19,618 nucleotides of DNA from a virus (taxonomy: Duplodnaviria; Heunggongvirae; Uroviricota; Caudoviricetes): IMG/VR virus record IMGVR_UViG_2526164662_000035, positions 1-19,618 of that record. The stretch is one strand, 5' to 3'. This document shows, piece by piece, positions 1 to 19,618 of this stretch. Positions within the stretch are counted from its first letter, which is position 1, and each line of letters begins with the position of its first letter. Under the pieces are notes generated by a model. It worked only from the letters and a program-made list of their open reading frames with translations, ran no database searches and was not told the DNA's origin. Both the position numbers and the translations under genes were made by a program.

Positions 1-852
1 AAGAATCCGTTTGGTGATATCAAATCGGATGGCACGGTGAAAACGGCTCTCGAAAACCTTGATTTAACGGACCTGGGTATCGGTAAAAATATCTCTGGTT
101 CTAACATTAACTTGCTTTCGAGCGCAACAAGTTCTGGTTTTTATGCATACGGCGGTAATACAGACCCGGATTTTGGGATTGATTACGGAATGGTGCTAAC
201 GTTGTTGTATGATTCCGTATCAAAACAACGAGTGCAGATTTATCTTCCGCTAGCAAATTCTGCTGGAGCAACACCAATCATTCGTGCTGTAACCGGCAAC
301 ACTACGATTTGGAAGTATAAGCTCTTTTCTGAAAAATATAAGCCAACGCCAGCAGATGTGGGGATGGGGTCTGGTGCGCCAGCTATCGGTGTCCCATTCT
401 TCTGGCCCTCCGCAGCAATGCCGAATACGGTCATAAGCGAATGGTCTGACATGGTGTTTTTAAAATTTAACGGCGCGTCATTTTCTGCTGCGGTATACCC
501 CAAACTTGCACAGGTGTTCCCTGGACTTACACTTCCCGAAGCTCGAGGCGAATTCCCGCGTATCTGGGATGATGGTCGTGGGGTCGATTCAGGAAGGGCA
601 TTGCTGAGTACTCAGGTGGATGCCATCCGAAATATCACTGGTGAAGTCGGTATTGTTCAATATTTTGGGAATACTACAAATTCTGGTGCGCTTTATTCTG
701 GGGGGGCACAAAACTTAACGAACCTCCAGCCAGGCGGAAGCACTGTTGCTCAAAGTATTCTCTTCAGCGCTGGAAAAGACCCATCGGTATCAATTGCAAA
801 CGAGAACCGACCGCGCAACATCGCATTCAATTTCCTGGTGAGGGCAAAGTAA
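1..852 (+). CDS. Phage (side) tail fiber protein, C-terminal part; 5' end lies outside the window
   Basis: Frame 1 is open from nt 1 to TAA at 850-852. The C-terminal region (FFWPSAAMPNTVISEWSDMVFLKFNGASFSAAVYPKLAQVFPGLTLPEARGEFPRIWDDGRGVDSGRALLSTQVDAIRNITGE) has the hallmarks of the phage tail-collar domain. Its stop overlaps the start of the downstream tfa-like gene (TAATG). Confidence 0.85.
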   Translation, partial: KNPFGDIKSDGTVKTALENLDLTDLGIGKNISGSNINLLSSATSSGFYAYGGNTDPDFGIDYGMVLTLLYDSVSKQRVQIYLPLANSAGATPIIRAVTGNTTIWKYKLFSEKYKPTPADVGMGSGAPAIGVPFFWPSAAMPNTVISEWSDMVFLKFNGASFSAAVYPKLAQVFPGLTLPEARGEFPRIWDDGRGVDSGRALLSTQVDAIRNITGEVGIVQYFGNTTNSGALYSGGAQNLTNLQPGGSTVAQSILFSAGKDPSVSIANENRPRNIAFNFLVRAK

Positions 853-1187
853 TGAAACCTGTCTTTGATGAAAATGGTCTGGCAACGCAGGCCGGTGATA
901 TTCGTTGTTTTTATTACGATGCAGTGACCATGGAATATGCTGGCTGGTCAGATGAATATATTAACGCTGGCGTCAGCATGCCGGGTAATTCAACAGATGT
1001 TGATCCAGGTGAAATGGTTGATGGAAAGGTTTTTATGTTCACGGGCATCGGATGGCGACAGGATGAAGATCATCGTGGTGAAACGGTATATTCAACCGAT
1101 GATACCTCATCTTCCACTATAGATTATATCGGCCCAGTCAGGAAGGGGTACACAACTGTTGCGCCATCAGGACCATATCAAAAGTAG
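852..1187 (+). CDS. tfa: Tail fiber assembly protein (Tfa), N-terminal 111 aa, ending at an in-frame TAG
   Basis: ATG at 852 overlaps the tail fiber stop. The product ends ...EDHRGETVYS...SGPYQK, matching the conserved mid-region of lambda-type Tfa chaperones (...EDHRGKTVY...GEYQKW...). At 111 aa it is about 80 aa shorter than typical Tfa proteins. Confidence 0.8.
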   Translation: MKPVFDENGLATQAGDIRCFYYDAVTMEYAGWSDEYINAGVSMPGNSTDVDPGEMVDGKVFMFTGIGWRQDEDHRGETVYSTDDTSSSTIDYIGPVRKGYTTVAPSGPYQK

Positions 1188-1442
1188 GGACGGCAAAAAG
1201 TAGGGTAACGAGATACTGACACACAGCACGTTGCCGATGTTGAAGCCGCTGAACAGAAGAAGGCTGCGTTACTGGCTGAAGCGCAGGATAAAATAAGTCT
1301 CTGGCAGACAGAATTGCGACTGGACATCATCAGTGATGGGGATAAGGAAAGTCTGATTGCGTGGGTGCAGTACATAAAAGCCATTCAGGCTATAGATACT
1401 TCATCTGCGCCAAATATCAACTGGCCCACCGAACCAGAATAG
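1188..1442 (+). pseudogene. tfa: Tfa C-terminal conserved domain, in the same frame as the N-terminal part but cut off by TAG (1185-1187) and TAA (1206-1208)
   Basis: Same frame as 852-1187. Codons 1209-1439 translate to RDTDTQHVADVEAAEQKKAALLAEAQDKISLWQTELRLDIISDGDKESLIAWVQYIKAIQAIDTSSAPNINWPTEPE, the typical Tfa C-terminus (...LLAEA...W..Y...L..VDTS.AP.I.WP). No start codon of its own. The two stops sit in an imperfect 14-15 bp tandem repeat (caaaagtaggga / caaaaagtagggta). Confidence 0.65.
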
Positions 1443-1589
1443 GAACGTTTGGGGAAGAGTTAGATTAAGGGATGAACTAATTGATGATTAATGCTTTTAA
1501 TTACAAAAGTGTAACTGGAGGTGTATTATTATAAAATAAAAAACGAAGCGTGAGAAGGGGCAAAATAGACAATGGCAGCGCTTTTTATT

Positions 1590-1618
1590 TGTGCTTTGAG
1601 TGTTTAACTCAAAGCACA
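1590..1618. terminator. Perfect 12-bp stem hairpin (TGTGCTTTGAGT-gttta-ACTCAAAGCACA) in the intergenic region, possible bidirectional terminator
   Basis: Perfect inverted repeat read directly. T-rich on the upstream + side (gcgctttttattt) and moderately T-rich downstream. Lies between the tfa remnant and the 3' end of the minus-strand acyltransferase. Confidence 0.35.
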
Positions 1619-1871
1619 TGTTCTAAATTATTTACTTTCGTATTTAAGGGGGTTAGGTTATGACCATTTGGTCAAACAAAACGTTTTAAAAATTCTGCGA
1701 TGGGTTTTTCTATGTACATATGAATGACGCTGCCAGGCGCACAAACTTATTATAAAGTATATTCCAATATATAGGAATACATTGGAATAATCAATAAGTC
1801 CGAAAGACACAAACATATATGATACCCAAGCTGTAATCAAACCATGCGTCAAATATATACTATATGAAGCA

Positions 1872-2764
1872 TCACCGACGGAAAATAATAAGTTTAGCCG
1901 GTTTTATTTTACCTTCAAGGCTCAACGCTGCCCAGACACCATAAAAAGCGAAAAACCCCCATATCAAAGGACGATGCCATTCCCCCCCCATGTTTGTTGT
2001 AATATTAAAGTATTCACATAATAAGAATGTGGGAATAAACAAAGTTAATATTGTAAGCGCAATTGTTTTTTTTAACATAGCGCCCAGTAAGTATAATCGA
2101 TACATAAACATACCCATAGCAAATACGACCATTTCTGGTCTTGCCAGTGTTTTCATGAACGGAAGAATTTCGAATATGATGCTGTTATTTTGATAAGTTA
2201 AAATATTAGCTACTATGGATATAGTTAAAAATAAGATCTCTATATACTCTAACCTTGATAATTTGATAGCAATAAAAAATGCAAAAGAAGTATAAAACAA
2301 AAATTCAAGTTGTAATGTCCAACCTATACTTAGAATTGCATCGCGATGCCAGTGAGTGAATGTAATACTCTCAAGATACCATTGAAGACTGATTTTTGTT
2401 TCGGGCCACCAATAAGCAATAGGTGGAGTTGGGGAAGATATATAATGTTTTACTATGAAGGCTGATAGAACGCAAAGGGCGGTAATTAAAGCATATACCG
2501 GGATTATTCTTATTACTCTTCGCATAAAAAAGTTCCCTGCAGATATTTTGAATTCTCCTTCTGATTGAGAGCCACCATATGCTACGTAAGGTATAATAAA
2601 CCACTAATTATGAAAAATATAATAACGCCAAATCCTCCCAGAGATGCAAGGATTTCGATATTCCCAATGCCATATTGTCCAAGTTCGGCATGTGCCAAAA
2701 CCACCATAGCTGCAGCAATAAACCTTAGTGCTTGTATATTGAAAAGCGTTTTTCTTTTATTCAT
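1872..2764 (-). pseudogene. Acyltransferase family 3 (OafA/Oac-like, O-antigen acetyltransferase type) membrane protein, frameshifted near 2525-2585
   Basis: ORF 2582-2764 starts MNKRKTLFNIQALRFIAAAMVVLAHA...FFIISGLLYLT (typical acyltransferase-3 N-terminus). ORF 1872-2525 in another frame carries the signature RRVIRIIPVY and is strongly hydrophobic. My translation shows the second frame is open upstream to a stop at 2604-2606, so the break is a single frame shift around 2580-2590. The hydrophobic ORF 1658-1852 may be a further degraded 3' piece. The region is markedly AT-rich compared with the flanking tail genes. Confidence 0.7.
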
Positions 2765-2880
2765 TTATATACTGACCCAATTTTGTAATTATGAAACTTT
2801 AATTGATAAGGTAAGCATACTAAATAACTGATAAAAATAATAGATCAATTGAAGGGAACACAATCAGGGTTGTGCCATCT

Positions 2881-3176
2881 GCTAAACTCCAAATATTAAA
2901 AATCACTAATACCAGAGCACTAATGGGGCTCTCCATGATGTACTGGGGACAATTGGACAAAATGGAAAGGGAAATGATTGTTGAGCGAACGCAGGCGGGA
3001 TTAGCTGAGCACTCACTGGAGGTTGGATAGGTAGCCGTAGGCCAAACCTAACAGATGAACAATGGGCGCAGGCCGGGCGATTAATTGCATCAGGCGTTCC
3101 TCGCCAGAAGGTGGCGATCATCTATGATGTTGGTATATCGACACTGTATAAGAAGTTTCCGGTCGGAGATAAATGA
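2881..3176 (+). pseudogene. DNA invertase (Gin/Pin/Hin/Cin family serine recombinase), C-terminal remnant with a -1 frameshift and no catalytic N-terminal domain
   Basis: Frame 1 (2923-3030) reads MGLSMMYWGQLDKMEREMIVERTQAGLAEHSLEVG*. Frame 0 (3021-3176) reads GWIGSRRPNLTDEQWAQAGRLIASGVPRQKVAIIYDVGISTLYKKFPVGDK*, nearly the same as the Gin/Pin C-terminal HTH region (GRIGGRRPKLTPEQWAQAGRLIAAGTPRQKVAIIYDVGVSTLYKRFPAGDK, recalled from memory). The N-terminal ~120 aa with the catalytic serine is absent. Confidence 0.8.
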
Positions 3177-3236
3177 AACCGTAGCACGTCGTATGCAAGA
3201 AGATCGTGCTGCGGTTTATGCTTATCACTTAAAGAC

Positions 3237-4106
<870 letters not shown>

Positions 4107-4190
4107 CTAACCCTTTGAATTTACATAGCGCAAAAAGATACCTTTCCTCATAATGTGAGCTAATTTTATGTTTCGTTTGATGATCGGGTC

Positions 4191-4251
4191 GGTCTCGAAA
4201 ACCGGAGTAGGGGCAACTCTACTGGGGGTTCAAATCCCCCTCTCTCCGCCA
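4191..4251 (+). other. 3' fragment (61 nt) of tRNA-Ser(CGA), serU-like; att remnant, probably the prophage attR
   Basis: ggtctcgaaaaccggagtaggggcaactctactgggggttcaaatccccctctctccgcca: anticodon loop CUCGAAA, long variable arm, T-loop GTTCAAATC, acceptor 3' strand plus CCA. The 5' acceptor strand and D-arm are not present upstream, so this is not an intact tRNA gene. Confidence 0.8.
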
Positions 4252-4826
4252 CTTTATCAATGACTTATCTCCCGACTTCCCGCCTTGCTTTTCCTAAACA
4301 GAACAATCGTAGAATATTCTTGAAGGGTTAGATCGTCACTGTTTTCTGTTCGATACTGTGACATTCAGCACTTGATTCGCTATGGATCTGACAGGAAGGT
4401 TTCGAGCGAAAATCTGCAGTTATTCAGTCGTTTTCTTATCGGTCACCATTATTCTTTTAGACATTGATCCTACAAAGCTGCCGCAAAGTTGGTGGTGGGA
4501 ACTGAAGTTGCGTAGAGAAGGGGTCAATACCCGGAGGCACACATGGGCTGGCAAAAGTGTAGCGGTATTAGGCGCAGCTATTTAGCCTAGTTATGTTTTA
4601 TGAAAACTTGATATCATATAAGTGTCTTACTTATTGGCTGTAAATAAGTTTTTCCTAAGGAATTGTTTCTTGAGTATCATTTGTAACTGTAACGGAATTT
4701 ATAATCCTTTGCTTTATTGTTACGGTATTTTTTATCACACCCTATTTTTTATGTGGTTTTTTATACTGAAGTTTGGCAAAGTGAACTTTATATGCATATA
4801 CTTCATCCTGGTTTCAGTTAAATTGG

Positions 4827-5579
4827 GTGGATGATATGGCAACTACATGTTCAGTTATATTGATTTTGGAGTCCTTTGATATTTATTTCGGAAAAGAGAG
4901 TGTGTTTCTGGAGAGAGGTTCATCTGTACTTGTCGACTCTAGCTCTAGAGATTTTTTCCTGACATATCCTGAAAGAGTGATAGTGGCGGATTTTGGCGCT
5001 GAGTTTATTAGTCGCTATTTGAAAGCTAATAACTTAAGGGATATTTCTGATTGTAGGGAATATCCATCTTATTTAAAAATAAACTTTGCTGACTTCAGTT
5101 TAATTAAAGGATTAATTAGTTGGGCTAATCACTGTGCTGAATACATAGAAATTTTTGATGAGTCTATTGCTTTTACATGTCTCTCTGCATTTTCTTCTGA
5201 AAAACAATTTGGAGTATTTCTGTTTGGATGTTTGAAAAGCACAGGGGCTAAAGTTAAAACGATTATTCATACGGATTTATCTGCACCATGGCGTCTTAAG
5301 GATATATCATCAAGATTATATCTCAGCGAAAGTTTACTAAAGAGGAAATTGAAAGAAGAGGGGATATCATTCAGTAAGATCATACTTGATGAGAGGATGC
5401 AAATGGCTGAATATTTACTCAGCACTCGTTGTTATCCTATTAGTAAAGTAGCTAAGGTCTGTGGTTATGCCAGTGTCTCATACTTTACTTATGTATTTAG
5501 ACGTTATTTTGGTGTTTCTCCAAGTCAATACTCTCAGAGGAGTTCAGAAAGTAAAATTCTTACTCACCAGGGAATCTGA
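4827..5579 (+). CDS. AraC/XylS-family transcriptional regulator (AppY/GadX/Rns-like; low GC)
   Basis: C-terminal double-HTH signature: ...LSAPWRLKDISSRLYLSESLLKRKLKEEGISFSKIILDERMQMAEYLLSTRCYPISKVAKVCGYASVSYFTYVFRRYFGVSPSQYSQR. About 250 aa, like AppY-type regulators. The ATG at 4836 has better spacing to GGTGG and may be the true start. Confidence 0.85.
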   Translation: MDDMATTCSVILILESFDIYFGKESVFLERGSSVLVDSSSRDFFLTYPERVIVADFGAEFISRYLKANNLRDISDCREYPSYLKINFADFSLIKGLISWANHCAEYIEIFDESIAFTCLSAFSSEKQFGVFLFGCLKSTGAKVKTIIHTDLSAPWRLKDISSRLYLSESLLKRKLKEEGISFSKIILDERMQMAEYLLSTRCYPISKVAKVCGYASVSYFTYVFRRYFGVSPSQYSQRSSESKILTHQGI

Positions 5580-5584
5580 TCATT

Positions 5585-5850
5585 GTTCTTGCCCCCTTAT
5601 TTCCAGACAGGGGGTGTATCTTAAGTTAACGTTACCCGCTGACGTCGATATTCTCGCGGAGAGCGATAACCCAACGCACTGTGCGGATGGTTTTCATTGT
5701 AATGTTCGATCGCCACTGCAAGATTATGCAATGCCGTTCTTACATTCGGTTTCGGCATGAACGCGATGTAGTCTTCCTTCATCGTTTTCACGAATCTTTC
5801 TGCCATTCCATTACTCTGAGGACTGCTGATTACCCATGAGGAGTACAATT
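5585..5850 (-). mobile_element. Truncated IS2-like (IS3 family) element: 3' end of the orfB transposase plus the terminal inverted repeat
   Basis: Minus-strand ORF 5621-5848 translates to ...[63 protein letters not shown], the C-terminus of IS2 OrfB. Beyond its stop the minus strand reads ...CTGTCTGGAAATAAGGGGGCAAG, matching the IS2 terminal repeat (TGTCTGGAAATATAGGGGCAAATCCA, from memory). Only ~265 bp of the IS is present, abutting the AraC gene stop. Confidence 0.8.
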
Positions 5851-6068
5851 AAACGGGTTAATCAGTTTCTCCATTTGAAAGAAAAAAGACTTCTGTACTG
5901 TTTGATATCACCGCTATTTTCTTATTTTCTGTGCAGGTCGTAGTGGGACAAAACTGAGACACATAAGGCCTCACAATGGCTTGCAAGGCTTTACATGTTT
6001 TGATGTGGTGGGACGTGTGAGCGCAGTGTTGATGGGGTAATACTTTGAATTAGAAGCGGATTCTTATG

Positions 6069-6114
6069 ATTCGTAATGCGAAGGTCGTAGGTTCGACTCC
6101 TATTATCGGCACCA
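6069..6114 (+). other. 3' fragment (46 nt) of tRNA-Thr (thrW-like); att site
   Basis: attcgtaatgcgaaggtcgtaggttcgactcctattatcggcacca matches the 3' 46 nt of E. coli thrW including CCA. The 5' half of the tRNA is not present upstream. A 46-bp thrW core is what I recall for P22-type attachment sites. Confidence 0.85.
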
Positions 6115-6721
6115 TCAAGAAAATCAATAACTTAGCTTAACTTCTCTAAGAAATTGTATCTTCTGTTATCACTTACAAACGCCTATACGTTGTTATGGGC
6201 TTTGGTAGTGTAACACGTATGGGCGAGTAGTTCCCAGGCTCAACCTCGTAACAAGTTCCTTTGAAGCTGGAAGACGTGCCACCGTCTCTAAACCTTCTAC
6301 CAAAACTCTTAGCAAGATGTTCCACACCTGGCGCGGTGTCCAATGATGCTACACGTCGAGATGACGTCGCAGAGGATAAACAGGCTAAATGATGGGAAGA
6401 GTTTTAAGTGCAATAGTGGATTAAAGCCCACCTCTTCAAAACCTAACTTGATCGGGAAAGAATCAAGCTCTAGCACGGTTTCGTCCACCGGAGTACAACG
6501 GGTGCCTGATAAGAGAAGAACTGCTAAGACTTCATAGCTTTTGTGAAAAAGCCCTTTTTAGTGGATATGCCTACGGCGCTTATTTTTTGGTATAACCATC
6601 AAAGGCGCTTTATGGCTCCTATTGTCTTGAAAATGTATCTTTACTTGTATTGTGTTTTATGCGTAGTCTCCCTGTGTAGTATGTAACTTGTTAATTTTCA
6701 TATGAATACAGAGGCAACACG

Positions 6722-6874
6722 ATGAAAAACATTGCAGCTATAAAACGTAATAACCGCAAGATTCACGCTCGTAAGTTCCTGTCTACGCCAGAGGGAAAAG
6801 CCTGGCTAGAGCGTAAACAGCGAGAGAACGAAGAAAGAAAACTCCTTAGTGAGTTGAAATGGCTTAAGGATTGA
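6722..6874 (+). CDS. Small basic protein (50 aa), hypothetical
   Basis: ATG with AGAGG 9 nt upstream. Product MKNIAAIKRNNRKIHARKFLSTPEGKAWLERKQRENEERKLLSELKWLKD. Followed by a long hairpin at 6884-6927. Below the 60-aa cutoff of the supplied ORF track. Confidence 0.35.
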   Translation: MKNIAAIKRNNRKIHARKFLSTPEGKAWLERKQRENEERKLLSELKWLKD

Positions 6875-6883
6875 ATCACCAGT

Positions 6884-6927
6884 AGGCGCATAACACATCC
6901 AGCAATCAAAGATGTGTTTGTGCGCCT
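6884..6927 (+). terminator. Long imperfect hairpin (AGGCGCATAACACATC ... GATGTGTTTGTGCGCCT) after the small ORF; possible terminator or RNA structure
   Basis: Stem of ~16 bp with an 11-nt loop read directly. The T-run (agttttttag) is ~20 nt downstream, so it is not a canonical intrinsic terminator. Confidence 0.3.
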
Positions 6928-7424
6928 GATAGTGAAATTATTAAAGTTTTTTAGTTAATGTAGCCATTGCATGAACGATGATCGCTAGTGAATCGATTTT
7001 ATCTCGAGGGGTAAAATAGATGAGGTATATGATGGTAACAATTACAGCTAAAGTAATTGTGGTTCTGCAGGTTTTTAAAATGGATAAGATAAAGCGCATA
7101 GATACCCCCTATTGATTTAACAACAACAAGGTATCATTTATTTTTTATTGCATGCAATGTGCAAATTTTCACATATAATAGCTTACTATTCACTTTGCAT
7201 GGTGTCAACAAGATGATGTGTTGTTTTGTTTGATTTGTTCAAGATAATATTTCATTTTCTCATCTATATAACTTGTGTTTTAGATAATTTCACTAATTGT
7301 AAAAGTTACGTATTGCTTAATAGCTGCCTTTTTATCTGAAATCGGCGCAAACGTGATCAATGTTTAACGCGAAGATCAGCGGCGTCAGGTCCACGCAGCG
7401 ACAATTCTCAAATATCAGGAGGCA

Positions 7425-7982
7425 TTACGCTTCCTGCTCTTTCTTGATACGTTGCACCGTCTGTGTGCTGACACTGAAATCTTTTGCTACGCTCCGAATT
7501 GATCCACCATTCGCGAGAGCGGCAACAATTCCCGCTCGATCAATTGCTTTTCCATTACCACGTTTTGCTATACGTCCAGCGGCCTTAGCTGCGGCAATCC
7601 CCTCACGTTGCCGCTCAAGCATCATTTCACGTTCCATTTGTGCCACTGCTGCAAGCACTGTGAGCATCATATTCCCTGCGGGAGAGTTCTTCCCTGTCTT
7701 AAAGTCTTCTTTATGGAAATGCACAGACACGCCGCGCTCTGTTAATTGCTCAACCGTTGCCAGTAGGTCGGCTGTATTACGGCAAAGTCGATCAATGCTG
7801 TGAACATGCAAAACATCACCTTCACGCACATAGTTCATCATTGCCTCAAACTGTGGGCGCTGGGTATTCTTGCCTGACGCTTTATCTTCAAAGACTTTAT
7901 CAAGAGTTACTCCAGCTAATTGACGGTCTGTGTTTTGTTGGACAGTCGATACCCTAATGTATCCAATATTAGCCATTTTCAT
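7425..7982 (-). CDS. Small serine recombinase (resolvase/invertase family, 185 aa)
   Basis: N-terminal catalytic motif GYIRVSTVQQNTDRQ with the conserved Ser, a central ...DRLCRNTADLL... segment, and a C-terminal HTH (GGSIRSVAKDFSVSTQTVQRIKK). Length and layout match gamma-delta/Tn3 TnpR-type resolvases. GGAA lies upstream of the ATG. Confidence 0.9.
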   Translation of the reverse strand: MKMANIGYIRVSTVQQNTDRQLAGVTLDKVFEDKASGKNTQRPQFEAMMNYVREGDVLHVHSIDRLCRNTADLLATVEQLTERGVSVHFHKEDFKTGKNSPAGNMMLTVLAAVAQMEREMMLERQREGIAAAKAAGRIAKRGNGKAIDRAGIVAALANGGSIRSVAKDFSVSTQTVQRIKKEQEA

Positions 7983-7990
7983 TTTCCTTC

Positions 7991-8107
7991 TGTGTTGATT
8001 TGTGTGTAGTGATTATTGATCGTGTTGATTAGGTGTGTAAATGACTTTTTTCACTACGAAATTCGAAGGTTTTTAGTGTGGTGATTTAGCCTGCTTTATC
8101 ACTACAC
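7991..8107. promoter_or_regulatory. Cluster of GTGT(A/G/T)G(T)GATT motifs in both orientations just upstream of the serine recombinase; candidate res/operator site
   Basis: TGTGTTGATT (7991-8000), GTGTAGTGATT (8004-8014), GTGTTGATT (8022-8030), GTGTGGTGATT (8077-8087), and inverted ATCACTACAC (8098-8107) and TCACTAC (8051-8057). Multi-subsite res sites sit immediately upstream of resolvase genes in Tn3-family systems. Confidence 0.4.
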
Positions 8108-8504
8108 GTCTTGCATGAGAATCATGTAGTTATGCTTTGGTAAAATTAGCAAGCTATTAAATAGCGTGTTTATTTTGAAAAAATTAATTTTTTCAACACG
8201 TGAAAGGAACTTGTTCGACAAATAATAGATTGATTTTTAATCAACAATTTCTGATAGTGCTCTGTAAGCCACATTACACAAGGCGCAGCGAAAGTGATGT
8301 AAAAGTGAAGAAAGCTAACATTGCACTTTTAAGCTACTTTTCATTGAATTTTTAGTATGGAATTACATAGGGATTAATCATCAATTAATCTTGAATTTAA
8401 GCCTGTTTTAGATGTTTAATTTTTGATAGCAAGAAACACTTTTAGAAGATCATTGCACAGATGTTATGTGATAAATGGATGTAACGGTAGGTCACTGTGA
8501 ACTA

Positions 8505-8640
8505 CCCCCCACAGAATTCTGTTATCCTTAACTTTTAAAGAAATATGCACCCTAACAGAAAACTGTTACCCCAACCCTAACAGAATTATGTTAGACACCC
8601 CCACAGAAAACTGTTAGCCACCCCTACAGAATTTTGTTAC
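8505..8640 (+). repeat. Array of five phased iterons, each a palindrome CCC-(T)AACAG-N4-CTGTTA, spaced ~23 bp (first one 44 bp upstream)
   Basis: Copies centred on ACAGAATTCTGT (8511-8522), TAACAGAAAACTGTTA (8553-8568), TAACAGAATTATGTTA (8578-8593), CACAGAAAACTGTTA (8602-8616), TACAGAATTTTGTTA (8625-8639). ACAG start positions 8511, 8555, 8580, 8603, 8626. Each is preceded by a short C-run. An AT-rich tract follows at ~8641-8720. Confidence 0.8.
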
Positions 8641-9135
8641 CTATTAGATCAACTATCAAACTACAATTAAATTATCTTTTATAAATTCTTTTATCTTTAA
8701 AGAATAATTATAGGGATACCCGTTAGGGGAGTCTTCGACTATCCCTTAATCTATTGGCATTCGCCAGAACCTTGCACAAGTTAGAGTGTTAGTCGTTAGA
8801 CTGCTTGTCATAACACATAGTTTTTTGTTTGTTGATGTTAGTTAGTAGATCTATGTTCGCTAATGCCGCTCACAACGAATATGTAATCTACTATGTGCAA
8901 ATAGCCTACGGCTTGCGTAAGGCTAAATAGTCTTGCGCTGTGCGCAGAACGATAATTAACTAACTACCATCTAACGATCATCAATCTATTTAAGAGAAAA
9001 TCTATTGTGCAATACTCTGACGAGTGCAATAACCTTGTGTGCTACGCGTTAGCGATGTTAGCACATAGACACAGACAACAACCAACAACAAACAAAAAGA
9101 ATGGTTTTAGTAGTTGAAGGTTAAATAAGATTCTA

Positions 9136-9365
9136 CCGCTTAAATCAAGCCGTAGGCGAGCTAAACGTATATAAGGTAGGGAAACACTTAGCGGTAATAG
9201 ATTAGCTCGTTATAGAGTTTCTGAGAGCTTTGCAGGTATTTTATAAGATGTCTGAAATTAGATTTTATCTATCATCATCTTCCCATATACCTAACAAATA
9301 CAAAATAACCCCCTTAAATAAGCCTCTGGCGAGCTAAACAGCCATTACATAAGGGAATGTATTGT
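9136..9365 (+). repeat. Two copies of a ~45-bp imperfect direct repeat (CTTAAAT-AAGCC-N3-GGCGAGCTAAAC...ATAAGG..GGGAA) about 173 bp apart
   Basis: 9136-9187 cgcttaaatcaagccgtaggcgagctaaacgtatataaggtagggaaa versus 9309-9365 cccttaaataagcctctggcgagctaaacagccattacataagggaatg. A tandem GCGTTTTAGA x2 follows at ~9388-9407. Confidence 0.6.
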
Positions 9366-9500
9366 TTTTATCAAAACCTCGTTAGAACGCGTTTTAGAGC
9401 GTTTTAGACAATAATAAAGAATAGCACTACACATGAGAGCACGAATTGCTAAGAAATATCATAACTTACTGAAAATGATCAATATTTATATGGATAGGGG

Positions 9501-9529
9501 TTGACAAAAGCTTTTAGTCGTGGTAAAGT
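9501..9529 (+). promoter_or_regulatory. Sigma70-like promoter candidate (TTGACA-17 bp-TAAAGT) upstream of the early small-gene cluster
   Basis: TTGACA at 9501-9506, 17-nt spacer, TAAAGT at 9524-9529. The first gene of the cluster starts at 9650 with a strong AGGAGG ribosome-binding site. Confidence 0.3.
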
Positions 9530-9649
9530 AATATTAGGGACAGAAAACATTCTTATCCTCTAAGTAATTAAACCAATGCACCGCACTTTGAAGCCCAAGG
9601 CTTGCAAGGTGTCTTTTTCTTTTAACCAAATAGAATAGGAGGTTAATTA

Positions 9650-9850
9650 ATGAAGTATTACACTCCACAGGATGTAATCGAAGCCTGGAAACGTGGTGAG
9701 ATCAATCGTTTTAAAGTAAGGATGAACAGGAACACAGCGCGACGCTGTGGTTATCCAGAGCGTGAAAAATGCTTTGACGATGCACTAAAAATTATTGATG
9801 AATTAAGAAAAAATGAAAAAGGATCTGAAAAAGAATCTGAAACAGAGTAA
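9650..9850 (+). CDS. Hypothetical small protein (66 aa)
   Basis: Strong ribosome-binding site (aggaggttaattaATG). Charged product MKYYTPQDVIEAWKRGEINRFKVRMNRNTARRCGYPEREKCFDDALKIIDELRKNEKGSEKESETE. First gene after the 1.7-kb noncoding region. Confidence 0.5.
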   Translation: MKYYTPQDVIEAWKRGEINRFKVRMNRNTARRCGYPEREKCFDDALKIIDELRKNEKGSEKESETE

Positions 9851-9869
9851 AGAAGAGAAGGAGAAAACT

Positions 9870-10040
9870 ATGAGCGAAACTACAGAAAAGAAAAGACAAC
9901 CACGCACTTGCTTTCATATTCCTGATGAAGTATTTCAGGTGTTGTTTAAAGAAGCCAGAAGTAAACGTATCACTGTTACAGATTACATTCTTGATATGTT
10001 GAAAAGAGAGGCTGAAACACTCTCAAACAAAAGCAAGTGA
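9870..10040 (+). CDS. Putative ribbon-helix-helix (Arc/CopG-like) DNA-binding protein (56 aa)
   Basis: ATG at 9870 preceded by GGAGAA. Product MSETTEKKRQPRTCFHIPDEVFQVLFKEARSKRITVTDYILDMLKREAETLSNKSK shows a beta-strand/helix/helix pattern (RTCFHIP / DEVFQVLFKEA / VTDYILDMLKRE) typical of RHH regulators. The ORF-track start at 9813 overlaps the upstream gene and is less likely. Confidence 0.45.
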   Translation: MSETTEKKRQPRTCFHIPDEVFQVLFKEARSKRITVTDYILDMLKREAETLSNKSK

Positions 10041-10093
10041 TTTTTATCACCATAGTAGCGCCGTAGAGCGTGATTACATCAAGGAGATTTTTA

Positions 10094-10663
10094 ATGATTA
10101 ATGAAGAACAATTTGTAAAAGTTCCTATGTGGATTCTAAAAATAAGCCAAGTAAACGGGCATAAATTTACAGATAGTGCTAAAAACCTTTACTGCTATTT
10201 GAGAGGGTTTGATCGTGCATTTCCCTCTTACGCTAAGATAGGCGATGTTTTTGGCATAACACCAAGAGCAGCAGAAGAAAGGGTTAAGAAATTGCTCGAA
10301 ATGGGATTAATTATAAAAGATGCACGACCAGGAAGCTCTAACCTTTATCGAGTGCTTGATATTCCAAAAGGAGAATCATCACTACCTGATCCTTCTGAGA
10401 AAGAAGACGAATCTAATGAAATATTGAATGTTTCCGAAATCATCGTTGAAGAAGAAACACAGGAATCAGAGTTCCCTGAGCGGCCCGAAATTTTTACTTG
10501 GCTTCTTTCCCTTGATAAGAAGAAACCACCGCACGAAGAAACAGAAGATTTTGTAAAACGTGCATTAGATTCAAAGAATATCTATCTTGAGAAACAGGCT
10601 TTTCACGATCTGATAATATCTCTAAGAGAAAAAAGTGAAATATACGATTCAATACCATTCTAA
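10094..10663 (+). CDS. Winged-helix DNA-binding protein with an acidic C-terminal region; candidate replication initiator or iteron-binding protein
   Basis: ATG at 10094 with AAGGAG 7 nt upstream. N-terminal region MINEEQFVKVPMWILKISQVNGHKFTDSAKNLYCYLRGFDRAFPSYAKIGDVFGITPRAAEERVKKLLEMGLIIKD resembles the winged-helix N-terminal domain of phage/plasmid replication initiators. Function is inferred. Confidence 0.45.
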   Translation: MINEEQFVKVPMWILKISQVNGHKFTDSAKNLYCYLRGFDRAFPSYAKIGDVFGITPRAAEERVKKLLEMGLIIKDARPGSSNLYRVLDIPKGESSLPDPSEKEDESNEILNVSEIIVEEETQESEFPERPEIFTWLLSLDKKKPPHEETEDFVKRALDSKNIYLEKQAFHDLIISLREKSEIYDSIPF

Positions 10664-10672
10664 GGAGAATAA

Positions 10673-10942
10673 ATGACTTATAACATCACTATAGGAAACA
10701 AAACTATTGAAATAACTGAAAGCGGATACAACATTTTAAAAGCTATTTTGGACATAGAGTTCTCACCCCCGACAGTGGTTAGCTTTTGTAGTTTAGGCGG
10801 CTACAGCGCACAACATGTGAATCATTGGTTAAACCATTTTACATCGTTCGGTGTGCTGGATTATGAAGGGATTAACCACACTACATTTCGTCTTTTGAAA
10901 TTAAACAAAGATTTTGAATTGTTTATCACAAACAATCAATAA
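10673..10942 (+). CDS. Hypothetical protein (89 aa)
   Basis: ATG preceded by AGGAG (taaggagaataaATG). 10 nt after the upstream gene, consistent with an operon. Confidence 0.5.
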   Translation: MTYNITIGNKTIEITESGYNILKAILDIEFSPPTVVSFCSLGGYSAQHVNHWLNHFTSFGVLDYEGINHTTFRLLKLNKDFELFITNNQ

Positions 10943-11038
10943 CAACAGATCGGGCAATACATATGGCAAATGCATTTATGGCGATATTCATCGTAACAAT
11001 GGTATCAAGTTTTTATAATCCACATAAAAAGAGAGAAA

Positions 11039-11422
11039 ATGGGAAGAAAGAAAAAGAACAACTTAAAACGTATTGAAAAAAACAGTAACTTCAATTCAAC
11101 AAGACAACGTCCACCGACACACACCAATAACGAAATTCCAGGGGAAGAGATAATATTTATTCTTGAAACAGAATCCCCTGAAATAAGCGATGAAGAACAA
11201 GAAATAATCAAATCAATGCCAGGCGTTTACTTTCGCCCAAGAACAAGAAAACAAACAATAATTTCTGATGGCACTCTGAAACGTTGGCAGCTTTTAGGGT
11301 TTAGCTCCTATCATCATTTTTTGGGATTTAACGCTTTCAATAATTGTGTAGGTGGTGCATCGGAAGTCGATCTGATGGCTCATTTAGAAGCTACATTAGC
11401 TTCTAACAAACGCTCTAACTAA
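11039..11422 (+). CDS. Hypothetical protein (127 aa), basic N-terminus and acidic middle
   Basis: ORF with N-terminal MGRKKKNNLKRIEK and a central acidic stretch ETESPEISDEEQEI. No recognisable catalytic motif. Confidence 0.45.
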   Translation: MGRKKKNNLKRIEKNSNFNSTRQRPPTHTNNEIPGEEIIFILETESPEISDEEQEIIKSMPGVYFRPRTRKQTIISDGTLKRWQLLGFSSYHHFLGFNAFNNCVGGASEVDLMAHLEATLASNKRSN

Positions 11423-11437
11423 TAAAAGGATGGTCGT

Positions 11438-11683
11438 ATGTATAAGCGCCCAATGAAAATATTCGAAAAAGGAAAAATAATGATTGGCTATATTCAAGAA
11501 ACACAATTATTTCAGATGATCCTGTCTGATGCAAAAAACTATGCTGAGTTAATCCGACTGGCAAAAGAAACAGAAGACTACGAAGCATTAGAGCGTTATC
11601 GTGATGAAGTGCTGACGCTCAAGACACCTTTTAACATCGTATTGAATATGATTAATGATGCATTACAAGGAGAAGCCGCATAA
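11438..11683 (+). CDS. Hypothetical small protein (81 aa)
   Basis: ATG preceded by AAGGATGG. Stop overlaps the start of the next ORF (TAATGG), suggesting translational coupling. Confidence 0.45.
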   Translation: MYKRPMKIFEKGKIMIGYIQETQLFQMILSDAKNYAELIRLAKETEDYEALERYRDEVLTLKTPFNIVLNMINDALQGEAA

Positions 11684-11991
11684 TGGAAGAAGATATTAGC
11701 AATGCAATGGAACAACTTTTAGATCTGACTATCTCACTACAAACAAGAATAAATCAAGCCTATTCAGATTTATGCGATTACACGCTCTCTCAATGCGTTA
11801 TTAGCTTAATGAAGGTGAATGTAAGCCTTGACGATTTTATCTCTCTGGTGAGCGATTTAGAGCTAATTGAGGACGATGCCAAGATGTGCACTCAAACCAT
11901 CACAGACACCGCCAGCACGTTAAAGGCTGCAAGTGAAGAGATTCAGCAATTAGTAGATGATTTAGCAAAAAGTGCTATTCCCTCTAAATGA
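11683..11991 (+). CDS. Hypothetical acidic helical protein (102 aa)
   Basis: Start overlaps the upstream stop. Last gene before the second ORF-free region. Confidence 0.45.
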   Translation: MEEDISNAMEQLLDLTISLQTRINQAYSDLCDYTLSQCVISLMKVNVSLDDFISLVSDLELIEDDAKMCTQTITDTASTLKAASEEIQQLVDDLAKSAIPSK

Positions 11992-12734
11992 TAATGAAAA
12001 TCATTTGCATTTATATAATAAAAATGTTATATTTGTATTAAGGGTAGATAAAAAGGTTTTGACTGGTGTTAATCCTTCTACTGTCATAAATCCCTGCATA
12101 TGGAAGGTGATAGCCTCAAGGGTTGAGTGGCATTAACCTCTAACAAATATTACCTTCCATCTCTCAAGAAGTTTTAGAATAATCATAACTCCCTCTTTGA
12201 TTGTTGATTGTTTCTACGTTGTGTTGATGAATGTTGTTAGGCATTGTGCTTAATTTTGATAAAAGCGGGTAGGTGTTATCTCCTTGCCCTTCCCGCTCTT
12301 ATTTTTCATCTATGCTTATCCTAAAGCTCCTTATTTTGTCCGAAAACATTAAAGAGCCTTACACTGATAGTTATATTTTATAACTATTTACTAACATCAT
12401 TAAACTCTTATTTAATGACAGAAGTTAGTAACAGAATAATCTATTAAGTTGTTGTCAAAAAACTATCATCTGCATAGCGTTAGCCGCAAGCAGAGAGAGT
12501 TTAGCTAAGAATTGTGCAATAACCTTTGGAAATATTGATAGCAAAACGGGTTTTATAGACTGCAAATCTATAATCTTTGGTTGTAAAAACGCTTTTTCTG
12601 AAACGGTAGATTATTGTTGGTGTAGTTAATCCCTATTAAAATTTAATCTGTGAGTAGATTGGAATAGTGATTCCTTAAAATCTGACTGGTGCATCCACAC
12701 CATGAAAGATAGCGGTTAGCCACCGCACCCGAAT

Positions 12735-12790
12735 AGATATTCCTGATTGATTCCGCATGTTTTCCTAAGAGCATGTTTTCAGGAATATCT
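12735..12790. repeat. Perfect 12-bp inverted repeat AGATATTCCTGA ... TCAGGAATATCT around a 32-bp spacer containing GCATGTTTTC twice
   Basis: Read directly: 12735-12746 and 12779-12790 are exact reverse complements. The spacer holds the direct repeat GCATGTTTTC x2. Confidence 0.7.
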
Positions 12791-12897
12791 GTTCACCCTT
12801 TAAACCTATCTTTAAGCATGTTTAATAAGCATTCTTAGAGATACGTTTAAAACCTCCTCAAGGTTTTACTTATCGCTGTGTATTGCCCGACACGTTA

Positions 12898-12950
12898 ATA
12901 AATCCCCCTCGCTATTCTCAGATTGAACCTCTTATAGCCTGGGGGATTTA
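12898..12950. repeat. Perfect 10-bp inverted repeat TAAATCCCCC ... GGGGGATTTA around a 33-bp spacer, just upstream of the structural cluster
   Basis: 12898-12907 and 12941-12950 are exact reverse complements. Lies ~30 bp upstream of the ORF starting at 12983. Confidence 0.6.
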
Positions 12951-12982
12951 TTAAATTCCAACATAATGGAATCGTTATATAA

Positions 12983-13192
12983 ATGAAACAAGAAATTATC
13001 CTGAAATATGGCAATGAAAAGTTAACACTAACTGAAGATGTGTTGAATGCTACAGCCTACGCGCTTGGTATCACTCCCACAGAATTAAAGAAACAGTGTG
13101 AACGTCTTTATAAGGCTGAAAGCAATAAACCATCTCACCAAGATTTGATTAATGCTAAAGCTCAACAAATCAAACAATCTAAGGAAAAATAA
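12983..13192 (+). CDS. Hypothetical small protein (69 aa), first gene of the structural-type cluster
   Basis: ORF whose stop overlaps the next start (TAATGG). Confidence 0.45.
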   Translation: MKQEIILKYGNEKLTLTEDVLNATAYALGITPTELKKQCERLYKAESNKPSHQDLINAKAQQIKQSKEK

Positions 13193-13566
13193 TGGCTATT
13201 TTAAAATTAAGCGATGTTTTCCTACATCGTAAAAGCATCACTGACGTAGTGAGCTATGCAACCGACCCTTACGCGGCTGTAGAAAGCAAAAAATTTGCAG
13301 CACTTGCACAAGATGTAACGTGCGGCGACCTCATTGATTCATCCGGCGCTAAATATGTTAGCGGCGCTGATGTTCTTGTCGTTGTGTCTGACTTCGTAAC
13401 TGCTGATTCAAATAAAACAGTTAACGTGCTTCGTGCTAATGCCGGACTCGTTTGCATCAAAGCTGATGCCCTGAATGCCGAAGGCGCTGTAAAAGAAGCT
13501 GCTATTGCAGCTCTCGCTGCTAAAGGCTTCCAGCTTGAAGGCTTCCACTCTGTTTTCACATCTTAA
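13192..13566 (+). CDS. Possible head decoration or scaffold protein (124 aa), positioned like lambda gpD
   Basis: AAGGAA ribosome-binding site. Ala/Val/Gly-rich product immediately upstream of the gpE-like capsid gene. The gpD analogy rests on position and size only; sequence similarity is weak. Confidence 0.4.
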   Translation: MAILKLSDVFLHRKSITDVVSYATDPYAAVESKKFAALAQDVTCGDLIDSSGAKYVSGADVLVVVSDFVTADSNKTVNVLRANAGLVCIKADALNAEGAVKEAAIAALAAKGFQLEGFHSVFTS

Positions 13567-13582
13567 GAAGGAATAAATAATA

Positions 13583-14611
13583 ATGATTATCGGAAATGAA
13601 GTGGTTGATCTTGCTCCACTGTTCGAATTAAACGACTCACGCAATTACCTACTGTCTACTCTGGATTTTACTGATCCTGTGCCTGTAGAAAGTCACAAAG
13701 TGGCTGTTTCCCAGCTTATCGAGAGCAATGAATCTCTGTTCAACCATCCTACAAGCCGTTTTAGCTCTGAGCATAACGTTACTAAGCGTGAGAACGGGGA
13801 AGAATATCTTATTGAAATCCCGTACTTTTTAAGGGAAGACCTGATCAAACCGCAGGACGTGCAAGGCAAACGCAAAGCCGGAAGCTCTATTGAAGAAACA
13901 CTGCCGGATCTGTATGCGGAATATATCGCTAAACACAATGTTGCATTCCAGCGCACTAAAGAAAGCATCCTCGCGGCTTCTCTGTTCTCTGGCAAGACAC
14001 ACACCCCGAAAACTGACGATGTTCTGATCGATTACAGCACTCTGTTCGGTGTGTCTCCAATGACTGCAACCGTTGACGCATCCAGCACCAACACAATGAC
14101 CGTATTCAAGCAATTTGATCAGATGCATACGGATATGATTGCTAAGGCACAAAGCCAGGCTGCAACCATTGAGCGTGTTGTTGTGTTCTGTAAACCTGCG
14201 GCATTCAACGCTATTCGTTACAGCGTTGGCATGGTTAATGCGTTCCAGTATGCAAGCCCTGTAGACGATGCAAACGTGGTGTTTAATGTGCGTTCTCTGC
14301 TGCCTGGTGTAACTACTTTCACCATTCCAGGAACTAACATTGACCTGATCAAAGTGACTGATCCGCTGCTGCTGGCACATATGACCGCTGACGCTGTAGC
14401 TATTCCTAAACTTGCTAAGGGGGCAGGTGTTTACCAAGCTATTTTTGGTGCGCCTTCCAGTTCATTCGATCTGCTGTCTCAAGGCGCTAAAGAGTATTAC
14501 AGCTATGCTTTCGAATCGAATCGCGGCGACGCAGTGCACGTAGTGACCGAGAATAGCTCGCTTGTGGTTAACCACGGTGTTGGCTTCTCTGTGCAGATCA
14601 CAGTAGCGTAA
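13583..14611 (+). CDS. Putative major capsid protein, lambda gpE family (342 aa)
   Basis: GAAGGA ribosome-binding site. Length matches lambda gpE (341 aa). Local matches to gpE as I recall it: HKVAVSQLIE vs EKVYLSQIPG near the N-terminus, and C-terminal GFSVQITVA vs EFVSVQLA. Needs profile confirmation. Confidence 0.55.
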   Translation: MIIGNEVVDLAPLFELNDSRNYLLSTLDFTDPVPVESHKVAVSQLIESNESLFNHPTSRFSSEHNVTKRENGEEYLIEIPYFLREDLIKPQDVQGKRKAGSSIEETLPDLYAEYIAKHNVAFQRTKESILAASLFSGKTHTPKTDDVLIDYSTLFGVSPMTATVDASSTNTMTVFKQFDQMHTDMIAKAQSQAATIERVVVFCKPAAFNAIRYSVGMVNAFQYASPVDDANVVFNVRSLLPGVTTFTIPGTNIDLIKVTDPLLLAHMTADAVAIPKLAKGAGVYQAIFGAPSSSFDLLSQGAKEYYSYAFESNRGDAVHVVTENSSLVVNHGVGFSVQITVA

Positions 14612-14763
14612 AAAGTGTTAAAGACGTTCCCCTACGTCTGGAAATAATCGGGGCAATAAGGGTAAGGGATAATCATATAAGCAAAATATGCGCTGTCTCT
14701 TGCCCTTTTTGTTTTTCTACTGTCTACAAACCTAAATAAAAATATATATGTGAGAGAAAACCA

Positions 14764-14961
14764 ATGAACACAGAAAATTCACAGGCATTAATTCTTAAAT
14801 CTGTAAAAGAACTGGCAGCTATTAGCGATGACTCAATAATCAATGTCAGTGCCTTATGCAGAATGCTTTCAATTGATGCAAATAATGTGCGTCAGCGTGT
14901 CTTTCAGACTGGATGTAGCACTTTCGAAGCAATCCAATATTATTGCTCTAAAAAACAATAA
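14764..14961 (+). CDS. Hypothetical small protein (65 aa)
   Basis: ORF between the capsid-like gene and the 613-aa gene. Weak ribosome-binding site. Confidence 0.35.
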   Translation: MNTENSQALILKSVKELAAISDDSIINVSALCRMLSIDANNVRQRVFQTGCSTFEAIQYYCSKKQ

Positions 14962-14995
14962 CAAATAACAATCATAATACAGGGAAACAATTAAC

Positions 14996-16837
14996 ATGTT
15001 AGAGCTAAACGTGGCACGCCTCTCGAACGTTGTCACCTTCGAAGTTAACCGACCATCATTAGAGAAAGCAAAAGCAGAAGTAGAAAAACTTCGTAAACAA
15101 ATGGCGGCGGTGAAAGATATAGAATTGCGTGTTAAGACACATAAACAATCAACCGCTAAAGCAAAAAAAGACGTAGACGATATTGCTAAAAAGCAAGCAC
15201 AGGCTGATAAAGCTAATGCTAAAGCACAATTAGCCGCTCAACGTGTAGTTGCAAGAGAACAAAAAGCCCTGGCAGCACGCAAAGAGAAGGCAGAATTAAA
15301 GCTTTTAGACGTTGGAGCAAGCATTAGTGCAATGCACCGTCTTTCTGTAGCGGAACAATATAAAGCTATTGCACAGGCTAGAGAAATTGCCCTCCAATAT
15401 GAAAGAGGCGCTATTAGTCTGGCACGTATGAATAGCCAAATGAAACGCCTACAACAGCAACAACGTAAGATTAATGGCAATCGTAACGCTCACGCTAAAG
15501 CCTATGCACCTGTTAAGGGTAGCGGGAGTATTGGCGGCGGTGCTGCGGCTGTTATGCTGGGTGGCTTAGGCGCTGGCGCTACGTATATGGCTATGAGCAA
15601 AGCCTCTGAATTTGTTACTAACAGCTTTGCGAATGCTGAAACGCTGGGTGAATTGTATAGCCGTGCGAAGCTGGGCGGTGTAGACGTTAACCAGATGAAC
15701 AATATTGAGCAATGGGCCTACAAAAACGGCGTTGATTCAATGATGGGCGAACAAGGTCGTAGGAAGTATCTCGATCAGATGAAAGATGTACGGGAGAAGG
15801 CTACTAAATCTTATGATGAGGCTGAATATGTAGTTGATAAGAAAACTGGTAAAGGAGAATGGAAGGGCGGCGATAGCGGCATCAATACTTTAATGAATGA
15901 AGGATTCCTAACTAAAAAGGATCTAAAAGACTTTGCTGATAATCCGGCTGGTCTGGTTAGTAAAGCAGTTCAGGGAATGGTAGCTAAAGGCTATTCAGAT
16001 GCACAAATCGGTAGTCGTCTGGAAGATCTGGCTGATGATTTGATGCTCACCTCTAAATACTGGACACGCTCCGCTAAAGAAGTGGAACAATCAGCACGAG
16101 AACAACGAGAATCAGGGCGCTGGGTAACGCAGGCACAACAGGAAAGCGTTATTAAATTCCGTGAACTGAATAATGCACTTAGTGGGCTTTCTGACTCACA
16201 AGGGATCGCCTTTGTTGATGGCTTTATGAAATCTCTTGATCCGAAAGTGATTGAAGAGTTTAAAAAGAGCATGGTTGCAATGCTGCCAATGTTTACCAAA
16301 TTAGGCGAGGCTATCGGCGGATTGGTTAACGCCGTAATGAAAACAATCAACTGGCTGATGAAAAACGACGAGAAGACGGAAGCTATTCAGAAGAATTTAG
16401 GGGATGCACCGCCACTATCTAACGAAGGAATGAAGCAGAATCTTTCTAATCTCACTCCTGATCAATATAAAGGCGCTGGCACCGGAACAACTAAGCCAGA
16501 TAACAGCAATTCCCTGGTTAACACTATTAAAAGCTGGTTTATGCCAGAAGAAACGGTAGGTGGGGCGCAGGCTGTAAATCAATACAGTCTCGAAGGACAA
16601 AATATTGCAAATCTGAAACAGAGTGCAGCACAACAAGCTTTCAAGGCTCCTTCTTACACCTTTGCACCTGTTATTAACTTCAATCCAGAATTACAAGTAA
16701 ATGCAGAAGTGCCGCTAACTATCGAATCAGACACCGGACGATTGAGCGAATTTATCGACTTCAAATCAAAGGCATCTTCCGCTGAGTTTAGCAAGCTATT
16801 AACGCTGGGTGTTATGTCAGGCGGGTCAACCTATTAA
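14996..16837 (+). CDS. Large coiled-coil protein (613 aa) with a Gly/Ala-rich hydrophobic segment; candidate internal virion, scaffold or ejection-like protein
   Basis: N-terminal ~170 aa are Lys/Ala/Gln/Glu-rich heptad-like sequence (KAKAEVEKLRKQMAAVK...KKQAQADKANAKAQLAAQR...), followed by GSGSIGGGAAAVMLGGLGAGATYMAMS and a ~400-aa C-terminal region. No Walker A motif, so not a terminase or helicase. Confidence 0.55.
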   Translation: MLELNVARLSNVVTFEVNRPSLEKAKAEVEKLRKQMAAVKDIELRVKTHKQSTAKAKKDVDDIAKKQAQADKANAKAQLAAQRVVAREQKALAARKEKAELKLLDVGASISAMHRLSVAEQYKAIAQAREIALQYERGAISLARMNSQMKRLQQQQRKINGNRNAHAKAYAPVKGSGSIGGGAAAVMLGGLGAGATYMAMSKASEFVTNSFANAETLGELYSRAKLGGVDVNQMNNIEQWAYKNGVDSMMGEQGRRKYLDQMKDVREKATKSYDEAEYVVDKKTGKGEWKGGDSGINTLMNEGFLTKKDLKDFADNPAGLVSKAVQGMVAKGYSDAQIGSRLEDLADDLMLTSKYWTRSAKEVEQSAREQRESGRWVTQAQQESVIKFRELNNALSGLSDSQGIAFVDGFMKSLDPKVIEEFKKSMVAMLPMFTKLGEAIGGLVNAVMKTINWLMKNDEKTEAIQKNLGDAPPLSNEGMKQNLSNLTPDQYKGAGTGTTKPDNSNSLVNTIKSWFMPEETVGGAQAVNQYSLEGQNIANLKQSAAQQAFKAPSYTFAPVINFNPELQVNAEVPLTIESDTGRLSEFIDFKSKASSAEFSKLLTLGVMSGGSTY

Positions 16838-16884
16838 TCATCACTGTGGGGCGGTTTAGCCCCCTTAAATAAGGATTACAAATT

Positions 16885-19618: not shown

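What the first reader, a model, noticed from the sequence alone, without database searches (positions are those of the whole stretch)
852..1442. Tail fiber assembly gene broken by two in-frame stops within an imperfect 14-15 bp tandem repeat
The N-terminal (852-1187) and C-terminal (1209-1439) Tfa domains are in the same frame, with a combined length close to canonical Tfa (~195 aa), but are separated by TAG (1185) and TAA (1206) inside the repeat caaaagtaggga/caaaaagtagggta. The first stop falls exactly where canonical Tfa proteins have the conserved YQKW tryptophan. This could be simple decay or a local duplication; stop suppression is a remote possibility.
Basis: seen in the sequence. Interest (0 to 1): 0.35.

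Follow-up and report, generated by a model that had tools for sequence, protein, structure and literature searches.

The report
Sequencing errors break a tfa gene
The "broken" phage tail-fibre assembly gene is an ordinary gene whose two stop codons come from three single-base insertions that occur in only one old draft assembly and carry the fingerprint of pyrosequencing errors, so it is almost certainly a sequencing artefact.

Summary
The coordinates are right: ORF 852-1187 (111 aa), TAG at 1185, TAA at 1206, and the same frame running on to the stop at 1440-1442. Intact E. coli alleles are 588 bp (195 aa). Against them the window carries three 1-bp insertions within 25 nt: A at 1186 and A at 1202 (both TGGG->TAGGG) and G at 1210. 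They add 3 bases in total, so the frame comes back. There is no duplication and no TGG->TAG change.

These three belong to a patch of 11 single-base indels (1186-2600) that also breaks the neighbouring acyltransferase. The other 4.4 kb compared with strain C7 has no indels. All 11 are +/-1 changes in a single nucleotide flow only under TACG, the order in which 454 pyrosequencing reveals bases. The four non-homopolymer insertions each repeat a homopolymer base from exactly one flow cycle earlier (p about 4e-6).

The window is the first 19.6 kb of a draft contig of E. coli DEC10F. The truncated ORFs are on record in that assembly only. An intact allele one residue away from the repaired protein is on 116 contigs, and a near-identical relative lacks the indels wherever it overlaps.

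Verdict: sequencing or assembly artefact (about 0.88). The true gene is probably an ordinary 195-aa Tfa. Low interest.

The parts
1..852 (+). 3' part of the tail-fibre gene, cut by the start of the draft contig. Its stop TAA (850-852) overlaps the tfa start (TAATG).
   Evidence: Open frame to 852. It corresponds to the gene just upstream of tfa in strain C7 and to the 360-aa gene in L012/L013. Window position 1 is contig position 2 of AIGU01000004.1.
852..1442 (+). Tail fibre assembly gene (tfa; annotated 'tfaE' in DEC10F). In this record it reads as a 111-aa ORF, two stops and a C-terminal remainder. With 3 bases removed it is a 195-aa Tfa.
   Evidence: The repaired protein matches Pfam Caudo_TAP at 111 bits over the full profile. 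It is 98% identical to the C7 protein.
1186..1186 (+). Extra A (TGGG->TAGGG) inside the W112 codon. It creates TAG 1185-1187 and shifts the frame by +1.
   Evidence: In the flowgram the order is A4, C0, G1, T1, then A called 1 instead of 0, then G3.
1202..1202 (+). Extra A (TGGG->TAGGG) inside the W117 codon: the second +1 shift. TAA 1206-1208 arises from GGGTAAC read in the frame of the record.
   Evidence: In the flowgram the order is A5, C0, G1, T1, then A called 1 instead of 0.
1210..1210 (+). Extra G (AAC-AGAT->AACGAGAT): the third +1 shift, which restores the original frame.
   Evidence: In the flowgram the order is G3, T1, A2, C1, then G called 1 instead of 0.
1443..1671 (.). Intergenic spacer between the convergent tfa and acyltransferase genes. 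It holds five more single-base indels (1546, 1587, 1625, 1645, 1656) and a perfect 12-nt hairpin at 1590-1618.
   Evidence: indels; hairpin I2.
1672..2764 (-). Acyltransferase family gene (363 aa when intact). Here three single-base indels at 1743, 1879 and 2600 split it into 60-aa and 217-aa ORFs plus a tail.
   Evidence: The intact form is on 251 contigs and the 217-aa fragment on 1. The near-identical contig L010 lacks the 1879 and 2600 indels.
2953..3176 (+). Remnant annotated in RefSeq as 'helix-turn-helix domain-containing protein', frameshifted and missing its N-terminus. Reading it as the C-terminal end of a DNA invertase is my inference. It is context only.
   Evidence: Mapped from the C7 annotation. 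Pfam HTH_7 hits the equivalent small ORF in L014.

Best explanation
The two stops are not in the organism. They are base-calling and consensus errors in a poorly covered stretch near the start of a draft contig (E. coli DEC10F, AIGU01000004.1), made by a flow-based sequencer, most likely 454 pyrosequencing.

Shown: three spurious single bases (A1186, A1202, G1210) sit in a tfa gene that is otherwise normal. Eight more indels of the same kind lie just downstream.

Inferred mechanism: signal from a homopolymer (AAAA, AAAAA, GGG) leaks into the next flow of the same nucleotide one cycle later, through incomplete extension or carry-forward. An empty flow is then called as one base.

Inferred consequence: the real gene is an uninterrupted 195-aa tail-fibre assembly chaperone. 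It sits directly downstream of, and overlaps, the tail-fibre gene in the tail module of a prophage whose baseplate genes include a Phage_Mu_Gp48-family gene.
For: 1. Nature of the lesion. Against six complete E. coli genomes that carry the same gene at 98-99% identity (588 bp, annotated intact), the window has exactly three 1-bp insertions, and these create both stops.

2. Clustering. The window differs from strain C7 over 5.8 kb by 27 substitutions and 11 indels.
- All 11 indels lie in 1186-2600, and 10 of them in 1186-1879.
- There are none in 1-1185 or 2601-5831.
- Simulated probability of such a span is 3e-6.
- Two natural alleles, C7 and ERP001, differ by 29 substitutions and 0 indels over 3.2 kb.
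- The other 13.5 kb of the window has only 2 indel events against a 99.9% identical genome.

3. Flow signature.
- Of the six possible cyclic nucleotide orders, only TACG makes all 11 indels simple +/-1 changes of one flow without re-phasing. The others manage 7-8 of 11. TACG is the order in which 454 reveals bases (PMC3045300).
- All four insertions that are not homopolymer-length changes (1186, 1202, 1210, 1879) repeat the base of a run of 2 or more exactly one cycle upstream. Random insertions do this 4.6% of the time, so four of four has p about 4e-6.
- At 1645-1656, T4->3 and G6->5 are each paired with +1 in the next T or G flow.
- Insertions are the commonest 454 Titanium error, they rise towards read 3' ends, and the CAFIE mechanism is described in PMC3116506.

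4. Privacy.
- The 111-aa, 42-aa and 217-aa ORFs are on record on one contig only, the DEC10F draft.
- The C7 allele is on 204 contigs. An intact allele one residue from the repaired window protein is on 116.
- Loci with the window's own SNP haplotype (L008, L012, L013) have none of the 11 indels.
- L010 has the same downstream junction and is 99.93% identical over window 1762-8510. It lacks the 1879 and 2600 indels.
- All four viral-contig matches to a pattern that allows both forms are the intact 32-nt form.

5. Repair gives a canonical protein.
- Deleting the three bases gives YQKWDGKKWVTDTD.
- W112 and W117 are invariant in 21 homologs.
- The repaired protein matches Caudo_TAP over the full profile.

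6. Independent authors noted frameshifts with premature stops in sister assemblies of the same project (DEC9A, DEC9E, DEC10D) and suspected sequencing or assembly errors (PMC5592225).
Against: - I could not see raw reads, coverage or the assembly's platform field.
- The project paper (Hazen et al. 2012) is not held. That DEC10F was sequenced by 454 is my recollection plus the flow-order test, not a documented fact here.
- Seven of the 11 indels are homopolymer-length changes, which natural slippage also favours. Only the four non-homopolymer insertions and the paired leaks discriminate.
- The rest of the window is clean, so the explanation needs a local drop in coverage or quality that I could not verify.
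- DEC10F also has five private substitutions in this stretch (36, 45, 652, 1221, 1775), so the strain or the assembly differs from its relatives in other ways too.
- No independent assembly of DEC10F itself was found.
Confidence: 0.88

Rival explanations
1. Real pseudogene. In strain DEC10F the prophage tail end has truly accumulated three insertions in tfa, plus eight more indels nearby. This could be decay of a defective prophage or one patch of error-prone repair synthesis. Tfa is then truncated at 111 aa and non-functional.
For: - The prophage end is visibly degraded in all relatives too, with an invertase remnant, an rve remnant and a partial stfP.
- DEC10F has private substitutions in the same stretch.
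- No raw data were available to exclude it.
Against: - Eleven indels against about 9 substitutions in 1.4 kb, with zero indels in the flanking 4.4 kb. Natural alleles at about 1% divergence show 0 indels.
- Only the 454 flow order fits all 11 indels, and the leak pattern has p about 4e-6.
- The broken ORFs are seen in one assembly only, among collections that hold the intact alleles on hundreds of contigs.
- Near-identical relatives lack the indels.
- Three +1 events that happen to sum to an in-frame +3 within 25 nt is an odd outcome for independent mutations.
Confidence: 0.08
2. Programmed recoding. The gene is expressed full-length by stop-codon suppression or read-through, or by three successive ribosomal frameshifts, as a regulated way of making Tfa.
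For: Only that the frame is restored after the second stop and that the total length is close to canonical.
Against: - No ortholog conserves the site. All are plain 194-198 aa ORFs.
- Read-through would need both TAG and TAA decoded and would replace WDGKKWVT with x-GRQKVG-x-R, destroying two invariant tryptophans.
- Restoring the right sequence would need three separate frameshifts within 25 nt.
- There is no tRNA gene in the window.
- The same kind of lesion hits intergenic DNA and the neighbouring gene.
Confidence: 0.01
3. Local tandem duplication of a 14-15 bp unit that introduced the stops.
For: The two similar strings at 1179-1190 and 1195-1208.
Against: - Both strings exist in the intact alleles, where they code for QKWD and KKWV.
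- The window is only 3 bases longer than the intact alleles, not 14-15.
- Tandem Repeats Finder finds nothing.
Confidence: 0.005
4. A short 111-aa Tfa is the functional, conserved form, and the downstream segment is an unrelated relic.
For: None found.
Against: - The best 120 of 1011 homologs are almost all 194-199 aa and carry both Tfa Pfam domains.
- The 111-aa product is on 1 contig.
- The downstream 77 aa match Caudo_TAP profile positions 57-131 at 81 bits, in continuity with the upstream part.
Confidence: 0.005

Closest known systems
Tail fibre assembly proteins of the lambda Tfa / e14 TfaE type (Pfam Caudo_TAP PF02413 with Caudo_TAP_N PF28596)
   Same: - Once the three extra bases are removed, the gene is a 195-aa protein 98% identical to annotated E. 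coli Tfa proteins.
- It matches Caudo_TAP over the full profile and keeps the YQKW motif.
- It sits directly after the tail-fibre gene with a TAATG overlap.
- GenBank already names it tfaE in DEC10F.
   Different: Only the three extra bases in this one record, which split it into 111-aa and 42-aa called ORFs.
454 / flow-based pyrosequencing indel errors (homopolymer miscalls and carry-forward/incomplete-extension, CAFIE)
   Same: - All 11 indels are single-flow +/-1 changes under the TACG order.
- Seven events are leaks into the next same-base flow after a homopolymer.
- Insertions outnumber deletions.
- The indels are clustered within about 2.6 kb of a contig end and are private to one early-2010s draft (PMC3045300, PMC3116506, PMC3305335).
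   Different: - Errors normally vanish in the consensus at good coverage, so low local coverage has to be assumed.
- The platform was not documented here.
Genuine prophage tfa pseudogenes in cryptic E. coli prophages
   Same: A tfa reading frame interrupted by frameshifts and stops, in a degraded prophage end.
   Different: - Real decay is shared by related strains and mixes substitutions, larger deletions and IS insertions.
- Here the lesions are private to one assembly, are only 1-bp indels, and follow a sequencer's flow order.

Membership tests
Tail fibre assembly protein (Tfa; Pfam Caudo_TAP) | Significant match to the Caudo_TAP profile above Pfam's gathering score | tested here: met
   The repaired 195-aa protein scores 111.4 bits (cut-off 22.1) over profile 1-131. 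The C-terminal fragment 1209-1439 alone scores 81.1 bits over profile 57-131.
Tail fibre assembly protein (Tfa; Pfam Caudo_TAP) | N-terminal Caudo_TAP_N domain (PF28596) | tested here: met
   Precomputed Pfam hits on the 111-aa product and on all full-length homologs. The local hmmscan copy did not list this family, so this rests on the precomputed hits.
Tail fibre assembly protein (Tfa; Pfam Caudo_TAP) | Gene lies immediately downstream of the tail-fibre gene in a tail/baseplate module | tested here: met
   TAATG overlap at 850-854. In relatives the order is baseplate J, Phage_Mu_Gp48 family (annotated YmfQ in C7), tail fibre, tfa.
Tail fibre assembly protein (Tfa; Pfam Caudo_TAP) | Uninterrupted reading frame of about 195 aa | tested here: not met
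   In the record as deposited, stops at 1185 and 1206 cut it to 111 aa. It is met only after removing bases 1186, 1202 and 1210.
Tail fibre assembly protein (Tfa; Pfam Caudo_TAP) | Chaperone activity on the cognate fibre | not testable with these tools
   Needs experiment.
Flow-based (454-type) sequencing error | Each indel is a +/-1 change in one nucleotide flow, with no change of flow phase, under the instrument's flow order | tested here: met
   11 of 11 under TACG. 7-8 of 11 under the other five cyclic orders.
Flow-based (454-type) sequencing error | Spurious bases follow a homopolymer of the same base by one flow cycle (CAFIE leak) | tested here: met
   Four of four non-homopolymer insertions, against a null of 4.6% each. 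Also paired leaks at 1546 and 1645-1656.
Flow-based (454-type) sequencing error | Differences are private to one assembly and absent from the closest relatives | tested here: met
Flow-based (454-type) sequencing error | Assembly documented as made from 454 or Ion Torrent reads, with low coverage or quality at the site | not testable with these tools
   The project paper is not held. No reads or quality values are available. The platform is from memory only.
Programmed recoding (read-through or frameshift) site | Stop or shift site conserved in orthologs | tested here: not met
   All orthologs have plain TGG codons and a single ORF.
Tandem duplication | Extra copy of the unit relative to orthologs | tested here: not met
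   The window is only 3 nt longer than the intact alleles, and both units are present in those alleles.

The most novel reading that the evidence does not exclude
The 11 clustered single-base indels are real. They would then record a localised burst of frameshift mutagenesis, for example one error-prone repair-synthesis tract, that inactivated both tfa and the adjacent acyltransferase in the DEC10F prophage, and that by coincidence mimics pyrosequencing flow errors.
Probability: 0.06. Interest if true: 0.25.

Novelty: not a real feature. Interest (0 to 1): 0.03.

Why it matters
Biologically it does not matter much. The gene is an ordinary, already annotated tail-fibre assembly chaperone in a common E. 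coli prophage.

The practical value is as a caution:
- Pseudogene calls, "in-frame stop" curiosities and recoding candidates taken from 454-era draft assemblies can be artefacts, especially near contig ends.
- A simple flow-space test can flag them without raw reads. The test asks whether every indel is a single-flow change under TACG, and whether each spurious base follows a same-base homopolymer by one cycle.
- The same patch also falsely splits the neighbouring acyltransferase gene in GenBank (EHX01024.1).

Tried and rejected
- Tandem duplication: rejected by the alignment and Tandem Repeats Finder.
- Suppressor tRNA in the window: none found.
- Conserved short Tfa: rejected.
- Species-representative genomes and metagenome contigs, scanned with a pattern that matches both intact and mutated forms: no match at all, so uninformative.
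- Viral contigs with the same pattern: four matches, all the intact form.
- Sequencing platform: accession and strain searches found nothing. A word-start search for AIGU only hit French text. The project paper could not be read by DOI, PMC id or PubMed id. A further search was off-target.
I used an exact cluster look-up instead.
- Collapsed-repeat consensus of two prophage copies: considered and set aside, because the indels match no known allele and do fit flow errors.

Full report
**1. What is in the sequence**

Translation of 852-1442 gives a 111-aa ORF ending ...APSGPYQK, then TAG (1185-1187). It continues GRQKVG, TAA (1206-1208), and then RDTDTQHVADVEAAEQKK...NWPTEPE up to TAG (1440-1442).

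The other two frames hold the pieces that look missing. DGKK is in the +1 frame right after the first stop. VT is in the +2 frame after the second TAGG. That is the signature of successive +1 shifts, not of point mutations to stop codons.

**2. Comparison with intact alleles**

Six complete E. coli genomes carry this gene at 98-99% identity. In each the match is 588 bases, not 591, and it is annotated as an intact tail fiber assembly protein.

Aligned sequences:
- Intact alleles: CAAAAGTGGGACGGCAAAAAGTGGGTAACAGATACTGAC, encoding QKWDGKKWVTDTD.
- Window: CAAAAGT[A]GGGACGGCAAAAAGT[A]GGGTAAC[G]AGATACTGAC.

There are therefore three single-base insertions, at 1186, 1202 and 1210, adding 3 bases in total.

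The "imperfect 14-15 bp repeat" is simply the coding sequence for the two KW motifs. It is present in every intact allele, and Tandem Repeats Finder reports nothing.

Removing the three bases gives a 195-aa protein with these properties:
- It is 98% identical to the C7 protein.
- W112 and W117 are restored. Both are invariant in 21 homologs of 68-98% identity.
- It matches Pfam Caudo_TAP end to end at 111 bits.

All of the best-scoring homologs in a 5.8-billion-protein collection are about 194-198 aa, apart from a few shorter entries, most of them labelled partial.

**3. The lesion is part of a patch**

Over the 5.8 kb that aligns with strain C7, the window differs by 27 substitutions and 11 single-base indels.

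The indels fall as follows:
- 1186, 1202, 1210 in tfa.
- 1546, 1587, 1625, 1645, 1656 in the intergenic spacer.
- 1743, 1879, 2600 in the convergent acyltransferase gene at 1672-2764. That gene is thereby split into 60-aa and 217-aa ORFs.

No indel lies in 1-1185 or 2601-5831. A span this small has a simulated probability of 3e-6 for 11 uniformly placed events.

Two baselines show how unusual this is:
- The natural alleles C7 and ERP001 differ by 29 substitutions and no indel over 3.2 kb.
- The remaining 13.5 kb of the window shows two indel events against a 99.9% identical genome.

**4. The indels carry a sequencer's fingerprint**

I converted the window and the reference into flowgrams for each of the six possible cyclic nucleotide orders. 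Only TACG makes all 11 indels plain +/-1 changes of a single flow with no change of flow phase. The other five orders manage 7 or 8. TACG is the order in which 454 pyrosequencing reveals bases (PMC3045300).

The four insertions that are not homopolymer-length changes all follow the same rule. Each falls in an empty flow exactly one cycle after a homopolymer of the same base:
- A4-C0-G1-T1-[A]
- A5-C0-G1-T1-[A]
- G3-T1-A2-C1-[G]
- C2-G1-T0-A1-[C]

Random non-homopolymer insertions in this sequence satisfy that rule 4.6% of the time. Four of four therefore has p about 4e-6.

Other events show the same leak into the next cycle:
- At 1546, A6 is followed one cycle later by A1 called as 2.
- At 1645-1656, T4->3 is paired with the next T flow 1->2.
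- In the same stretch, G6->5 is paired with the next G flow 1->2.

This is the carry-forward/incomplete-extension (CAFIE) behaviour described for 454. Insertions are the commonest error there, and they rise towards read 3' ends (PMC3116506; PMC3305335).

Because TACG is its own reverse complement as a cycle, the phase test cannot tell the strands apart. The leak direction fits either incomplete extension in + strand reads or carry-forward in - strand reads.

**5. Provenance and privacy**

- The exact 111-aa product is on record on one contig only, AIGU01000004.1 of GCA_000250095.2. Window position 1 is contig position 2. The protein is EHX01022.1, 'tfaE [Escherichia coli DEC10F]'.
- The 42-aa downstream ORF and the 217-aa acyltransferase fragment are likewise unique to that contig.
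- The C7 Tfa allele is on 204 contigs and the intact acyltransferase on 251.
- An intact Tfa that differs from the repaired window protein by one residue (T123A) is on 116 contigs.
- Loci with the window's own SNP haplotype (L008, L012, L013) have none of the 11 indels.
- L010 (GCA_002467385.1) shares the window's unusual downstream junction and is 99.93% identical over window 1762-8510. It lacks the 1879 and 2600 indels.
- Four viral contigs matched a pattern that allows both forms, and all four have the intact 32-nt form.
- Authors who used sister assemblies from the same project (DEC9A, DEC9E, DEC10D) noted frameshifts with premature stops and suspected sequencing or assembly error (PMC5592225).

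**6. Interpretation**

Shown:
- Three private 1-bp insertions cause the stops.
- They belong to a private cluster of flow-type indels near a draft contig end.
- Removing them restores a canonical Tfa.

Inferred:
- The insertions are consensus errors from low-coverage pyrosequencing reads.
- The strain's real gene is intact.

That the DEC collection drafts were made with 454 chemistry is my recollection of Hazen et al. 2012 (J Bacteriol 194:3026). I could not read that paper here, so the only evidence in hand for the platform is the flow-order test.

The main rival is a real clustered mutational patch, which I put at 6-8%. Read-through or frameshift recoding, tandem duplication and a conserved short Tfa are each contradicted by direct tests.

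**7. Comparison with what is known, and verdict**

The gene is a member of the lambda Tfa / e14 TfaE family. The domain, context and motif tests are met. The uninterrupted-ORF test fails only in this one record.

From general knowledge of the family (not tested here), such proteins chaperone trimerisation of the tail-fibre tip.

Nothing here is new biology. Novelty: not a real feature. Interest: about 0.03. The only decisive steps left are to look at the original reads or to re-sequence DEC10F across window 800-2800.

Noticed in passing
window 1672-2764 (- strand): The acyltransferase gene next to tfa is split into 60-aa and 217-aa ORFs by three single-base indels (1743, 1879, 2600) of the same flow-error type. 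The intact 363-aa form is on 251 contigs and the 217-aa fragment (EHX01024.1) on one. It is probably also an artefact.
   Followed up: yes
window 1760-1789; L010 and L015 contig ends: Two independent short-read assemblies (GCA_002467385.1 contig NMKO01000057.1 and Logan SRR3971769_35) both end exactly at window position 1762, beside a 13-nt inverted repeat (1760-1772 / 1777-1789). Either the hairpin breaks assemblies, or everything to the left (tfa and tail fibre) is repeated in those genomes.
   Followed up: partly
window 36, 45, 652, 1221, 1775: Five substitutions are private to DEC10F against every related locus that covers them (L001, L005, L008, L012, L013). Two lie within 45 nt of the contig start. 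CAG->CGG at 36 and 45 and AGAAA->AGGAA at 1775 could be paired under- and over-calls. 1221 gives the only amino-acid difference (A123T) from the common intact allele.
   Followed up: partly
window 5832-6111: The prophage right end (tfa, acyltransferase, invertase remnant, GIY-YIG, AraC, rve remnant) abuts the 3' part of a tRNA-Thr gene at 6069-6111. In strain CAU16175 this sequence follows proA and a complete tRNA-Thr. ARAGORN finds no complete tRNA in the window. The same junction is present in L010, L011 and L014, so it is real and not a chimera.
   Followed up: partly
window 6069-19007: A roughly 13-kb island starts at the partial tRNA-Thr gene and has a tyrosine integrase at its far end (17643-19007, - strand). 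It also holds a resolvase-family recombinase (7425-7982, - strand), a major capsid protein (13583-14611), a 613-aa protein and a 'phage baseplate protein'. Homologous islands (about 95-99.9% identity over most of this stretch) were among the top hits in many E. coli genomes. It looks like a small satellite or defective phage element. Not examined.
   Followed up: no
window 13583-13585 vs L004 10513-10515: The window has ATG at the start of the capsid gene. Strain CAU16175 lacks these 3 bases (ATAATA---ATTATC), so its RefSeq CDS of the same length begins on a non-ATG triplet (ATA). This is a 3-bp indel polymorphism or an error in the other genome.
   Followed up: no
window 2872-3176: A C-terminal remnant annotated as a frameshifted helix-turn-helix protein lies downstream of the fibre/tfa/acyltransferase block (ORF 2872-3030 and RefSeq pseudogene 2953-3176; Pfam HTH_7 on the equivalent ORF in L014). 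If it is a DNA-invertase remnant, which I infer but did not test, it would suggest a former invertible tail-fibre segment that is now fixed and partly replaced by the acyltransferase.
   Followed up: no
L008 (IMGVR_UViG_2526164662_000017), opposite window 2740, 2746, 2778: This otherwise closest haplotype has three extra single bases of its own at the 5' end of the acyltransferase and just upstream of it. They are absent from the window and from L001 and L005, so they are possibly errors in that draft.
   Followed up: no
protein cluster 1: The 90%-identity cluster that holds the 195-aa Tfa proteins has a 360-aa 'phage tail protein' as its representative, and it also contains a 314-aa 'tail fiber assembly protein, partial'. 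Either the clustering lumps the adjacent fibre gene with tfa, or some assemblies fuse the two ORFs across the TAATG overlap.
   Followed up: no

What the first reader, a model, noticed from the sequence alone, without database searches (positions are those of the whole stretch)
1443..3176. Invertible tail-fiber switch replaced by an AT-rich acyltransferase moron, leaving only the invertase C-terminus
In Mu/P1/e14-type regions an intact Gin/Pin invertase gene follows the tail fiber/tfa genes and flips an alternative fiber segment. Here only the last ~85 codons of the invertase survive, frameshifted, and the space between tfa and the remnant is filled by low-GC DNA encoding a family-3 acyltransferase on the opposite strand. 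That looks like a lysogenic-conversion (O-antigen acetylation) cassette inserted at the cost of host-range switching.
Basis: partly seen in the sequence, partly recalled or inferred. Interest (0 to 1): 0.45.

Follow-up and report, generated by a model that had tools for sequence, protein, structure and literature searches.

The report
Acyltransferase cassette replacing phage tail-fibre switch
In this E. coli prophage the DNA switch that normally flips between two tail-fibre tips has been replaced by an AT-rich membrane acyltransferase gene, a familiar kind of phage cargo gene that arrived as a ready-made block and may be broken in this copy.

Summary
Between the tail-fibre chaperone gene (stop at 1442) and a dead invertase fragment (2893-3176) lie 1,450 bp of 34% GC DNA. 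They carry a family-3 acyltransferase gene (AT3, PF01757) on the minus strand (1672-2764).

Related prophages such as ETEC H10407 have the full e14-type switch at this spot: alternative fibre and chaperone genes, 20-nt inverted repeats and an intact pinE. About 1,283 of 5,426 E. coli genomes match pinE and its neighbour starting exactly at window 3057.

- **Not a local insertion.** The block from about 66 to 3056 was imported whole by recombination. A Citrobacter locus has the same acyltransferase and an invertase cut at the same codon.
- **The remnant is chimeric.** 2893-3056 is foreign and already frameshifted; 3057-3176 is identical to resident pinE.
- **The genes are interrupted here.** The acyltransferase has three 1-nt indels and the chaperone gene is also broken. 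These occur in one draft assembly only and look like sequencing errors.

The intact protein shares the catalytic motifs of phage Sf6 O-antigen acetylase and is under purifying selection (dN/dS 0.13). Surface-sugar acetylation is inferred, not shown. This is a new member of a known kind, of modest interest.

The parts
1..852 (+). 3' part of the tail-fibre gene. The end of the constant region is about 1-61; the variable tip (Sv) runs from about 62 to 852. The window, and the source contig, begin inside this gene.
   Evidence: In C7 the gene is one continuous 360-codon ORF across this junction. It matches PHROG tail-fibre families. Homology to the switch-bearing ETEC H10407 prophage ends at window 65.
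47..72 (+). Orphan, half-degenerate Pin crossover site, CTCTCGAAAACC TT GATTTAACGGAC. The outer half-site is intact and the inner half-site has decayed.
   Evidence: H10407 has CTCTCGAAAACCTTGGTTTGGGAGAA at the equivalent place (L002 3047-3072), with its partner at L002 4972-4997. The tool reports a 20-nt inverted repeat there, 95% complementary. No second site exists anywhere in the window.
852..1442 (+). Tail-fibre assembly chaperone gene (tfa). It is 195 aa in C7. In the window it is interrupted by 1-nt insertions at 1186, 1202 and 1210, with a stop at 1185-1187.
   Evidence: The C7 product hits PF02413 at E 3.7e-32.
1443..2892 (.). AT-rich block (33.9% GC) occupying the place of tfa', Sv', pixR, the pin promoter and pin codons 1 to about 94.
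   Evidence: Composition. No trace of tfa' or Sv' is found by tblastn. No flanking direct repeats.
1590..1618 (.). Perfect 12-bp stem with a 5-nt loop between the convergent tfa and acyltransferase genes. It is probably a transcription terminator.
   Evidence: Inverted repeat I11. The fold has a centroid energy of -17.2 kcal/mol, z = -3.2, and 0 of 200 shuffles fold as well. The simple terminator scan did not call it because it lacks a clean T-run.
1672..2764 (-). AT3-only (PF01757) membrane acyltransferase gene. It is 363 codons in relatives and carries three 1-nt indels in the window (1743, 1879, 2600).
   Evidence: Family hits: PF01757 at E 1e-25 and phrog_3333 'O-acetyltransferase' at E 5e-82. 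The R14-X10-H25, FFIISG and R83-xx-R86 motifs are invariant with Sf6 Oac. After repairing the three indels the protein differs from C7 at 1 of 363 residues. dN/dS against the Citrobacter allele is 0.13.
2765..2892 (.). 128-bp spacer (29.7% GC) upstream of the acyltransferase start codon. This is the presumed promoter region.
   Evidence: Composition. It is conserved in the Citrobacter locus. The consensus scan found no sigma-70 site here.
2893..3056 (+). Foreign part of the invertase pseudogene (about codons 94-145), with indels and an in-frame stop.
   Evidence: The alignment with E. coli pinE is weak here and has several gaps. The equivalent stretch including the spacer (2765-3066) is 87% identical to the Citrobacter copy. 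That copy starts at the same point and shares the main frameshift.
3057..3176 (+). Resident part of the invertase pseudogene (last 40 codons, HTH region, stop at 3174-3176).
   Evidence: It is identical to pinE of ETEC H10407. Every one of the 30 listed pinE-type rows among 1,283 matching E. coli genomes starts at query base 358, which is window 3057.

Best explanation
This is the receptor-binding end of an e14/SfV-like prophage: lambdoid early genes, an HK97-type head and a Mu-type contractile tail.

**What happened.** In an ancestral phage, probably outside E. coli, about 1.45 kb of AT-rich DNA replaced part of the Pin-type tail-fibre switch. The parts lost were the alternative fibre tip and chaperone genes, the right crossover site, and the invertase promoter with its first 94 or so codons. 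The new DNA carries an AT3-only membrane acyltransferase gene, antisense to the late operon, with a hairpin terminator at its 3' end.

**How it reached this prophage.** The resulting block is fibre tip, chaperone, acyltransferase and dead invertase 3' end. It then moved as a unit between prophages by homologous recombination. The homology arms were two short conserved sequences: the end of the fibre constant region, which includes the outer half of the left crossover site (around window 1-65), and the 3' end of the invertase gene (crossover at 3057-3066 here).

**Consequences.**
- The fibre is fixed in one orientation. With one degenerate site, no invertase and no enhancer, inversion is impossible.
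- The lysogen gains an enzyme that most likely passes an acetyl group from cytoplasmic acetyl-CoA across the inner membrane onto a surface polysaccharide. The O-antigen is the best guess for the target. This would change the serotype and block adsorption of phages that use that sugar, as Sf6 Oac does.

**State of this copy.** The acyltransferase and chaperone genes are interrupted by 1-nt indels. These are more likely sequencing errors than real inactivation (my estimate about 0.7).

**Shown and inferred.** The anatomy, the breakpoints, the modular spread and the purifying selection are shown. The acceptor sugar, expression from the prophage and the exclusion phenotype are inferred.

**Confidence.** The stated 0.65 is for the whole account. 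I put the structural and evolutionary part at about 0.85 and the surface-glycan acetylation role at about 0.55.
For: **Replacement.**
- H10407 matches the window only at 1-65 and from 3057 on. In between it has tfaE, tfa', Sv' and an intact pinE, bracketed by a 20-nt inverted repeat.
- Of 5,426 E. coli genomes, 1,283 match the pinE/GIY-YIG side, and the listed pinE matches all start at exactly window 3057.

**Pre-formed, imported block.**
- Citrobacter meridianamericanus BR102 has a tfa remnant, the acyltransferase (93% aa identity) and an invertase remnant that begins at the same codon. Its homology to the window runs 1206-3066.
- The Sv and tfa alleles occur at 97% identity or more in only 6 of 5,426 genomes, and always together with the acyltransferase.
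- In ERP001 the same block (C7 coordinates 2995-6210) sits on a different baseplate backbone, with intS directly after it.
- In ST69 the right flank differs again.

**Enzyme.**
- The intact protein hits PF01757 and phrog_3333, the same PHROG family as Sf6 Oac. BLASTP against Oac gives 29% identity, E 2e-7.
- It keeps the R/K-X10-H, FFxISG and RxxR motifs. Of these, the arginine and histidine positions (R14, H25, R69, R72 in OafA; R73, R75 in Oac) were shown to be essential, as was G53 of the FFxISG motif in Oac (PMC7448272).
- dN/dS is 0.13, while the flanking remnants carry indels.
- Its closest relatives (47-65% identity) lie tail-to-tail with tailspike genes at prophage ends. This is the classic lysogenic-conversion position.

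**Indels as artefacts.**
- They occur in one draft assembly only, starting 1.2 kb from a contig end.
- Most are homopolymer-length changes, one base inserted or deleted. Two are the same TGG to TAGG change just after A-runs.
- Within the acyltransferase gene there are 3 indels but only 2 substitutions relative to C7.
Against: - No biochemical or expression data exist. The consensus scan finds no sigma-70 promoter in the 128-bp upstream spacer.
- Identity to any characterised acetylase is low (29% to Oac). NCBIfam has no equivalog and no deposited phage genome holds a close homologue.
- A positionally analogous prophage acyltransferase, NeaT of CFT073, has no defined substrate despite study (PMC3573123).
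- The other 13.5 kb of the window shows only 2 gap openings against its nearest relative. The assembly is therefore not generally error-prone, and the indels could be real.
- The donor lineage with an intact copy of the 'foreign' invertase was not found.
- The inner half of the left crossover site may never have been functional in this block.
Confidence: 0.65

Rival explanations
1. One reading: the acyltransferase cassette was inserted directly into this prophage, deleting its own switch and the 5' part of its own pinE in a single local event.
For: The gene order and the AT-rich composition fit a local insertion-deletion. The last 120 nt of the remnant are identical to resident pinE.
Against: - The 5' part of the remnant (2893-3056) aligns only weakly, with gaps, to resident pinE, yet is close to a Citrobacter copy truncated at the same codon with shared frameshifts.
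- The Sv and tfa alleles to the left are also foreign to switch-bearing E. coli relatives.
- The same block is found on another phage backbone.
- No target-site duplication or other flanking repeats.
Confidence: 0.07
2. In this strain the cassette is a dead relic. The frameshifts in tfa and the acyltransferase are real, so the prophage makes neither a functional fibre chaperone nor an acyltransferase, and the region has no current function.
For: - As given, the sequence has three frameshifts in the acyltransferase and a premature stop in tfa.
- The rest of the window is almost free of indels against its relatives.
- The prophage end also carries an IS3 remnant.
Against: - The indels are private to one draft assembly.
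- Most are homopolymer-length or post-homopolymer changes, and two are the same TGG to TAGG change.
- Within the gene, indels outnumber substitutions 3 to 2, and the repaired protein differs at 1 of 363 residues. That is unlike natural decay.
- The invertase remnant, which really is dead, gained no new indels relative to C7.
Confidence: 0.3
3. The acyltransferase is functional in intact copies but does not act on O-antigen. It may acylate another envelope glycan (ECA, capsule or colanic acid, periplasmic glucans, peptidoglycan). It would then serve host fitness or virulence, as NeaT of CFT073 does, rather than phage exclusion.
For: - AT3 proteins have many substrates (PMC9558356).
- NeaT is an AT-rich PF01757 gene antisense to the tail genes, directly after tfa in a P2-like prophage. 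It affects aggregation and bloodstream fitness and has no known substrate (PMC3573123).
- In Citrobacter the gene is kept under purifying selection while the tail-fibre, chaperone and invertase genes around it have decayed or are gone.
Against: - NeaT is not detectably similar by BLASTP (E 0.7).
- The query scores higher on phrog_3333 (277 bits) than Oac itself (230.5) or NeaT (80.8).
- Its nearest relatives lie tail-to-tail with tailspike genes at prophage ends.
Confidence: 0.3

Closest known systems
e14 P-invertible segment with PinE (Din family: Gin of Mu, Cin of P1, Hin)
   Same: - Same neighbourhood of baseplate and fibre genes (YmfQ, StfP).
- Same fibre constant region ending in the outer half of the crossover site.
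- The last 40 codons of pinE are identical to those of ETEC H10407.
(e14 inversion described in PMC4272514.)
   Different: - No catalytic domain and no intact ORF.
- No second crossover site, and no alternative Sv' or tfa' genes.
- The switch is gone and the fibre is fixed in one form.
Oac (OacA), the O-antigen acetylase of Shigella phage Sf6
   Same: - AT3-only architecture and the same PHROG family, phrog_3333.
- Shared R-X10-H, FFxISG and RxxR motifs.
- The gene is convergent with, and next to, the receptor-binding protein gene near a prophage end.

   Different: - Only 29% identity, over the N-terminal 208 residues.
- The host phage is a myovirus-type tail with a fibre, not a P22-like podovirus with a tailspike.
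- The gene sits in a former invertible-segment site rather than between tailspike and int.
- The substrate is unknown.
NeaT of E. coli CFT073 prophage phi-b0847 (PMC3573123)
   Same: An AT-rich (about 30% GC), unameliorated PF01757 gene, antisense to the flanking tail genes and lying immediately after the tail-fibre assembly gene. It is rare in E. coli (PMC3573123).
   Different: - Not an orthologue: BLASTP E 0.7.
- The backbone is P2-like, and the gene lies between gene G and gene FI.
- No invertase remnant is annotated next to neaT in CFT073.
Phage 'moron' in the sense used in PMC3573123
   Same: - An extra gene absent from close relatives at the same position.
- Deviant base composition.
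- Opposite strand to the late operon, with a hairpin at its 3' end.

   Different: It is a substitution, costing the phage about 1.1 kb of switch DNA, rather than a pure addition. A promoter of its own was not detected by the scan.

Membership tests
Acyltransferase family 3 (AT3, PF01757) carbohydrate O-acyltransferases | Pfam PF01757 match above the gathering score | tested here: met
   The intact C7 allele scores 90.9 bits against a cutoff of 31, E 1e-25, covering residues 9-347. After repairing the three indels the window copy differs from it at 1 of 363 residues.
Acyltransferase family 3 (AT3, PF01757) carbohydrate O-acyltransferases | Conserved motifs: R/K-X10-H in TM1, FFxISG in TM2, RxxR (PMC7448272) | tested here: met
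   R14, H25, F50-F51-x-I53-S54-G55, R83 and R86 are invariant across 8 sequences, including Sf6 Oac.
Acyltransferase family 3 (AT3, PF01757) carbohydrate O-acyltransferases | Polytopic membrane protein (about 10 TM helices) | tested here: inconclusive
   A crude Kyte-Doolittle scan gives 8 strong hydrophobic peaks, some overlapping. Oac gives 7 with the same method. No proper topology prediction or structure model was run.
Acyltransferase family 3 (AT3, PF01757) carbohydrate O-acyltransferases | Uninterrupted reading frame in this window | tested here: not met
   Three 1-nt indels at 1743, 1879 and 2600 split the gene into ORFs of 60, 217 and 64 aa. They may be sequencing artefacts.
Serotype-converting phage O-antigen acetylases (Oac type) | Acetylates O-antigen and blocks adsorption of the cognate phage | not testable with these tools
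   Only homology (phrog_3333, 29% identity to Oac) and gene context are available.
Serotype-converting phage O-antigen acetylases (Oac type) | Encoded in a temperate phage next to the receptor-binding protein gene, outside the late operon | tested here: met
   The gene is convergent with tfa and the fibre gene in a complete prophage in C7. Relatives lie next to tailspike genes.
Din-family DNA invertase (Pin/Gin/Cin/Hin) | N-terminal serine-recombinase catalytic domain (PF00239) | tested here: not met
   Only sequence equivalent to PinE residues from about 95 to 184 is present. The intact PinE of H10407 has PF00239 over residues 3-135.
Din-family DNA invertase (Pin/Gin/Cin/Hin) | Intact ORF with a C-terminal HTH_7 domain | tested here: not met
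   The HTH-coding part (3057-3176) is identical to pinE. It has no usable start upstream, and it is preceded by a frameshift and an in-frame stop.
Din-family invertible segment | Two crossover sites in inverted orientation flanking the segment | tested here: not met
   There is one half-degenerate site at 47-72 and no second match anywhere in the window. The intact relative has a 20-nt inverted repeat, 95% complementary.
Phage moron | Extra DNA absent from close relatives at the same position, with deviant composition | tested here: met
   It is absent from H10407. The pinE-type relatives listed match only from window 3057 onward. GC is 33.9% against about 47% in the flanks.
Phage moron | Own promoter and terminator, expressed from the repressed prophage | tested here: inconclusive
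   A strong hairpin lies at 1590-1618. No consensus promoter was found in the 128-bp upstream spacer. Expression cannot be tested here.

The most novel reading that the evidence does not exclude
The fibre tip, its chaperone and the acyltransferase may form a co-adapted 'bind and mask' cassette. In this reading the enzyme acetylates the very surface sugar that the linked fibre recognises. The leftovers of the old inversion system (the outer half of the crossover site and the invertase 3' end) now act as portable homology arms. These would let unrelated prophage backbones swap host range and superinfection exclusion in one recombination step.

The strict linkage of this Sv-tfa allele with the acyltransferase fits this reading (6 of 6 E. 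coli genomes). So does its presence on two different baseplate backbones, with block ends in those two conserved sequences. None of this proves it.
Probability: 0.2. Interest if true: 0.55.

Novelty: new member of a known kind. Interest (0 to 1): 0.3.

Why it matters
It is a clean, datable example of a temperate phage giving up host-range bet-hedging (an invertible fibre switch) for a cargo gene that probably remodels the host surface. It also shows such a block spreading between prophage backbones and genera through short conserved arms.

In Citrobacter the acyltransferase is kept under purifying selection while the tail-fibre, chaperone and invertase genes around it have decayed or are gone. 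That suggests it benefits the host.

Practically:
- It flags a rare, uncharacterised surface-modifying enzyme (6 of 5,426 complete E. coli genomes) that could alter serotype or phage susceptibility.
- It is a caution that the frameshifts in this draft assembly should not be read as pseudogenisation without read-level support.

None of this overturns current understanding.

Tried and rejected
An 11-nt inverted match (1498-1508 and 2781-2791) is borderline by my own rough estimate and was not pursued.
- **Vestiges of tfa' or Sv' in the AT-rich block.** None found by tblastn.
- **A second Pin crossover site in the window.** None.
- **Orthology with NeaT of CFT073.** Rejected: BLASTP E 0.7.
- **A close acyltransferase homologue in deposited phage genomes.** None. 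The only hit is 26% identical, in a Psychrobacillus phage.
- **NCBIfam equivalog and solved structures.** No hits.
- **Rfam families and tRNAs across the window.** None.
- **The serine recombinase at 7425-7982 as a trans-acting replacement invertase.** Rejected. It is 42% identical to PinE, has a different HTH type, lies in a separate island next to a thrW fragment, and has no paired sites to act on.
- **Sequencing technology of the source assembly.** A literature search for the accession found nothing useful. The artefact argument therefore rests on the error pattern alone.
- **Donor phage with an intact copy of the 'foreign' invertase allele.** Not found. The best phage hits are 67-79% identical.
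Full report
**Source and layout**

The window is the first 19.6 kb of contig AIGU01000004.1 of assembly GCA_000250095.2, and the contig begins inside a tail-fibre gene. Window 1-5831 is 99.3% identical to the end of a prophage in E. coli C7 and C3. In C7 that prophage is complete. It has lambdoid early genes, an HK97-type head, a Mu/e14-type contractile tail and baseplate (gpV, gp46, J/gp47, YmfQ, StfP) and IntS at argW.

The order in the window is as follows.

| Window | Strand | Feature |
|---|---|---|
| 1-852 | + | 3' part of the tail-fibre gene |
| 852-1442 | + | tfa, the fibre assembly chaperone |
| 1443-1671 | . | AT-rich spacer with a perfect 12-bp hairpin at 1590-1618 |
| 1672-2764 | - | Family-3 acyltransferase (AT3) gene |
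| 2765-2892 | . | Spacer |
| 2893-3176 | + | Invertase remnant |
| 3237-4061 | - | GIY-YIG gene |
| 4827-5579 | + | AraC-family gene |
| from about 5620 | - | IS3 remnant |

**Check of the observation**

The AT-rich block 1443-2892 is 33.9% GC, against 46-49% on both sides. The acyltransferase of C7 (363 aa) hits PF01757 at E 1e-25.

The invertase-like sequence starts near PinE codon 94-95 and ends at the pinE stop codon at 3174-3176. It contains a frameshift and an in-frame stop. The finding's coordinates and description are therefore accurate, apart from 'about 85 codons', which is nearer 90.

**Is it a replacement of the switch?**

ETEC H10407 (L002) matches the window at 1-65 and again from 3057 onward, at 99.3%. 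Between those points it carries tfaE, an inverted tfa', an inverted fibre tip and an intact 184-aa pinE. The segment is bracketed by a 20-nt inverted repeat that is 95% complementary.

The left arm of that repeat is the crossover site inside the fibre gene. H10407 reads CTCTCGAAAACC TT GGTTTGGGAGAA. The window reads CTCTCGAAAACC TT GATTTAACGGAC at 47-72. The window therefore departs from the switch-bearing relative at the core of the crossover site, and its inner half-site is degenerate.

No second site exists in the window. No trace of tfa' or Sv' survives in the AT-rich block. e14 inversion by PinE is documented (PMC4272514).

In 1,283 of 5,426 complete E. coli genomes the pinE/GIY-YIG side is present. 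All 30 listed pinE-type matches begin at exactly window 3057.

**The block was imported, not built here**

- **Chimeric remnant.** 3057-3176 is identical to resident pinE. 2893-3056 aligns to it only weakly, with several indels.
- **Citrobacter copy.** A scan of one genome per species found one further locus, in Citrobacter meridianamericanus BR102. It holds the C-terminal third of tfa, the acyltransferase (93% aa identity) and an invertase remnant that begins at the same point and shares the main frameshift. Homology to the window runs 1206-3066. The truncation and inactivation of the invertase therefore predate the spread of the block. The right-hand crossover into the E. coli prophage lies in the 10 nt between 3057 and 3066.
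- **Linked alleles.** The fibre-tip and tfa alleles of the window occur at 97% identity or more in only six E. coli genomes, always together with the acyltransferase.
- **Different backbones and flanks.** In ERP001 the same block (C7 coordinates 2995-6210, about window -5 to 3210) is joined to a different baseplate set, with intS directly after it. In ST69 the right flank differs again.

The block is thus bounded by two short conserved sequences, the end of the fibre constant region and the pin 3' end. It moves by homologous recombination, a route documented for temperate phages (PMC3945230).

**The enzyme**

The protein belongs to phrog_3333 'O-acetyltransferase' (E 5e-82), as does Sf6 Oac (E 6e-68). 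The two align at 29% identity (E 2e-7).

R14-X10-H25, FFIISG and R83-xx-R86 are invariant in an alignment that includes Oac. PMC7448272 reports these motifs as conserved across characterised AT3 acetyltransferases. It shows that R14, H25, R69 and R72 are essential in OafA, and cites R73, R75 and G53 as critical in Oac.

Between the E. coli and Citrobacter alleles dN/dS is 0.13. The flanking remnants are 76-87% identical and carry indels. The acyltransferase is therefore the selected part of the block.

Its nearest relatives (47-65% identity) lie tail-to-tail with tailspike genes at prophage ends in E. coli, Proteus and metagenomic contigs. This is the position that classical conversion genes such as Sf6 oac occupy (PMC9558356). 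Surface-polysaccharide O-acetylation that gives serotype change and phage exclusion is therefore the best-supported mechanism. The acceptor is unknown.

A positional analogue is known. NeaT of CFT073 is an AT-rich PF01757 gene antisense to the tail genes, lying just after tfa (PMC3573123). It is not an orthologue, and its substrate is still undefined, which limits confidence in the O-antigen assignment.

**State of this copy**

Relative to C7, the window has nine 1-nt indels between 1186 and 2600. There are none in 1-1185 or 2601-5831, and only two gap openings in the other 13.5 kb of the window against its nearest relative.

Three of the indels break the acyltransferase and three break tfa. 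The interrupted products are found in this one assembly only.

Most of the indels are homopolymer-length changes. Two are the same TGG to TAGG change directly after A-runs, and one is an extra G shortly after a GGG run. From my own knowledge, that pattern is typical of flow-based sequencing errors.

Within the acyltransferase gene there are three indels but only two substitutions. The repaired protein differs from C7 at one residue.

I judge artefact more likely than real decay (about 0.7). I could not establish the sequencing technology.

**Verdict**

Its history needs correcting, because the block was imported pre-formed and the remnant is chimeric. Its functional claim remains an inference.

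AT-rich AT3 cargo genes next to phage receptor-binding genes, and decayed invertases, are both known. This is a new member of a known kind, of modest interest.

Noticed in passing
window 3237-4061 (-): The GIY-YIG protein immediately after the invertase remnant matches the PADLOC anti-phage defence model PD-T4-3 over its full length (E 1.4e-139). The same gene follows pinE in about 1,283 of 5,426 E. coli genomes. This prophage end therefore stacks a probable receptor-modifying gene next to a defence gene.
   Followed up: partly
window 4600-5579 (+): A second AT-rich stretch (27-40% GC) holds an AraC-family regulator (250 aa, phrog_1450). It is conserved next to the GIY-YIG gene in related prophages. 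Its target is unknown.
   Followed up: no
window 6069-19063: A separate island of about 13 kb starts where the match to the CAU16175 thrW locus begins, 43 nt from the 3' end of its tRNA-Thr gene (so window 6069-6111 should be a thrW 3' fragment). It carries a small serine recombinase (7425-7982, -), a capsid-E-like protein (13583-14611), a Dit-like tail protein (16885-17562) and a tyrosine integrase (17643-19007, -). Most of its ORFs have no family. It looks like a phage satellite or a reduced prophage.
   Followed up: partly
L004-L008, L022-L025 (relatives); L026-L042: Relatives of the acyltransferase are repeatedly paired with SGNH/GDSL domains. The 47-62% identical relatives lie tail-to-tail with 860-aa tailspikes that contain a GDSL domain. 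In the 33-41% identical relatives checked (L026, L028), a separate GDSL/SGNH gene follows on the same strand; most others in that group have a same-sized (371 aa) ORF there that was not scanned. This may be a split version of the fused AT3-SGNH acetyltransferases, or an acetylase paired with a deacetylating tailspike.
   Followed up: partly
L012 (Citrobacter meridianamericanus BR102) 5590-7720: Around the intact acyltransferase gene, the only tail-fibre or invertase sequence left is a tfa stub and an invertase stub. Chromosomal genes lie beyond on both sides (rsmF-like on one, copC/copD on the other), and a partial tyrosine integrase lies about 1.7 kb away. The cargo gene appears to have outlived the phage that carried it.
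   Followed up: partly
L060 (E. coli ERP001) 8722-12171: The same fibre tip, tfa, acyltransferase and invertase-remnant block is attached to a different baseplate gene set (DUF2612, a different J/gp47, a spike protein) at argW. This shows transfer of the block between unlike tail modules.
   Followed up: partly
window 1646-1656: Six substitutions relative to C7 are clustered in 11 nt, in the 3' untranslated stretch between the acyltransferase stop and the hairpin. This could be a small patch of recombination or more sequence error.
   Followed up: no

Follow-up and report, generated by a model that had tools for sequence, protein, structure and literature searches.

tRNA fragments at an Escherichia coli thrW hotspot: a probable tandem of two mobile elements and a serU scar carried as phage cargo

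Fragments of two different tRNA genes, Ser and Thr, lie within 2 kb of each other in the stretch of DNA analysed here (19,618 nucleotides, IMG/VR record IMGVR_UViG_2526164662_000035; hereafter the window), and another short tRNA-Thr repeat lies 13 kb away. As the first-pass annotation of the sequence had stated, the window holds no intact tRNA gene (none was found by ARAGORN). What, then, do the three fragments record? They had been read as a composite hotspot built by successive integrations and deletions. It is probable, in our view, that the window is the E. coli thrW hotspot (proA-thrW ... yagP'-paoD) with two independent mobile elements in tandem, the middle att copy being common to both, and that the Ser piece is a capture scar of the lambda-bio kind. 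The successive integrations at thrW stood. The deletions did not: none is needed to explain the locus, which overall is an ordinary hotspot, and the Ser remnant is phage cargo from serU.

Layout of the thrW hotspot

The att sites and the chromosomal flank are as follows.

5943-6068, + strand: P arm of an attP of the SfI/SfII/SfIV/SfV type, by sequence identity to the attP regions of these phages
6069-6114, + strand: 46-nt thrW 3' fragment (46/46 to thrW nt 31-76), att core of the P22/SfV type; attR of the prophage, containing the attL of the 13-kb element
6096-6115, + strand: 20-nt core, attL copy of the 13-kb element (exact repeat of 19063-19082)
19011-19029, + strand: degenerate thrW-like stretch in the P arm of the att site of the 13-kb element (alignment to thrW nt 31-54)
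19063-19082, + strand: 20-nt repeat of the thrW 3' end, attR of the 13-kb element (exact repeat of 6096-6115)
19208-19618, - strand: C-terminal part of yagP, LysR family (Pfam LysR_substrate), native chromosomal flank of the thrW hotspot; yagP'-paoD comes next in all related loci

The 46-nt tRNA-Thr fragment had been placed correctly in the first reading. Its sequence, ATTCGTAATGCGAAGGTCGTAGGTTCGACTCCTATTATCGGCACCA, was identical to the printed 46-bp P22/SfV-type sequence, the 46-base core common to SfI, SfII, SfV, SfX and P22 (PMC3636060). When positions 5943-6134 were compared with the attP regions of SfI, SfII, SfIV, and SfV, 94-98% identity was observed, the P arm included. As in the P22/SfI/SfII/SfV/SfX attP-thrW arrangement, cargo lies directly upstream of attP. 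The cargo here, however, is PD-T4-3, the serU scar, and a patE-like gene, not gtrABC, and the cognate integrase would lie beyond the window. The short tRNA-Thr copy, given earlier as 19 nt at 19063-19081, was also borne out; these 19 nt are thrW nt 58-76, and the exact repeat runs for 20 nt, to 19082. The degenerate tRNA-like stretch reported just upstream of it is weakly supported by an alignment of 19011-19029 (ATTAGTAATGGTCGTAGGT) to thrW nt 31-54; the alignment contains a 5-nt gap and a single mismatch, and 24 of 20,000 shuffles reached its score.

The 13-kb element is bracketed by exact direct repeats of the 3' end of its target tRNA gene, and occupied and empty sites with identical boundaries were found in other strains, the polymorphism expected of tRNA att junctions. 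All related genomes have proA-thrW to the left of the locus and yagP'-paoD to its right. The comparison with strains lacking the elements, which had been proposed as a check, yielded both single-occupancy states: strain CAU16175 has the 13-kb element only, beside an intact thrW, and strain DS26-1 has the prophage only. Prophage and 13-kb element occur together in this window and in strain 401651, and a prophage is followed by a P4-like element in Sakai (Sp1/Sp2), H10407, and 120899. The attR junction of the 13-kb element at 19063 was the same in CAU16175 and 401651. Promoter and terminator scans around both att regions gave nothing above chance.

The tyrosine integrase of the 13-kb element would recombine only the last 20 nt of thrW, so that the 3' end of the 46-nt copy would serve as its attL, and each element could excise independently. 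The first-pass annotation had allowed for a simpler case, in which an intact tRNA gene just outside the window makes the fragments the att pair of one ordinary prophage. By analogy, half of this holds. In H10407, DS26-1, and Sakai this same prophage begins, on its far left, at an intact thrW, which makes two ordinary att pairs, not one. The integrase of the H10407 prophage is beside thrW; judging from these relatives, the integrase and intact thrW of the first element should lie at its left end, and the intact gene would be tens of kb beyond the window.

The first element is a lambdoid SfV/e14-like myovirus prophage of the Sp1/CP-933H type, and its right end occupies 1-6068. The following genes were recognized in it.

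37-852, + strand: C-terminal part of a tail fibre (PHROG tail fibre)
852-1187, + strand: tail-fibre assembly gene (PHROG tail-fibre assembly)
1872-2764, - strand: acyltransferase (Pfam Acyl_transf_3), in two ORFs here
3237-4061, - strand: GIY-YIG protein (Pfam LEM-3_GIY-YIG), with a match to the anti-phage defence PD-T4-3 (PADLOC, E 1.4e-139)
4827-5579, + strand: AraC-family regulator (Pfam HTH_AraC)
5600-5848, - strand: C-terminal stub of an IS3-family (IS2-like) transposase (Pfam rve_3; rve_3 ORF 5621-5848)

The tail-fibre and assembly genes (1-1187) are the late-gene end of the SfV/e14-like prophage, and positions 1-5831 were contiguous, at 99.3% identity, with the prophage right ends of strains C3 and C7. 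The acyltransferase gene, intact in strain C3 (363 aa), sits where SfV-type phages, whose gene order is described in PMC3636060, keep O-antigen modification genes. The AraC gene has ~98.6% nucleotide identity to the Sakai Sp1 region and, from this likeness, is probably the ortholog of PatE of CP-933H/Sp1 (ECs_0287); PatE is located on CP-933H (PMC3681947). The first reading had placed only an AraC-family regulator and an IS2 stub between the Ser and Thr fragments. Both genes are present, but the stub is of the IS3 family with only ~74% nucleotide identity to IS2 (RefSeq labels it ISEc48 partial in strain Sakai), and 278 bp of serU-downstream DNA (4252-4529) had been missed.

The closest described arrangement is that of Sp1/Sp2 (CP-933H/CP-933I) in E. 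coli O157:H7, at the same hotspot from proA-thrW to yagP. The right ends of the two first elements agree (pin, GIY-YIG, Ser' remnant, AraC (PatE), IS3 stub, and then the 46-nt thrW copy), and in Sp1/Sp2 the 46-nt copy likewise begins the second element. Whereas Sp1 is defective and 10.6 kb long, the first element here seems to be an SfV-like prophage of full type, acyltransferase included. Unlike Sp2, the second element is not P4-like; it belongs to an unrelated 13-kb family, with the integrase at the far end.

The 13-kb element

The second element and its recognizable parts are listed below.

6115-19062: integrative satellite-like element, 12,967 bp by the start-to-start spacing of the two cores; 99.9% identical to the element that stands alone beside intact thrW in CAU16175
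7425-7982, - strand: serine recombinase of the resolvase/invertase type (Pfam Resolvase, E 1e-38; PHROG DNA invertase)
8507-8639, + strand: five 18-bp iterons (CCCnACAGAAnnnTGTTA; 5 matches, chance expectation 0.12), then an A+T-rich stretch; putative replication origin
10070-10663, + strand: candidate winged-helix, O-like replication initiator (PHROG replication initiation families, E 1e-8 to 1e-4; Pfam HTH_36)
13583-14611, + strand: major capsid protein, lambda-E fold (Pfam Phage_cap_E, E 6e-18)
14996-16837, + strand: tape-measure-like protein (PHROG 16051, E 6e-31)
16885-17562, + strand: Dit-like tail-tube initiator (Pfam Dit_like)
17643-19007, - strand: tyrosine integrase with DUF6538, SAM-like, and catalytic domains (Pfam)

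The integrase lies within the bounded segment, 56-143 nt from the 19063 core, as expected at a tRNA att site, and a 425-aa version of it is annotated in CAU16175 (RefSeq). From its start beside the 19063 repeat it points into the element, against the sense of the tRNA, as had been described. This orientation had been called unusual. Its position is indeed outside the common tRNA-integrase arrangements, but the inward-reading, tRNA-distal integrase is a conserved trait of the family, found also at leuX and glyU, and does not point to rearrangement. Derivation of the att arm and integrase from an SfV-type system was considered and rejected: the arms were similar only at chance level (1918 of 3000 shuffles reached the score), and the integrases share only a 67-aa stretch of 28% identity. 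An inversion switch driven by the serine recombinase was not supported, as no inverted segments appeared among four family members, a small sample.

All ORFs of at least 50 aa were scanned against Pfam and PHROG. For the 13-kb element these scans gave only the resolvase, the O-like replication protein, the E-type capsid protein, the tape-measure-like protein, the Dit-like protein, and the integrase; no portal, terminase, protease, sheath, tube, or lysis gene was found by them, and PADLOC gave no matches for the proteins of the element. The structural proteins resemble those of one group of phages. The capsid protein showed 25% identity, over its full length, to the major head protein of phAPEC8 and also matched Phi92_gp124, and the tape-measure-like protein showed 27% identity to the phAPEC8 tape-measure protein (locus tag G377_gp104). 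The Dit-like protein had 53% amino-acid identity to the phAPEC8 G377_gp103 product and matched Phi92_gp135 (E 1e-53); its gene had 83% nucleotide identity to Phapecoctavirus over 377 nt. The iterons lie in a 1.65-kb region free of ORFs.

Is the segment, then, merely a decayed prophage remnant, with the 20-nt repeat marking an old and now immobile insertion? The missing portal, terminase, protease, sheath, tube, and lysis genes would fit such decay, but we regard it as unlikely. Across ~760 genomes the size (~11.6-13.2 kb) and gene order of the family are conserved despite heavy mosaicism; the same architecture occurs at thrW, leuX, and glyU with three different int/att modules, and in Klebsiella and Serratia as well; and the integrase, replication gene, and iteron origin of the element are intact. 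The genes also show what is generally expected of a satellite, namely an incomplete virion set, integration and replication functions of its own, and a conserved small size.

The element may instead represent an undescribed Enterobacterales family of 12-13-kb phage satellites, or of satellite-like defence islands, that parasitise virulent phi92/phAPEC8/rV5-like myoviruses. On its gene content we put this forward tentatively, as a possibility short of an even chance. The satellite reading is favoured by the swappable integrase modules (thrW, leuX, glyU), by the iteron origin with an initiator gene, and by the diverged copies of capsid, tape-measure, and tube-initiator genes of the putative helper. 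A search of the element for markers of known satellites, that is, psu, sid, delta, and the alpha primase (P4-like), alpA, pri-rep, and terS (PICI), and portal, protease, connectors, and terS (cf-PICI), found none. An IMG/VR scan for free viral contigs of element size returned only prophage predictions from isolate genomes, which are uninformative on packaging.

Like PLE of Vibrio cholerae, the capsid-forming PICIs, and P4, the 13-kb element is small, conserved in size, and tRNA-integrating, and has its own integrase, initiator, and iteron origin; like PLE with ICP1, it carries a few virion-gene homologs of one specific group of large virulent phages. It differs from P4-like elements, PICIs, cf-PICIs, and PLE in having none of their marker genes and in combining capsid, tape-measure-like, and tube-initiator proteins. 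A literature search on the element found nothing relevant, and it apparently belongs to an undescribed, widespread, and unannotated family. It may be noted that this by-product of the analysis could matter more than the tRNA fragments, since the structural homologs are those of virulent phi92/phAPEC8-like phages, which are used in phage therapy.

Origin of the tRNA-Ser fragment

The tRNA-Ser fragment had been given as 61 nt at 4191-4251. It is real, but extends over 4190-4251, 62 nt. It lies within the following series of segments.

4062-4189, + strand: phage-side (P) arm of a fossil serU attR, 'type B', with the same sequence as its counterpart in the prophage that MB15 carries at serU
4190-4251, + strand: 62-nt 3' part of serU (tRNA-Ser(CGA)), core of the fossil attR (61/62 to K-12 serU nt 29-90)
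4252-4529, + strand: B' side of the attR, 278 bp of intergenic host DNA captured from between serU and yodB (match to the native serU locus; K-12 alignment)
4530-4584, + strand: right inverted repeat of an IS630-family element, its final ~55 nt

In an Rfam search of the window at a relaxed threshold, sub-threshold matches fell on the Ser fragment only (tRNA-Sec and a plastid 3'UTR model), with no RNA family elsewhere; the plastid 3'UTR match was dismissed, being really the tRNA T-arm.

Native serU maps to a different part of the chromosome, with yodB and mtfA as its neighbours. Of 5426 E. coli genomes, 5423 matched positions 4190-4529 at their native serU locus, with ~96-99% identity over 4252-4529. 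When the 278-bp flank was scored against both sides of the MB15 prophage, it gave 521/556 with the attR flank and 20 with the P' arm. The DNA following the core is host B' flank and not a phage P' arm, and a hybrid attR (arm, core, host DNA) has been retained. MB15 carries a complete syntenic prophage at serU, with intact serU and integrase at the opposite end, and this is the donor configuration; GIY-YIG, Ser', and yodB are contiguous in MB15, BS15R-A, and RMDEC332. Hence the Ser piece at 4190-4251 marks no local integration; it is an attR with flank from the distant serU locus, brought in as phage cargo, and the GIY-YIG gene is the final gene of the ancestral serU prophage.

The first-pass annotation had suggested local integrations into both tRNA-Ser and tRNA-Thr genes, with later deletions leaving three remnants. 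Although two different tRNA fragments within 2 kb, with IS stubs between them, would suit this account, we consider it very unlikely: serU maps at yodB-mtfA, and the Ser fragment brings 278 bp of that distant locus with it. Moreover, the Ser block travels. Three isolated phages, ev099, mEp332, and PhiR70_1, carry the block at 4189-5831 between tfa and int with ~99% identity, and it was also found in prophages at thrW, argW (C3), and att-lambda (BR1220). The part common to the free phages ends at 5831. Copies of the serU-scar block are carried by 517 genomes, and the thrW locus of CAU16175, free of the prophage, has no such block.

Just as improbable is a role of the Ser fragment as a live attP, or second attP, letting the prophage target serU besides thrW. 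The 62-nt serU core is complete, and its phage-side arm is identical to that of the serU-resident prophage, which would speak for such a role; yet beyond the core comes host flank B' instead of a P' arm, and a serU-type integrase is absent nearby, both in the window and in the thrW relatives.

The preferred reading is that an ancestor of the first element resided at serU and captured attR on leaving the chromosome through a lambda-bio-like illegitimate recombination. The lineage would afterwards have gained other int/att modules (thrW, argW, att-lambda), and the serU scar would now ride along, as non-essential cargo, in the interval from the tail-fibre genes to attP. At 4529/4530, inside the IS630-family remnant, the serU flank ends in a novel joint; the patE-like AraC gene follows downstream. 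The lambda-bio route is deduced from its end product. Two distinct serU-type phage arms adjoin the same Ser', flank, and patE block, type A in an O111 lambdoid prophage and type B in MB15; to explain this, recombination must later have exchanged the arms, or the history was more complex.

The IS remnants that flank patE leave room for an IS-mediated assembly. On that account the block of Ser' with flank, IS630', patE, and IS3' was built in the chromosome by IS-mediated rearrangement or composite transposition and then entered phages by homologous recombination. The bracketing of patE by IS remnants, the position of the joint within an IS630-family element, and the two phage arms adjoining one block all speak for it. 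Against it, the IS630 remnant is internally truncated and does not end at a terminus, which is no signature of transposition; phage arm, core, and host flank follow one another exactly as in a real serU attR; and a non-exhaustive search found no chromosome with patE downstream of native serU. We judge this assembly to be a minority possibility, and capture from serU remains the preferred reading.

The lambda bio and gal transducing phages offer the closest parallel to such a capture. They likewise combine a hybrid att site with contiguous host DNA and a novel joint to phage DNA, and the product is borne by viable phage genomes in the non-essential b region. The present case differs in that only 278 bp of non-coding host DNA was captured, that the capture happened long ago and has become fixed across a large phage population (the 517 genomes), and that the lineage has since swapped its integration modules, for which reason the serU scar sits at foreign att sites. 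A literature search on the serU scar found nothing relevant.

A tRNA fragment within an island thus need not mark a local integration; here it is a portable scar of the former site of the ancestor phage. About 10% of complete E. coli genomes have a second partial serU copy, and such a copy can mislead att-site callers, prophage-boundary predictors, and assemblers. The scar also serves as a dated marker for the exchange of lambdoid modules, as one cargo block occurs with three int/att modules and two tail types. Since the block carries the known defence gene PD-T4-3 and PatE, the likely acid-resistance regulator, the cargo is medically relevant. As a minor reading, the fossil serU attR may remain usable, letting serU-type integrases or homologous recombination shuffle prophage ends between loci.

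In strain 401651, the Ser fragment directly adjoins an ISAs1 gene, and the contact falls precisely on the origin of the record, which may reflect an assembly break at the repeated serU segment.

The tRNA fragments and two elements in tandem at thrW

The first-pass annotation had described three tRNA fragments in the window and no intact tRNA gene. The fragments are genuine, with matches to serU and thrW, and ARAGORN detected no tRNA gene in the window. The main features are as follows.

Features of the window
4190-4251, tRNA-Ser(CGA) fragment, 62 nt, 61/62 match to K-12 serU nt 29-90
4827-5579, AraC-family gene, between the Ser and Thr fragments
5621-5848, minus strand, IS3-family transposase stub, between the same fragments
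6069-6114, thrW fragment, 46/46 match to thrW nt 31-76
6115-19062, integrative 13-kb element, 12,967 bp
17643-19007, minus strand, integrase of the 13-kb element, its start adjoining the 19063 repeat and reading inward
19063-19082, short thrW repeat, repeating 6096-6115 (the 3' terminus of thrW) exactly over 20 nt

The degenerate tRNA-like stretch reported beside the short repeat is real but weak: the alignment of 19011-19029 to thrW nt 31-54 needs a 5-nt gap, and 24 of 20,000 shuffles scored as high. An AraC regulator does lie between the Ser and Thr fragments, as claimed; the supposed IS2 stub is of the IS3 family and only ~74% identical to IS2.

The window originates from E. coli. Positions 6069-19618 are 99.9% identical to strain CAU16175. 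In that strain, proA is followed by intact thrW, then by the 13-kb segment, truncated yagP (LysR) and paoD. Positions 1-5834 are 99.3% identical to the prophage right ends of strains C3 and C7. None of the complete genomes of the collection contained the whole window.

Window 1-6068 is the end of an SfV/e14-like lambdoid myovirus prophage, since both the 46-nt core and the adjacent arm match attP of the SfI/SfII/SfV type. Base for base, 6069-6114 is the published 46-nt att core of SfI, also common to SfII, SfV, SfX and P22 (PMC3636060). Its left neighbour, the 126 nt of 5943-6068, shares 94-98% identity with the attP arm of SfI, SfII, SfIV and SfV. This end carries, in this order, tail fibre and tail-fibre assembly genes, a split acyltransferase (Acyl_transf_3; 1872-2764, minus strand), a GIY-YIG gene (3237-4061, minus strand; the defence gene PD-T4-3, PADLOC E 1.4e-139), the Ser block, and the AraC gene. 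In ETEC H10407, a prophage of the same type starts with intact thrW, followed directly by a minus-strand integrase, and its right end has the same pin, GIY-YIG, AraC, IS-stub and 46-nt copy as the window.

The segment 6115-19062 is an element separate from the prophage. Each of the two occurs alone in another genome. CAU16175, without the prophage, has the 13-kb element alone beside intact thrW, with the same 20-nt repeat at its end; DS26-1, without the 13-kb element, has the prophage alone, with yagP'-paoD directly after its 46-nt copy. In strain 401651, the junction between the prophage end and the 13-kb element is the same as in the window. Each element thus has its own att pair, the middle thrW copy being common to both. 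From these single- and double-occupancy states, the source strain is expected to have three thrW copies: an intact gene, presumably outside the window, a middle copy used by both elements, and a distal one of 20 nt. The same situation is already known from O157:H7 Sakai, where this prophage type is annotated as Sp1 and the P4-like Sp2 lies in tandem behind it. Hence, of the composite hotspot built by successive integrations and deletions, the tandem integrations stand and the deletions are not needed. Tandem occupancy also recurs at tRNA hotspots other than thrW: in leuX of STEC2018-607 (locus L016, 16417-17911), a second integrase gene follows the 31-nt attR of a 13-kb-family member.

It may be noted that at the CAU16175 attL (locus L001, 8028-8046) the reconstituted thrW ends in ...GGCAACA, not ...GGCACCA, the encoded 3' CCA being altered by sequence derived from the 13-kb element.

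The tRNA-Ser fragment as a carried serU scar

The 278 bp beyond the tRNA end (4252-4529) are native serU-yodB intergenic DNA, which adjoins serU in 5423 of 5426 complete E. coli genomes at ~96-99% identity. A chimeric query, made of the GIY-YIG end, the Ser fragment, this flank and the K-12 continuation into yodB, was contiguous in three strains. MB15 has a complete prophage, syntenic with the H10407 thrW prophage, inserted between intact serU and yodB; at its left end are cargo genes, a minus-strand integrase and xis, and at its right end pin, GIY-YIG and a partial serU copy. When the DNA after the Ser core was compared with the MB15 junction, it scored 521 of 556 against the host side (B') and 20 against the phage side (P'). 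The Ser fragment is therefore attR and not attP.

At 4529/4530 the host flank meets the terminal ~55 nt of an IS630-family element, followed by the AraC gene and the IS3 stub. The block 4189-5831 is carried by 517 of 5426 genomes. It is found at ~99% identity in the isolated lambdoid phages ev099, mEp332 and PhiR70_1. In these it takes the place of the lambda b region, with the tail-fibre assembly gene on one side and attP/int on the other. It also occurs in prophages adjacent to argW/intS (C3) and at att-lambda beside ybhB-bioA (BR1220), and is absent from prophage-free thrW loci. The Ser remnant is thus imported cargo and not the trace of a local integration.

The best reading is a scar of lambda-bio-like excision. 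An ancestral prophage would have left serU by illegitimate excision, retaining attR and 278 bp of host DNA, and its integration module would have been swapped afterwards. As a complication, two different serU-type phage arms border the same block, type A matching an O111 lambdoid serU prophage and type B matching MB15. Exchange at a later time within the 341-bp segment, homologous or site-specific, could account for both arms, as could a more complex history in which IS elements took part.

In strain 401651 (loci L002, 1-75, and L030), the left edge of the Ser fragment coincides with the origin of the record; an ISAs1 transposase ORF adjoins it exactly there, and a T6SS/Rhs cluster lies farther on. 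Either the prophage was lost through a genuine rearrangement, or the assembly broke where the serU segment is repeated.

Other observations were made on the prophage end. The AraC gene is probably PatE, the acid-resistance activator of CP-933H, given its ~98.6% nucleotide identity to ECs_0287 of Sakai Sp1; its upstream region consists of the serU scar and the IS630 remnant. PD-T4-3, an anti-phage defence gene, adjoins the scar. The acyltransferase occupies the position of O-antigen modification genes in SfV-type phages; it is broken into ORFs of 217 and 60 aa, the C3 copy being intact (363 aa), and is probably a pseudogene in the window's strain. Just downstream of the GIY-YIG gene, 3154-3213 resembles the 3' hairpin of the Shigella sRNA CssrB, in an Rfam match below threshold (24.5 bits, E 0.24).

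The 13-kb element

The tRNA fragments as originally posed are an ordinary finding; the 13-kb element merits separate attention. Its integrase lies at the tRNA-distal end, with the upstream region abutting attR. Among 1273 tRNA-integrase neighbours surveyed, the arrangements were mainly 'same orientation, tRNA first' and 'opposite, convergent' (PMC2951348). The element falls outside both classes, as its integrase is not adjacent to the intact tRNA, and to this extent the orientation is unusual, as had been claimed. It does not point to rearrangement. Family members at leuX (31-nt repeat, integrase 65% identical) and glyU (22-nt repeat, integrase 33% identical) and relatives in Klebsiella and Serratia all keep the arrangement, which is hence a design feature of the family.

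The element encodes a serine recombinase, an O-like initiator, small unknown ORFs and the integrase, together with a lambda-E-type capsid protein, a tape-measure-like protein and a Dit-like tube initiator. No portal, terminase, protease, sheath, tube or lysis genes were found in it. An ORF-free stretch of 1.65 kb (7983-9650), kept at ~90% in family members, contains five 18-bp iterons (CCCnACAGAAnnnTGTTA) at 8507-8639, against 0.12 expected, with an A+T-rich tract after them; the iterons and the tract are probably a replication origin.

The three virion genes are syntenic homologs of three genes of the virulent 148-kb phage phAPEC8. Amino-acid identities are 25% for the capsid (major head protein G377_gp114), 27% for the tape measure (G377_gp104) and 53% for the tube initiator (tail protein G377_gp103). 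The structural proteins also match Phi92 gp124 and gp135. Part of the Dit-like gene (17089-17465) has ~83% nucleotide identity over 377 nt to the Phapecoctavirus tail gene (phAPEC8 G377_gp103), which suggests that a virulent phage and a chromosomal element exchanged genes fairly recently.

Versions of the element are present in ~760 of 5426 E. coli genomes, strongly mosaic yet within a narrow size span (11.6-13.2 kb). Family members use thrW, leuX and glyU and are not confined to E. coli: Klebsiella, Citrobacter, Enterobacter, Cronobacter and Serratia have them as well. Homologs of the capsid protein, 39-98% identical, are spread across Enterobacterales chromosomes. No marker set of the P4-like elements, PICIs, cf-PICIs or PLE matched the element, and literature searches found no paper describing it. 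Apparently, it represents an undescribed family. It is an attractive candidate for a satellite of phi92/phAPEC8-like phages; alternatively, it may be what is left of a decayed prophage, or an island with a purely defensive role.

Just upstream of the capsid module lies another ORF-free stretch (12000-12983, ~1 kb), which contains a 21-nt inverted repeat (12895-12915 / 12934-12954) that is 90% complementary.

What the first reader, a model, noticed from the sequence alone, without database searches (positions are those of the whole stretch)
7425..8107. Resolvase-type serine recombinase with a candidate multi-subsite res site upstream, inside an integrase-bearing element
An element that already has a tyrosine integrase also encodes a 185-aa serine recombinase, and directly upstream of it is a cluster of GTGT(A/G/T)GTGATT motifs in direct and inverted orientation. 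That is the typical arrangement for an autoregulated res site. Carrying both recombinase types suggests a plasmid-like multimer-resolution function for a replicating form, or an undiscovered inversion switch.
Basis: partly seen in the sequence, partly recalled or inferred. Interest (0 to 1): 0.45.

Follow-up and report, generated by a model that had tools for sequence, protein, structure and literature searches.

The report
Resolvase gene with its res site
A small mobile island in an E. coli chromosome carries an intact resolvase gene and, just upstream, a 115-bp three-part binding site for that enzyme; this is an ordinary plasmid-style system for resolving DNA multimers, although this branch has not been studied.

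Summary
ORF 7425-7982 (-), more likely starting at 7976 (183 aa), is a catalytically intact small serine recombinase. The ~115 bp upstream (7992-8106) holds six copies of a GT(A/G)GTGA-type half-site. These form three subsites:
- Site I: a 30-bp inverted repeat at 8077-8106, furthest from the gene.
- Site II: 8022-8058, spanning the -35 of the gene's predicted promoter.
- Site III: 7992-8014, two half-sites in direct repeat between the -10 and the ribosome-binding site.

Seventeen homologous loci, including small plasmids and other islands, show the same layout. Each lineage has its own half-site sequence, and that sequence tracks the recognition helix of the protein. So this is a matched res/resolvase pair.

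The gene is under purifying selection. There is no second site in the window, no transposase remnant, and no invertible segment.

The gene lies in a 13-kb att-bounded, integrase-bearing, satellite-like island. That island also has an O-like replication initiator and an iteron array 400 bp from res.

The most likely role is resolving multimers of the circular replicating form, with self-repression of the gene. That role is inferred, not shown.

It is a new member of a known kind, of modest interest.

The parts
7425..7976 (-). Small serine recombinase (resolvase) gene, 183 aa from ATG 7976. The longest ORF starts at 7982 and gives 185 aa. It is RefSeq WP_001273869, 'recombinase family protein'.
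   Evidence: Pfam PF00239 at 1.1e-38 plus an HTH. PHROG_125 at 2e-62. Best solved relatives are Tn3 and gamma-delta resolvase at about 1e-27, and Gin at 7e-25. Y6, R8, S10, D36, R68 and R71 (Tn3 numbering) are all conserved. Synonymous versus non-synonymous codon differences against allelic copies are 27:4, 22:1 and 19:0.
8077..8106 (-). res site I, the predicted crossover site: a 30-bp inverted repeat, TGTAGTGAT-AAAGCAGGCTAA-ATCACCACA on the gene strand. Its centre falls at 8091/8092.
   Evidence: It is the only match in the window to the 30-bp pattern, against 0.02 expected. It sits in the same position with a conserved centre AGCAnnCT in 17 homologous loci.
8022..8058 (-). res site II, a predicted accessory site. 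A forward half-site CGTAGTGAA (8058-8050) and a reverse half-site AATCAACAC (8030-8022) flank the -35 hexamer.
   Evidence: The forward half-site, the CCTTGA/-35 block and the reverse half-site are all conserved in the alignment.
7992..8014 (-). res site III, a predicted accessory site and operator. Two half-sites in the same orientation, AATCACTACAC (8014-8004) and AATCAACAC (8000-7992), lie between the -10 and the ribosome-binding site.
   Evidence: The same direct-repeat pair sits just before the RBS in the homologues.
8012..8041 (-). Predicted sigma-70 promoter of the recombinase gene: -35 TTTACA at 8041-8036, an 18-nt spacer, and -10 AATAAT at 8017-8012. It is embedded in sites II and III.
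   Evidence: Consensus scan, 10 of 12 matches. -35-like (TTGAYW) and -10-like (TATAAT, CATAAT, TACAAT) hexamers at matching positions, read by eye in five homologues (L005, L015, L017, L023 and the window).
6091..6118 (+). Left att repeat of the 13-kb island. It lies within a partial copy of the 3' end of tRNA-Thr (thrW), which starts at about 6069.
   Evidence: A 28-nt direct repeat with 19058-19085. thrW lies at this position in NZ_CP047378.
19058..19085 (+). Right att repeat of the island.
   Evidence: Homology to sibling elements ends at about 19083.
17643..19007 (-). Tyrosine integrase of the island.
   Evidence: Pfam Phage_integrase at 4e-17 plus a SAM-like domain. PHROG_1.
8504..8642 (+). 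Array of five 24-nt iteron-like repeats (ACAGAAnnnTGTTA core, 23-25-bp period; the first copy stands 44 bp from the second), followed by an AT-rich stretch. This is the candidate replication origin of the island, about 400 bp from res.
   Evidence: Sibling elements with a divergent initiator carry different repeats at the same place.
10070..10663 (+). Replication initiator, lambda-O-like, of the island.
   Evidence: PHROG_270, 678, 8540 and 391, all 'replication initiation (O-like)', at 1e-8 to 1e-4.

Best explanation
The gene at 7425-7976 (-) encodes an active small serine resolvase, and the 115 bp upstream of it (7992-8106) is its matching res site.

**Shown from sequence**
- The catalytic residues are intact, and the gene is under purifying selection.
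- Six half-sites are grouped into three subsites. That grouping is conserved in order and position across the family.
- The half-site sequence changes together with the protein's recognition helix.
- The gene's predicted promoter lies inside sites II and III.
- There is one res copy in the window and one in each element examined.

**Inferred, by analogy with Tn3/gamma-delta resolvase**
1. Three resolvase dimers bind each res.
2. When two res copies lie in direct repeat on one supercoiled circle, the dimers at sites II and III intertwine the two sites. A dimer or higher multimer of the excised, replicating 13-kb island would give this arrangement.
3. The site-I dimers then cut at the central dinucleotide (8091/8092), rotate and rejoin, which yields monomers.
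4. In the single integrated copy nothing recombines. There, binding at sites II and III simply represses the gene's own promoter.

The module is an accessory plasmid-type stability function. It sits beside the island's origin and initiator, and it is shared with small ColE1-like and cryptic plasmids.
For: **The protein**
- Y6, R8, S10, D36, R68 and R71, the residues crucial in Tn3 resolvase (PMC2794168), are all present.
- Selection: 19-27 synonymous against 0-4 non-synonymous codon differences between alleles that are 94-97% identical.

**The site**
- Searches place the half-sites and show that they cluster.
- The overall geometry resembles Tn3 res: 115 bp and three dimer sites with different spacers. 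Tn3 res is 114 bp with three dimer sites (PMC2602789), and its subsites also differ in spacer length (PMC9943657).
- Site I lies furthest from the gene.

**Comparative evidence**
- Seventeen loci align colinearly through sites I, II and III and the promoter hexamers.
- Eight half-site variants each pair with a particular recognition helix. For example, STQTVQRIK goes with GTAGTGA in four loci that are only 64-69% identical overall, STNTISRIK goes with GTAGCGA, and APSTVQRIK goes with GTATYCA.
- The site-I arms of a locus predict on average 4.0 further matches in that locus's own site II/III region. Arms taken from other lineages give 1.1.

**Context**
- Homologues sit on plasmids of 2-6 kb, one of which has ColE1 RNAI.
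- The island has att repeats, an integrase, an O-like initiator and iterons.
- The iterons change together with the initiator allele.
Against: - No binding, cleavage or resolution has been shown for this protein or for any close relative.
- The subsite boundaries and the crossover position are read from symmetry alone.
- Site III is a direct repeat, not the inverted repeat seen in Tn3.
- The central dinucleotide here is AG/CT, not the palindromic AT found in several homologues (read by eye).
- The recombinase lies in the variable arm of the island, between att and about 8190. Sibling elements such as L006 and L007 lack it, so it is dispensable for the island's life cycle.
- Nothing shows that the island actually replicates as a circle.
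- A phage-satellite-like element might be expected to benefit from concatemers, not from monomers.
- Within E. coli, divergence is too low to show extra conservation of half-sites over spacers.
Confidence: 0.7

Rival explanations
1. The module is a selfish or 'shuffling' unit. Its main effect would be res x res recombination between different replicons: fusion and re-sorting of small plasmids, large plasmids and islands that carry compatible res sites. Multimer resolution of this island would then be secondary.
For: - The same recombinase/res unit appears in unrelated backbones: thrW and tRNA-Gly islands, an IncF plasmid, ColE1-type and cryptic small plasmids, and about 2-kb circles whose only annotated gene is the recombinase.
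- A gene scoring identically to that of the 2-kb circles (68.9% identity to the query) is also found inside 104-kb and 201-kb plasmids.
- It lies in the variable arm of the island.
- E. coli plasmid L005 has the same recognition helix and the same half-site as the window.
- Kholodii 2001 proposed such a shuffling role for CinH (cited in PMC9501444).
Against: - In siblings that lack the module, homology resumes at 8190-8233. That is 80-130 bp beyond site I, not at the predicted crossover.
- Resolvases of this architecture are described as strongly biased to intramolecular deletion (PMC5698047, PMC9943657).
Confidence: 0.13
2. It is a DNA invertase of the Hin/Gin type that flips a nearby segment, for example the 1.5-kb ORF-free stretch at 8110-9650 that holds the rightward promoter.
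For: PHROG_125 is labelled 'DNA invertase'. Gin is a fairly close solved relative at 7e-25. A long non-coding region with a strong promoter-like site at 9501-9529 lies next to the gene.
Against: - There is no second copy of the site anywhere in the window in either orientation.
- 294 of 296 E. coli genomes carry gene plus res as one uninterrupted match, and the sibling loci fetched align colinearly with the window through 8190-10100.
- A three-subsite layout is characteristic of resolvases.
- Homologues sit singly on 2-6-kb plasmids.
Confidence: 0.03
3. It is an orphan TnpR with its res, left behind by a decayed Tn3-family transposon and with no present function.
For: Its best solved relatives are Tn3 and gamma-delta resolvases. 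Some distant plasmid hits are annotated tnpR.
Against: - The flanks 6112-7424 and 8110-9650 show no transposase or inverted-repeat remnant, even in a distant blastn against 72,556 plasmids. No ORF over 66 aa adjoins the gene.
- The gene is intact and under purifying selection.
- A second allele, 58-63% identical, with its own matching res occupies the same slot in sibling islands.
- Close homologues lie on plasmids that have no transposase.
Confidence: 0.04
4. It is a domesticated DNA-binding regulator. The protein would only repress transcription through the repeats and would no longer recombine DNA.
For: The binding sites overlap a promoter. The chromosome offers a single site with no partner.
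Against: All six residues crucial for catalysis are kept across the family, which a pure repressor would not need. Site I lies upstream of the promoter, keeps a conserved centre, and has no obvious operator role.
Confidence: 0.05

Closest known systems
Tn3 / gamma-delta resolvase with its 114-bp res (sites I, II, III)
   Same: - A small serine recombinase of about 183 aa with the same catalytic residues.
- A res of about 115 bp directly upstream of the gene, with three dimer sites of unequal spacing. The crossover-type inverted repeat is furthest from the gene, and the accessory sites lie over the gene's own promoter (PMC2602789, PMC9943657).
   Different: - The protein match is only distant (phmmer 1e-27).
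- No tnpA and no transposon ends are present.
- The half-site is GTAGTGA-like, whereas I recall TGTCYNNTA for Tn3 (from memory).
- Site III is a direct repeat of half-sites, not an inverted repeat.
- The host is an integrase-borne island or a small plasmid, not a replicative transposon.
CinH-RS2 of Acinetobacter plasmids pKLH2, pKLH204 and pKLH205 (189 aa, 119-bp site)
   Same: - A plasmid-borne small serine resolvase with a res of about 119 bp (PMC5698047, PMC9501444).
- Acinetobacter plasmids are the largest group of plasmid hits to this protein, 38 of 65 records.
- A. lwoffii homologues of 188-189 aa are 49% identical to it.
   Different: I could not obtain the CinH or RS2 sequences, so identity with those Acinetobacter homologues is unverified. 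At best it is about 50% identical, with different half-sites.
Sin (resH) and beta recombinase (six) of Gram-positive plasmids
   Same: These are plasmid multimer or cointegrate resolvases. Their accessory site has half-sites in direct repeat (PMC9943657), as site III does here.
   Different: Those res sites have only two dimer sites plus an HU/IHF site. Here there are three dimer sites and only 18 bp between sites I and II. The protein match is weaker (Sin 1e-18).
ParA-MRS of RK2/RP4
   Same: It has the same biological role proposed here: a serine resolvase acting on a site of about 106 bp to resolve plasmid multimers (PMC5698047).
   Different: It is a 222-aa protein encoded in the parCBA operon. 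No sequence comparison could be made here.
Hin / Gin / Cin / Pin DNA invertases
   Same: They have the same fold and size, and PHROG_125 groups them together.
   Different: There is no pair of inverted sites and no invertible segment here, and the site has several subsites.

Membership tests
Small serine recombinases (resolvase/invertase family, PF00239 plus a C-terminal HTH) | An N-terminal catalytic domain with the nucleophilic Ser and the conserved Tyr, Arg and Asp residues (Tn3 Y6, R8, S10, D36, R68, R71). | tested here: met
   PF00239 at 1.1e-38 over residues 6-137. All six residues align in the Tn3 alignment. Y6, R8, S10, R68 and R71 are invariant across the 19 homologues; D36 is D in most of them and E in a few. 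The importance of these residues comes from PMC2794168.
Small serine recombinases (resolvase/invertase family, PF00239 plus a C-terminal HTH) | A C-terminal helix-turn-helix DNA-binding domain and a total length of about 180-200 aa. | tested here: met
   HTH_23 at 1.2e-5 over residues 146-182. Length 183-185 aa.
res/resolvase systems (Tn3-like three-subsite architecture) | Several dimer-binding subsites with different half-site spacing next to the gene, with one crossover site. | tested here: met
   Six half-sites form site I (30 bp, inverted repeat), site II (37 bp, inverted repeat) and site III (23 bp, direct repeat). They are colinear in 17 loci. This is sequence evidence only.
res/resolvase systems (Tn3-like three-subsite architecture) | The repeats are the recombinase's own binding sites. 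| tested here: met
   Half-site variants change together with the recognition helix. Own-versus-foreign motif counts are 4.0 against 1.1. Physical binding cannot be tested with these tools.
res/resolvase systems (Tn3-like three-subsite architecture) | Recombination limited to directly repeated sites on one supercoiled molecule (resolution selectivity). | not testable with these tools
   This needs in vivo or in vitro two-site substrates.
res/resolvase systems (Tn3-like three-subsite architecture) | Self-regulation through accessory sites that overlap the promoter. | tested here: inconclusive
   The predicted -35 and -10 lie inside sites II and III, and promoter-like hexamers sit at matching positions in the homologues inspected. 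No expression data exist.
Tn3-family transposon TnpR | Linked to tnpA and to 38-bp terminal inverted repeats. | tested here: not met
   No adjacent ORF exceeds 66 aa. No transposon-like similarity appears in the flanks. Homologues lie on plasmids that lack a transposase.
Hin/Gin-type DNA invertases | Two recombination sites in inverted orientation flanking an invertible segment. | tested here: not met
   Only one site exists in 19.6 kb. No orientation polymorphism was seen.
Hin/Gin-type DNA invertases | A Fis-bound recombinational enhancer. | not tested
   The Fis consensus is too degenerate for a meaningful scan.
CinH-RS2 | Sequence identity to CinH (189 aa) and to the 119-bp RS2 site. | not testable with these tools
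Acinetobacter homologues of 188-189 aa are 49% identical.

The most novel reading that the evidence does not exclude
The res/resolvase unit may be a portable docking module that links two otherwise separate pools of mobile DNA in Enterobacteriaceae: small non-mobilisable plasmids, and an undescribed family of 13-kb capsid-encoding, satellite-like islands. Under this reading, res x res recombination would let plasmids and islands fuse and swap cargo. Alternatively, the island may use the resolvase to switch between a monomeric plasmid-like carrier state and concatemers for packaging.
Probability: 0.1. Interest if true: 0.55.

Novelty: new member of a known kind. Interest (0 to 1): 0.3.

Why it matters
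- **Annotation.** It identifies 115 bp of unannotated sequence as the likely res site of a 'recombinase family protein' found in about 5% of complete E. coli genomes (296 of 5426).
- **A testable specificity series.** It defines an uncharacterised clade of resolvases in which helix and half-site change together across eight variants. That could be useful for engineering orthogonal excision tools of the CinH/ParA type.
- **The host island.** It suggests the island has a plasmid-like circular phase, because integrase, resolvase/res, origin and initiator are all present. The island itself, with its own capsid, tape-measure-like and Dit-like genes but no portal or terminase, is the more unusual object and deserves a separate look.

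Tried and rejected
- **Rfam** over the whole window found nothing at gathering thresholds. No tRNA is called either, because only a partial thrW copy is present.
- **A naive search for the best inverted repeat** in 60 upstream regions was too noisy to define subsites. A MAFFT alignment of the 17 closer loci replaced it.
- **Conservation of half-sites versus spacers** among E. coli alleles gave too few substitutions to say anything: 6 variable positions in 115 bp.
- **Recombination breakpoints at the crossover** were sought in sibling islands. Homology instead resumes at 8190-8233.
- **The CinH/RS2 reference sequences** could not be retrieved from the literature held.
- **Literature searches for the island family** found no description.
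- **IMG/VR scans** returned prophage-type contigs of 20-58 kb, most with isolate-genome-style identifiers. None was a free 13-kb circle, so they say nothing about a replicating form.
- **Counting islands with and without the recombinase**, using the capsid gene as a marker, failed because capsid alleles are too diverse for megablast.
- **Rejected readings:** inversion switch, orphan TnpR, and pure repressor. See the rival explanations.

Full report
**1. Where the window comes from**

The window is E. coli chromosomal DNA. Positions 6069-19618 match NZ_CP047378 at 99.9%. There the sequence follows proA and tRNA-Thr (thrW) and ends at a tyrosine integrase, a LysR remnant and paoD.

No tRNA is called in the window, because only the 3' part of thrW is present, from about 6069. 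A 28-nt direct repeat at 6091-6118 and 19058-19085 bounds a 12.97-kb island.

Window 1-6068 is a different island. It carries an AraC-type regulator, a GIY-YIG protein and an acyltransferase fragment, and it is inserted in tandem at the same tRNA.

**2. Checking the observation**

ORF 7425-7982 (-) is real. It is a small serine recombinase:
- Pfam Resolvase at 1.1e-38 plus a C-terminal HTH.
- PHROG_125 matched end to end at 2e-62.
- Closest solved structures: Tn3 and gamma-delta resolvase at about 1e-27, Gin at 7e-25, and Sin at 1e-18.

The six residues shown to be crucial in Tn3 resolvase are Y6, R8, S10, D36, R68 and R71 (PMC2794168). All six are present here.

The start is probably ATG 7976, giving 183 aa as in RefSeq:
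- Homologues begin MANIGY.
- L010 lacks the upstream ATG.
- The AGGA at 7988-7985 is 8 nt from 7976.

Three weaker half-sites add to these: GTGTTGATT at 7992 and 8022, and GTAGTGAA at 8050-8057 (-).

The 11-mer count alone is not significant (3 against 1.07 expected). The clustering is. Four of ten GTRGTGA heptamers fall within 128 bp. The full 30-bp palindromic pattern occurs once against 0.02 expected.

**3. What the repeats are**

Read on the gene strand, the 115 bp from 8106 to 7992 resolve into three subsites:
- **Site I, 8077-8106:** TGTAGTGAT-AAAGCAGGCTAA-ATCACCACA, a 30-bp inverted repeat.
- **Site II, 8022-8058:** an 18-bp gap follows site I. Then come CGTAGTGAA, a 19-bp spacer containing TTTACA, and AATCAACAC.
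- **Site III, 7992-8014:** after a 7-bp gap, AATCACTACAC and AATCAACAC lie in the same orientation and end 3 nt before the Shine-Dalgarno sequence.

The only good promoter match on this strand is TTTACA-18-AATAAT at 8041-8012. Its -35 lies inside site II, and its -10 touches site III.

The decisive evidence is comparative. Protein homologues at 58-81% identity were collected from two sources:
- small plasmids (L002-L005);
- one genome per species (L010-L089).

Seventeen upstream regions align colinearly. The shared order is a 30-bp site I with a conserved centre AGCAnnCT, a forward half-site, a conserved CCTTGA/-35 block, a reverse half-site, a -10, and two reverse half-sites just before the RBS.

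The half-site itself differs between lineages: GTAGTGA, GTAGCGA, GTACCGA, GTATTCA, GTATYCA, GTTGYAA, GTAGTAA and GTATCGA. Within a locus the same variant recurs in every subsite.

The variant also follows the recognition helix:

| Recognition helix | Half-site | Loci |
|---|---|---|
| STQTVQRIK | GTAGTGA | window, L005, L015, L023 (only 64-69% identical overall) |
| STNTISRIK | GTAGCGA | L017-L020 |
| APSTVQRIK | GTATYCA | L009, L022 |
| SLNTVYRVQ | GTATCGA | L004 |

As a quantitative check, I took the two arms of site I from each locus and counted matches in the site II/III region. They hit on average 4.0 more times in the same locus, against 1.1 in loci of other lineages.

So this is a matched protein/site pair, not a chance cluster.

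**4. Is the gene alive?**

Gene plus res occurs in 296 of 5426 complete E. coli genomes. In 294 of them it is a single match covering at least 80% of the query. All 40 listed rows are annotated as a recombinase family protein.

Against alleles 94-97% identical, codon differences are overwhelmingly synonymous: 27:4, 22:1 and 19:0.

A second allele, 58-63% identical and with its own res (TGTATYCAT half-sites), occupies the same slot in sibling islands (L009, L022).

**5. Context**

The island also carries:
- an array of five 24-nt iteron-like repeats at 8504-8642, followed by an AT-rich stretch;
- a lambda-O-like initiator at 10070-10663;
- a gpE-family major capsid protein, only about 25% identical to any phage capsid in INPHARED;
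- a tape-measure-like 613-aa protein and a Dit-like protein;
- the integrase.

Sibling islands with a 30%-identical initiator carry different iterons at the same place. This supports an origin/initiator pair about 400 bp from res.

Siblings also sit at a tRNA-Gly next to actS/xdhA, and one lies inside an IncF plasmid.

The recombinase lies in the variable arm between att and about 8190-8233. L006 and L007 have other cargo there and no recombinase. The module is therefore accessory to the island.

**6. Mechanism**

The closest functional model is Tn3/gamma-delta res:
- It is 114 bp long and binds three dimers (PMC2602789).
- Its subsites differ in spacer length (PMC9943657).

Site III here is a direct repeat. 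That recalls site II of Sin (PMC9943657).

Plasmid homologues point to the role. They include several plasmids of 2-6 kb with no transposase, and one of them has ColE1 RNAI. On replicons like these, the canonical job of a resolvase is multimer resolution.

I therefore propose two activities:
1. The protein resolves multimers of the excised, replicating island, or cointegrates that carry two res sites.
2. It represses its own promoter through sites II and III.

The sequence architecture, the co-variation, the catalytic integrity, the selection and the single-copy status are shown. Binding, crossover position, topological selectivity, self-regulation and the biological role are inferred.

**7. 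Rivals**

- **Inversion switch.** Not supported. There is no partner site and no orientation polymorphism.
- **Orphan TnpR.** Not supported. No transposon remnant is found, the gene is under selection, and allelic replacement with matching res sites occurs at the same slot.
- **Shuffling or docking role between replicons.** This stays open, because the module occurs in many backbones. However, the homology breakpoints in siblings do not coincide with site I.
- **Pure repressor.** Unlikely, because the catalytic residues are conserved.

**8. Comparison and novelty**

The system belongs to the small serine recombinases and to the res/resolvase class. It is not a Tn3-family TnpR, because there is no tnpA and there are no inverted repeats. 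It is not a Hin/Gin invertase either.

The nearest characterised system may be CinH-RS2 of Acinetobacter plasmids (189 aa, 119-bp site; PMC5698047, PMC9501444). Acinetobacter homologues of 188-189 aa are 49% identical. I could not obtain the reference sequences to confirm this.

Verdict: a new, uncharacterised member of a well-known kind. The 13-kb host island is the more unusual object.

Noticed in passing
window 8504-8715: Five 24-nt iteron-like repeats (CACCCnnACAGAAnnnTGTTAnCC, 23-25-bp period; the first copy stands 44 bp from the second) are followed by an AT-rich stretch. This is a likely replication origin for the O-like initiator at 10070-10663. Sibling islands with a divergent initiator (L007, L009) have different repeats at the same place.
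   Followed up: partly
window 6091-19085: The 13-kb att-bounded island encodes a gpE-family capsid protein (about 25% identical to rV5-like phage capsids), a tape-measure-like 613-aa protein and a Dit-like protein. No portal, terminase or tail-tube gene was recognised. It looks like a phage satellite, but two literature searches found no description of it.
   Followed up: partly
L006 and L008 (tRNA-Gly beside actS/xdhA); L090 (IncF plasmid NZ_CP126938, next to sopAB): The same island family uses at least two tRNA attachment sites. One copy, interrupted by IS3 elements, sits inside a conjugative IncF plasmid.
   Followed up: no
window 6112-7424, 8110-9650, 11991-12983: These are unusually long stretches without credible ORFs inside a 13-kb element, about 3.8 kb in total. 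Only a conserved 50-aa ORF (6722-6874) is annotated in relatives. No Rfam family matches.
   Followed up: no
window 9306-9322, 16857-16873 (weaker copy at 11171-11187); 9135-9166 and 9308-9339: A 17-nt motif TARCCCCCTTAAATAAG recurs upstream of the early operon and just before the Dit-like gene. A 32-nt repeat ending in GGCGAGCTAAAC occurs twice, 173 bp apart. Their function is unknown.
   Followed up: no
L002 (NZ_AP027492, 1952 bp); also NZ_CP130129 (2000 bp) and NZ_CP116175 (1985 bp): About 2-kb circular 'plasmids' have as their only annotated gene a 68-69%-identical homologue of this recombinase, with its own res. A gene scoring identically (68.9% identity to the query) also lies inside 104-kb and 201-kb E. 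coli plasmids. Rfam detected no replication function on L002.
   Followed up: partly
window 1-6068: A separate island lies in tandem at thrW. It carries an AraC-type regulator (4827-5579), a GIY-YIG-domain protein (3237-4061, -) and an acyltransferase fragment (1872-2525, -). It ends at the partial thrW copy at about 6069.
   Followed up: no
window 9501-9529: A strong sigma-70-like promoter (TTGACA, 17 nt with an extended TG, TAAAGT) faces the rightward operon that starts at 9650. The second gene of that operon (9813-10040) looks, by eye, like a ribbon-helix-helix protein.
   Followed up: no
NZ_CP025881.1 and other E. coli chromosomes: Some genomes carry two or three copies of the recombinase/res module on one chromosome. 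I did not examine whether these copies are linked to rearrangements.
   Followed up: no

What the first reader, a model, noticed from the sequence alone, without database searches (positions are those of the whole stretch)
7983..9649. 1.7-kb ORF-free, repeat-dense region between the recombinase and the early genes
No ORF of 60 aa or more on either strand across ~1.67 kb. Besides the iterons it holds a ~45-bp imperfect direct repeat (9136-9187 and 9309-9365, core GGCGAGCTAAAC), a tandem GCGTTTTAGA x2 (~9388-9407), a 7-bp stem inverted repeat TGTGCTA-N14-TAGCACA (~9037-9064), an inverted repeat TAGTAGAT...ATCTACTA (~8845-8893) and a low-complexity CAACAA tract. That density of structured repeats suggests noncoding RNA(s) and/or recombination and replication control sites rather than decayed coding sequence.
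Basis: seen in the sequence. Interest (0 to 1): 0.5.

Follow-up and report, generated by a model that had tools for sequence, protein, structure and literature searches.

The report
Island replication origin and control region
The 1.7-kb gene-free stretch is the non-coding control centre of a ~13-kb phage-satellite-like island found in about one in seven complete E. coli genomes: it holds the island's replication origin, the promoter and built-in stop signal of its main operon, and a hairpin-rich part whose role is still open.

Summary

The stretch is a mosaic of five modules:
- A (7983-~8212) travels with the serine-recombinase gene.
- B (8213-8503) is a conserved AT-rich spacer.
- C (8504-8750) is five iterons, an AT-rich tract and a hairpin. 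In 24 related loci, three iteron types match three N-terminal types of the O-like initiator (10070-10663) without exception, so this is its cognate origin.
- D (~8750-9290) is hairpin-rich. One hairpin keeps its shape through three double compensatory changes. 440 other genomes carry an unalignable but even more self-complementary version in the same slot.
- E (9291-9649) is common to all variants. It holds the only strong sigma-70 promoter, a covarying 5' hairpin and an invariant intrinsic terminator 27 nt before the first gene's ribosome site.

The tandem GCGTTTTAGA motif recurs almost exactly in gene-free DNA of T5-like and Stephanstirmvirinae phages.

There is no Rfam match and no coding relic. 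I found no description in the literature searched. A long structured RNA across D is possible but not shown. The overall architecture is ordinary. The D module and the phage-shared motif are the open, interesting parts.

The parts
7425..7982 (-). Small serine recombinase gene (185 aa) that bounds the region on the left.
   Evidence: Pfam Resolvase 1e-38 plus a C-terminal HTH, and phrog_125 'DNA invertase' 2e-62. It is about equally close to Tn3/gamma-delta resolvases (1e-27) and Gin invertase (7e-25) among solved structures.
7983..8212 (.). Module A: recombinase-linked segment with the recombinase promoter (TTTACA-18-AATAAT, 8041->8012 on the - strand) and dyad motifs (GTGTAGTGAT 8004-8013; GTGTGGTGAT-N12-ATCACTACAC 8076-8107; TTCACTAC 8050-8057). 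Candidate recombination (res-like) site.
   Evidence: Promoter-like site. The segment is present only where the serine recombinase gene is present. It is replaced wholesale where a 192-aa tyrosine recombinase (L094, L095, L097) or a 183-aa unknown protein (L087, L088, L103) occupies the slot. The dyads were read from the sequence. Site function is inferred.
8175..8196 (.). 22-bp perfect palindrome TTGAAAAAATTAATTTTTTCAA at the A/B junction.
   Evidence: It is unique in the window. It is perfect only in the window, L093 and L101. Most relatives read TTGAAAAAATAATTTTTTGTTG, and the right half matches a different haplotype, so it sits on a mosaic junction. It is probably not a conserved site.
8213..8503 (.). 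Module B: conserved AT-rich spacer (31.6% GC), common to islands with any or no recombinase. It carries ATTGCAC (8320-8326, 8452-8458) and CATTACAYARGG-type short repeats.
   Evidence: 76-96% identity in all relatives, including L005 and L106. GTGCAAT occurs 9 times in the window against 3.7 expected, and 4 of them lie in this 1.67-kb region. Function unknown.
8504..8642 (+). Module C: five ~23-nt iterons, CCCYAACAGAAnnnTGTTA.
   Evidence: The cassette is replaced by two other iteron types in relatives, in perfect step with the initiator's N-terminal type in 24 loci.
8643..8750 (.). AT-rich tract (about 8643-8706) and GC-cored hairpin (8707-8750) that complete the origin unit.
   Evidence: It is conserved next to all three iteron types. 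In L094 and L095 it is duplicated together with a fourth kind of iteron, so it behaves as one unit with the iterons. There is one A:U->G:C compensatory change in L097. The hairpin is deleted in L091.
8751..9134 (+). Module D, left part: array of hairpin modules, each starting (T)GTGCAA(A)T. X1 runs 8891-8945 and ends in GCGC-TGT-GCGC. X3 runs 9005-9065 and ends in the 9038-9065 hairpin. The part also holds nested inverted repeats and the CAACAA tract.
   Evidence: Fold z -3.35 / -3.75. Nested inverted repeats I4, I5, I9 and I23. Hairpin 9038-9065 has 3 of 9 pairs changed on both sides, is 100% paired, and 0 of 500 shuffles reach its score. A ~100-nt paralogous module (X2) is present in L001, L003, L004, L086 and L094 and absent here.
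9135..9166 (+). Direct repeat copy 1, ACCGCTTAAATCAAGCCGTAGGCGAGCTAAAC. It is the most conserved stretch of module D.
   Evidence: It is 98% conserved across window-type loci. 9156-9164 pairs with 9202-9210 in the consensus fold, where the pairs are invariant.
9167..9307 (+). Segment between the direct repeats, with hairpins that fold only on the + strand (for example 9233-9254).
   Evidence: The consensus fold is -20.8 (+) against -11.5 (-) kcal/mol for 9151-9268. Hairpin 9233-9254 gives -4.3 on the + strand and 0 on the - strand. The changes seen are GU<->GC/AU only. The whole segment is missing in L101 (99.9% identical island) and L105 through a deletion between the repeats, so it is dispensable.
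9308..9339 (+). Direct repeat copy 2, at the start of the universal core.
   Evidence: It is present in every variant, including L005 and L106. 9324-9331 pairs with 9380-9387 in three haplotypes (GU,GU / GC,AU / GC,GU).
9382..9409 (.). TTAGAACGCGTTTTAGAGCGTTTTAGAC, which includes the tandem GCGTTTTAGA x2. This motif is shared with large virulent phages.
   Evidence: 27 of 28 nt are identical to gene-free DNA of T5-like phages: Sw2 (inside the terminal repeat), KPN4, T5_ev212, EC148, TrudiRoth and others. The same motif occurs in the Stephanstirmvirinae phages KP13-26 and KP2025. One repeat unit is lost in L089 and L091.
9501..9529 (+). Early promoter, TTGACA-17-(TG)gTAAAGT.
   Evidence: It is by far the best sigma-70 match in the region on either strand (score 14.1; the next is 9.6). 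The -35 hexamer is invariant and a -10 hexamer is kept in register in 17 distinct sequences while the spacer varies.
9535..9623 (+). Leader: a 5' hairpin (9535-9555), a single-stranded linker, and an intrinsic terminator (stem 9583-9612, then UCUUUUUCUUUU to 9623).
   Evidence: In the 5' hairpin, 2 of 5 pairs change on both sides and 3 by GU<->GC; 0 of 500 shuffles reach the score. The outer terminator stem is invariant in 17 sequences with two G-U pairs on the + strand, and its inner stem loses one base on each side in the other haplotype. Stability is -15.5 kcal/mol, z -2.8.
9638..9850 (+). Ribosome site AGGAGG (9638-9643) and the first early gene (66 aa), bounding the region on the right.
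10070..10663 (+). Initiator-like protein (197 aa) that matches the iterons. It lies outside the finding but belongs to the system.
   Evidence: Weak Pfam HTH_36 match. PHROG matches: 'replication initiation protein' 1e-8 and 'replication initiation O-like'. Its N-terminal ~100 aa exist in three unalignable types, while the C-terminal part (from 10370) is 91-99% identical in DNA across all loci.

Best explanation
The stretch is the cis-acting control region of a ~13-kb integrative, phage-satellite-like island. The island runs from the partial tRNA-Thr repeat at 6068-6113 to a degenerate repeat at 19057-19078. The region is a chain of exchangeable modules, read left to right.

1. Module A: the promoter of the small serine recombinase, and probably that enzyme's own target site. 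Only the co-inheritance with the gene is shown; the site function is inferred.
2. Module B: an AT-rich spacer.
3. Module C: an iteron-type replication origin, made of five iterons, an AT-rich unwinding tract and a hairpin. The island's lambda-O-like initiator (10070-10663) recognises it through its variable N-terminal domain. The specificity pairing is shown; origin firing is inferred.
4. Module D: about 0.6 kb of hairpin modules. They are most likely read as single-stranded nucleic acid of + sense, either RNA or the lagging-strand template, or are bound by a protein that recognises the GTGCAAT-type repeats. Its function is open.
5. Module E: a core common to every variant of the island. It contains a 28-nt motif shared with T5-like and Stephanstirmvirinae phages, then ~95 bp further a strong constitutive sigma-70 promoter. 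Its transcript starts with a hairpin and meets an intrinsic terminator 27 nt before the first gene's start codon.

By default this should give a ~85-90-nt RNA and keep the early operon (which includes the initiator) shut. Read-through, and hence replication, would need an antitermination or activation signal, most plausibly supplied on infection by a helper phage. That last step is inferred.
For: Island context.

Mosaic structure:
- Breakpoints fall at ~8190/8212, ~8385-8508, 8655 and 9291.

Origin:
- The iterons are unique and significant.
- Three iteron types match three initiator N-terminal types in 24 of 24 loci, while the C-terminal domain is shared.
- The iteron, AT-rich tract and hairpin are duplicated as one unit in L094 and L095.
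- PHROG assigns the protein to replication initiation / O-like families.

Promoter, leader and terminator:
- There is a single outstanding promoter.
- The -35 hexamer is invariant, the 5' hairpin covaries, and the terminator is invariant with + strand G-U pairs, a paired indel and a U-run.

Module D:
- Fold z-scores are -3.4 to -3.8 here and -6.1 to -6.9 in the alternative version.
- Hairpin 9038-9065 shows compensatory changes.
- Stability is + strand biased in 9151-9308.

Not coding.

Phage-shared motif.
Against: - There are no expression or replication data.
- The initiator-like protein has only weak family matches (HTH_36 below the Pfam cut-off; no solved relative). It could instead be a repressor whose operators are the 'iterons'.
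- The origin lies ~1.4 kb from its initiator gene, unlike lambda, where ori is inside O.
- There is no DnaA box in the region.
- No promoter was found that would transcribe module D.
- Covariation in 9105-9430 is not above its shuffles. In the alternative D version, about half of the variable predicted pairs are broken in some sequence.
- Individual D modules are gained and lost between near-identical islands, so they are not individually essential.
- The recombination site is not identified.
- The palindrome at 8175-8196 is not conserved.
Confidence: 0.62

Rival explanations
1. Module D and the core up to ~9420 encode one long (0.6-0.7 kb), highly structured + strand non-coding RNA of a family not yet described. 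It would act as a regulator, scaffold or decoy in the island's dealings with a helper phage.
For: - Strong excess of self-complementarity in two unalignable versions that occupy the same slot.
- Compensatory changes in hairpin 9038-9065.
- Many conserved G-U pairs, and GU<->GC/AU changes that preserve pairing only on the + strand.
- + strand-only hairpins.
- No Rfam family matches, so it would be new.
Against: - There is no convincing promoter upstream on the + strand. The only strong promoter lies downstream of the segment.
- No terminator closes the segment.
- Covariation over 9105-9430 is not above shuffles.
- The 12-bp complementarity between 8904-8915 and 9145-9156 is broken independently in L094 and L097 without compensation.
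- Modules come and go (X2 insertion; the 9167-9309 deletion in an island 99.9% identical).
- In the alternative version no pair is doubly compensated, and 10 of 21 variable pairs break.
Confidence: 0.22
2. The hairpins of module D work as single-stranded DNA. When the origin fires rightwards, the + strand is the lagging-strand template, and the hairpins would serve as priming or primosome-assembly signals (ssi / pas-like) for an island that encodes no primase or helicase.
For: - They sit immediately to the right of the iteron and AT-rich origin.
- The structure is + strand biased.
- No helicase or primase was recognised among the island's genes.
- Established knowledge: ColE1, F, R6K and RSF1010 carry such signals beside their origins.
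Against: - There is no sequence match to known ssi/pas elements. A single AAGCGG hexamer on the - strand is at chance level.
- 600 nt is far more than known ssi signals need.
- The direction of replication is unknown.
Confidence: 0.1
3. The region, or its core, carries signals copied from a helper phage, such as a packaging, injection or regulatory site. These would let the island be recognised by, or sense, T5-like or Stephanstirmvirinae phages.
For: - The 28-nt motif at 9382-9409 recurs at 1 mismatch only in gene-free DNA of these phages.
- In T5-like phages it lies in the terminal-repeat 'Repeat Region 3', the proposed injection-stop region, which is itself a 1.2-kb untranslated maze of repeats and palindromes with TGTGCAAATCCGACA repeats (bioRxiv 10.1101/866236).
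- The island's capsid and 613-aa tape-measure-like proteins have their nearest phage relatives in Stephanstirmvirinae.
Against: - Only ~28-40 nt are shared. The protein similarities are remote (25-30% identity).
- The DnaA boxes that define the T5 region are absent here.
- The motif's function is unknown in the phages.
- The motif is partly lost in L089 and L091, and its first unit has diverged in a whole haplotype group.
Confidence: 0.15
4. The recombinase is a DNA invertase and part of the region is an invertible switch.
For: - The best PHROG hit is named 'DNA invertase'.
- A Fim-sized tyrosine recombinase replaces it in some islands.
- A 22-nt inverted repeat flanks 8844-9076.
Against: - No inverted configuration was seen in 25 related loci.
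- The recombinase is slightly closer to resolvases.
- Islands without any recombinase keep modules B-E.
- The candidate motif at 9424-9431 is not conserved in other recombinase-bearing loci.
Confidence: 0.04
5. The stretch is decayed coding sequence or junk spacer.
For: - It has an AT-rich composition.
- Its nucleotide identity between islands is no higher than that of the flanking genes.
- Modules are gained and lost.
Against: - No frame stays open beyond 55 codons and no fragment matches any protein family.
- The iteron/initiator pairing, the conserved promoter and terminator, and the compensatory hairpin changes show function for most of it.
Confidence: 0.04

Closest known systems
Lambdoid ori / O protein, and iteron origins of phage-inducible chromosomal islands (SaPI/PICI ori with Rep)
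   Same: Several ~20-nt iterons lie next to an AT-rich tract. They are recognised by a small initiator whose N-terminal domain sets specificity, while the C-terminal domain is shared. Iterons and the N-terminal domain are exchanged together between relatives (the comparison with lambda and PICIs rests on established knowledge).
   Different: The origin is not inside or directly beside the initiator gene but ~1.4 kb upstream of it, separated by module D and the early promoter. The protein is short (197-245 aa), has only weak family matches, and the island has no recognisable helicase or primase partner.
Promoter-proximal termination control of phage and satellite operons: lambda pR'-tR' (6S RNA, Q antitermination) and the P4 PLE leader (CI RNA immunity)
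   Same: A strong, apparently constitutive promoter is followed within ~90 nt by an intrinsic terminator ahead of the operon, so a short RNA is the default product. As in P4, short repeats (9135-9166 and 9308-9339) lie nearby.
   Different: No Q-like or other antiterminator was recognised in the island. The C4/CI-type RNA family of Rfam does not match. The direct repeats lie upstream of the promoter, not in the leader, so a P4-style seqA/seqB/seqC mechanism is not evident.
res site / resolvase modules of Tn3-family transposons and plasmids
   Same: A 185-aa serine recombinase gene has its promoter and dyad-symmetric motifs in the ~230 bp upstream. Gene and upstream segment move as one cassette.
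   Different: The three-subsite res architecture was not demonstrated. The slot can hold a tyrosine recombinase, an unrelated gene or nothing.
T5 'Repeat Region 3' / injection-stop (iss) region in the terminal repeat
   Same: It is a >1-kb untranslated stretch packed with direct repeats, inverted repeats and palindromes. It shares a 28-nt motif and a TGTGCAAAT-type repeat start with this region.
   Different: The paired DnaA boxes that define the T5 region are absent. Everything else is unrelated in sequence, and the context is an integrated island rather than a phage terminal repeat.

Membership tests
Iteron-type replication origin with cognate initiator | Three or more directly repeated ~17-24-nt sites in helical register. 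| tested here: met
   Five copies at spacings of 44, 25, 23 and 23 nt. The pattern occurs nowhere else in the window, and 0 of 200 shuffles match the count.
Iteron-type replication origin with cognate initiator | An adjacent AT-rich unwinding tract. | tested here: met
   8643-8706 is almost pure A/T and is conserved next to all iteron types.
Iteron-type replication origin with cognate initiator | Iteron sequence is specific to the element's own initiator. | tested here: met
   Three iteron types match three N-terminal types of the 197-245-aa protein in 24 of 24 loci. This shows co-inheritance, not binding.
Iteron-type replication origin with cognate initiator | The sequence supports initiator-dependent autonomous replication. 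| not testable with these tools
   This needs a replication assay.
Iteron-type replication origin with cognate initiator | Host-factor sites (DnaA boxes) as in many plasmid origins. This feature is not universal. | tested here: not met
   TTWTNCACA does not occur in 7983-9649.
Intrinsic (Rho-independent) terminator / leader attenuator | A stable GC-containing hairpin directly followed by a U-run, downstream of a promoter and upstream of the gene. | tested here: met
   Stem 9583-9612, -15.5 kcal/mol, followed by UCUUUUUCUUUU. It lies ~50 nt after the predicted start and 27 nt before the ATG, and is invariant in 17 sequences. The simple scanner missed it because of a bulged G.
Known RNA families (Rfam 15), including C4/CI-type phage antisense RNAs, group I/II introns, tRNA and tmRNA | Covariance-model match at the gathering score or at E<=5. 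| tested here: not met
   No match at gathering score in the whole window. Only two chance-level eukaryotic hits appear at E<=5 in 7900-9750. ARAGORN finds nothing.
Structured non-coding RNA (generic) | Base pairs maintained by compensatory changes beyond what relatedness gives. | tested here: inconclusive
   Met for hairpin 9038-9065 (3 of 9 pairs) and the leader hairpin (2 of 5). Not met for 9105-9430 or for the alternative D version. All sequences come from E. coli and fall into a few haplotypes.
Structured non-coding RNA (generic) | Evidence of transcription (promoter, transcript). | tested here: inconclusive
   There is a strong promoter for the leader RNA only (9501). None was found for module D. 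No expression data were available, and literature searches found none.
res / resolvase or invertase switch | A small serine recombinase with a catalytic domain and a C-terminal HTH. | tested here: met
res / resolvase or invertase switch | Defined recombination sites: three subsites in res, or two inverted crossover sites flanking a segment found in both orientations. | tested here: inconclusive
   Dyad motifs exist in 8004-8107 (read), but no res architecture was established. No inversion was seen in 25 loci.
T5-type injection-stop repeat region | Paired DnaA boxes within large inverted repeats in a phage terminal repeat. | tested here: not met
   There is no DnaA box. Only a 28-nt motif is shared. 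The definition is from bioRxiv 10.1101/866236.

The most novel reading that the evidence does not exclude
Module D, in its two unalignable but equally hairpin-rich versions, together with the phage-shared 28-nt motif, forms a new kind of helper-sensing or helper-interfering device. It would be either a large structured RNA or a structured DNA array. Through it, an undescribed and very common family of E. coli satellite-like islands would detect or exploit large virulent phages (T5-like or Stephanstirmvirinae), opening the leader terminator and firing the origin.
Probability: 0.15. Interest if true: 0.8.

Novelty: new member of a known kind. Interest (0 to 1): 0.5.

Why it matters
Islands with this control region are in 732 of 5426 complete E. 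coli genomes, including O104:H4 and STEC lineages, yet the whole stretch is unannotated and I found no description of the family.

Knowing that it holds a cassette-type origin gives a concrete handle for testing whether these islands are phage satellites and which phages induce them. The features that make this testable are:
- exchangeable iteron and initiator specificities, which suggests incompatibility avoidance between co-resident islands (up to four matching places were found in one genome);
- a terminator-gated early operon.

The hairpin-rich module and the motif shared with the enigmatic untranslated repeat region of T5-like phages are the parts that could teach something new, both about the islands and about what that motif does in the phages.

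Tried and rejected
1. Rfam, at gathering score for the whole window and at E<=5 for the region, found nothing. ARAGORN found nothing.
2. DNA inversion: blastn of 25 related loci shows no segment in the opposite orientation.
3. Relatives outside Escherichia:
   - The genome-contig scan with the recombinase returned only unrelated contexts. One Citrobacter locus (L009) has similar layout but no sequence similarity.
   - The initiator family is essentially Escherichia/Shigella only.
4. I first assumed the window's left part was gpt-proA-thrW, as in strain CAU16175. That was wrong. Window 1-6060 is the end of another prophage, and only a partial tRNA-Thr repeat is present.
5. The 22-bp perfect palindrome as a crossover site: it is not conserved and lies on a mosaic junction.
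6. The long-range pairing 8904-8915 / 9145-9156 (12 perfect bp) is broken without compensation in L094 and L097.
7. A P4-like seqA/B/C scheme: the repeats lie upstream of the promoter and there is no C4/CI match.
8. DnaA boxes: none.
9. Coding relics: none.
10. Literature on CP-933H/Sp1-type elements, EcOnc sRNAs and protein accessions gave no information on this region.
11. TGTGCAATAACCT as an enriched 13-mer is not significant at 3 mismatches. Only the 7-mer count is suggestive.
12. Substitution analysis of the alternative D version: variable sites are rarer in predicted stems (21 of 442 against 56 of 464 columns). The consensus-folding step biases this, and no double compensation was seen.
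Full report
**Where the window comes from**

The finding region is 99.8% identical to E. coli CAU16175 (NZ_CP047378.1). At lower identity it is present in 732 of 5426 complete E. coli genomes, almost always on the chromosome. No feature is annotated under the match in any record. Phage records do not contain it, and the two plasmid-collection hits are a chromosome mislabelled as a plasmid and one 166-kb plasmid.

It lies in a ~13-kb island, which contains, in order:
- a partial tRNA-Thr 3' repeat (6068-6113);
- a small serine recombinase on the - strand (7425-7982);
- the gene-free stretch;
- a rightward operon of small genes that includes a 197-aa O-like initiator (10070-10663);
- a second gene-free kilobase (11992-12982);
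- a lambda-E-type major capsid protein, a 613-aa tape-measure-like protein and a Dit-like protein;
- a tyrosine integrase on the - strand (17643-19007);
- a degenerate copy of the tRNA repeat at 19057-19078.

Window 1-6060 belongs to another prophage. My first assumption that it was the proA-thrW flank was wrong. Related islands sit at thrW, tRNA-Gly, tRNA-Leu and inside the thiM TPP riboswitch. One of them (L005) is only ~7.5 kb and has no capsid gene, yet keeps the recombinase, gene-free stretch and initiator block.

**The observation**

It is confirmed.
- The longest ORF is 51 aa and the longest stop-free run is 55 codons.
- Lack of an ORF >=60 aa is what 36% of random sequences of this composition show. 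The stretch therefore simply looks non-coding.
- The repeats, by contrast, are far beyond chance.

**Anatomy by comparison**

I compared 25 related loci by blastn and MAFFT. This splits the stretch into five modules with sharp mosaic breakpoints.

Module A (7983-~8212) occurs only together with the serine recombinase gene.
- It holds that gene's promoter-like site (8041->8012) and dyad motifs.
- Where a 192-aa catalytic-domain-only tyrosine recombinase, or an unrelated 183-aa gene, occupies the slot, A is replaced and homology resumes at 8190-8213.
- The STEC island L106 has no recombinase at all and nearly 3 kb without a gene.
- I infer that A carries the recombinase's own site, as res does for Tn3-type resolvases. 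The enzyme is marginally nearer to resolvases than to invertases, and no inversion was seen in any locus.
- The perfect 22-bp palindrome at 8175-8196 is an accident of a mosaic junction.

Module B (8213-8503) is a conserved AT-rich spacer of unknown role.

Module C is the best-settled part. The five iterons (8504-8642) are replaced in relatives by two other iteron families: ACCTAGGAAATGAGTTCCTA and TGTAACGAnnGGTTACA.
- The N-terminal ~100 residues of the initiator-like protein exist in three unalignable types.
- The DNA of its C-terminal part is 91-99% identical everywhere.
- Iteron type and N-terminal type agree in all 24 loci where both could be read.
- The AT-rich tract and the hairpin at 8707-8750 follow every iteron type. 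They are duplicated together with a fourth iteron kind in L094 and L095.
- This is the logic of lambda ori/O and of PICI origins, by established knowledge. PHROG places the protein among replication-initiation / O-like families. The Pfam match is below cut-off, and no solved relative exists.
- Binding and origin firing remain to be shown. A repressor/operator reading is not excluded.

Module D (about 8751-9290) is the puzzling part.
- 8700-9200 folds better than every shuffle on both strands (z -3.35 and -3.75).
- It consists of hairpin modules that begin (T)GTGCAA(A)T. Relatives add a paralogous ~100-nt module or lose pieces.
- Hairpin 9038-9065 is replaced in another haplotype by a different sequence with the same two-stem shape. 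Three of its nine pairs change on both sides, it is 100% paired, and no shuffle reaches the score.
- Between 9151 and 9308 the consensus fold is about twice as stable on the + strand. It is rich in G-U pairs and in GU<->GC/AU changes. That points to a + sense single strand.
- Against this, the formal covariation test on 9105-9430 is not above its shuffles.
- 9167-9309 is missing from an island that is otherwise 99.9% identical (L101), through recombination between the two 32-nt repeats.
- No sigma-70 promoter that could transcribe D scores well.
- In 440 genomes the slot is filled by an unalignable sequence (L005/L106 type). It is even more self-complementary (z -6.1 and -6.9 over 500 nt, -3.1 over the next 330) and has its own short repeat, GTGTAATT. 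Within-type divergence there is too low for covariation.
- So 'hairpin-rich' is the conserved property. Whether it acts as RNA, as single-stranded DNA at the fork, or as a protein-binding array cannot be decided here.

Module E (9291-9649) is shared by every variant.
- It starts with direct-repeat copy 2, whose CUCUGGCG pairs with CGUUAGAA 50 nt downstream in three haplotypes.
- The region's only outstanding promoter follows: TTGACA-17-TAAAGT with an extended -10 at 9501-9529. The -35 hexamer is invariant across 17 distinct sequences.
- The transcript would begin with a hairpin that covaries. It would end at an invariant terminator, -15.5 kcal/mol plus UCUUUUUCUUUU (9583-9623), 27 nt before the start codon at 9650.
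- The default product should be a ~85-90-nt RNA. The early operon, initiator included, should need read-through. This resembles pR'-tR' of lambdoid phages and the P4 PLE leader in layout, but no antiterminator or C4/CI-type RNA was recognised.

**An unexpected link**

- In T5-like Demerecviridae it lies in the untranslated repeat region of the terminal repeat, beside paired DnaA boxes and a run of TGTGCAAATCCGACA repeats (Sw2, KPN4, T5_ev212, EC148 and others). This is the 'Repeat Region 3' discussed as the injection-stop signal (bioRxiv 10.1101/866236).
- It also occurs in the Stephanstirmvirinae phages KP13-26 and KP2025. That group holds the nearest phage relatives, at 25-30% identity, of the island's capsid and tape-measure-like proteins.
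- The island region has no DnaA box.
- The motif's function is unknown even in the phages. As a 10-bp-spaced direct repeat ~95 bp upstream of the early promoter, it is a reasonable candidate for a site where a host or phage protein signals infection. That is speculation.

**Verdict**

Most of the stretch is explained by ordinary functions arranged as exchangeable cassettes: recombinase control, an iteron origin matched to its initiator, and a terminator-gated early promoter. It is not decayed coding sequence and matches no known RNA family. The island family appears undescribed in the literature I could search. The hairpin-rich module and the phage-shared motif deserve experiments.

Noticed in passing
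window 11992-12982: There is a second gene-free kilobase between the early genes and the capsid operon. It ends in a strong terminator-like inverted repeat (12895-12915 / 12934-12954, 21 nt, 90% complementary) just before the 69-aa gene at 12983. It also contains an exact TGTGCAATAACCT (12513-12525), like the motif at 9023-9035. The late operon may be terminator-gated too.
   Followed up: partly
window 1-6113 and 19057-19078: The left 6 kb of the window is the end of a different prophage (tail fibre, tail fibre assembly, acyltransferase). The island starts at a partial tRNA-Thr 3' repeat (6068-6113) and has a degenerate copy at 19057-19078. The two elements therefore sit in tandem at thrW. ARAGORN and Rfam find no complete tRNA in the window.
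   Followed up: yes
L094/L095/L097 (e.g. L095 893-1471, - strand); L087/L088/L103 (e.g. L087 707-1258, + strand): The slot of the serine recombinase is taken in some islands by a 192-aa tyrosine recombinase that is little more than a catalytic domain, followed by a 71-aa ORF. In others it is taken by a 183-aa protein with no Pfam match. These are alternative small recombinases at one position in otherwise homologous islands.
   Followed up: partly
L005 4953-5048 and 12685-12781: A ~7.5-kb minimal relative has an integrase, an HNH endonuclease, an HTH protein, the recombinase, the gene-free stretch and three small genes, but no capsid genes. It is flanked by two annotated TPP riboswitches upstream of thiM, so it seems to integrate into the riboswitch and duplicate it.
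   Followed up: no
L094 2345-2672, L095 2175-2501: These islands carry two origin-like units in tandem. The first is a fourth iteron kind (GGGGGGTGTCGGTCACGATGACTG, one or two copies) with its own AT-rich tract and a 97% copy of window 8691-8763. The ordinary type-2 iterons follow.
   Followed up: partly
L101 5456-5486, L105 1904-1934 (window 9167-9309 missing): Recombination between the two 32-nt direct repeats has removed 143 bp in an island otherwise 99.9% identical to the window. This natural deletion shows that the segment is dispensable.
   Followed up: yes
L106 11389-14351: In an STEC genome the homologous island at thrW has no recombinase gene and nearly 3 kb with no annotated gene. 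It contains module B, iterons, the alternative D version and the common core.
   Followed up: partly
window 13583-14611 and 14996-16837: The island's major capsid protein and its 613-aa tape-measure-like protein have their nearest phage relatives (25-30% identity) in ~145-150-kb E. coli and Klebsiella myoviruses of the Stephanstirmvirinae (phiWec188, phAPEC8-like, KP13-26). The island has no terminase or portal. This hints at which phages might be helpers or targets.
   Followed up: partly
window 8476-8500: TGGATGTAACGGTAGGTCACTGTGA, just left of the type-1 iterons, is a degenerate copy of the type-3 iteron (TGGATGTAACGATGGGTTACAT). It is kept in islands of types 1 and 2, so it is either a relic of cassette exchange or a shared site.
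   Followed up: no
H2 (NZ_CP126938.1 40181-43171) and H57 (NZ_CP182154.1): IS3-family and IS903B insertions interrupt the homologous gene-free stretch in some genomes.
   Followed up: no

What the first reader, a model, noticed from the sequence alone, without database searches (positions are those of the whole stretch)
8505..8720. Five phased palindromic iterons followed by an AT-rich tract: likely replication origin or operator array
Five copies of CCC-(T)AACAG-N4-CTGTTA lie at 23-bp intervals (the first is 44 bp upstream), each preceded by a C-run, then ~70 bp of highly AT-rich DNA. Phased iterons next to a DNA-unwinding-like element are the standard layout of iteron-type origins. Each unit is itself a dyad, so a dimeric winged-helix or RHH protein (candidates at 9870-10663) could bind it. 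The ACAG/CTGT half-sites recall the LexA box, but the half-site order and spacing are reversed.
Basis: seen in the sequence. Interest (0 to 1): 0.65.

Follow-up and report, generated by a model that had tools for sequence, protein, structure and literature searches.

The report
Swappable replication origin of a coliphage satellite
The five repeats plus AT-rich tract are most likely the replication origin of a ~13-kb phage-satellite-like island found in about 13% of complete E. coli genomes; it is read by one domain of the island's own initiator protein, and large lytic coliphages appear to have copied that domain onto a nuclease to attack the origin.

Summary
Five phased dyad repeats (8504-8642; spacing 44, 25, 23, 23 bp) are followed by the most AT-rich, least stable 70 bp of the whole window (8643-8712). 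The window from 6096 to 19082 is a 13-kb island bounded by 20-bp att repeats at tRNA-Thr. It carries an integrase plus capsid, tape-measure-like and Dit-like genes. Related islands carry at least five different dyad-repeat cassettes at this exact position. In 23 of 23 loci, the cassette next to the AT tract matches the type of the N-terminal winged-helix domain of the protein at 10094-10663. The protein's C-terminal domain, the RHH gene lying between them, and the recombinase all reassort independently. All five N-domain types hit replication-initiator PHROGs. Best reading (about 0.75): an iteron origin bound by that domain. The RHH is not the binder, and the LexA resemblance is coincidental. 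Four ~150-kb Stephanstirmvirinae phages encode chimeras of these same N-domains (up to 100% identical) fused to a GIY-YIG-type nuclease domain, and the one phage scanned lacks target sites. This parallels ICP1 Odn versus Vibrio PLE origins. All initiator variants end in an SSB-tip-like ...IPF tail, which suggests how a replisome is recruited. Nothing has been tested experimentally, and no published description was found.

The parts
6096..6115 (.). Left att core: 20-bp direct repeat ACTCCTATTATCGGCACCAT. It lies inside a 43-nt 3' fragment of tRNA-Thr (6069-6111).
   Evidence: In NZ_CP047378 the island abuts tRNA-Thr.
7425..7982 (-). Small serine recombinase / DNA invertase, transcribed away from the origin. 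It is not the repeat binder.
   Evidence: Pfam Resolvase 1e-38 and phrog_125. The same protein accession occurs with cassettes A, B and C.
8481..8506 (+). Relic single unit of the C/D-type cassettes (GTAACGGTAGGTCACTGTGAAC), just upstream of the cognate array.
   Evidence: Comparable relic units lie upstream of the cognate arrays in L019 and L024.
8504..8527 (+). Iteron 1 (type A): ACCCCCCACAGAATTCTGTTATCC.
8548..8571 (+). Iteron 2 (type A): CACCCTAACAGAAAACTGTTACCC. It is absent in relative L005.
8573..8596 (+). Iteron 3 (type A): AACCCTAACAGAATTATGTTAGAC.
8596..8619 (+). Iteron 4 (type A): CACCCCCACAGAAAACTGTTAGCC.
8619..8642 (+). Iteron 5 (type A): CACCCCTACAGAATTTTGTTACCT. It abuts the AT-rich tract.
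8643..8712 (.). AT-rich tract, the candidate DNA-unwinding element. It is 86% AT and is the least stable 70-mer of the window. An AT-rich tract occupies this position in all loci.
8713..9500 (.). ORF-free spacer between the origin and the operon promoter. It is rich in long-range inverted repeats and its function is unresolved.
9501..9529 (+). Promoter-like site for the orfA-RHH-initiator operon: TTGACA, 17-nt spacer, TAAAGT, with an extended -10 TG.
   Evidence: 10 of 12 matches, the best-scoring + strand site in 7950-9700.
9650..9850 (+). orfA, a small conserved protein of unknown function, present in all 22 typed loci of the two main lineages; not found in the most diverged locus, L025.
9870..10040 (+). 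Small RHH/Arc-like protein. It has two types (R1, R2) that reassort independently of the repeat cassette.
10094..10369 (+). Initiator N-terminal winged-helix domain (residues 1-92, type A), the predicted iteron reader.
   Evidence: Co-variation. PHROG replication-initiator hits. AF2 model. Fold search.
10370..10663 (+). Initiator acidic disordered linker (residues 93-128), three-helix domain (130-180) and floppy tail ending YDSIPF (nt 10643-10660), followed by the stop codon.
13583..14611 (+). Major capsid protein (Phage_cap_E), 25% identical to the Mt1B1_P17 head protein.
14996..16837 (+). Tape-measure-like protein, 27% identical to the phage homolog.
16885..17562 (+). Dit-like tail/baseplate protein, 53% identical to the phage homolog.
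17643..19007 (-). Tyrosine integrase.
19063..19082 (.). Right att core: the second copy of the 20-bp direct repeat.

Best explanation
The five repeats and the AT-rich tract form the replication origin of a ~13-kb integrated, phage-satellite-like island (window 6096-19082). Inferred mechanism: dimers of the N-terminal winged-helix domain of the island's initiator (10094-10663, residues 1-92) bind the dyad in each 23-bp unit. The phased array then loads stress onto the adjacent 70-bp tract, which is the least stable DNA in the window, and opens it. The rest of the initiator is an acidic disordered linker, a small helical domain and an invariant C-terminal ...[IL]PF tail resembling the SSB C-terminal tip. 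It recruits host or helper-phage replisome proteins, since the island encodes no helicase, primase or polymerase. Origin array and N-domain together form a specificity module that has been exchanged at least five times. Lytic Stephanstirmvirinae phages carry chimeric proteins in which copies of these same N-domains are fused to a GIY-YIG-type nuclease domain. These are predicted to cut the array, which would explain the diversification. Shown here: the repeats, their non-random occurrence, the AT tract, the island boundaries, the co-variation, the family hits, the phage chimeras, and the absence of target sites in the one phage scanned. Inferred: DNA binding, unwinding, replisome recruitment through the tail, satellite behaviour, and cleavage by the phage protein.
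For: 1. The array is real and non-random, and it abuts the most AT-rich, least stable 70-mer of the window.
2. Between conserved flanks, relatives carry five different phased dyad cassettes: A ACAG-N4-CTGT; B GGAA-N5-TTCC; C GTAACG-N4-GTTAC; D a 22-bp tandem unit with TCAC-T-GTGA; E TATCA-N4-TGATA.
3. In 23/23 typed loci the cassette abutting the AT tract matches the N-domain type of the winged-helix protein. This holds across 9 distinct backgrounds: A+C1+R1, A+C2+R2, B+C1, B+C2, C+C1+R2, D+C1+R1, D+C1+R2, E+C2+R1, E'+C4.
4. The cassette and the N-domain coding region are ~1.45 kb apart. The DNA between them is 82-95% conserved within the lineage and includes the RHH gene, which reassorts freely, so the pairing is not a single swapped block.
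5. All five N-domain types hit replication-initiator, O-like or DnaD-like PHROGs, and none hits a transcription-regulator PHROG at E<=1e-3.
6. The AF2 model shows a winged-helix domain, a disordered linker, a helical domain and a floppy tail. The best PDB fold matches are the RepA_N plasmid initiators 4PQL/4PTA/4PT7/5KBJ, aligned over ~102 columns. PLE RepA resembles the same structures (PMC7145576), and that paper describes RepA_N iterons as semi-palindromic repeats converging on an A-tract, like TAACAG-AAAA-CTGTTA.
7. Phages Mt1B1_P17, BI-EHEC, inny and muut encode a variable N-domain (A, C or E; up to 100% aa identity), a constant B-type domain, and a MUG113/T5orf172 domain. Mt1B1_P17 has 0 exact sites of any type in 140 kb. 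This matches the experimentally shown Odn/PLE-origin system (PMC8263062).
8. Transcription diverges from this region: recombinase leftward, operon rightward.
9. No helicase, primase or polymerase was detected in the island.
Against: There is no experimental evidence that anything binds or replicates. Winged-helix domains are generic: no Pfam replication family is reached above threshold (HTH_36 scores only 19.8 bits against a cut-off of 25), and all fold-search E-values are above 0.001. The array sits 1.45 kb from the initiator gene, rather than inside or next to it as in lambda or many plasmids. No DnaA boxes or IHF sites lie nearby. A weak promoter-like match on the minus strand (8659-8631) overlaps the last repeat, so a regulatory role, alone or in addition, cannot be excluded. 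Many of the 23 loci are near-identical, so the number of independent comparisons is closer to 9. Satellite status and helper identity are inferred from gene content and homology only.
Confidence: 0.75

Rival explanations
1. The repeats are an operator array. The winged-helix protein is a transcription factor (repressor, activator or autoregulator) that binds them to control a nearby promoter, and no replication starts here.
For: Dyad sites bound by dimeric winged-helix proteins are typical operators. RefSeq names the protein 'transcriptional regulator / LexA family'. Fold search also returns LexA, MarR and ArsR-type regulators at similar E-values. A weak minus-strand promoter-like site overlaps iteron 5. 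Initiators often double as autorepressors, so both roles could coexist.
Against: There is no ORF and no convincing promoter within several hundred bp. The only strong promoter is ~860 bp downstream, and promoter-like sites in the region are no more frequent than in shuffles (5 found against 7.3 expected). Copy number ranges from 2 to ~10 perfect tandem units, which is unusual for operators. All N-domain types hit initiator PHROGs rather than regulator PHROGs. The array always abuts the least stable DNA. An operator reading explains neither the conserved SSB-tip-like tail nor why phages would target these sites with a nuclease fusion.
Confidence: 0.12
2. The repeats are a packaging recognition (pac-like) site. 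The winged-helix protein acts as a small-terminase-like adaptor that directs the helper phage's packaging motor to the island's DNA.
For: Satellites need a way to be packaged, and no terminase gene was found in the island. Small terminases have N-terminal HTH domains and bind repeated sites, and a C-terminal peptide could contact a large terminase (own knowledge).
Against: No PHROG or Pfam terminase match was found for the protein. The model lacks the oligomerisation core of small terminases and instead has a long disordered acidic linker. The family hits are to replication initiators. The experimentally characterised precedent for a phage nuclease carrying a satellite DNA-binding domain concerns an origin (PMC8263062).
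Confidence: 0.06
3. The repeats are recombination sites (res, hix or accessory sites) for the adjacent serine recombinase at 7425-7982.
For: A resolvase/invertase-family gene lies ~520 bp away, and such enzymes act on dyad-symmetric sites.
Against: The same recombinase protein (WP_001273869.1 or WP_001273868.1) accompanies cassettes A, B and C, so it does not co-vary with the repeats. Several loci with intact arrays have no recombinase annotated. Five to ten tandem sites next to an AT tract is not a res or hix layout.
Confidence: 0.03

Closest known systems
Vibrio cholerae PLE origin and RepA, with phage ICP1's origin-directed nuclease Odn (Barth et al. 2020 NAR, PMC7145576; Barth et al. 2021 eLife, PMC8263062)
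   Same: Both are integrated satellites of a lytic phage. Both have the origin in a non-coding region, made of semi-palindromic iterons. Both have a two-domain initiator with an N-terminal DNA-binding domain and no helicase or primase. In both, the origin and the N-domain co-vary as an exchangeable module. In both, the phage encodes a chimera of an initiator-like DNA-binding domain and a T5orf172/GIY-YIG-type domain with a paralog in the phage genome. The best structural neighbours are the same PDB entries, 4PTA and 4PT7.
   Different: The host (Escherichia) and phages (Stephanstirmvirinae) are different. There is no Pfam RepA_N match and no detectable homology of the other genes. There are at least five modules instead of two. 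The phage chimeras carry two winged-helix domains in tandem, one constant (type B) and one swapped, and the swapped one is 99-100% identical to the satellite's, against 42% for Odn. The island has a tyrosine integrase (PLE's is a large serine recombinase) and its own capsid, tape-measure-like and Dit-like genes. Its initiator ends in an SSB-tip-like tail. Everything here is inferred from sequence, whereas the PLE/Odn system has been tested experimentally.
Lambdoid phage ori and O protein (own knowledge: four phased iterons, each with dyad symmetry, bound by dimers of the O N-terminal domain, next to an AT-rich region; the O C-terminal domain recruits P-DnaB)
   Same: Both have phased iterons that are each a dyad, directly followed by an AT-rich tract. 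Both have a two-domain initiator whose N-domain sets origin specificity and whose C-domain is thought to recruit the replisome. 'Replication initiation O-like' PHROGs are hit at 1e-4 to 1e-6.
   Different: Lambda's ori lies inside the O gene, whereas here it is 1.45 kb upstream in non-coding DNA. There is no P-like loader gene. Pfam Phage_rep_O is not reached. The C-terminal domains are unrelated.
RepA_N plasmid initiators of Firmicutes (pSK41, pTZ2162; PDB 4PTA, 4PT7, 4PQL, 5KBJ)
   Same: These are the top fold-search matches over the whole N-domain. [quoted passage not shown] The C-terminal domain is variable and thought to be partner-specific.
   Different: The fold match is weak (E ~0.03, TM 0.34-0.50). 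There is no sequence-level family match. The taxonomic and genetic contexts are different.
Classical iteron plasmids (pSC101, R6K, F, P1, RK2; own knowledge)
   Same: Both have 22-23-bp phased direct repeats next to an AT-rich region, with the initiator encoded in cis.
   Different: In those plasmids Rep monomers bind asymmetric iterons and dimers bind separate inverted repeats, and DnaA boxes are usual. Here every unit is itself a dyad, and no DnaA box is present.
SSB C-terminal tip (SSB-Ct, DDDIPF), the docking peptide for many replication and repair proteins (PMC5872125)
   Same: All four otherwise unrelated C-terminal domains of the initiator family end in [IL]PF, preceded by acidic or aromatic residues (IYDSIPF, YDDFDIPF, GRFGIPF, QSTIPF). 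The tail is predicted to be unstructured and follows a disordered acidic linker, as in SSB.
   Different: The protein binds double-stranded DNA and has no OB fold. No interaction with any SSB partner has been tested.

Membership tests
Iteron-type (theta) replication origin | Three or more phased direct repeats of ~17-24 bp | tested here: met
   Five units at 23-25-bp spacing, with one 44-bp gap. 0 of 200 shuffles reach the observed count.
Iteron-type (theta) replication origin | Adjacent AT-rich DNA-unwinding element | tested here: met
   8643-8712 is 86% AT and ranks first of all 70-mers in the window for both AT content and duplex instability. An AT-rich tract is retained at this position in all loci.
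Iteron-type (theta) replication origin | A cognate initiator, encoded by the same element, recognises the iterons | tested here: inconclusive
   Genetic co-variation of cassette and N-domain holds in 23/23 loci and 9 backgrounds, and strongly implies recognition. Physical binding cannot be tested with these tools.
Iteron-type (theta) replication origin | The fragment supports initiator-dependent replication | not testable with these tools
   Needs a conditional-replication assay or marker-frequency sequencing.
Iteron-type (theta) replication origin | DnaA boxes or IHF sites near the iterons (common but not universal) | tested here: not met
   No DnaA box (TTATCCACA with up to 1 mismatch, or TTWTNCACA) lies in 8000-9700, and the only exact IHF consensus there, at 8223, is ~280 bp from the array.
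RepA_N initiators (Pfam PF06970) | Sequence match to the RepA_N profile | tested here: not met
   No RepA_N hit in Pfam scans of the window protein (E<=0.01) or of the phage chimera that contains the same domain (E<=1).
RepA_N initiators (Pfam PF06970) | N-terminal domain with the RepA_N/DnaD-N winged-helix fold | tested here: inconclusive
   Foldseek's top hits are 4PQL/4PTA/4PT7/5KBJ over ~102 columns, but at E ~0.03 and from a model with mean pLDDT 64. The DnaD-like PHROG hit and the Pfam DnaD_N hit are weak.
RepA_N initiators (Pfam PF06970) | [quoted passage not shown] | tested here: met
   Units read TAACAG-AAAA-CTGTTA or ACAG-AATT-CTGT. The family description is taken from PMC7145576.
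Lambda O-like initiators (Pfam PF04492) | Match to the Phage_rep_O profile, and origin located inside the initiator gene | tested here: not met
   The window protein gives no Phage_rep_O hit. Only O-like PHROGs are hit, at 1e-4 to 1e-5. The array lies 1.45 kb upstream of the gene.
Origin-directed nuclease (Odn-like), for the phage proteins QNJ49226 / inny_184 / muut_154 | DNA-binding domain homologous to a satellite initiator's origin-binding domain | tested here: met
   Residues 1-104 of QNJ49226 are 100% identical to the window protein, with 99.2% DNA identity. The inny and muut proteins carry C-type and E-type domains, and all three carry a B-type domain.
Origin-directed nuclease (Odn-like), for the phage proteins QNJ49226 / inny_184 / muut_154 | GIY-YIG superfamily (T5orf172-type) nuclease domain | tested here: met
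   MUG113 scores 22.3-23.6 bits, at or just above its gathering score of 22.3. T5orf172 scores 15-17 bits, below its cut-off of 20. phrog_681 'endonuclease' is hit at 2.4e-18. The Pfam support is therefore borderline. Catalytic residues were not examined.
Origin-directed nuclease (Odn-like), for the phage proteins QNJ49226 / inny_184 / muut_154 | The phage's own genome lacks the target sites | tested here: met
   No exact type A, B, C or D site, and no bare ACAG-N4-CTGT, occurs in 140.3 kb (93%) of Mt1B1_P17. No phage record contains the array by blastn.
Origin-directed nuclease (Odn-like), for the phage proteins QNJ49226 / inny_184 / muut_154 | Cleaves the satellite origin in an iteron-dependent way and rescues the phage | not testable with these tools
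   Needs nuclease assays and infection assays.
Phage satellite | Discrete integrated element with an integrase and att repeats | tested here: met
   20-bp direct repeats lie at 6096 and 19063, with a tRNA-Thr 3' fragment at the left end and a tyrosine integrase. The same element sits at tRNA-Gly with a different integrase in L002.
Phage satellite | Lacks a full virion, lysis and replisome gene set, but carries homologs of a few helper structural genes | tested here: met
   Only capsid, tape-measure-like and Dit-like genes were recognised. They are 25%, 27% and 53% identical to Mt1B1_P17 structural genes; the Dit-like and tape-measure homologs are adjacent in the phage, the capsid homolog ~5 kb further on.
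Phage satellite | Helper-dependent induction, replication and packaging | not testable with these tools
   Needs infection experiments.
LexA / SOS box | CTGT-N8-ACAG dyad bound by LexA (own knowledge) | tested here: not met
   The units are ACAG-N4-CTGT, with the opposite half-site order and different spacing. The cassette is freely replaced by unrelated dyads in relatives.

The most novel reading that the evidence does not exclude
Two linked readings are not excluded by the evidence. (1) This is a second, independent case, in E. coli and with at least five specificities, of a phage-satellite arms race fought over a replication origin. Therapeutically relevant Stephanstirmvirinae phages would carry modular 'origin-directed' nucleases that capture satellite initiator domains almost verbatim and stack two of them. 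(2) The helicase-less initiator nucleates a replisome on double-stranded DNA by displaying an SSB-C-terminal-tip mimic (...D-x-IPF) that docks into the SSB-binding pockets of host or phage replication proteins such as PriA, DnaG or the chi subunit. This mode of origin activation was not found in the literature searched. The probability below is for both readings being true together. Reading 1 alone is about 0.6.
Probability: 0.3. Interest if true: 0.85.

Novelty: new variant of a known kind. Interest (0 to 1): 0.72.

Why it matters
An iteron origin is textbook material, but this one opens onto three things.

1. **An apparently undescribed island family.** It looks like a phage satellite and is present in about 13% of complete E. 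coli genomes (733 of 5426 have a match). Its structural genes point to ~150-kb lytic Stephanstirmvirinae phages as helpers, and those phages are being developed for therapy.

2. **A natural specificity matrix.** Five initiator domains pair with five repeat cassettes, and phage-encoded nuclease chimeras carry the same domains. This would be only the second known example of origin-directed anti-satellite immunity, and it sits in a far more tractable host than V. cholerae.

3. **A testable recruitment mechanism.** The Barth 2020 paper states that how RepA_N-type, helicase-less initiators recruit a replisome is unknown. The conserved SSB-tip-like tail offers a concrete hypothesis to test.

Tried and rejected
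- **Rfam and tRNA scans of the window:** nothing found.
- **Plasmid or transposon-end origin for the repeats:** rejected. The region is chromosomal in 864 of 865 places and sits inside an att-bounded island.
- **LexA box:** rejected because of half-site order and spacing, and because unrelated dyads replace it in relatives. The 'LexA family' annotation is just the winged-helix protein.
- **RHH as the binder:** rejected, because it reassorts independently of the cassette.
- **Recombinase site:** rejected, because the recombinase does not co-vary.
- **DnaA and IHF sites:** none near the array.
- **Structured RNA in the ORF-free spacer:** it folds better than shuffles on both strands (z -3.55 and -2.85), but RNAalifold gives no covariation support (term +0.96). 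Left unresolved.
- **PDB sequence search with the family profile:** only generic winged-helix regulators at E>0.001.
- **Scan of one genome per species using orfA:** only Escherichia loci, so no deeper phylogenetic contrast was available.
- **A misreading corrected:** I first read the inny protein as a C+D fusion. The alignment shows it is C plus the constant B-type domain.
- **Literature searches for an E. coli equivalent:** nothing found. Subscription-only papers are not covered.
Full report
**The observation**

A 24-nt unit occurs five times, at 8504, 8548, 8573, 8596 and 8619, with spacing of 44, 25, 23 and 23 bp. Each unit is a C-run followed by the dyad (T)AACAG-N4-CTGTTA. The motif ACAGAANNNTGTTA is found exactly five times in the 19.6-kb window, all in this array. 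With one mismatch allowed there are 6 matches against 0.67 expected, and none of 200 shuffles reaches 6. The next 70 bp (8643-8712) is 86% AT, and it is both the most AT-rich and the least stable 70-mer in the whole window. The array sits in a 1.65-kb stretch (8000-9650) with no ORF longer than 51 aa. Rfam and tRNA scans found nothing.

**Context**

The region is chromosomal E. coli DNA. A 2.7-kb query around the array matches 733 of 5426 complete genomes, and 864 of the 865 matching places are on chromosomes.

The element spans window 6096-19082. It is bounded by a 20-bp direct repeat, and the left copy lies within a 43-nt 3' fragment of tRNA-Thr. In NZ_CP047378 (99.9% identical) the island abuts tRNA-Thr. 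In another strain the same element sits at tRNA-Gly with a different integrase.

Its recognisable genes are:
- a small serine recombinase at 7425-7982 (minus strand);
- an operon of small genes starting at 9650, behind a good sigma-70 promoter at 9501-9529;
- a Phage_cap_E capsid protein, a tape-measure-like protein and a Dit-like tail protein;
- a tyrosine integrase.

No helicase, primase, polymerase, terminase or portal was recognised. The three structural proteins are 25%, 27% and 53% identical to the head, tape-measure and neighbouring tail proteins of the 151-kb lytic phage Mt1B1_P17. The capsid's best matches across all phages are the head proteins of ~150-kb myoviruses that include Phapecoctavirus and Justusliebigvirus. 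The island therefore looks like a satellite of Stephanstirmvirinae phages. This is inferred from gene content, not shown.

**The key result: a natural swap experiment**

Aligning relatives across the array shows conserved flanks but different repeat cassettes at exactly this position:

| Type | Dyad | Notes |
|---|---|---|
| A | ACAG-N4-CTGT | the window's type |
| B | GGAA-N5-TTCC | |
| C | GTAACG-N4-GTTAC | |
| D | TCAC-T-GTGA | perfect 22-bp tandem unit GGGGGTAGGTCACTGTGAGCTA, 2 to ~10 copies |
| E | TATCA-N4-TGATA | preceded by CCCC |

Every type is a phased array of dyads, and every one is followed by an AT-rich tract.

The protein at 10094-10663 is mosaic. Its first ~92-130 residues come in five unrelated-looking winged-helix types. 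Its C-terminal part comes in at least four types.

In all 23 loci typed, the cassette that abuts the AT tract matches the N-domain type. This holds across nine different combinations of C-domain and RHH type. The most diverged case is an island whose capsid is only 59% identical to the window's.

The cassette and the N-domain coding region are 1.45 kb apart. The DNA between them is conserved (82-95% within the lineage). It contains the RHH gene, whose two types each occur with several cassettes. The pairing is therefore maintained by function, not by linkage in one swapped block.

It rules out the RHH protein. It also rules out the recombinase, because the same recombinase protein occurs with cassettes A, B and C.

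Single relic units of other types lie upstream of the cognate array. In the window there is a C/D-like unit at 8481-8506. In L019 there are four C units, one D unit and one A unit before the E array. These look like a fossil record of earlier swaps.

**Origin or operator?**

Several lines favour an origin:
- All five N-domain types hit 'replication initiation protein', 'O-like' or 'DnaD-like' PHROGs, and none hits a regulator family at E<=1e-3.
- The AlphaFold model (mean pLDDT 64) shows a winged-helix domain, a disordered acidic linker (93-128), a three-helix domain and a floppy tail.
- The best PDB fold matches are weak (E ~0.03), but they are the RepA_N plasmid initiators 4PQL, 4PTA, 4PT7 and 5KBJ, aligned over the full N-domain. 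The Vibrio PLE satellite initiator resembles the same structures. Its family's iterons are described as semi-palindromic direct repeats converging on an A-tract (PMC7145576), which fits TAACAG-AAAA-CTGTTA.
- There is no ORF and no convincing promoter next to the array.
- Copy number varies widely, and the array always adjoins the least stable DNA.

Against an origin:
- No Pfam replication family is reached above threshold.
- There are no DnaA boxes.
- A weak minus-strand promoter-like site overlaps the last unit.
- Nothing has been tested experimentally.

I put the origin reading at about 0.75 and a purely regulatory array at about 0.12.

**Phage counterparts**

Part of the initiator gene (window 10054-10408) is 99.2% identical to DNA in phage Mt1B1_P17. 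The phage protein (328 aa) has three parts:
- the window's type-A N-domain, 100% identical over residues 1-104;
- a B-type N-domain;
- a C-terminal domain that hits MUG113 at its gathering score, T5orf172 below threshold, and an 'endonuclease' PHROG at 2e-18.

The syntenic genes of phages inny and muut keep the B-type domain and the nuclease-like domain almost unchanged. Their N-terminal modules are C-type and E-type instead. Only four distinct phages in the collection carry this gene. The nuclease-like domain has a paralog elsewhere in the phage.

The 140 kb of Mt1B1_P17 that I could scan contains no exact site of any cassette type, not even the bare ACAG-N4-CTGT core. No phage record contains the array. 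The targets of these DNA-binding domains are therefore in the islands, not in the phage.

This is the architecture and logic shown experimentally for ICP1's Odn. Odn is a chimera of a PLE-RepA-like domain and a T5orf172 nuclease that cuts the PLE origin in an iteron-dependent way and selects for replicon-module swapping (PMC8263062). By analogy, the five cassettes here are escape variants of an origin under nuclease attack. That in turn is indirect support for the array being an essential cis element such as an origin.

**A lead on mechanism**

All C-terminal domain types, although otherwise unalignable, end in [IL]PF preceded by acidic or aromatic residues: IYDSIPF, YDDFDIPF, GRFGIPF and QSTIPF. 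Y184, P188 and F189 are among the nine invariant columns of the family alignment.

Such an ending is rare. It occurs in 1 of 648 phage ORFs, and among 339 flanking chromosomal ORFs only the initiator itself has it.

It resembles the SSB C-terminal tip DDDIPF, which docks many replication proteins (PMC5872125). It also follows a disordered acidic linker, as in SSB. I propose that the iteron-bound initiator uses this tail to recruit host or helper replisome components. This is inference only, and I rate it at about 0.35.

**Comparison with known systems, and novelty**

The array works like a lambda-type or RepA_N-type iteron origin. The whole system works like PLE/Odn. Membership in Pfam RepA_N or Phage_rep_O was tested and not met, so I do not file the protein in either family.

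I found no description of this island family, or of an E. coli Odn-like system, in the searchable literature. Subscription journals are not covered by that search.

I rate the finding as a new variant of a known kind. The origin itself is ordinary. The five-way specificity module, the stacked-domain phage nucleases and the SSB-tip-like tail are not.

**What remains open**

- The function of the ORF-free spacer 8713-9500. It is rich in long-range inverted repeats and folds better than shuffles on both strands, but shows no covariation.
- Whether the island really excises, replicates and is packaged.
- Which phages act as helpers.
- Whether the phage chimera cuts the array.

Noticed in passing
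L010:20042-21028 (phage Mt1B1_P17 QNJ49226); L028:901-2004 (phage inny); L029:1301-2299 (phage muut): These lytic Stephanstirmvirinae phages encode chimeras with a swappable N-terminal winged-helix module (type A, C or E, up to 100% identical to island initiators), a constant type-B winged-helix domain, and a MUG113/T5orf172 GIY-YIG-type domain. Mt1B1_P17, the one phage scanned, lacks the target sites. They look like multi-specificity analogues of ICP1 Odn.
   Followed up: yes
window 10643-10660 (residues 184-189 of the initiator): The C-terminal tail YDSIPF is notable because every C-domain type of the family ends in [IL]PF, resembling the SSB C-terminal tip DDDIPF. Such an ending is otherwise very rare among ORFs in the phage and in flanking chromosome.
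   Followed up: partly
window 8481-8506; L019:2600-2900; L024:3390-3480: Single relic units of non-cognate cassette types lie upstream of the cognate array, which suggests successive cassette insertions next to the AT tract. Copy number also varies: type D has 2 to ~10 units, and type A has 4 in L005.
   Followed up: partly
window 8713-9500: This ORF-free spacer is conserved in all lineages (775-1190 bp). It has nested and crossing long-range inverted repeats (8757-8779/9005-9027, 8782-8800/8970-8988, 8822-8843/9077-9098, 8904-8934/9127-9157) and internal mosaic cassettes. It folds better than shuffles on both strands but shows no covariation, and its function is unknown.
   Followed up: partly
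window 9135-9166 and 9308-9339: A 32-nt direct repeat (75% identical; CTTAAAT-AAGCC...GGCGAGCTAAAC) lies 173 bp apart, upstream of the operon promoter. It could be a regulatory site, possibly for the RHH protein.
   Followed up: no
window 11992-12982: A second ORF-free region (~1 kb) contains two very AT-rich stretches (around 11985 and 12371). It also has three strong hairpins or palindromes clustered at 12731-12954, just upstream of the structural genes. This could be a late-promoter control region or a packaging site.
   Followed up: no
window 13583-17562 compared with L015:36700-45834: The island's capsid, tape-measure-like and Dit-like genes are homologs (25%, 27% and 53% identity) of Mt1B1_P17 structural genes; the Dit-like and tape-measure homologs are adjacent in the phage and the capsid homolog lies ~5 kb further on. 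This points to Stephanstirmvirinae as helpers, and to remodelling of both head and tail.
   Followed up: partly
window 1-6068: The DNA left of the island is a different insertion. It carries a LEM-3-like GIY-YIG protein (3237-4061, minus strand), an AraC-family regulator (4827-5579) and an acyltransferase fragment (1872-2525, minus strand). Only the 3' 43 nt of tRNA-Thr are present (6069-6111), so islands appear to be stacked in tandem at thrW in this strain.
   Followed up: partly
L015:14863-15795 (Mt1B1_P17 SSB): The phage SSB contains the canonical PPMDFDDDIPF motif, but as annotated it continues for 15 more residues (APIGLQYGRNFLHCF). This could be a real extension or a sequencing or annotation artefact.
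   Followed up: no
L004:931-1482 and L005:936-1487: Where other islands have the 552-nt recombinase gene on the minus strand, these two annotate a 552-nt 'hypothetical protein' on the plus strand. This could be an inverted segment or a different gene.
   Followed up: no
L002 (NZ_AP045173) compared with L001: A nearly identical island interior is integrated at tRNA-Gly with a different tyrosine integrase (1221 nt against 1278 nt), so the integration module is exchangeable too.
   Followed up: no

Follow-up and report, generated by a model that had tools for sequence, protein, structure and literature searches.

The window analysed here is a stretch of 19,618 nucleotides, corresponding to positions 1 to 19,618 of the virus record IMGVR_UViG_2526164662_000035. 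Seven ORFs located on the + strand fill positions 9650-11991, and the same seven genes are present in the RefSeq annotation of strain CAU16175, which is 99.9% identical. The co-orientation of these ORFs agreed with the original prediction of a one-direction, promoter-led early cluster, which lies here in a satellite-like island. The good ribosome-binding sites that had been proposed were also found, as an AGGAG-like site precedes each of the seven genes. The packing was tight (gaps of 9-96 nt), but the overlapping stop and start codons that had been ascribed to the cluster occur only between ORF6 and ORF7 (TAATG, 11681-11685). Nor is the operon led by a ribbon-helix-helix (RHH) protein, since its first gene is ORF1, which encodes a 66-aa three-helix protein. 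Based on the position of the ribosome-binding site, the RefSeq annotation, and the lengths in 30 relatives, three start codons were moved: ORF2 was placed at 9870-10040 (56 aa instead of 75), ORF3 at 10094-10663 (189 aa instead of 197), and ORF6 most likely at 11480-11683 (67 aa instead of 81). Comparison with relatives gave dN/dS values of 0.085 for ORF1, about 0.2 for ORF2, 0.22 for ORF4, 0.18 for ORF5, 0.13 for ORF6, and 0.69 for ORF7; thus, these are real genes, and every gene of the operon except ORF7 is under purifying selection.

A sigma-70-type promoter on the + strand (TTGACA, 17 nt, TG-n-TAAAGT; 9501-9529) was identified upstream of ORF1, where such an element had been expected. It was the best site in the scan, matching 10 of 12 consensus positions in addition to the TG extension. 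Promoter-like matches were not enriched across the scanned region (12 found vs 19.5 expected), and the call is based instead on the conservation of the -35 element TTGACAAA, which is invariant in 30 of 30 loci from related islands. Between the promoter and ORF1, the minimum-free-energy fold of the + strand shows a hairpin of 13 bp with one bulge, followed by CUUUUUCUUUU (9583-9623), which resembles a terminator-like attenuator. The stem of the hairpin is invariant in the 30 loci, while the loops vary; in L007, each arm carries one deletion (A and T), and the stem pairing is kept. The hairpin may limit expression of the operon to a low level until termination is relieved upon infection. In addition, a very highly conserved block with 10-bp CGTTTTAGAG repeats is located upstream of the promoter (9320-9500; 81-96% column conservation in 31 loci). 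The RNAalifold covariation term for this block was 0, and it is probably protein-binding DNA. The sequence comparisons thus show a real operon, whose gene order is kept across three subfamilies and whose transcription is predicted to be driven by the conserved sigma-70-type promoter.

ORF2 (9870-10040, +) encodes a 56-aa RHH-like (Arc-like) protein that is predicted to bind DNA. The RHH assignment made originally was retained tentatively, on the basis of a weak profile match to the Arc-like repressor family phrog_582 (E 0.0018) and of the pattern PRTCFHIPDEVFQVLF...VTDYILDML, which by eye fits a strand-helix-helix arrangement. The Pfam search gave no RHH match, and the sole match in the PDB profile search was an RHH-type antitoxin (E 0.49). 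The second winged-helix candidate of the operon, ORF4 (10673-10942, +; 89 aa), had been listed with the proteins of 127, 81, and 102 aa as carrying no motif. This description holds for ORF5, ORF6, and ORF7; ORF4, in contrast, appears to be a stand-alone winged helix, as its profile matched that of the ORF3 N-terminal domain in hhalign (probability 86%, E 5e-6). Its homologues are 24% identical in subfamily II and 45% identical in subfamily III. ORF2 and ORF4 are both probable regulators, the latter with a conserved target site; both would act as DNA-binding proteins.

ORF3 (10094-10663, +) encodes a modular protein of 189 aa. Residues 1-104 form an N1-type, lambda-O-like winged helix, which is followed by an acidic linker (residues 89-135; 16 acidic and 3 basic residues), and this is the winged helix with an acidic tail that had been recognised from the beginning. 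ORF3 matched replication-initiation PHROGs (phrog_270, E 1.2e-8; phrog_678, 1.2e-5; phrog_8540, 2e-5; phrog_391, 1.5e-4). Against Pfam HTH_36, the window ORF3 scored 19.8 bits, which is under the 25-bit gathering cut-off, and its variants in L003 and L006 scored 26.5 and 32 bits, respectively. Pfam searches revealed no RepA_N match to ORF3 at E up to 0.1 and no Phage_rep_O match to the window ORF3. Among the relatives, five N-types are joined to at least two C-types. The C-domain of the window protein ends in ...EIYDSIPF, and every one of the 30 ORF3 proteins terminates with [YF]D[SF/D][D][IL]PF (YDSIPF, YDSLPF, DFDIPF, or DFDLPF). The C-terminus of E. coli SSB is ...DFDDDIPF, and the SSB encoded by a helper-type phage carries the same motif (PPMDFDDDIPF). 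With its acidic linker and terminal motif, ORF3 fits the pattern of an SSB-tail mimic, the resemblance being that of a six-residue motif.

The profile matches, the modularity, and the tail motif, together with the covariation of the iterons described below, suggest that ORF3 is an origin-binding protein that starts replication. No helicase, primase, polymerase, or P-like helicase loader was found among the island proteins scanned with Pfam and PHROGs. Because the island is without its own helicase, primase, and polymerase, the acidic linker and the SSB-tail-like C-terminus (...YDSIPF or ...DFDIPF) may recruit replisome proteins of the host or helper.

Five palindromic type-A iterons (CCCnnACAGAAnnnTGTTA; repeat family D1) were detected by the motif scan at 8506-8641 (+), with start-to-start spacings of 44, 25, 23, and 23 bp. 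The motif gave six matches (five sites, one of them also on the - strand) vs 0.4 expected, and it reached this number in none of 200 shuffles. These iterons are candidate sites for the ORF3 N-domain and the candidate core of the origin. A single relic type-B iteron precedes them (8487-8505), and a stretch with 80.0% A+T, as compared with 65% for the whole non-coding region, follows directly (8641-8720) and represents a candidate DNA-unwinding element. Each of the five N-types of ORF3 pairs with its own palindromic iteron type, located about 1.1 kb upstream. Each of the 8 islands whose ORF3 is of the N1 type has 5-6 copies of the type-A iteron, as compared with 0-1 copies in the other islands. 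The cognate iteron outnumbered the other motifs in 29 of 30 loci (24 of 25 when the loci used for motif definition are left aside). The pairing holds across 2-5 different backgrounds of ORF1, ORF2, promoter, and C-terminus, and it is kept despite reshuffling of the DNA that separates the iterons from ORF3; as the 30 loci are related, these counts are not independent events. This covariation suggests that the N-domain is specific for its own iterons, which ORF3 would bind as the origin-specific initiator of the island. Some islands hold extra, non-cognate arrays, and L005 has four iteron types; a simple model of one initiator and one origin does not explain the extra arrays.

These data could also be read in another way, with ORF3 as a transcription factor, the iterons as its operators, and the operon as a regulatory or immunity module rather than a replicon. 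Each iteron palindrome would suit a dimeric winged helix, repeats at such a spacing could equally be operator arrays, and some ORF3 variants are named "transcriptional regulator" or "LexA family" in RefSeq. The lack of a helicase or primase gene, the co-occurrence of several iteron types in L005, and the position of the iterons 1.5 kb from ORF3, and not inside the gene as in lambda, point the same way. However, the best profile matches of ORF3 are all replication-initiator families, and none of the promoters in the window has a type-A iteron nearby; the arrays are located approximately 0.9 kb upstream of the operon promoter and adjoin the AT-rich stretch, which is an origin-like arrangement. 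The shuffling of N- and C-modules and the occurrence of the same domains in a phage nuclease (see below) also match the experimentally shown RepA and Odn proteins of the PLE-ICP1 system (Barth et al., 2021). We consider the transcription-factor reading improbable.

For the products of the other four genes, searches of Pfam, PHROGs, PADLOC, and PDB sequences yielded no family. ORF1 (9650-9850, +) is a core gene of the family and encodes a basic protein, for which a search of 1.84 billion representatives yielded only 11 relatives; its AF2 model (pLDDT 83) consists of three helices and gave non-specific matches in fold searches. ORF5 (11039-11422, +; 127 aa) has an N-half that is basic and then acidic, modelled with low confidence, and a small, helical C-half; its AF2 model (pLDDT 55) was not usable, and its homologues in subfamilies II and III are 33-45% identical. 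ORF6 (11480-11683, +) encodes a helical protein, for which the 67-aa form is conserved in relatives and an 81-aa version from 11438 is possible. Names given to ORF6 in databases, such as "ABC transporter ATPase", were rejected, as they are without support and no family match was obtained. ORF7 (11683-11991, +) encodes an acidic helical protein of 102 aa that is always intact and evolves fast. Its median dN/dS was 0.69, reaching about 1.1 against L003, with the variation concentrated in residues 55-82 and 1-17; the homologue in subfamily III is 29% identical.

The operon is located in an island of 12,987 bp inserted at tRNA-Thr (thrW) of E. coli. The island is bounded by an exact 20-bp direct repeat, which represents the left (6096-6115) and right (19063-19082) att cores. 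The left core lies in a partial 3' copy of tRNA-Thr (thrW; 6069-6111), and from position 6069 on the window is 99.9% identical to CAU16175, in which the left att position falls in tRNA-Thr. The right end carries a tyrosine integrase gene (17643-19007, -; Pfam Phage_integrase, 4e-17). In every subfamily, a Hin/Gin-type serine DNA invertase/resolvase (7425-7982, -; Pfam Resolvase, 1e-38; phrog_125 DNA invertase, 2e-62) adjoins the long non-coding region, and it is present in L006 and L040. The structural module (12983-17562, +) encodes, in this order, a 69-aa protein, a 124-aa decoration-like protein, a lambda-E-type major capsid protein (13583-14611, +; Pfam Phage_cap_E, 6e-18), a 65-aa protein, a 613-aa tape-measure-like protein (14996-16837, +; phrog_16051 TMP, 6e-31), and a Dit-like protein (16885-17562, +; Dit_like, 2e-27). 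No portal, terminase, tail tube, or lysis genes were found among the island proteins using Pfam and PHROGs. Relatives of the island were detected in 715 of 5,426 complete E. coli genomes (13%), and the family was found only in Escherichia.

With so few structural genes, and with IS insertions or deletions in some copies, the island might be taken for a decayed prophage whose seven ORFs are leftover early genes without a present role. We regard this as very unlikely, since the compact 12-13 kb architecture recurs at four integration sites (thrW, leuX, tRNA-Gly, and thiM) with intact frames under purifying selection, DNA has recently been exchanged with virulent phages at up to 100% nucleotide identity, and the shuffling of modules implies active circulation.

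L006, the one island without structural genes that was examined, also lacks ORF4 to ORF7; therefore, these four genes probably serve late-gene control or helper exploitation. This absence also favours the view that ORF1, ORF5, ORF6, and ORF7 are effectors of helper interference, anti-defence, or derepression and that they are the main purpose of the operon. The four proteins have no homologues outside the family, and ORF7 remains intact at a dN/dS of 0.7-1.1, a fast evolution that leaves room for an interference role; ORF7 may sit at the interface of the conflict. On the other hand, none of the four has a PADLOC match or a phage homologue, ORF1, ORF5, and ORF6 show purifying selection of the ordinary kind, and the three assignable genes encode DNA-binding replication or regulation proteins. 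The opposite outcome named with the original prediction, that all genes would fall into routine replication or regulation families, is true for only three of the seven (ORF2, ORF3, and ORF4). The recognisable part of the operon is, as judged from these matches, a replication and regulation module. Effectors as its main purpose are a possible but doubtful explanation, although for up to four genes an effector role is compatible with the satellite reading that we prefer.

The best phage matches of the island capsid and tape-measure-like proteins are in Stephanstirmvirinae (phi92/phAPEC8) and Pakpunavirus, with a capsid identity to the presumed helpers of only about 25%. Island DNA is shared with four Stephanstirmvirinae phages at 95-100% identity. 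In the window, the segment 10053-10407 (+), which comprises the ribosome-binding site and the N-domain of ORF3, is 99.2% identical to DNA of Phapecoctavirus Mt1B1_P17 and has sharp borders. In these four phages, an accessory gene joins two satellite ORF3 DNA-binding domains to a GIY-YIG/T5orf172-like nuclease: N1+N3+nuclease in Mt1B1_P17 and BI-EHEC, N4+N3+nuclease in muut, and N2+N3+nuclease in inny. The domains of the chimeras (QNJ49226, muut_154, and inny_184) are 88-99% identical to satellite N1-N4 at the protein level and 95-99% at the nucleotide level. The nuclease domain matched the phrog_681 endonuclease (2.4e-18) and, weakly, Pfam MUG113 (21.2 bits, 4e-4; cut-off 22.3) and T5orf172 (E 0.037), and its tblastn matches fall on annotated GIY-YIG and homing endonucleases. 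In muut and inny, the shared segment extends to satellite ORF2 and the spacer between ORF2 and ORF3; the gene order is that of the satellite, and the nucleotide identity is 95-100%. The ORF2 gene of these two phages is 100% identical to a second ORF2 type, which is 44% identical to the window ORF2. These data point to the capture of ORF2 and of the ORF3 DNA-binding domains by helper-type phages. The helper interference, anti-defence, or derepression functions suggested at the outset found no backing, and this signal of conflict runs the opposite way, with parts of the satellite captured by phages.

The chimeras might instead be ordinary homing endonucleases or phage regulators whose domains were borrowed by the islands, without any anti-satellite function. 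Their nuclease domain is indeed widespread among the homing-endonuclease-like genes that T5-like, PVP-SE1-like, and jumbo phages carry, and the chimera gene heads an early gene block. However, of 50,697 records, those with the full architecture represent only 4 distinct phages, and the gene is absent, with conserved flanks, among the records listed of 83 related flank-only phage records. The satellite gene order of the muut/inny segment, the lack of an A or E iteron array in the Mt1B1_P17 genome, and the nativeness of the domains and iterons to islands carried by 13% of E. coli genomes all argue against the islands as borrowers. This explanation is unlikely, and by analogy with ICP1 Odn the chimeras probably serve to cut the island, the DNA-binding specificity of the satellite itself being used to find and cut its origin.

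Taken together, the island looks like a parasite of virulent phi92/phAPEC8-type phages. This reading is based on the integrase and att sites, the partial set of structural genes homologous to those of Stephanstirmvirinae, and the recent DNA exchange, from which we infer excision, replication, packaging, and helper dependence. The explanation we favour, with reasonable though not high confidence, is that these seven genes are the early operon of an integrative, 13-kb satellite island of Stephanstirmvirinae, with ORF3 as the initiator and Odn-like phage chimeras. No description of this satellite/initiator/nuclease system was found in the searchable literature. The chances are about even that it represents an undescribed E. 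coli satellite family and a second, independently evolved arms race over an origin-directed nuclease, with an SSB-tail-mimic initiator, swapping of domains and iterons, and two stacked captured domains.

If this is true, satellites of large virulent myophages reside in about one in eight complete E. coli genomes. The myophages in question, Phapecoctavirus and Justusliebigvirus, are widely isolated for phage therapy, and the island could lower their yield or spread via them. The ORF3-iteron system would be a simple replicon with five natural specificities, and, besides the chimeras, only one case would be known in which a phage has turned the specificity of a satellite initiator into an anti-satellite nuclease. 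The ICP1-PLE solution would then be a general outcome of phage-satellite conflict, with a tractable model in E. coli, and the four unassigned proteins, above all the fast-evolving ORF7, would be candidates for helper manipulation.

Comparison with known satellites demonstrated both shared and distinct traits. Like the cfPICIs and other PICIs of Gram-negative bacteria, this is a small, integrase-bearing island of Enterobacteria with phage-derived morphogenesis genes, and like the cfPICIs it encodes its own major capsid protein. Unlike them, it has no alpA, pri-rep, portal, protease, head-tail connector, or small terminase gene among the 18 proteins scanned (Pfam, PHROGs), but does have tail genes of the tape-measure-like and Dit-like kinds. 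As helpers we presume virulent myophages of 150 kb, whereas those of PICIs are temperate phages. The early operon of P4 is controlled by leader termination (CI RNA), and both satellites have an early operon with a constitutive-looking promoter followed by a leader termination signal, for which the terminator-like hairpin is the candidate here. The island showed no resemblance to P4 in sequence or gene content, and Sid, Psu, Delta, and alpha are absent from the 18 island proteins according to Pfam and PHROGs.

ORF3 shares with lambda O an N-terminal winged helix, tandem palindromic iterons approximately 20-25 bp apart (to which binding is predicted for ORF3), an AT-rich neighbouring stretch, and a C-part thought to recruit the replication machinery, and it is matched by the PHROG "replication initiation O-like" families. 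Unlike the lambda origin, which lies inside the O gene, the island iterons are 1.5 kb upstream of ORF3; no lambda-type P-like helicase loader was found in the island proteins scanned, and the C-domain, with its SSB-tail-like end, is unrelated to that of lambda O.

The closest parallel is the RepA/iteron origin of PLE and the Odn nuclease of ICP1 in Vibrio cholerae (Barth et al., 2021; PMC8263062). The N-terminal DNA-binding domain of PLE RepA is exchangeable and covaries with semi-palindromic iterons located in non-coding DNA, and the C-part is more conserved; Odn (Gp88) is an accessory chimera of a satellite-like DNA-binding domain and a T5orf172/GIY-YIG nuclease resembling phage homing-endonuclease genes (PMC8263062). 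In both systems, the satellite parasitises a virulent myophage (presumed here), and ORF3 likewise has a swappable, iteron-covarying N-domain and a more conserved C-part. By this analogy, ORF3 would work like PLE RepA without being a member of the RepA_N family, its fold being that of an HTH_36/lambda-O-like winged helix with no RepA_N match. The Stephanstirmvirinae chimeras, in turn, are accessory genes that likewise combine satellite-like DNA-binding domains with a probable T5orf172/GIY-YIG-like nuclease domain, which resembles homing-endonuclease genes of the phages themselves. The differences concern the host and helper (Escherichia and Stephanstirmvirinae instead of Vibrio cholerae and ICP1) and the capsid, decoration-like, tape-measure-like, and Dit-like proteins, which are encoded by the E. 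coli island but not by PLE. In addition, the phage copies here are 88-99% identical to the satellite domains at the protein level, compared with 42% for ICP1 Odn; each chimera stacks two satellite domains in tandem, unlike Odn, and two of the phages, muut and inny, also carry the satellite RHH gene, unlike ICP1.

The operon is conserved and promoter-led, and its third gene, ORF3, is modular, with an N-domain type that tracks the type of palindromic repeat (iteron) in the same island; in helper-type phages, i.e., phi92/phAPEC8-type Stephanstirmvirinae, near-identical ORF3 domains form part of a nuclease-like gene. The seven plus-strand ORFs of the original prediction (9650–11991) were recovered, and the same seven are annotated by RefSeq in strain CAU16175, which shares 99.9% identity with the window from position 6069 to the window end. 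Ribosome-binding sites, the RefSeq annotation, and the lengths of these genes across 30 related islands led us to move three start codons, namely those of ORF2 (9870–10040, + strand, 56 aa), ORF3 (10094–10663, + strand, 189 aa), and ORF6 (11480–11683, + strand), the last of which most likely encodes 67 aa and not 81 aa as first proposed. An AGGAG-like site precedes every gene, in agreement with the good ribosome-binding sites that had been expected. The genes are indeed tightly packed (intergenic gaps of 9–96 nt); the anticipated overlap of stop and start codons is restricted to ORF6/ORF7 (TAATG). The dN/dS values against relatives were 0.085 for ORF1, about 0.2 for ORF2, 0.22 for ORF4, 0.18 for ORF5, 0.13 for ORF6, and 0.69 for ORF7, which indicates that all seven are genes.

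The predicted sigma70-like promoter was assigned to TTGACA-17-TAAAGT at 9501–9529, the best match in the region. Promoter-like matches were no commoner than in shuffled sequence (12 found vs. 19.5 expected), and the −35 element, invariant in 30 loci, is better evidence for the promoter than the scan. At 9583–9623, between promoter and ORF1, is a hairpin of 13 bp, interrupted by one bulge and followed by CUUUUUCUUUU. The stem does not change across 30 loci, its loop is variable, and one locus carries matching one-base deletions in both arms; from its sequence, this leader hairpin looks like a candidate attenuator. The block 5′ of the promoter (9320–9500) shows 81–96% conservation per column in 31 loci, above that of coding DNA, and contains 2–4 copies of the 10-bp repeat CGTTTTAGAG. 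An RNA reading of 9300–9540 was dropped in favor of DNA-level sites, as RNAalifold gave no covariation; the block is therefore probably a protein-binding region. The products of ORF2 and ORF4, the latter without variation by iteron type, are candidates for binding it; their sites were not located, and the promoter-spacer versions did not track ORF2 type.

Rfam searches returned nothing in the long non-coding regions. The stretch at 8757–9160, which is only moderately conserved and has no Rfam match, contains long imperfect inverted repeats that cross one another (8757–8779/9005–9027, 8822–8843/9077–9098, and 8904–8934/9127–9157), and a 32-nt direct repeat was observed at 9135–9166 and 9308–9339. 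Another 1 kb of non-coding DNA (12000–12980) separates ORF7 from the structural genes. Just 5′ of ORF8, an inverted repeat at 12895–12954 (two 21-nt arms, complementary at 90% and separated by 18 nt) may be a site for late-operon control or for packaging.

A 20-bp direct repeat (6096–6115 and 19063–19082), the left copy of which sits within a partial tRNA-Thr gene, delimits a 12,987-bp island. CAU16175 carries the island directly at thrW. Upstream of it and in tandem, the window has a different integrated element (1–6068), which encodes a tail fibre, tail-fibre assembly proteins, an acyltransferase, an AraC regulator, and a LEM-3-like GIY-YIG protein; this element is missing from CAU16175, where proA and tRNA-Thr take its place. 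Along the island, the Hin-type invertase comes first, followed by a 1.65-kb non-coding region and the seven-gene operon; after a further non-coding 1 kb come genes for a 69-aa protein, a decoration-like protein of 124 aa, a major capsid protein of the lambda-E type, a 65-aa protein, a tape-measure-like protein of 613 aa, and a Dit-like protein, and the tyrosine integrase comes last. The Hin/Gin-type invertase gene (7425–7982, − strand) is a conserved neighbor of the long non-coding region in every subfamily, and a hix-like half-site, TTATCAAAACC, is found at 9368–9387 inside the ultra-conserved block. A search for its partner found none; the invertase might nevertheless act by inverting a portion of the non-coding DNA. 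The structural genes (12983–17562) encode only capsid, decoration-like, tape-measure-like, and Dit-like proteins, and genes for a portal, a protease, a terminase, a tube, or a sheath were not found in the island. Such a partial head and tail gene set is unusual for a satellite. A PADLOC search yielded no defence-family match.

Relatives of the segment 8400–12200 were present in 715 of 5,426 complete E. coli genomes, and 30 further islands were gathered from E. coli genomes, IMG/VR, and GTDB. No member of the family was found outside Escherichia. The architecture is common to three subfamilies, situated at thrW, leuX, and a tRNA-Gly gene. The third is represented by EHEC strain 10205 (L040:6235–16586, tRNA-Gly), with an N3-type ORF3, an ORF1 pseudogene (internal TGA), a different small gene with an RHH-like pattern, as judged by eye, at the ORF2 position, and two extra genes, one of 68 aa, winged-helix-like, and one of 69 aa. 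A minimal relative in E. coli WWCOL-236 (L006:2395–10473) has integrated into the TPP-riboswitch leader of thiM, and this leader is duplicated. Besides an integrase, the invertase, the non-coding region, and ORF1–3, this relative has only a GmrSD-HNH (DUF262) gene and an XRE regulator, and it lacks ORF4–7 and the structural genes. In the literature searched, neither the island nor a Stephanstirmvirinae satellite was found to be described; a paper beyond that set might already report the system.

The first 120 residues of ORF3 matched phage replication-initiator families (phrog_270, E 1.2e-8, and three “O-like” families); an acidic linker, with 16 acidic against 3 basic residues, connects this part to a C-domain of 80 residues. 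Five palindromic repeats CCCnnACAGAAnnnTGTTA are located at 8506–8641, with start-to-start distances of 44, 25, 23, and 23 bp, and an 80-bp stretch of 80% A+T lies directly 3′ of them. Where 0.4 matches were expected, the pattern was found 6 times, at five sites of which one matched on both strands, and none of 200 shuffles reached 6. A single relic B-type iteron was also seen at 8487–8505.

Among the 30 islands, ORF3 combines five unrelated-looking N-domain types with two main C-domain types and one variant, and each N-type is accompanied by its own palindromic repeat: N1 by ACAGAAnnnTGT (5–6 copies, 8/8 loci), N0 by GGTCAYnGTGA (2–5 copies, 9/9 loci), N2 by GTAACGA (4–7 copies, 6/6 loci), N3 by AGGAAn5TTCC (2–4 copies, 5/5 loci), and N4 by TATCAAnnnTGATA (2–3 copies, 2/2 loci), the loci being related and the counts thus not independent. 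The motifs were defined on five loci, and the other 25 served as a check; the cognate motif was the commonest in 24 of these 25. Within an N-type, 2–5 combinations of promoter version, ORF1 type, ORF2 type, and ORF3 C-domain occur; since the intervening DNA and the C-domain are reshuffled while the iteron pairing is kept, the association is more than linkage. The leuX island of E. coli KK19-02 (L005:8640–9152) carries arrays of four iteron types (A, B, D, and E) with a single ORF3 (N1), and a simple model of one initiator and one origin does not explain the extra non-cognate arrays.

Each of the 30 ORF3 proteins has YDSIPF, YDSLPF, DFDIPF, or DFDLPF at its C-terminus. E. coli SSB ends in DFDDDIPF, through which numerous proteins of replication and repair are recruited. 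The ORF3 end appears to resemble this tail, a likeness over a short motif. The SSB of phage Mt1B1_P17 (QNJ49289; L038:5862–6794) contains the host tail sequence PPMDFDDDIPF, after which the protein continues for a further 17 residues.

Among 50,697 phage records, the capsid and tape-measure-like proteins were most similar to those of Stephanstirmvirinae (phAPEC8, phi92, and phiWec188) and of the related Pakpunavirus group, at 25–30% identity. Positions 10053–10407 of the window share 99.2% DNA identity, with sharp borders, with Phapecoctavirus Mt1B1_P17. The corresponding phage protein, QNJ49226 of 328 aa, joins an N1 domain (99% protein identity) to an N3 domain (88%) and, at its C-terminus, to a domain that matches phrog_681 “endonuclease” (2.4e-18) and gives weak matches to Pfam MUG113 and T5orf172 (GIY-YIG superfamily). 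The same chimeric gene is present in BI-EHEC; muut (Justusliebigvirus) encodes N4 + N3 + nuclease, and inny encodes N2 + N3 + nuclease. Just upstream of the chimera, both muut and inny have an RHH gene with 100% protein identity to subfamily-II ORF2. At the DNA level, the chimeric genes are mosaics of satellite sequence (95–100% identity), which in muut and inny include the ORF2–ORF3 spacer, with the genes in satellite order. A tblastn search with ORF1, ORF2, and ORF4–9 against the 50,697 records detected only these ORF2 copies. The full architecture was confined to four distinct phages in that set; in the related phage records listed, the roughly 1-kb chimeric gene is missing and its flanks are conserved at 93–96%. 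No A or E iteron array was found in the 150 kb of the Mt1B1_P17 genome that were scanned. The most economical reading is that phages captured satellite DNA.

As regards the other products, ORF1 (66 aa) is basic, with three helices (AF2 pLDDT 83). It belongs to the family core; an exhaustive HMMER search of 1.84 billion representative proteins gave only 11 relatives, all unnamed, and fold searches gave no informative match. ORF2 matched phrog_582 (E 0.0018) and found neither Pfam nor PDB support for an RHH fold, so it can be called RHH-like only weakly. ORF4 (89 aa), originally described as lacking a recognizable motif, aligned with the ORF3 N-domain (hhalign 86%, E 5e-6) and is a stand-alone winged helix related to it. 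ORF5 (127 aa) has an N-terminal half that is basic and then acidic and a small, helical C-terminal half; its AF2 model (pLDDT 55) was too poor for use. Single-protein searches with ORF4 and ORF5 turned up relatives in E. coli alone, none of which has a Pfam domain. The products of ORF6 and ORF7 are helical, with no relatives detectable beyond the island family. Homologs of ORF4, ORF5, and ORF7 in other subfamilies share 24–45% identity. ORF7 (11683–11991) evolves unusually fast (dN/dS 0.7–1.1 against close relatives), yet is intact in every locus; its changes concentrate in residues 55–82, and some islands have an alternative N-terminal 17 residues. PDB sequence searches with ORF2, 3, 4, 5, and 7 gave nothing significant. 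The database names “ABC transporter ATPase” and “transporter” were rejected as unsupported.

We propose that infection by a phi92/phAPEC8-type phage would lead to expression of the operon, possibly via read-through of the leader hairpin. ORF3 dimers would then bind the iterons, and the adjoining AT-rich DNA would open. Because the island encodes no replisome proteins, the acidic linker and SSB-like tail may recruit those of the host or helper. ORF2 and ORF4 would act as regulators, and ORF5–7 might target late genes or the helper. Some phages may respond with a nuclease that finds its target through DNA-binding domains of the satellite itself, from which the satellite could escape by exchanging N-domain and iterons together.

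Having none of the respective marker genes, the island is not a PICI, a cfPICI, or a P4-like element. ORF3 would work like lambda O; unlike in lambda, there is no P-like partner, and the proposed origin lies outside the gene. It would also work like PLE RepA, yet it is not a RepA_N protein. The logic of a nuclease guided by a satellite domain, and of escape through joint exchange of that domain and the iterons, was demonstrated experimentally for PLE RepA and ICP1 Odn (PMC8263062). The phage chimeric genes are similar to Odn in architecture and likely origin, whereas their DNA-binding fold differs, they carry two captured domains, and their identity to the satellite domains is 88–99%, compared with 42% for Odn.

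What the first reader, a model, noticed from the sequence alone, without database searches (positions are those of the whole stretch)
11992..12982. Second ORF-free ~1 kb region with two perfect inverted repeats of the same geometry (10-12 bp arms, 32-33 bp spacers)
A perfect 12-bp inverted repeat (AGATATTCCTGA/TCAGGAATATCT) and a perfect 10-bp inverted repeat (TAAATCCCCC/GGGGGATTTA), each around a 32-33 bp spacer, lie just upstream of the capsid-like cluster. A terminator-like hairpin (AGCGGG...CCCGCT plus T-run) is at ~12264-12306. A perfect 12-bp inverted repeat is unlikely by chance in 1 kb. The position between early and structural genes suits a late-promoter/activator site or a packaging (pac/cos-like) site.
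Basis: seen in the sequence. Interest (0 to 1): 0.5.

Follow-up and report, generated by a model that had tools for sequence, protein, structure and literature searches.

The report
Structured terminator-laden leader of capsid operon
The "empty" 1 kb is most likely the long, heavily folded, untranslated start of the RNA for the capsid and tail genes of an undescribed phage-satellite-like island in E. coli; the two inverted repeats are RNA hairpins, one of them a transcription stop signal placed just before the first gene, so it probably keeps those genes off until the stop signals are overridden.

Summary
There is a terminator-like hairpin at 12259-12307 and no conserved ORF.

A sigma-70 promoter (12004-12033, TSS about 12041) sits at the left edge and is conserved in every relative where it was found (about 90 loci). 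The whole 942 nt up to the first late gene looks like a plus-strand leader RNA. It folds far better than shuffles (z = -9.4) and its helices covary.

IR1 (12731-12794) is a two-tier hairpin that exists in four different sequence versions, with G.U wobbles and conserved loops. IR2 (12895-12954) is an intrinsic terminator. 70 of 71 distinct leaders, of five unalignable types, have such a terminator 13-85 nt before the late-gene ATG. A further terminator follows the capsid gene.

Best reading (inferred, not shown): a termination gate on the late operon that is opened by antitermination.

There is no Rfam family, no matching phage DNA, and no paper on this island in the library searched. The island's capsid, tape-measure and Dit-like proteins resemble those of lytic Phapecoctavirus phages.

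The parts
11683..11991 (+). Last early gene (102 aa, no known family). Its stop codon lies 12 nt before the -35 of the late promoter.
   Evidence: ORF list. Annotated as a hypothetical protein in RefSeq. No Pfam, PHROG or NCBIfam family.
12004..12033 (+). Late promoter of sigma-70 type: -35 TTTGCA (12004-12009), 18-nt spacer, TGn plus -10 TATATT (12028-12033). The inferred start is at about 12041, the A of AGGG.
   Evidence: Consensus scan. The same layout, TTGAC(A/T) - 17/18 nt - TAnAAT - 6-9 nt - (A/G)GGG, was found in about 90 related loci of all five leader types. The start site is inferred from spacing, not measured.
12014..12031 (.). Palindrome TATAAT-N6-GTTATA inside the promoter spacer. 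It is operator-like, and the spacer is the most variable stretch of the region.
   Evidence: The half-sites TATAAY / RTTATA are kept while the centre varies among the 24 variants. Columns 12013-12042 are only 58% identical to the window. Related TAAC-N6-GTTA palindromes occur in other leader types. Protein binding is inferred.
12041..12982 (+). Untranslated 942-nt leader of the late operon, a chain of about 15 hairpins.
   Evidence: MFE -264 kcal/mol against -201 +/- 6.8 for shuffles, z = -9.4 (z = -6.9 for the - strand). Small ORFs in the variable part are not conserved; those in the invariant 5' part cannot be tested. Every relative has a leader at this position, of about 270 to 960 nt.
12041..12162 (+). 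5' domain: a 5'-terminal helix that uses the initial AGGG, plus a long hairpin H2 (12100-12160).
   Evidence: Fold. Covariance model R2 finds the same domain exactly at the start site of the otherwise unalignable L021-L024 leaders (E 5e-9 to 8e-6), with the 13-bp H2 stem wholly replaced but still paired. The GAC to AGU change in the L019 variant keeps three pairs through G.U or A-U.
12259..12307 (+). First intrinsic-terminator-like hairpin (T1) with a U tract. It would end an RNA of about 265 nt.
   Evidence: dG -16.1 and identical in the win-type variants scanned (window, L002, L003, L019); the surrounding block 12253-12312 is 99-100% identical across the 24 variants. The L022-type leaders have a terminator at the equivalent place, +207 to +233. 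Termination activity is not tested.
12308..12500 (+). Nearly invariant middle segment with hairpins at 12366-12390 and 12388-12431.
   Evidence: 7% variable columns, against 31% in the adjacent 102-aa CDS and 55% in the 69-aa CDS. Hairpins.
12687..12726 (+). Two small hairpins: H9 (12687-12702, loop CAUCCA) and H10 (12712-12726, loop UAGCC).
   Evidence: Both are kept in win-type and L022-type leaders, with compensatory changes: GGUG/CACC to GAUG/CAUU, and GCGGU/ACCGC to GCGAU/AUCGC.
12731..12794 (+). It has a 16-bp outer stem, a conserved 5' internal loop GAUUCC, a 5-9 bp inner stem and a conserved apical YCCUAAG loop.
   Evidence: Four sequence versions all fold the same way. On a model-fitted alignment, 11 of 16 outer-stem pairs change on both sides and 98.7% of cells are paired. 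The + strand is more stable than the - strand in most versions.
12799..12851 (+). Long imperfect hairpin H12.
   Evidence: Fold. 21 pairs, 3 with changes on both sides, 98.7% of cells paired (helix 8).
12895..12960 (+).
   Evidence: Compensatory AAAUCCCCC/GGGGGAUUU to AAAGCCCC/GGGGCUUU, the latter followed by UUUUUAUUU, in relatives. 70 of 71 distinct leaders carry a terminator in the last 150 nt, with the U tract 13-85 nt from the ATG. In this window the tail AUUUAUUAAAUU is weaker than in most relatives.
12955..12972 (+). Small hairpin between T2 and the start codon. It holds the only Shine-Dalgarno-like bases (GGAA).
   Evidence: Folds. Helix 12 has 2 of 4 pairs with changes on both sides.
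12983..13192 (+). First late gene (69 aa). It begins only 28 nt after T2, so it can only be transcribed through T2.
   Evidence: ORF intact in 24 of 24 variants. No + strand promoter-like site between 12034 and 12982.
14651..14716 (+). Context: a further intrinsic terminator (T3) right after the capsid gene and before the tape-measure-like and Dit-like genes.
   Evidence: Seen in the sequence. Present in all 15 family members that could be examined, with covarying stems, runs of 5-8 U and an apical motif GCGCAAWU kept in most of them.

Best explanation
The region is the promoter plus the 942-nt untranslated, highly structured leader RNA of the island's late operon (69 aa, 124 aa, capsid protein, 65 aa, tape-measure-like, Dit-like).

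Proposed mechanism: RNA polymerase starts at a strong sigma-70 promoter at about 12041 and transcribes a chain of hairpins. Late genes are made only when the polymerase becomes termination-resistant, that is, by processive antitermination. The same state would also carry it through the strong terminator after the capsid gene.

The agent is unknown. It could be a protein of the island's early operon, a protein of the helper phage, or the leader RNA itself. The first repeat is a conserved two-tier hairpin with sequence-specific loops, so it is a likely protein-recognition or RNA-processing element within the leader.

Shown: the anatomy, conservation, covariation, strand preference, and terminator-like sequences at fixed positions.

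Inferred: the transcription start, actual termination, and the existence of antitermination.
For: 1. Promoter. TTGAC(A/T)-17/18-TAnAAT followed by (A/G)GGG sits directly after the last early gene in about 90 loci from E. coli, Citrobacter, Kluyvera, Buttiauxella and others. This holds although the leaders fall into five types that do not align.

2. RNA-level selection on the + strand.
- Fold z-score -9.4.
- On 12640-12982, 98.7% of cells are paired and 12 pairs change on both sides. The covariation score is 0.205, against 0.118 +/- 0.007 in shuffles (0 of 500 reach it) and at most 0.065 when partners are slid.
- With a covariance-model alignment that includes a second leader type, 19 of 35 pairs are compensatory.
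- More than 120 G.U cells against 14 unpaired cells.
- The 5' domain is recovered at the start site of the L022-type leaders, with its 13-bp stem rewritten.

3. The 5' 460 nt are the most conserved DNA of the neighbourhood: 7-10% variable columns, against 31% and 55% in the flanking genes.

4. Terminators.
- T1 is identical in the variants scanned and its block is 99-100% conserved across the 24.
- T2-equivalents occur in 70 of 71 distinct leaders, 13-85 nt before the ATG.
- The one exception differs by a point change in the terminator stem (GGGGCTTAACCTCCCC against GGGGCTTAACCGCCCC in its relatives).
- There is no + strand promoter-like site inside the leader, and only 28 nt lie between T2 and the ATG.

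5. More terminators in the same logic. A strong one follows the capsid gene in all 15 family members that could be examined, 20-50 nt before the next gene. A hairpin plus U tract also lies in the short leader of the early operon, whose promoter has the same AGGG start.

6. Precedent. The lambdoid PR' promoter is constitutively active but terminated just downstream until Q acts, and it yields a short RNA by-product (PMC7547250). Q binds partly between -35 and -10 (PMC6266700). Here an operator-like palindrome occupies that spacer.
Against: - No expression data. The start site, termination efficiency and read-through are all inferred.
- No antiterminator was identified. The island's small early proteins match no Pfam, PHROG or NCBIfam family apart from a Rep/O-like HTH. 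The structure model of the family-wide 127-aa protein was unusable, with pLDDT 54.
- No convincing -10-like pause element follows the start, as a lambda-Q mechanism would need (read from the sequences).
- The five leader types share no motif beyond the promoter and the terminator, so a single RNA-binding factor for all types is unlikely.
- A terminator after a capsid gene also occurs where read-through is simply partial (phage T7 T-phi, own knowledge). Terminators alone therefore do not prove antitermination.
- A gate does not obviously need about 940 nt and about 15 hairpins. The L006-type relatives manage with about 270 nt.
- In this particular window the U tract of T2 is interrupted.
Confidence: 0.55

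Rival explanations
1. Passive attenuator or insulator. The terminators are leaky by design and there is no dedicated antitermination. They shield the late operon from read-through out of the early operon and set stoichiometry (much capsid protein, little tail protein). The structured leader merely stabilises the mRNA and keeps Rho off a long untranslated RNA. Regulation happens only at the promoter, through the palindromic operator.
For: An operator-like palindrome lies in the promoter spacer. The late promoter directly abuts the early operon. The T2 U tract is imperfect in this window. A terminator placed after the capsid gene fits stoichiometric control. The 5'-terminal helices involving the initial GGG look like mRNA stabilisers, and the same design is seen at early promoters of phage ESCO5.
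Against: Most relatives have canonical strong terminators, with 8-bp GC-rich stems and 5-8 U. Two or three of these in series before or within one operon would leave little read-through. This reading does not explain the conserved loop sequences of the first repeat. Nor does it explain why the 5' 460 nt are more conserved than the neighbouring genes.
Confidence: 0.2
2. The RNA itself is the product. The terminated transcripts (about 265 nt to T1, about 920 nt to T2) are trans-acting non-coding RNAs. They might be a regulatory sRNA like StxS, a decoy or sensor for a helper-phage protein, or an assembly or packaging RNA. Gating of the late genes would be secondary. This is not exclusive of the main explanation.
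For: Extreme conservation of 12041-12500. Strong fold and covariation. Conserved single-stranded loop motifs GAUUCC, YCCUAAG, CAUCCA and UAGCC. Precedent of StxS from PR' (PMC7547250). A second long non-coding stretch lies behind a similar promoter at about 8712 in the same island.
Against: No Rfam family matches. There is no complementarity to the rest of the leader beyond shuffles, and none to the ESCO5 genome beyond chance. The other leader types are unrelated in sequence and much shorter, which argues against one conserved trans function. The position immediately upstream of the late genes is invariant.
Confidence: 0.15
3. One reading: the inverted repeats are DNA sites, either binding sites for a late activator or repressor, or a pac/cos packaging site recognised by a helper terminase.
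For: The island has a capsid gene but no terminase or portal gene. It must therefore borrow packaging functions if it is packaged at all, and a packaging site must exist somewhere. Perfect palindromes can be protein sites.
Against: The repeats lie 690-900 nt downstream of the only conserved promoter. Arm sequences are replaced wholesale while pairing is kept, with G.U (equal to A.C in DNA) tolerated on one strand only. The second repeat carries a U tract and has terminator equivalents in all leader types. There is no similarity to any of 50,697 phage records or to ESCO5. There are no iterons here; they lie at 8503-8632.
Confidence: 0.05

Closest known systems
Lambdoid late control: PR' - qut - 6S/StxS RNA - tR' with antiterminator Q
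   Same: A strong sigma-70 promoter lies directly upstream of the structural genes. It is followed by an untranslated leader that ends in an intrinsic terminator, giving a short terminated RNA as by-product. A specificity element lies between -35 and -10, and there are further terminators inside the late operon (PMC7547250, PMC6266700).
   Different: No Q homologue is detected in the island. There is no clear -10-like pause element after the start. The spacer element is a palindrome, whereas the lambda Q site is not (own knowledge). The leader is 4-5 times longer than 6S RNA and is built of about 15 covarying hairpins.
HK022 put RNA (cis-acting antiterminator RNA)
   Same: A structured RNA is made just downstream of a repressor-controlled promoter. 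It could let only transcripts from that promoter pass downstream terminators. A constraint by the host polymerase would explain the very high conservation of the 5' domain.
   Different: put is about 70 nt with two stem-loops (own knowledge). No sequence or model comparison was possible, since no put family turned up in either Rfam search. If read-through were constitutive, T1 would serve no purpose.
Satellite P4 immunity region (PLE leader, CI RNA) and the P1/P7 C4 antisense RNA
   Same: A satellite uses a constitutive promoter plus premature termination in a non-coding leader to keep downstream genes off.
   Different: Those systems rely on complementarity between a processed small RNA and sites in the same transcript. 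No such complementarity above shuffled controls was found, and there was no hit to the C4/CI family in Rfam.
Lambda N / nut and RfaH / ops leaders
   Same: Long leaders that recruit a processive antiterminator. The two-tier hairpin with conserved loops could in principle be a boxB-like protein site.
   Different: There is no ops match within the leader at 2 mismatches or fewer. The lambda boxA 8-mer CGCTCTTA occurs once (12294-12301), but inside the T1 stem. That is a chance-level finding, and the 9-mer consensus is absent. The Arg/Lys-rich N-terminus of the 127-aa early protein is only a loose resemblance.

Membership tests
Intrinsic (Rho-independent) terminator | GC-rich stem-loop immediately followed by a U tract on the transcribed strand | tested here: met
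   T1 at 12259-12302 plus TTTTT, dG -16.1. T2 at 12895-12954: relatives have GGGGCUUUUUAUUU, while this window has a weaker tail, AUUUAUUAAAUU. 70 of 71 distinct leaders pass a hairpin-plus-U-tract scan.
Intrinsic (Rho-independent) terminator | Actually stops RNA polymerase | not testable with these tools
   Needs Term-seq or in vitro transcription.
Lambdoid Q-dependent late leader (PR'/qut/tR') | Constitutive-type sigma-70 promoter followed by a terminator before the late genes | tested here: met
Lambdoid Q-dependent late leader (PR'/qut/tR') | A Q-family antiterminator gene upstream | tested here: not met
   No Q family matched any of the island proteins scanned against Pfam, PHROGs or NCBIfam. 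A helper-encoded factor cannot be excluded.
Lambdoid Q-dependent late leader (PR'/qut/tR') | Sigma-dependent promoter-proximal pause element (-10-like hexamer in the initial transcribed region) | tested here: inconclusive
   The initial transcripts AGGGUAGAUAAAA, AGGGGUGAUUAUU and AGGGUAAGUAUUC contain no consistent TAnnnT hexamer (sequences, read by eye).
P4 CI / P1 C4 antisense-RNA immunity leaders | Match to the Rfam C4 family, or internal complementarity between a leader segment and downstream target sites | tested here: not met
   No Rfam hit even at E up to 10. The best duplex between 12041-12306 and 12307-13030 is -28.4 kcal/mol, within the range of shuffled controls.
RfaH/ops leader | ops element GGCGGTAGnnTG on the non-template strand of the leader | tested here: not met
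   No match with 2 mismatches or fewer inside 11992-12982. Matches elsewhere in the window are at chance level.
Lambda N / nut site | boxA (CGCTCTTTA-like) followed by a boxB hairpin, conserved among relatives | tested here: not met
   The 9-mer YGCTCTTWA is absent. The 8-mer at 12294-12301 is part of the T1 stem, and no shared motif exists across leader types.
Any described RNA family (Rfam 15) | Score at or above the gathering threshold | tested here: not met
   0 hits in the window. The best sub-threshold hits are 18 bits against thresholds of 56-112.
Phage pac/cos site | Sequence shared with the packaging site of a helper phage | tested here: not met
   No match in the phage collection. 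Only chance-level words shared with Phapecoctavirus ESCO5. A short unshared site cannot be excluded.
Replication origin with iterons | Array of directly repeated initiator sites | tested here: not met
   No repeat family inside the region. The island's iteron-like array is at 8503-8632.

The most novel reading that the evidence does not exclude
The 820-960-nt leader (win type plus L022 type) is a new class of large structured non-coding RNA, specific to a previously undescribed satellite-like island of lytic Phapecoctavirus phages. Its conserved loops sense a helper-phage product, or act on RNA polymerase in cis like a giant put element. In that way they convert infection into read-through of three terminators and expression of the island's own capsid, tape-measure and Dit proteins.
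Probability: 0.2. Interest if true: 0.85.

Novelty: new variant of a known kind. Interest (0 to 1): 0.6.

Why it matters
If correct, it gives the regulatory logic of an apparently undescribed island family. The family is present in about 5% of complete E. coli genomes (285 of 5426) and in other Enterobacteriaceae. Its members carry their own capsid, tape-measure-like and Dit-like genes related to those of virulent Phapecoctavirus phages.

A termination gate built from a long covarying RNA would be a compact, testable switch linking helper infection to satellite gene expression. It would add a large structured RNA with clear covariation to the short list known from mobile elements.

It also supplies exact coordinates for experiments: promoter, start site, three terminators, and a hairpin with conserved loops.

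Tried and rejected
- Rfam at gathering and at permissive thresholds: nothing. tRNA/tmRNA: none.
- DNA similarity of the region to phage and plasmid collections: none in phages; the two hits in the plasmid collection are copies of the same island in E. coli records.
- Small-protein genes: ORFs in the variable part are not conserved, including a hydrophobic 36-aa ORF on the - strand, intact in 4 of 24 variants.
- P4-like internal complementarity: not above shuffles.
- A motif common to all five leader types: none beyond T-rich words.
- Global RNAalifold on 22 L007-type leaders: failed because the MAFFT alignment is mosaic. Compensatory stems there were seen only by eye and are not counted as evidence.
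- T7-like single-subunit polymerase promoter, suggested by TATAGGG: rejected, because the specificity region at -12 to -5 is not conserved among relatives (sequences).
- ops and boxA: rejected.
- Invertible-promoter switch for the island's serine recombinase: no long-range inverted repeats flank the promoter.
- Structure of the conserved 127-aa early protein, as an antiterminator candidate: pLDDT 54, so no fold search was made.
- Correlation of promoter-spacer type with alleles of the early genes: none evident.
- The loop motif GATTCC...TCCTAAGAGC in viral contigs: hits look like chance or copies of the same island, not informative.
- Covariance models R1 and R2 on the whole ESCO5 genome: no homologue.
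- Literature: no paper on such islands or on Phapecoctavirus satellites in the held library.

Full report
**What is there**

The window holds a chromosomal island of about 11 kb. The region in question is found in 283-286 RefSeq records, that is 282-285 of 5426 complete E. coli genomes. In the three copies examined the island lies next to tRNA-Thr or tRNA-Leu, or at the same thrW-side junction.

Its order, taken, is:
- a small serine recombinase on the minus strand (7425-7982);
- about 1.7 kb of non-coding DNA;
- an early operon of small genes, including a Rep/O-like HTH protein (9650-11991);
- the roughly 1 kb of the finding (11992-12982);
- a late operon: 69 aa, 124 aa, a lambda-gpE-type capsid protein (13583-14611, Pfam Phage_cap_E), 65 aa, a tape-measure-like 613-aa protein and a Dit-like 225-aa protein;
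- a tyrosine integrase on the minus strand.

There is no terminase or portal gene.

**Check of the observation**

Both inverted repeats, the terminator-like hairpin and the lack of ORFs are real.
- A perfect 12-bp inverted repeat with a spacer of 60 nt or less appears in 0.65% of dinucleotide shuffles of the region. The region has two.

**Relatives**

Using the capsid protein I gathered more than 100 related loci. They come from E. coli and other Enterobacteriaceae (Citrobacter, Enterobacter, Kluyvera, Buttiauxella, Scandinavium) and from metagenomes and viral contigs; protein hits also include Klebsiella, Cronobacter and Serratia.

Every locus has a non-coding leader between the last early gene and a small first late gene. 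The leaders fall into five types:
- about 942 nt (this window, "win type");
- about 820 nt (L022 type);
- 510-690 nt (L007 type);
- about 425 nt (L080 type);
- about 270 nt (L006 type).

The types do not align with one another. All types share two things.

First, a promoter directly after the early operon. It reads TTGAC(A/T), 17-18 nt, TAnAAT, then 6-9 nt, then (A/G)GGG.
- In the window this is 12004-12033, which puts the start at about 12041.
- The promoter spacer is the most variable stretch of the whole region (58% identity to the window).
- It nevertheless keeps a palindrome, TATAAY-N6-RTTATA.

Second, a canonical intrinsic terminator 13-85 nt before the late-gene ATG, in 70 of 71 distinct leaders.
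- Relatives carry AAAGCCCC...GGGGCUUUUUAUUU in its place.

**The leader is under selection as a plus-strand RNA**

- The 942 nt fold with z = -9.4 on the plus strand and z = -6.9 on the minus strand.
- Among 24 win-type variants, the 5' 460 nt have 7-10% variable columns. The adjacent 102-aa gene has 31% and the 69-aa gene has 55%.
- In the more variable 3' third, the RNAalifold structure is 98.7% paired, with 12 pairs changed on both sides. Its covariation score is 0.205, against 0.118 in shuffles (0 of 500 reach it) and at most 0.065 for slid partners. There are more than 120 G.U cells against 14 unpaired cells.

Three win-type versions and one L022-type version have quite different arm sequences. 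All keep a 16-17 bp outer stem, a 5' internal loop GAUUCC, an inner stem and an apical YCCUAAG loop.

Two covariance models tie the win and L022 types together.
- A model of 12684-12803 recovers this domain in the L022-type leaders. On its alignment 19 of 35 pairs are compensatory, 11 of 16 of them in the outer stem. That alignment is fitted to the model, which favours the structure.
- A second model, of 12041-12162, finds the 5' domain exactly at the start site of the L022-type leaders, with the 13-bp stem of hairpin H2 rewritten.

So the win and L022 leaders are one RNA family of 820-960 nt. Rfam has nothing like it.

**Mechanism**

- The late genes can only be transcribed through T2. Only 28 nt separate it from the ATG, and no + strand promoter-like site lies inside the leader.
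- T1 (12259-12307) is identical in the variants scanned, and its block is 99-100% conserved across the 24.
- A third strong terminator follows the capsid gene in all 15 family members that could be examined. Their stems covary, and an apical motif GCGCAAWU is kept in most of them.
- The early operon has the same design in miniature: promoter 9501-9529, AGGG start, and a hairpin plus U tract before the first gene.

The best-supported reading is therefore a termination gate. Transcription from a strong promoter normally ends inside the leader, and late genes appear only under processive antitermination. This is the logic of lambdoid PR'/Q, where the promoter is always on and a short RNA is a by-product (PMC7547250, PMC6266700).

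What I could not find is the antiterminator. No island protein matches a known antiterminator family, and the one structure prediction I tried was too poor to use. Also missing are a sigma-dependent pause element, ops, nut, and P4-like internal complementarity.

Three alternatives remain open:
- a factor-free, put-like action of the leader;
- merely leaky terminators plus operator control;
- an independent function of the terminated RNAs.

A DNA-site reading (activator site, pac/cos) is poorly supported. The arms are replaced while pairing is kept, and wobble pairs occur on one strand only. There is also no similarity to any phage DNA.

**Lead on the helper phage**

The island's proteins resemble those of 145-150 kb lytic Phapecoctavirus phages:
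- the Dit-like protein is 52-53% identical (64% in the L002 island variant);
- the tape-measure-like protein is 27% identical (32% in the L002 variant);
- the capsid protein is 24-25% identical.

They correspond to ESCO5 gp243, gp244 and gp253, and the genes stand in the same relative order. The phage has no homologue of the leader domains.

Its early promoters show a similar design: TTGACA, 16-17 nt, TAnnnT, 8-10 nt, then TAGGGCGG, which opens a 5'-terminal hairpin. This is a resemblance, not a demonstrated link.

**Verdict**

The finding is a real, non-random and conserved feature. It is best described as a new, unusually large and structured variant of a terminator-gated late-operon leader, in an island family that I could not find described in the library searched. 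No step of the proposed function has been shown experimentally.

Noticed in passing
window 7425-19007 (whole island); phage ESCO5 loci L247-L249: The island looks like an undescribed satellite or hijacker of lytic Phapecoctavirus phages. Its Dit-like (53% identity), tape-measure-like (27%) and capsid (24%) proteins match ESCO5 gp243, gp244 and gp253, in the same order. It has an integrase and a Rep-like gene but no terminase or portal. It is present in about 5% of complete E. coli genomes.
   Followed up: partly
window 8503-8632: Array of five palindromic iteron-like repeats, (T/C)AACAGAA-N3/4-TGTTA, 23-44 nt apart, in the first non-coding region. It is a likely origin or operator array. Its half-sites resemble the TAAC-N6-GTTA palindromes in the late-promoter spacers of relatives.
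   Followed up: partly
window 8675-9500: A third promoter-like site has the same TATAGGG start context (start at about 8712). Its RNA would open with a 7-bp 5'-terminal helix (AGGGAUA...UAUCCCU). It heads about 800 nt of further non-coding sequence, possibly a second long non-coding RNA.
   Followed up: no
window 9501-9649: Early promoter TTGACA-17-TAAAGT with an AGGG start at about 9536. It is followed by a 114-nt leader that holds a hairpin (about 9583-9612) plus UCUUUUUCUUUU before the first early gene. This is the same promoter-then-terminator logic as the late operon.
   Followed up: partly
window 14651-14716 and the equivalent sites in L007, L011, L022, L025, L080 and others: A strong terminator lies directly after the capsid gene in all 15 family members that could be examined. 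The stems covary, and an apical loop motif GCGCAAWU is kept in most of them, which suggests more than a plain terminator.
   Followed up: partly
L002 10078-11709 and L003 10057-11688, compared with window 12983-14611: Mosaicism. Islands whose leader is 85-91% identical to the window carry a different capsid module. Their 343-aa protein is not detectably similar to the window's capsid protein. The breakpoint lies inside the 3' part of the leader, at about 12500-12980.
   Followed up: partly
phage ESCO5 141,050-147,150 (L249 about 41,050-47,150): About 13 near-identical early promoter units, TTGACA-16/17-TAnnnT-8/10-TAGGGCGG. In each, the transcript would start with a GGGCGG...CCGCC 5' hairpin. 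They resemble the island's (T)A(N)(A/G)GGG start context.
   Followed up: partly
window 12712-12726 compared with 8612-8625: The 10-mer GTTAGCCACC is shared between hairpin H10 of the leader and one iteron of the upstream array. This is about chance level (roughly 0.1 expected), but it was noted.
   Followed up: no
window 1-7300: The left part of the window is unrelated to the island and differs from the closest genome (CAU16175). It holds a tail-collar-domain protein, an acyltransferase, a GIY-YIG protein and an AraC-type regulator, that is, a prophage remnant or other cargo.
   Followed up: no
window 11039-11422: The 127-aa early protein is the best-conserved early protein detected across the family (28-39% identity in other genera). 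It has an Arg/Lys-rich N-terminus (MGRKKKNNLKR) and matches no known family, so it is a candidate nucleic-acid-binding regulator. The structure prediction failed with pLDDT 54.
   Followed up: partly
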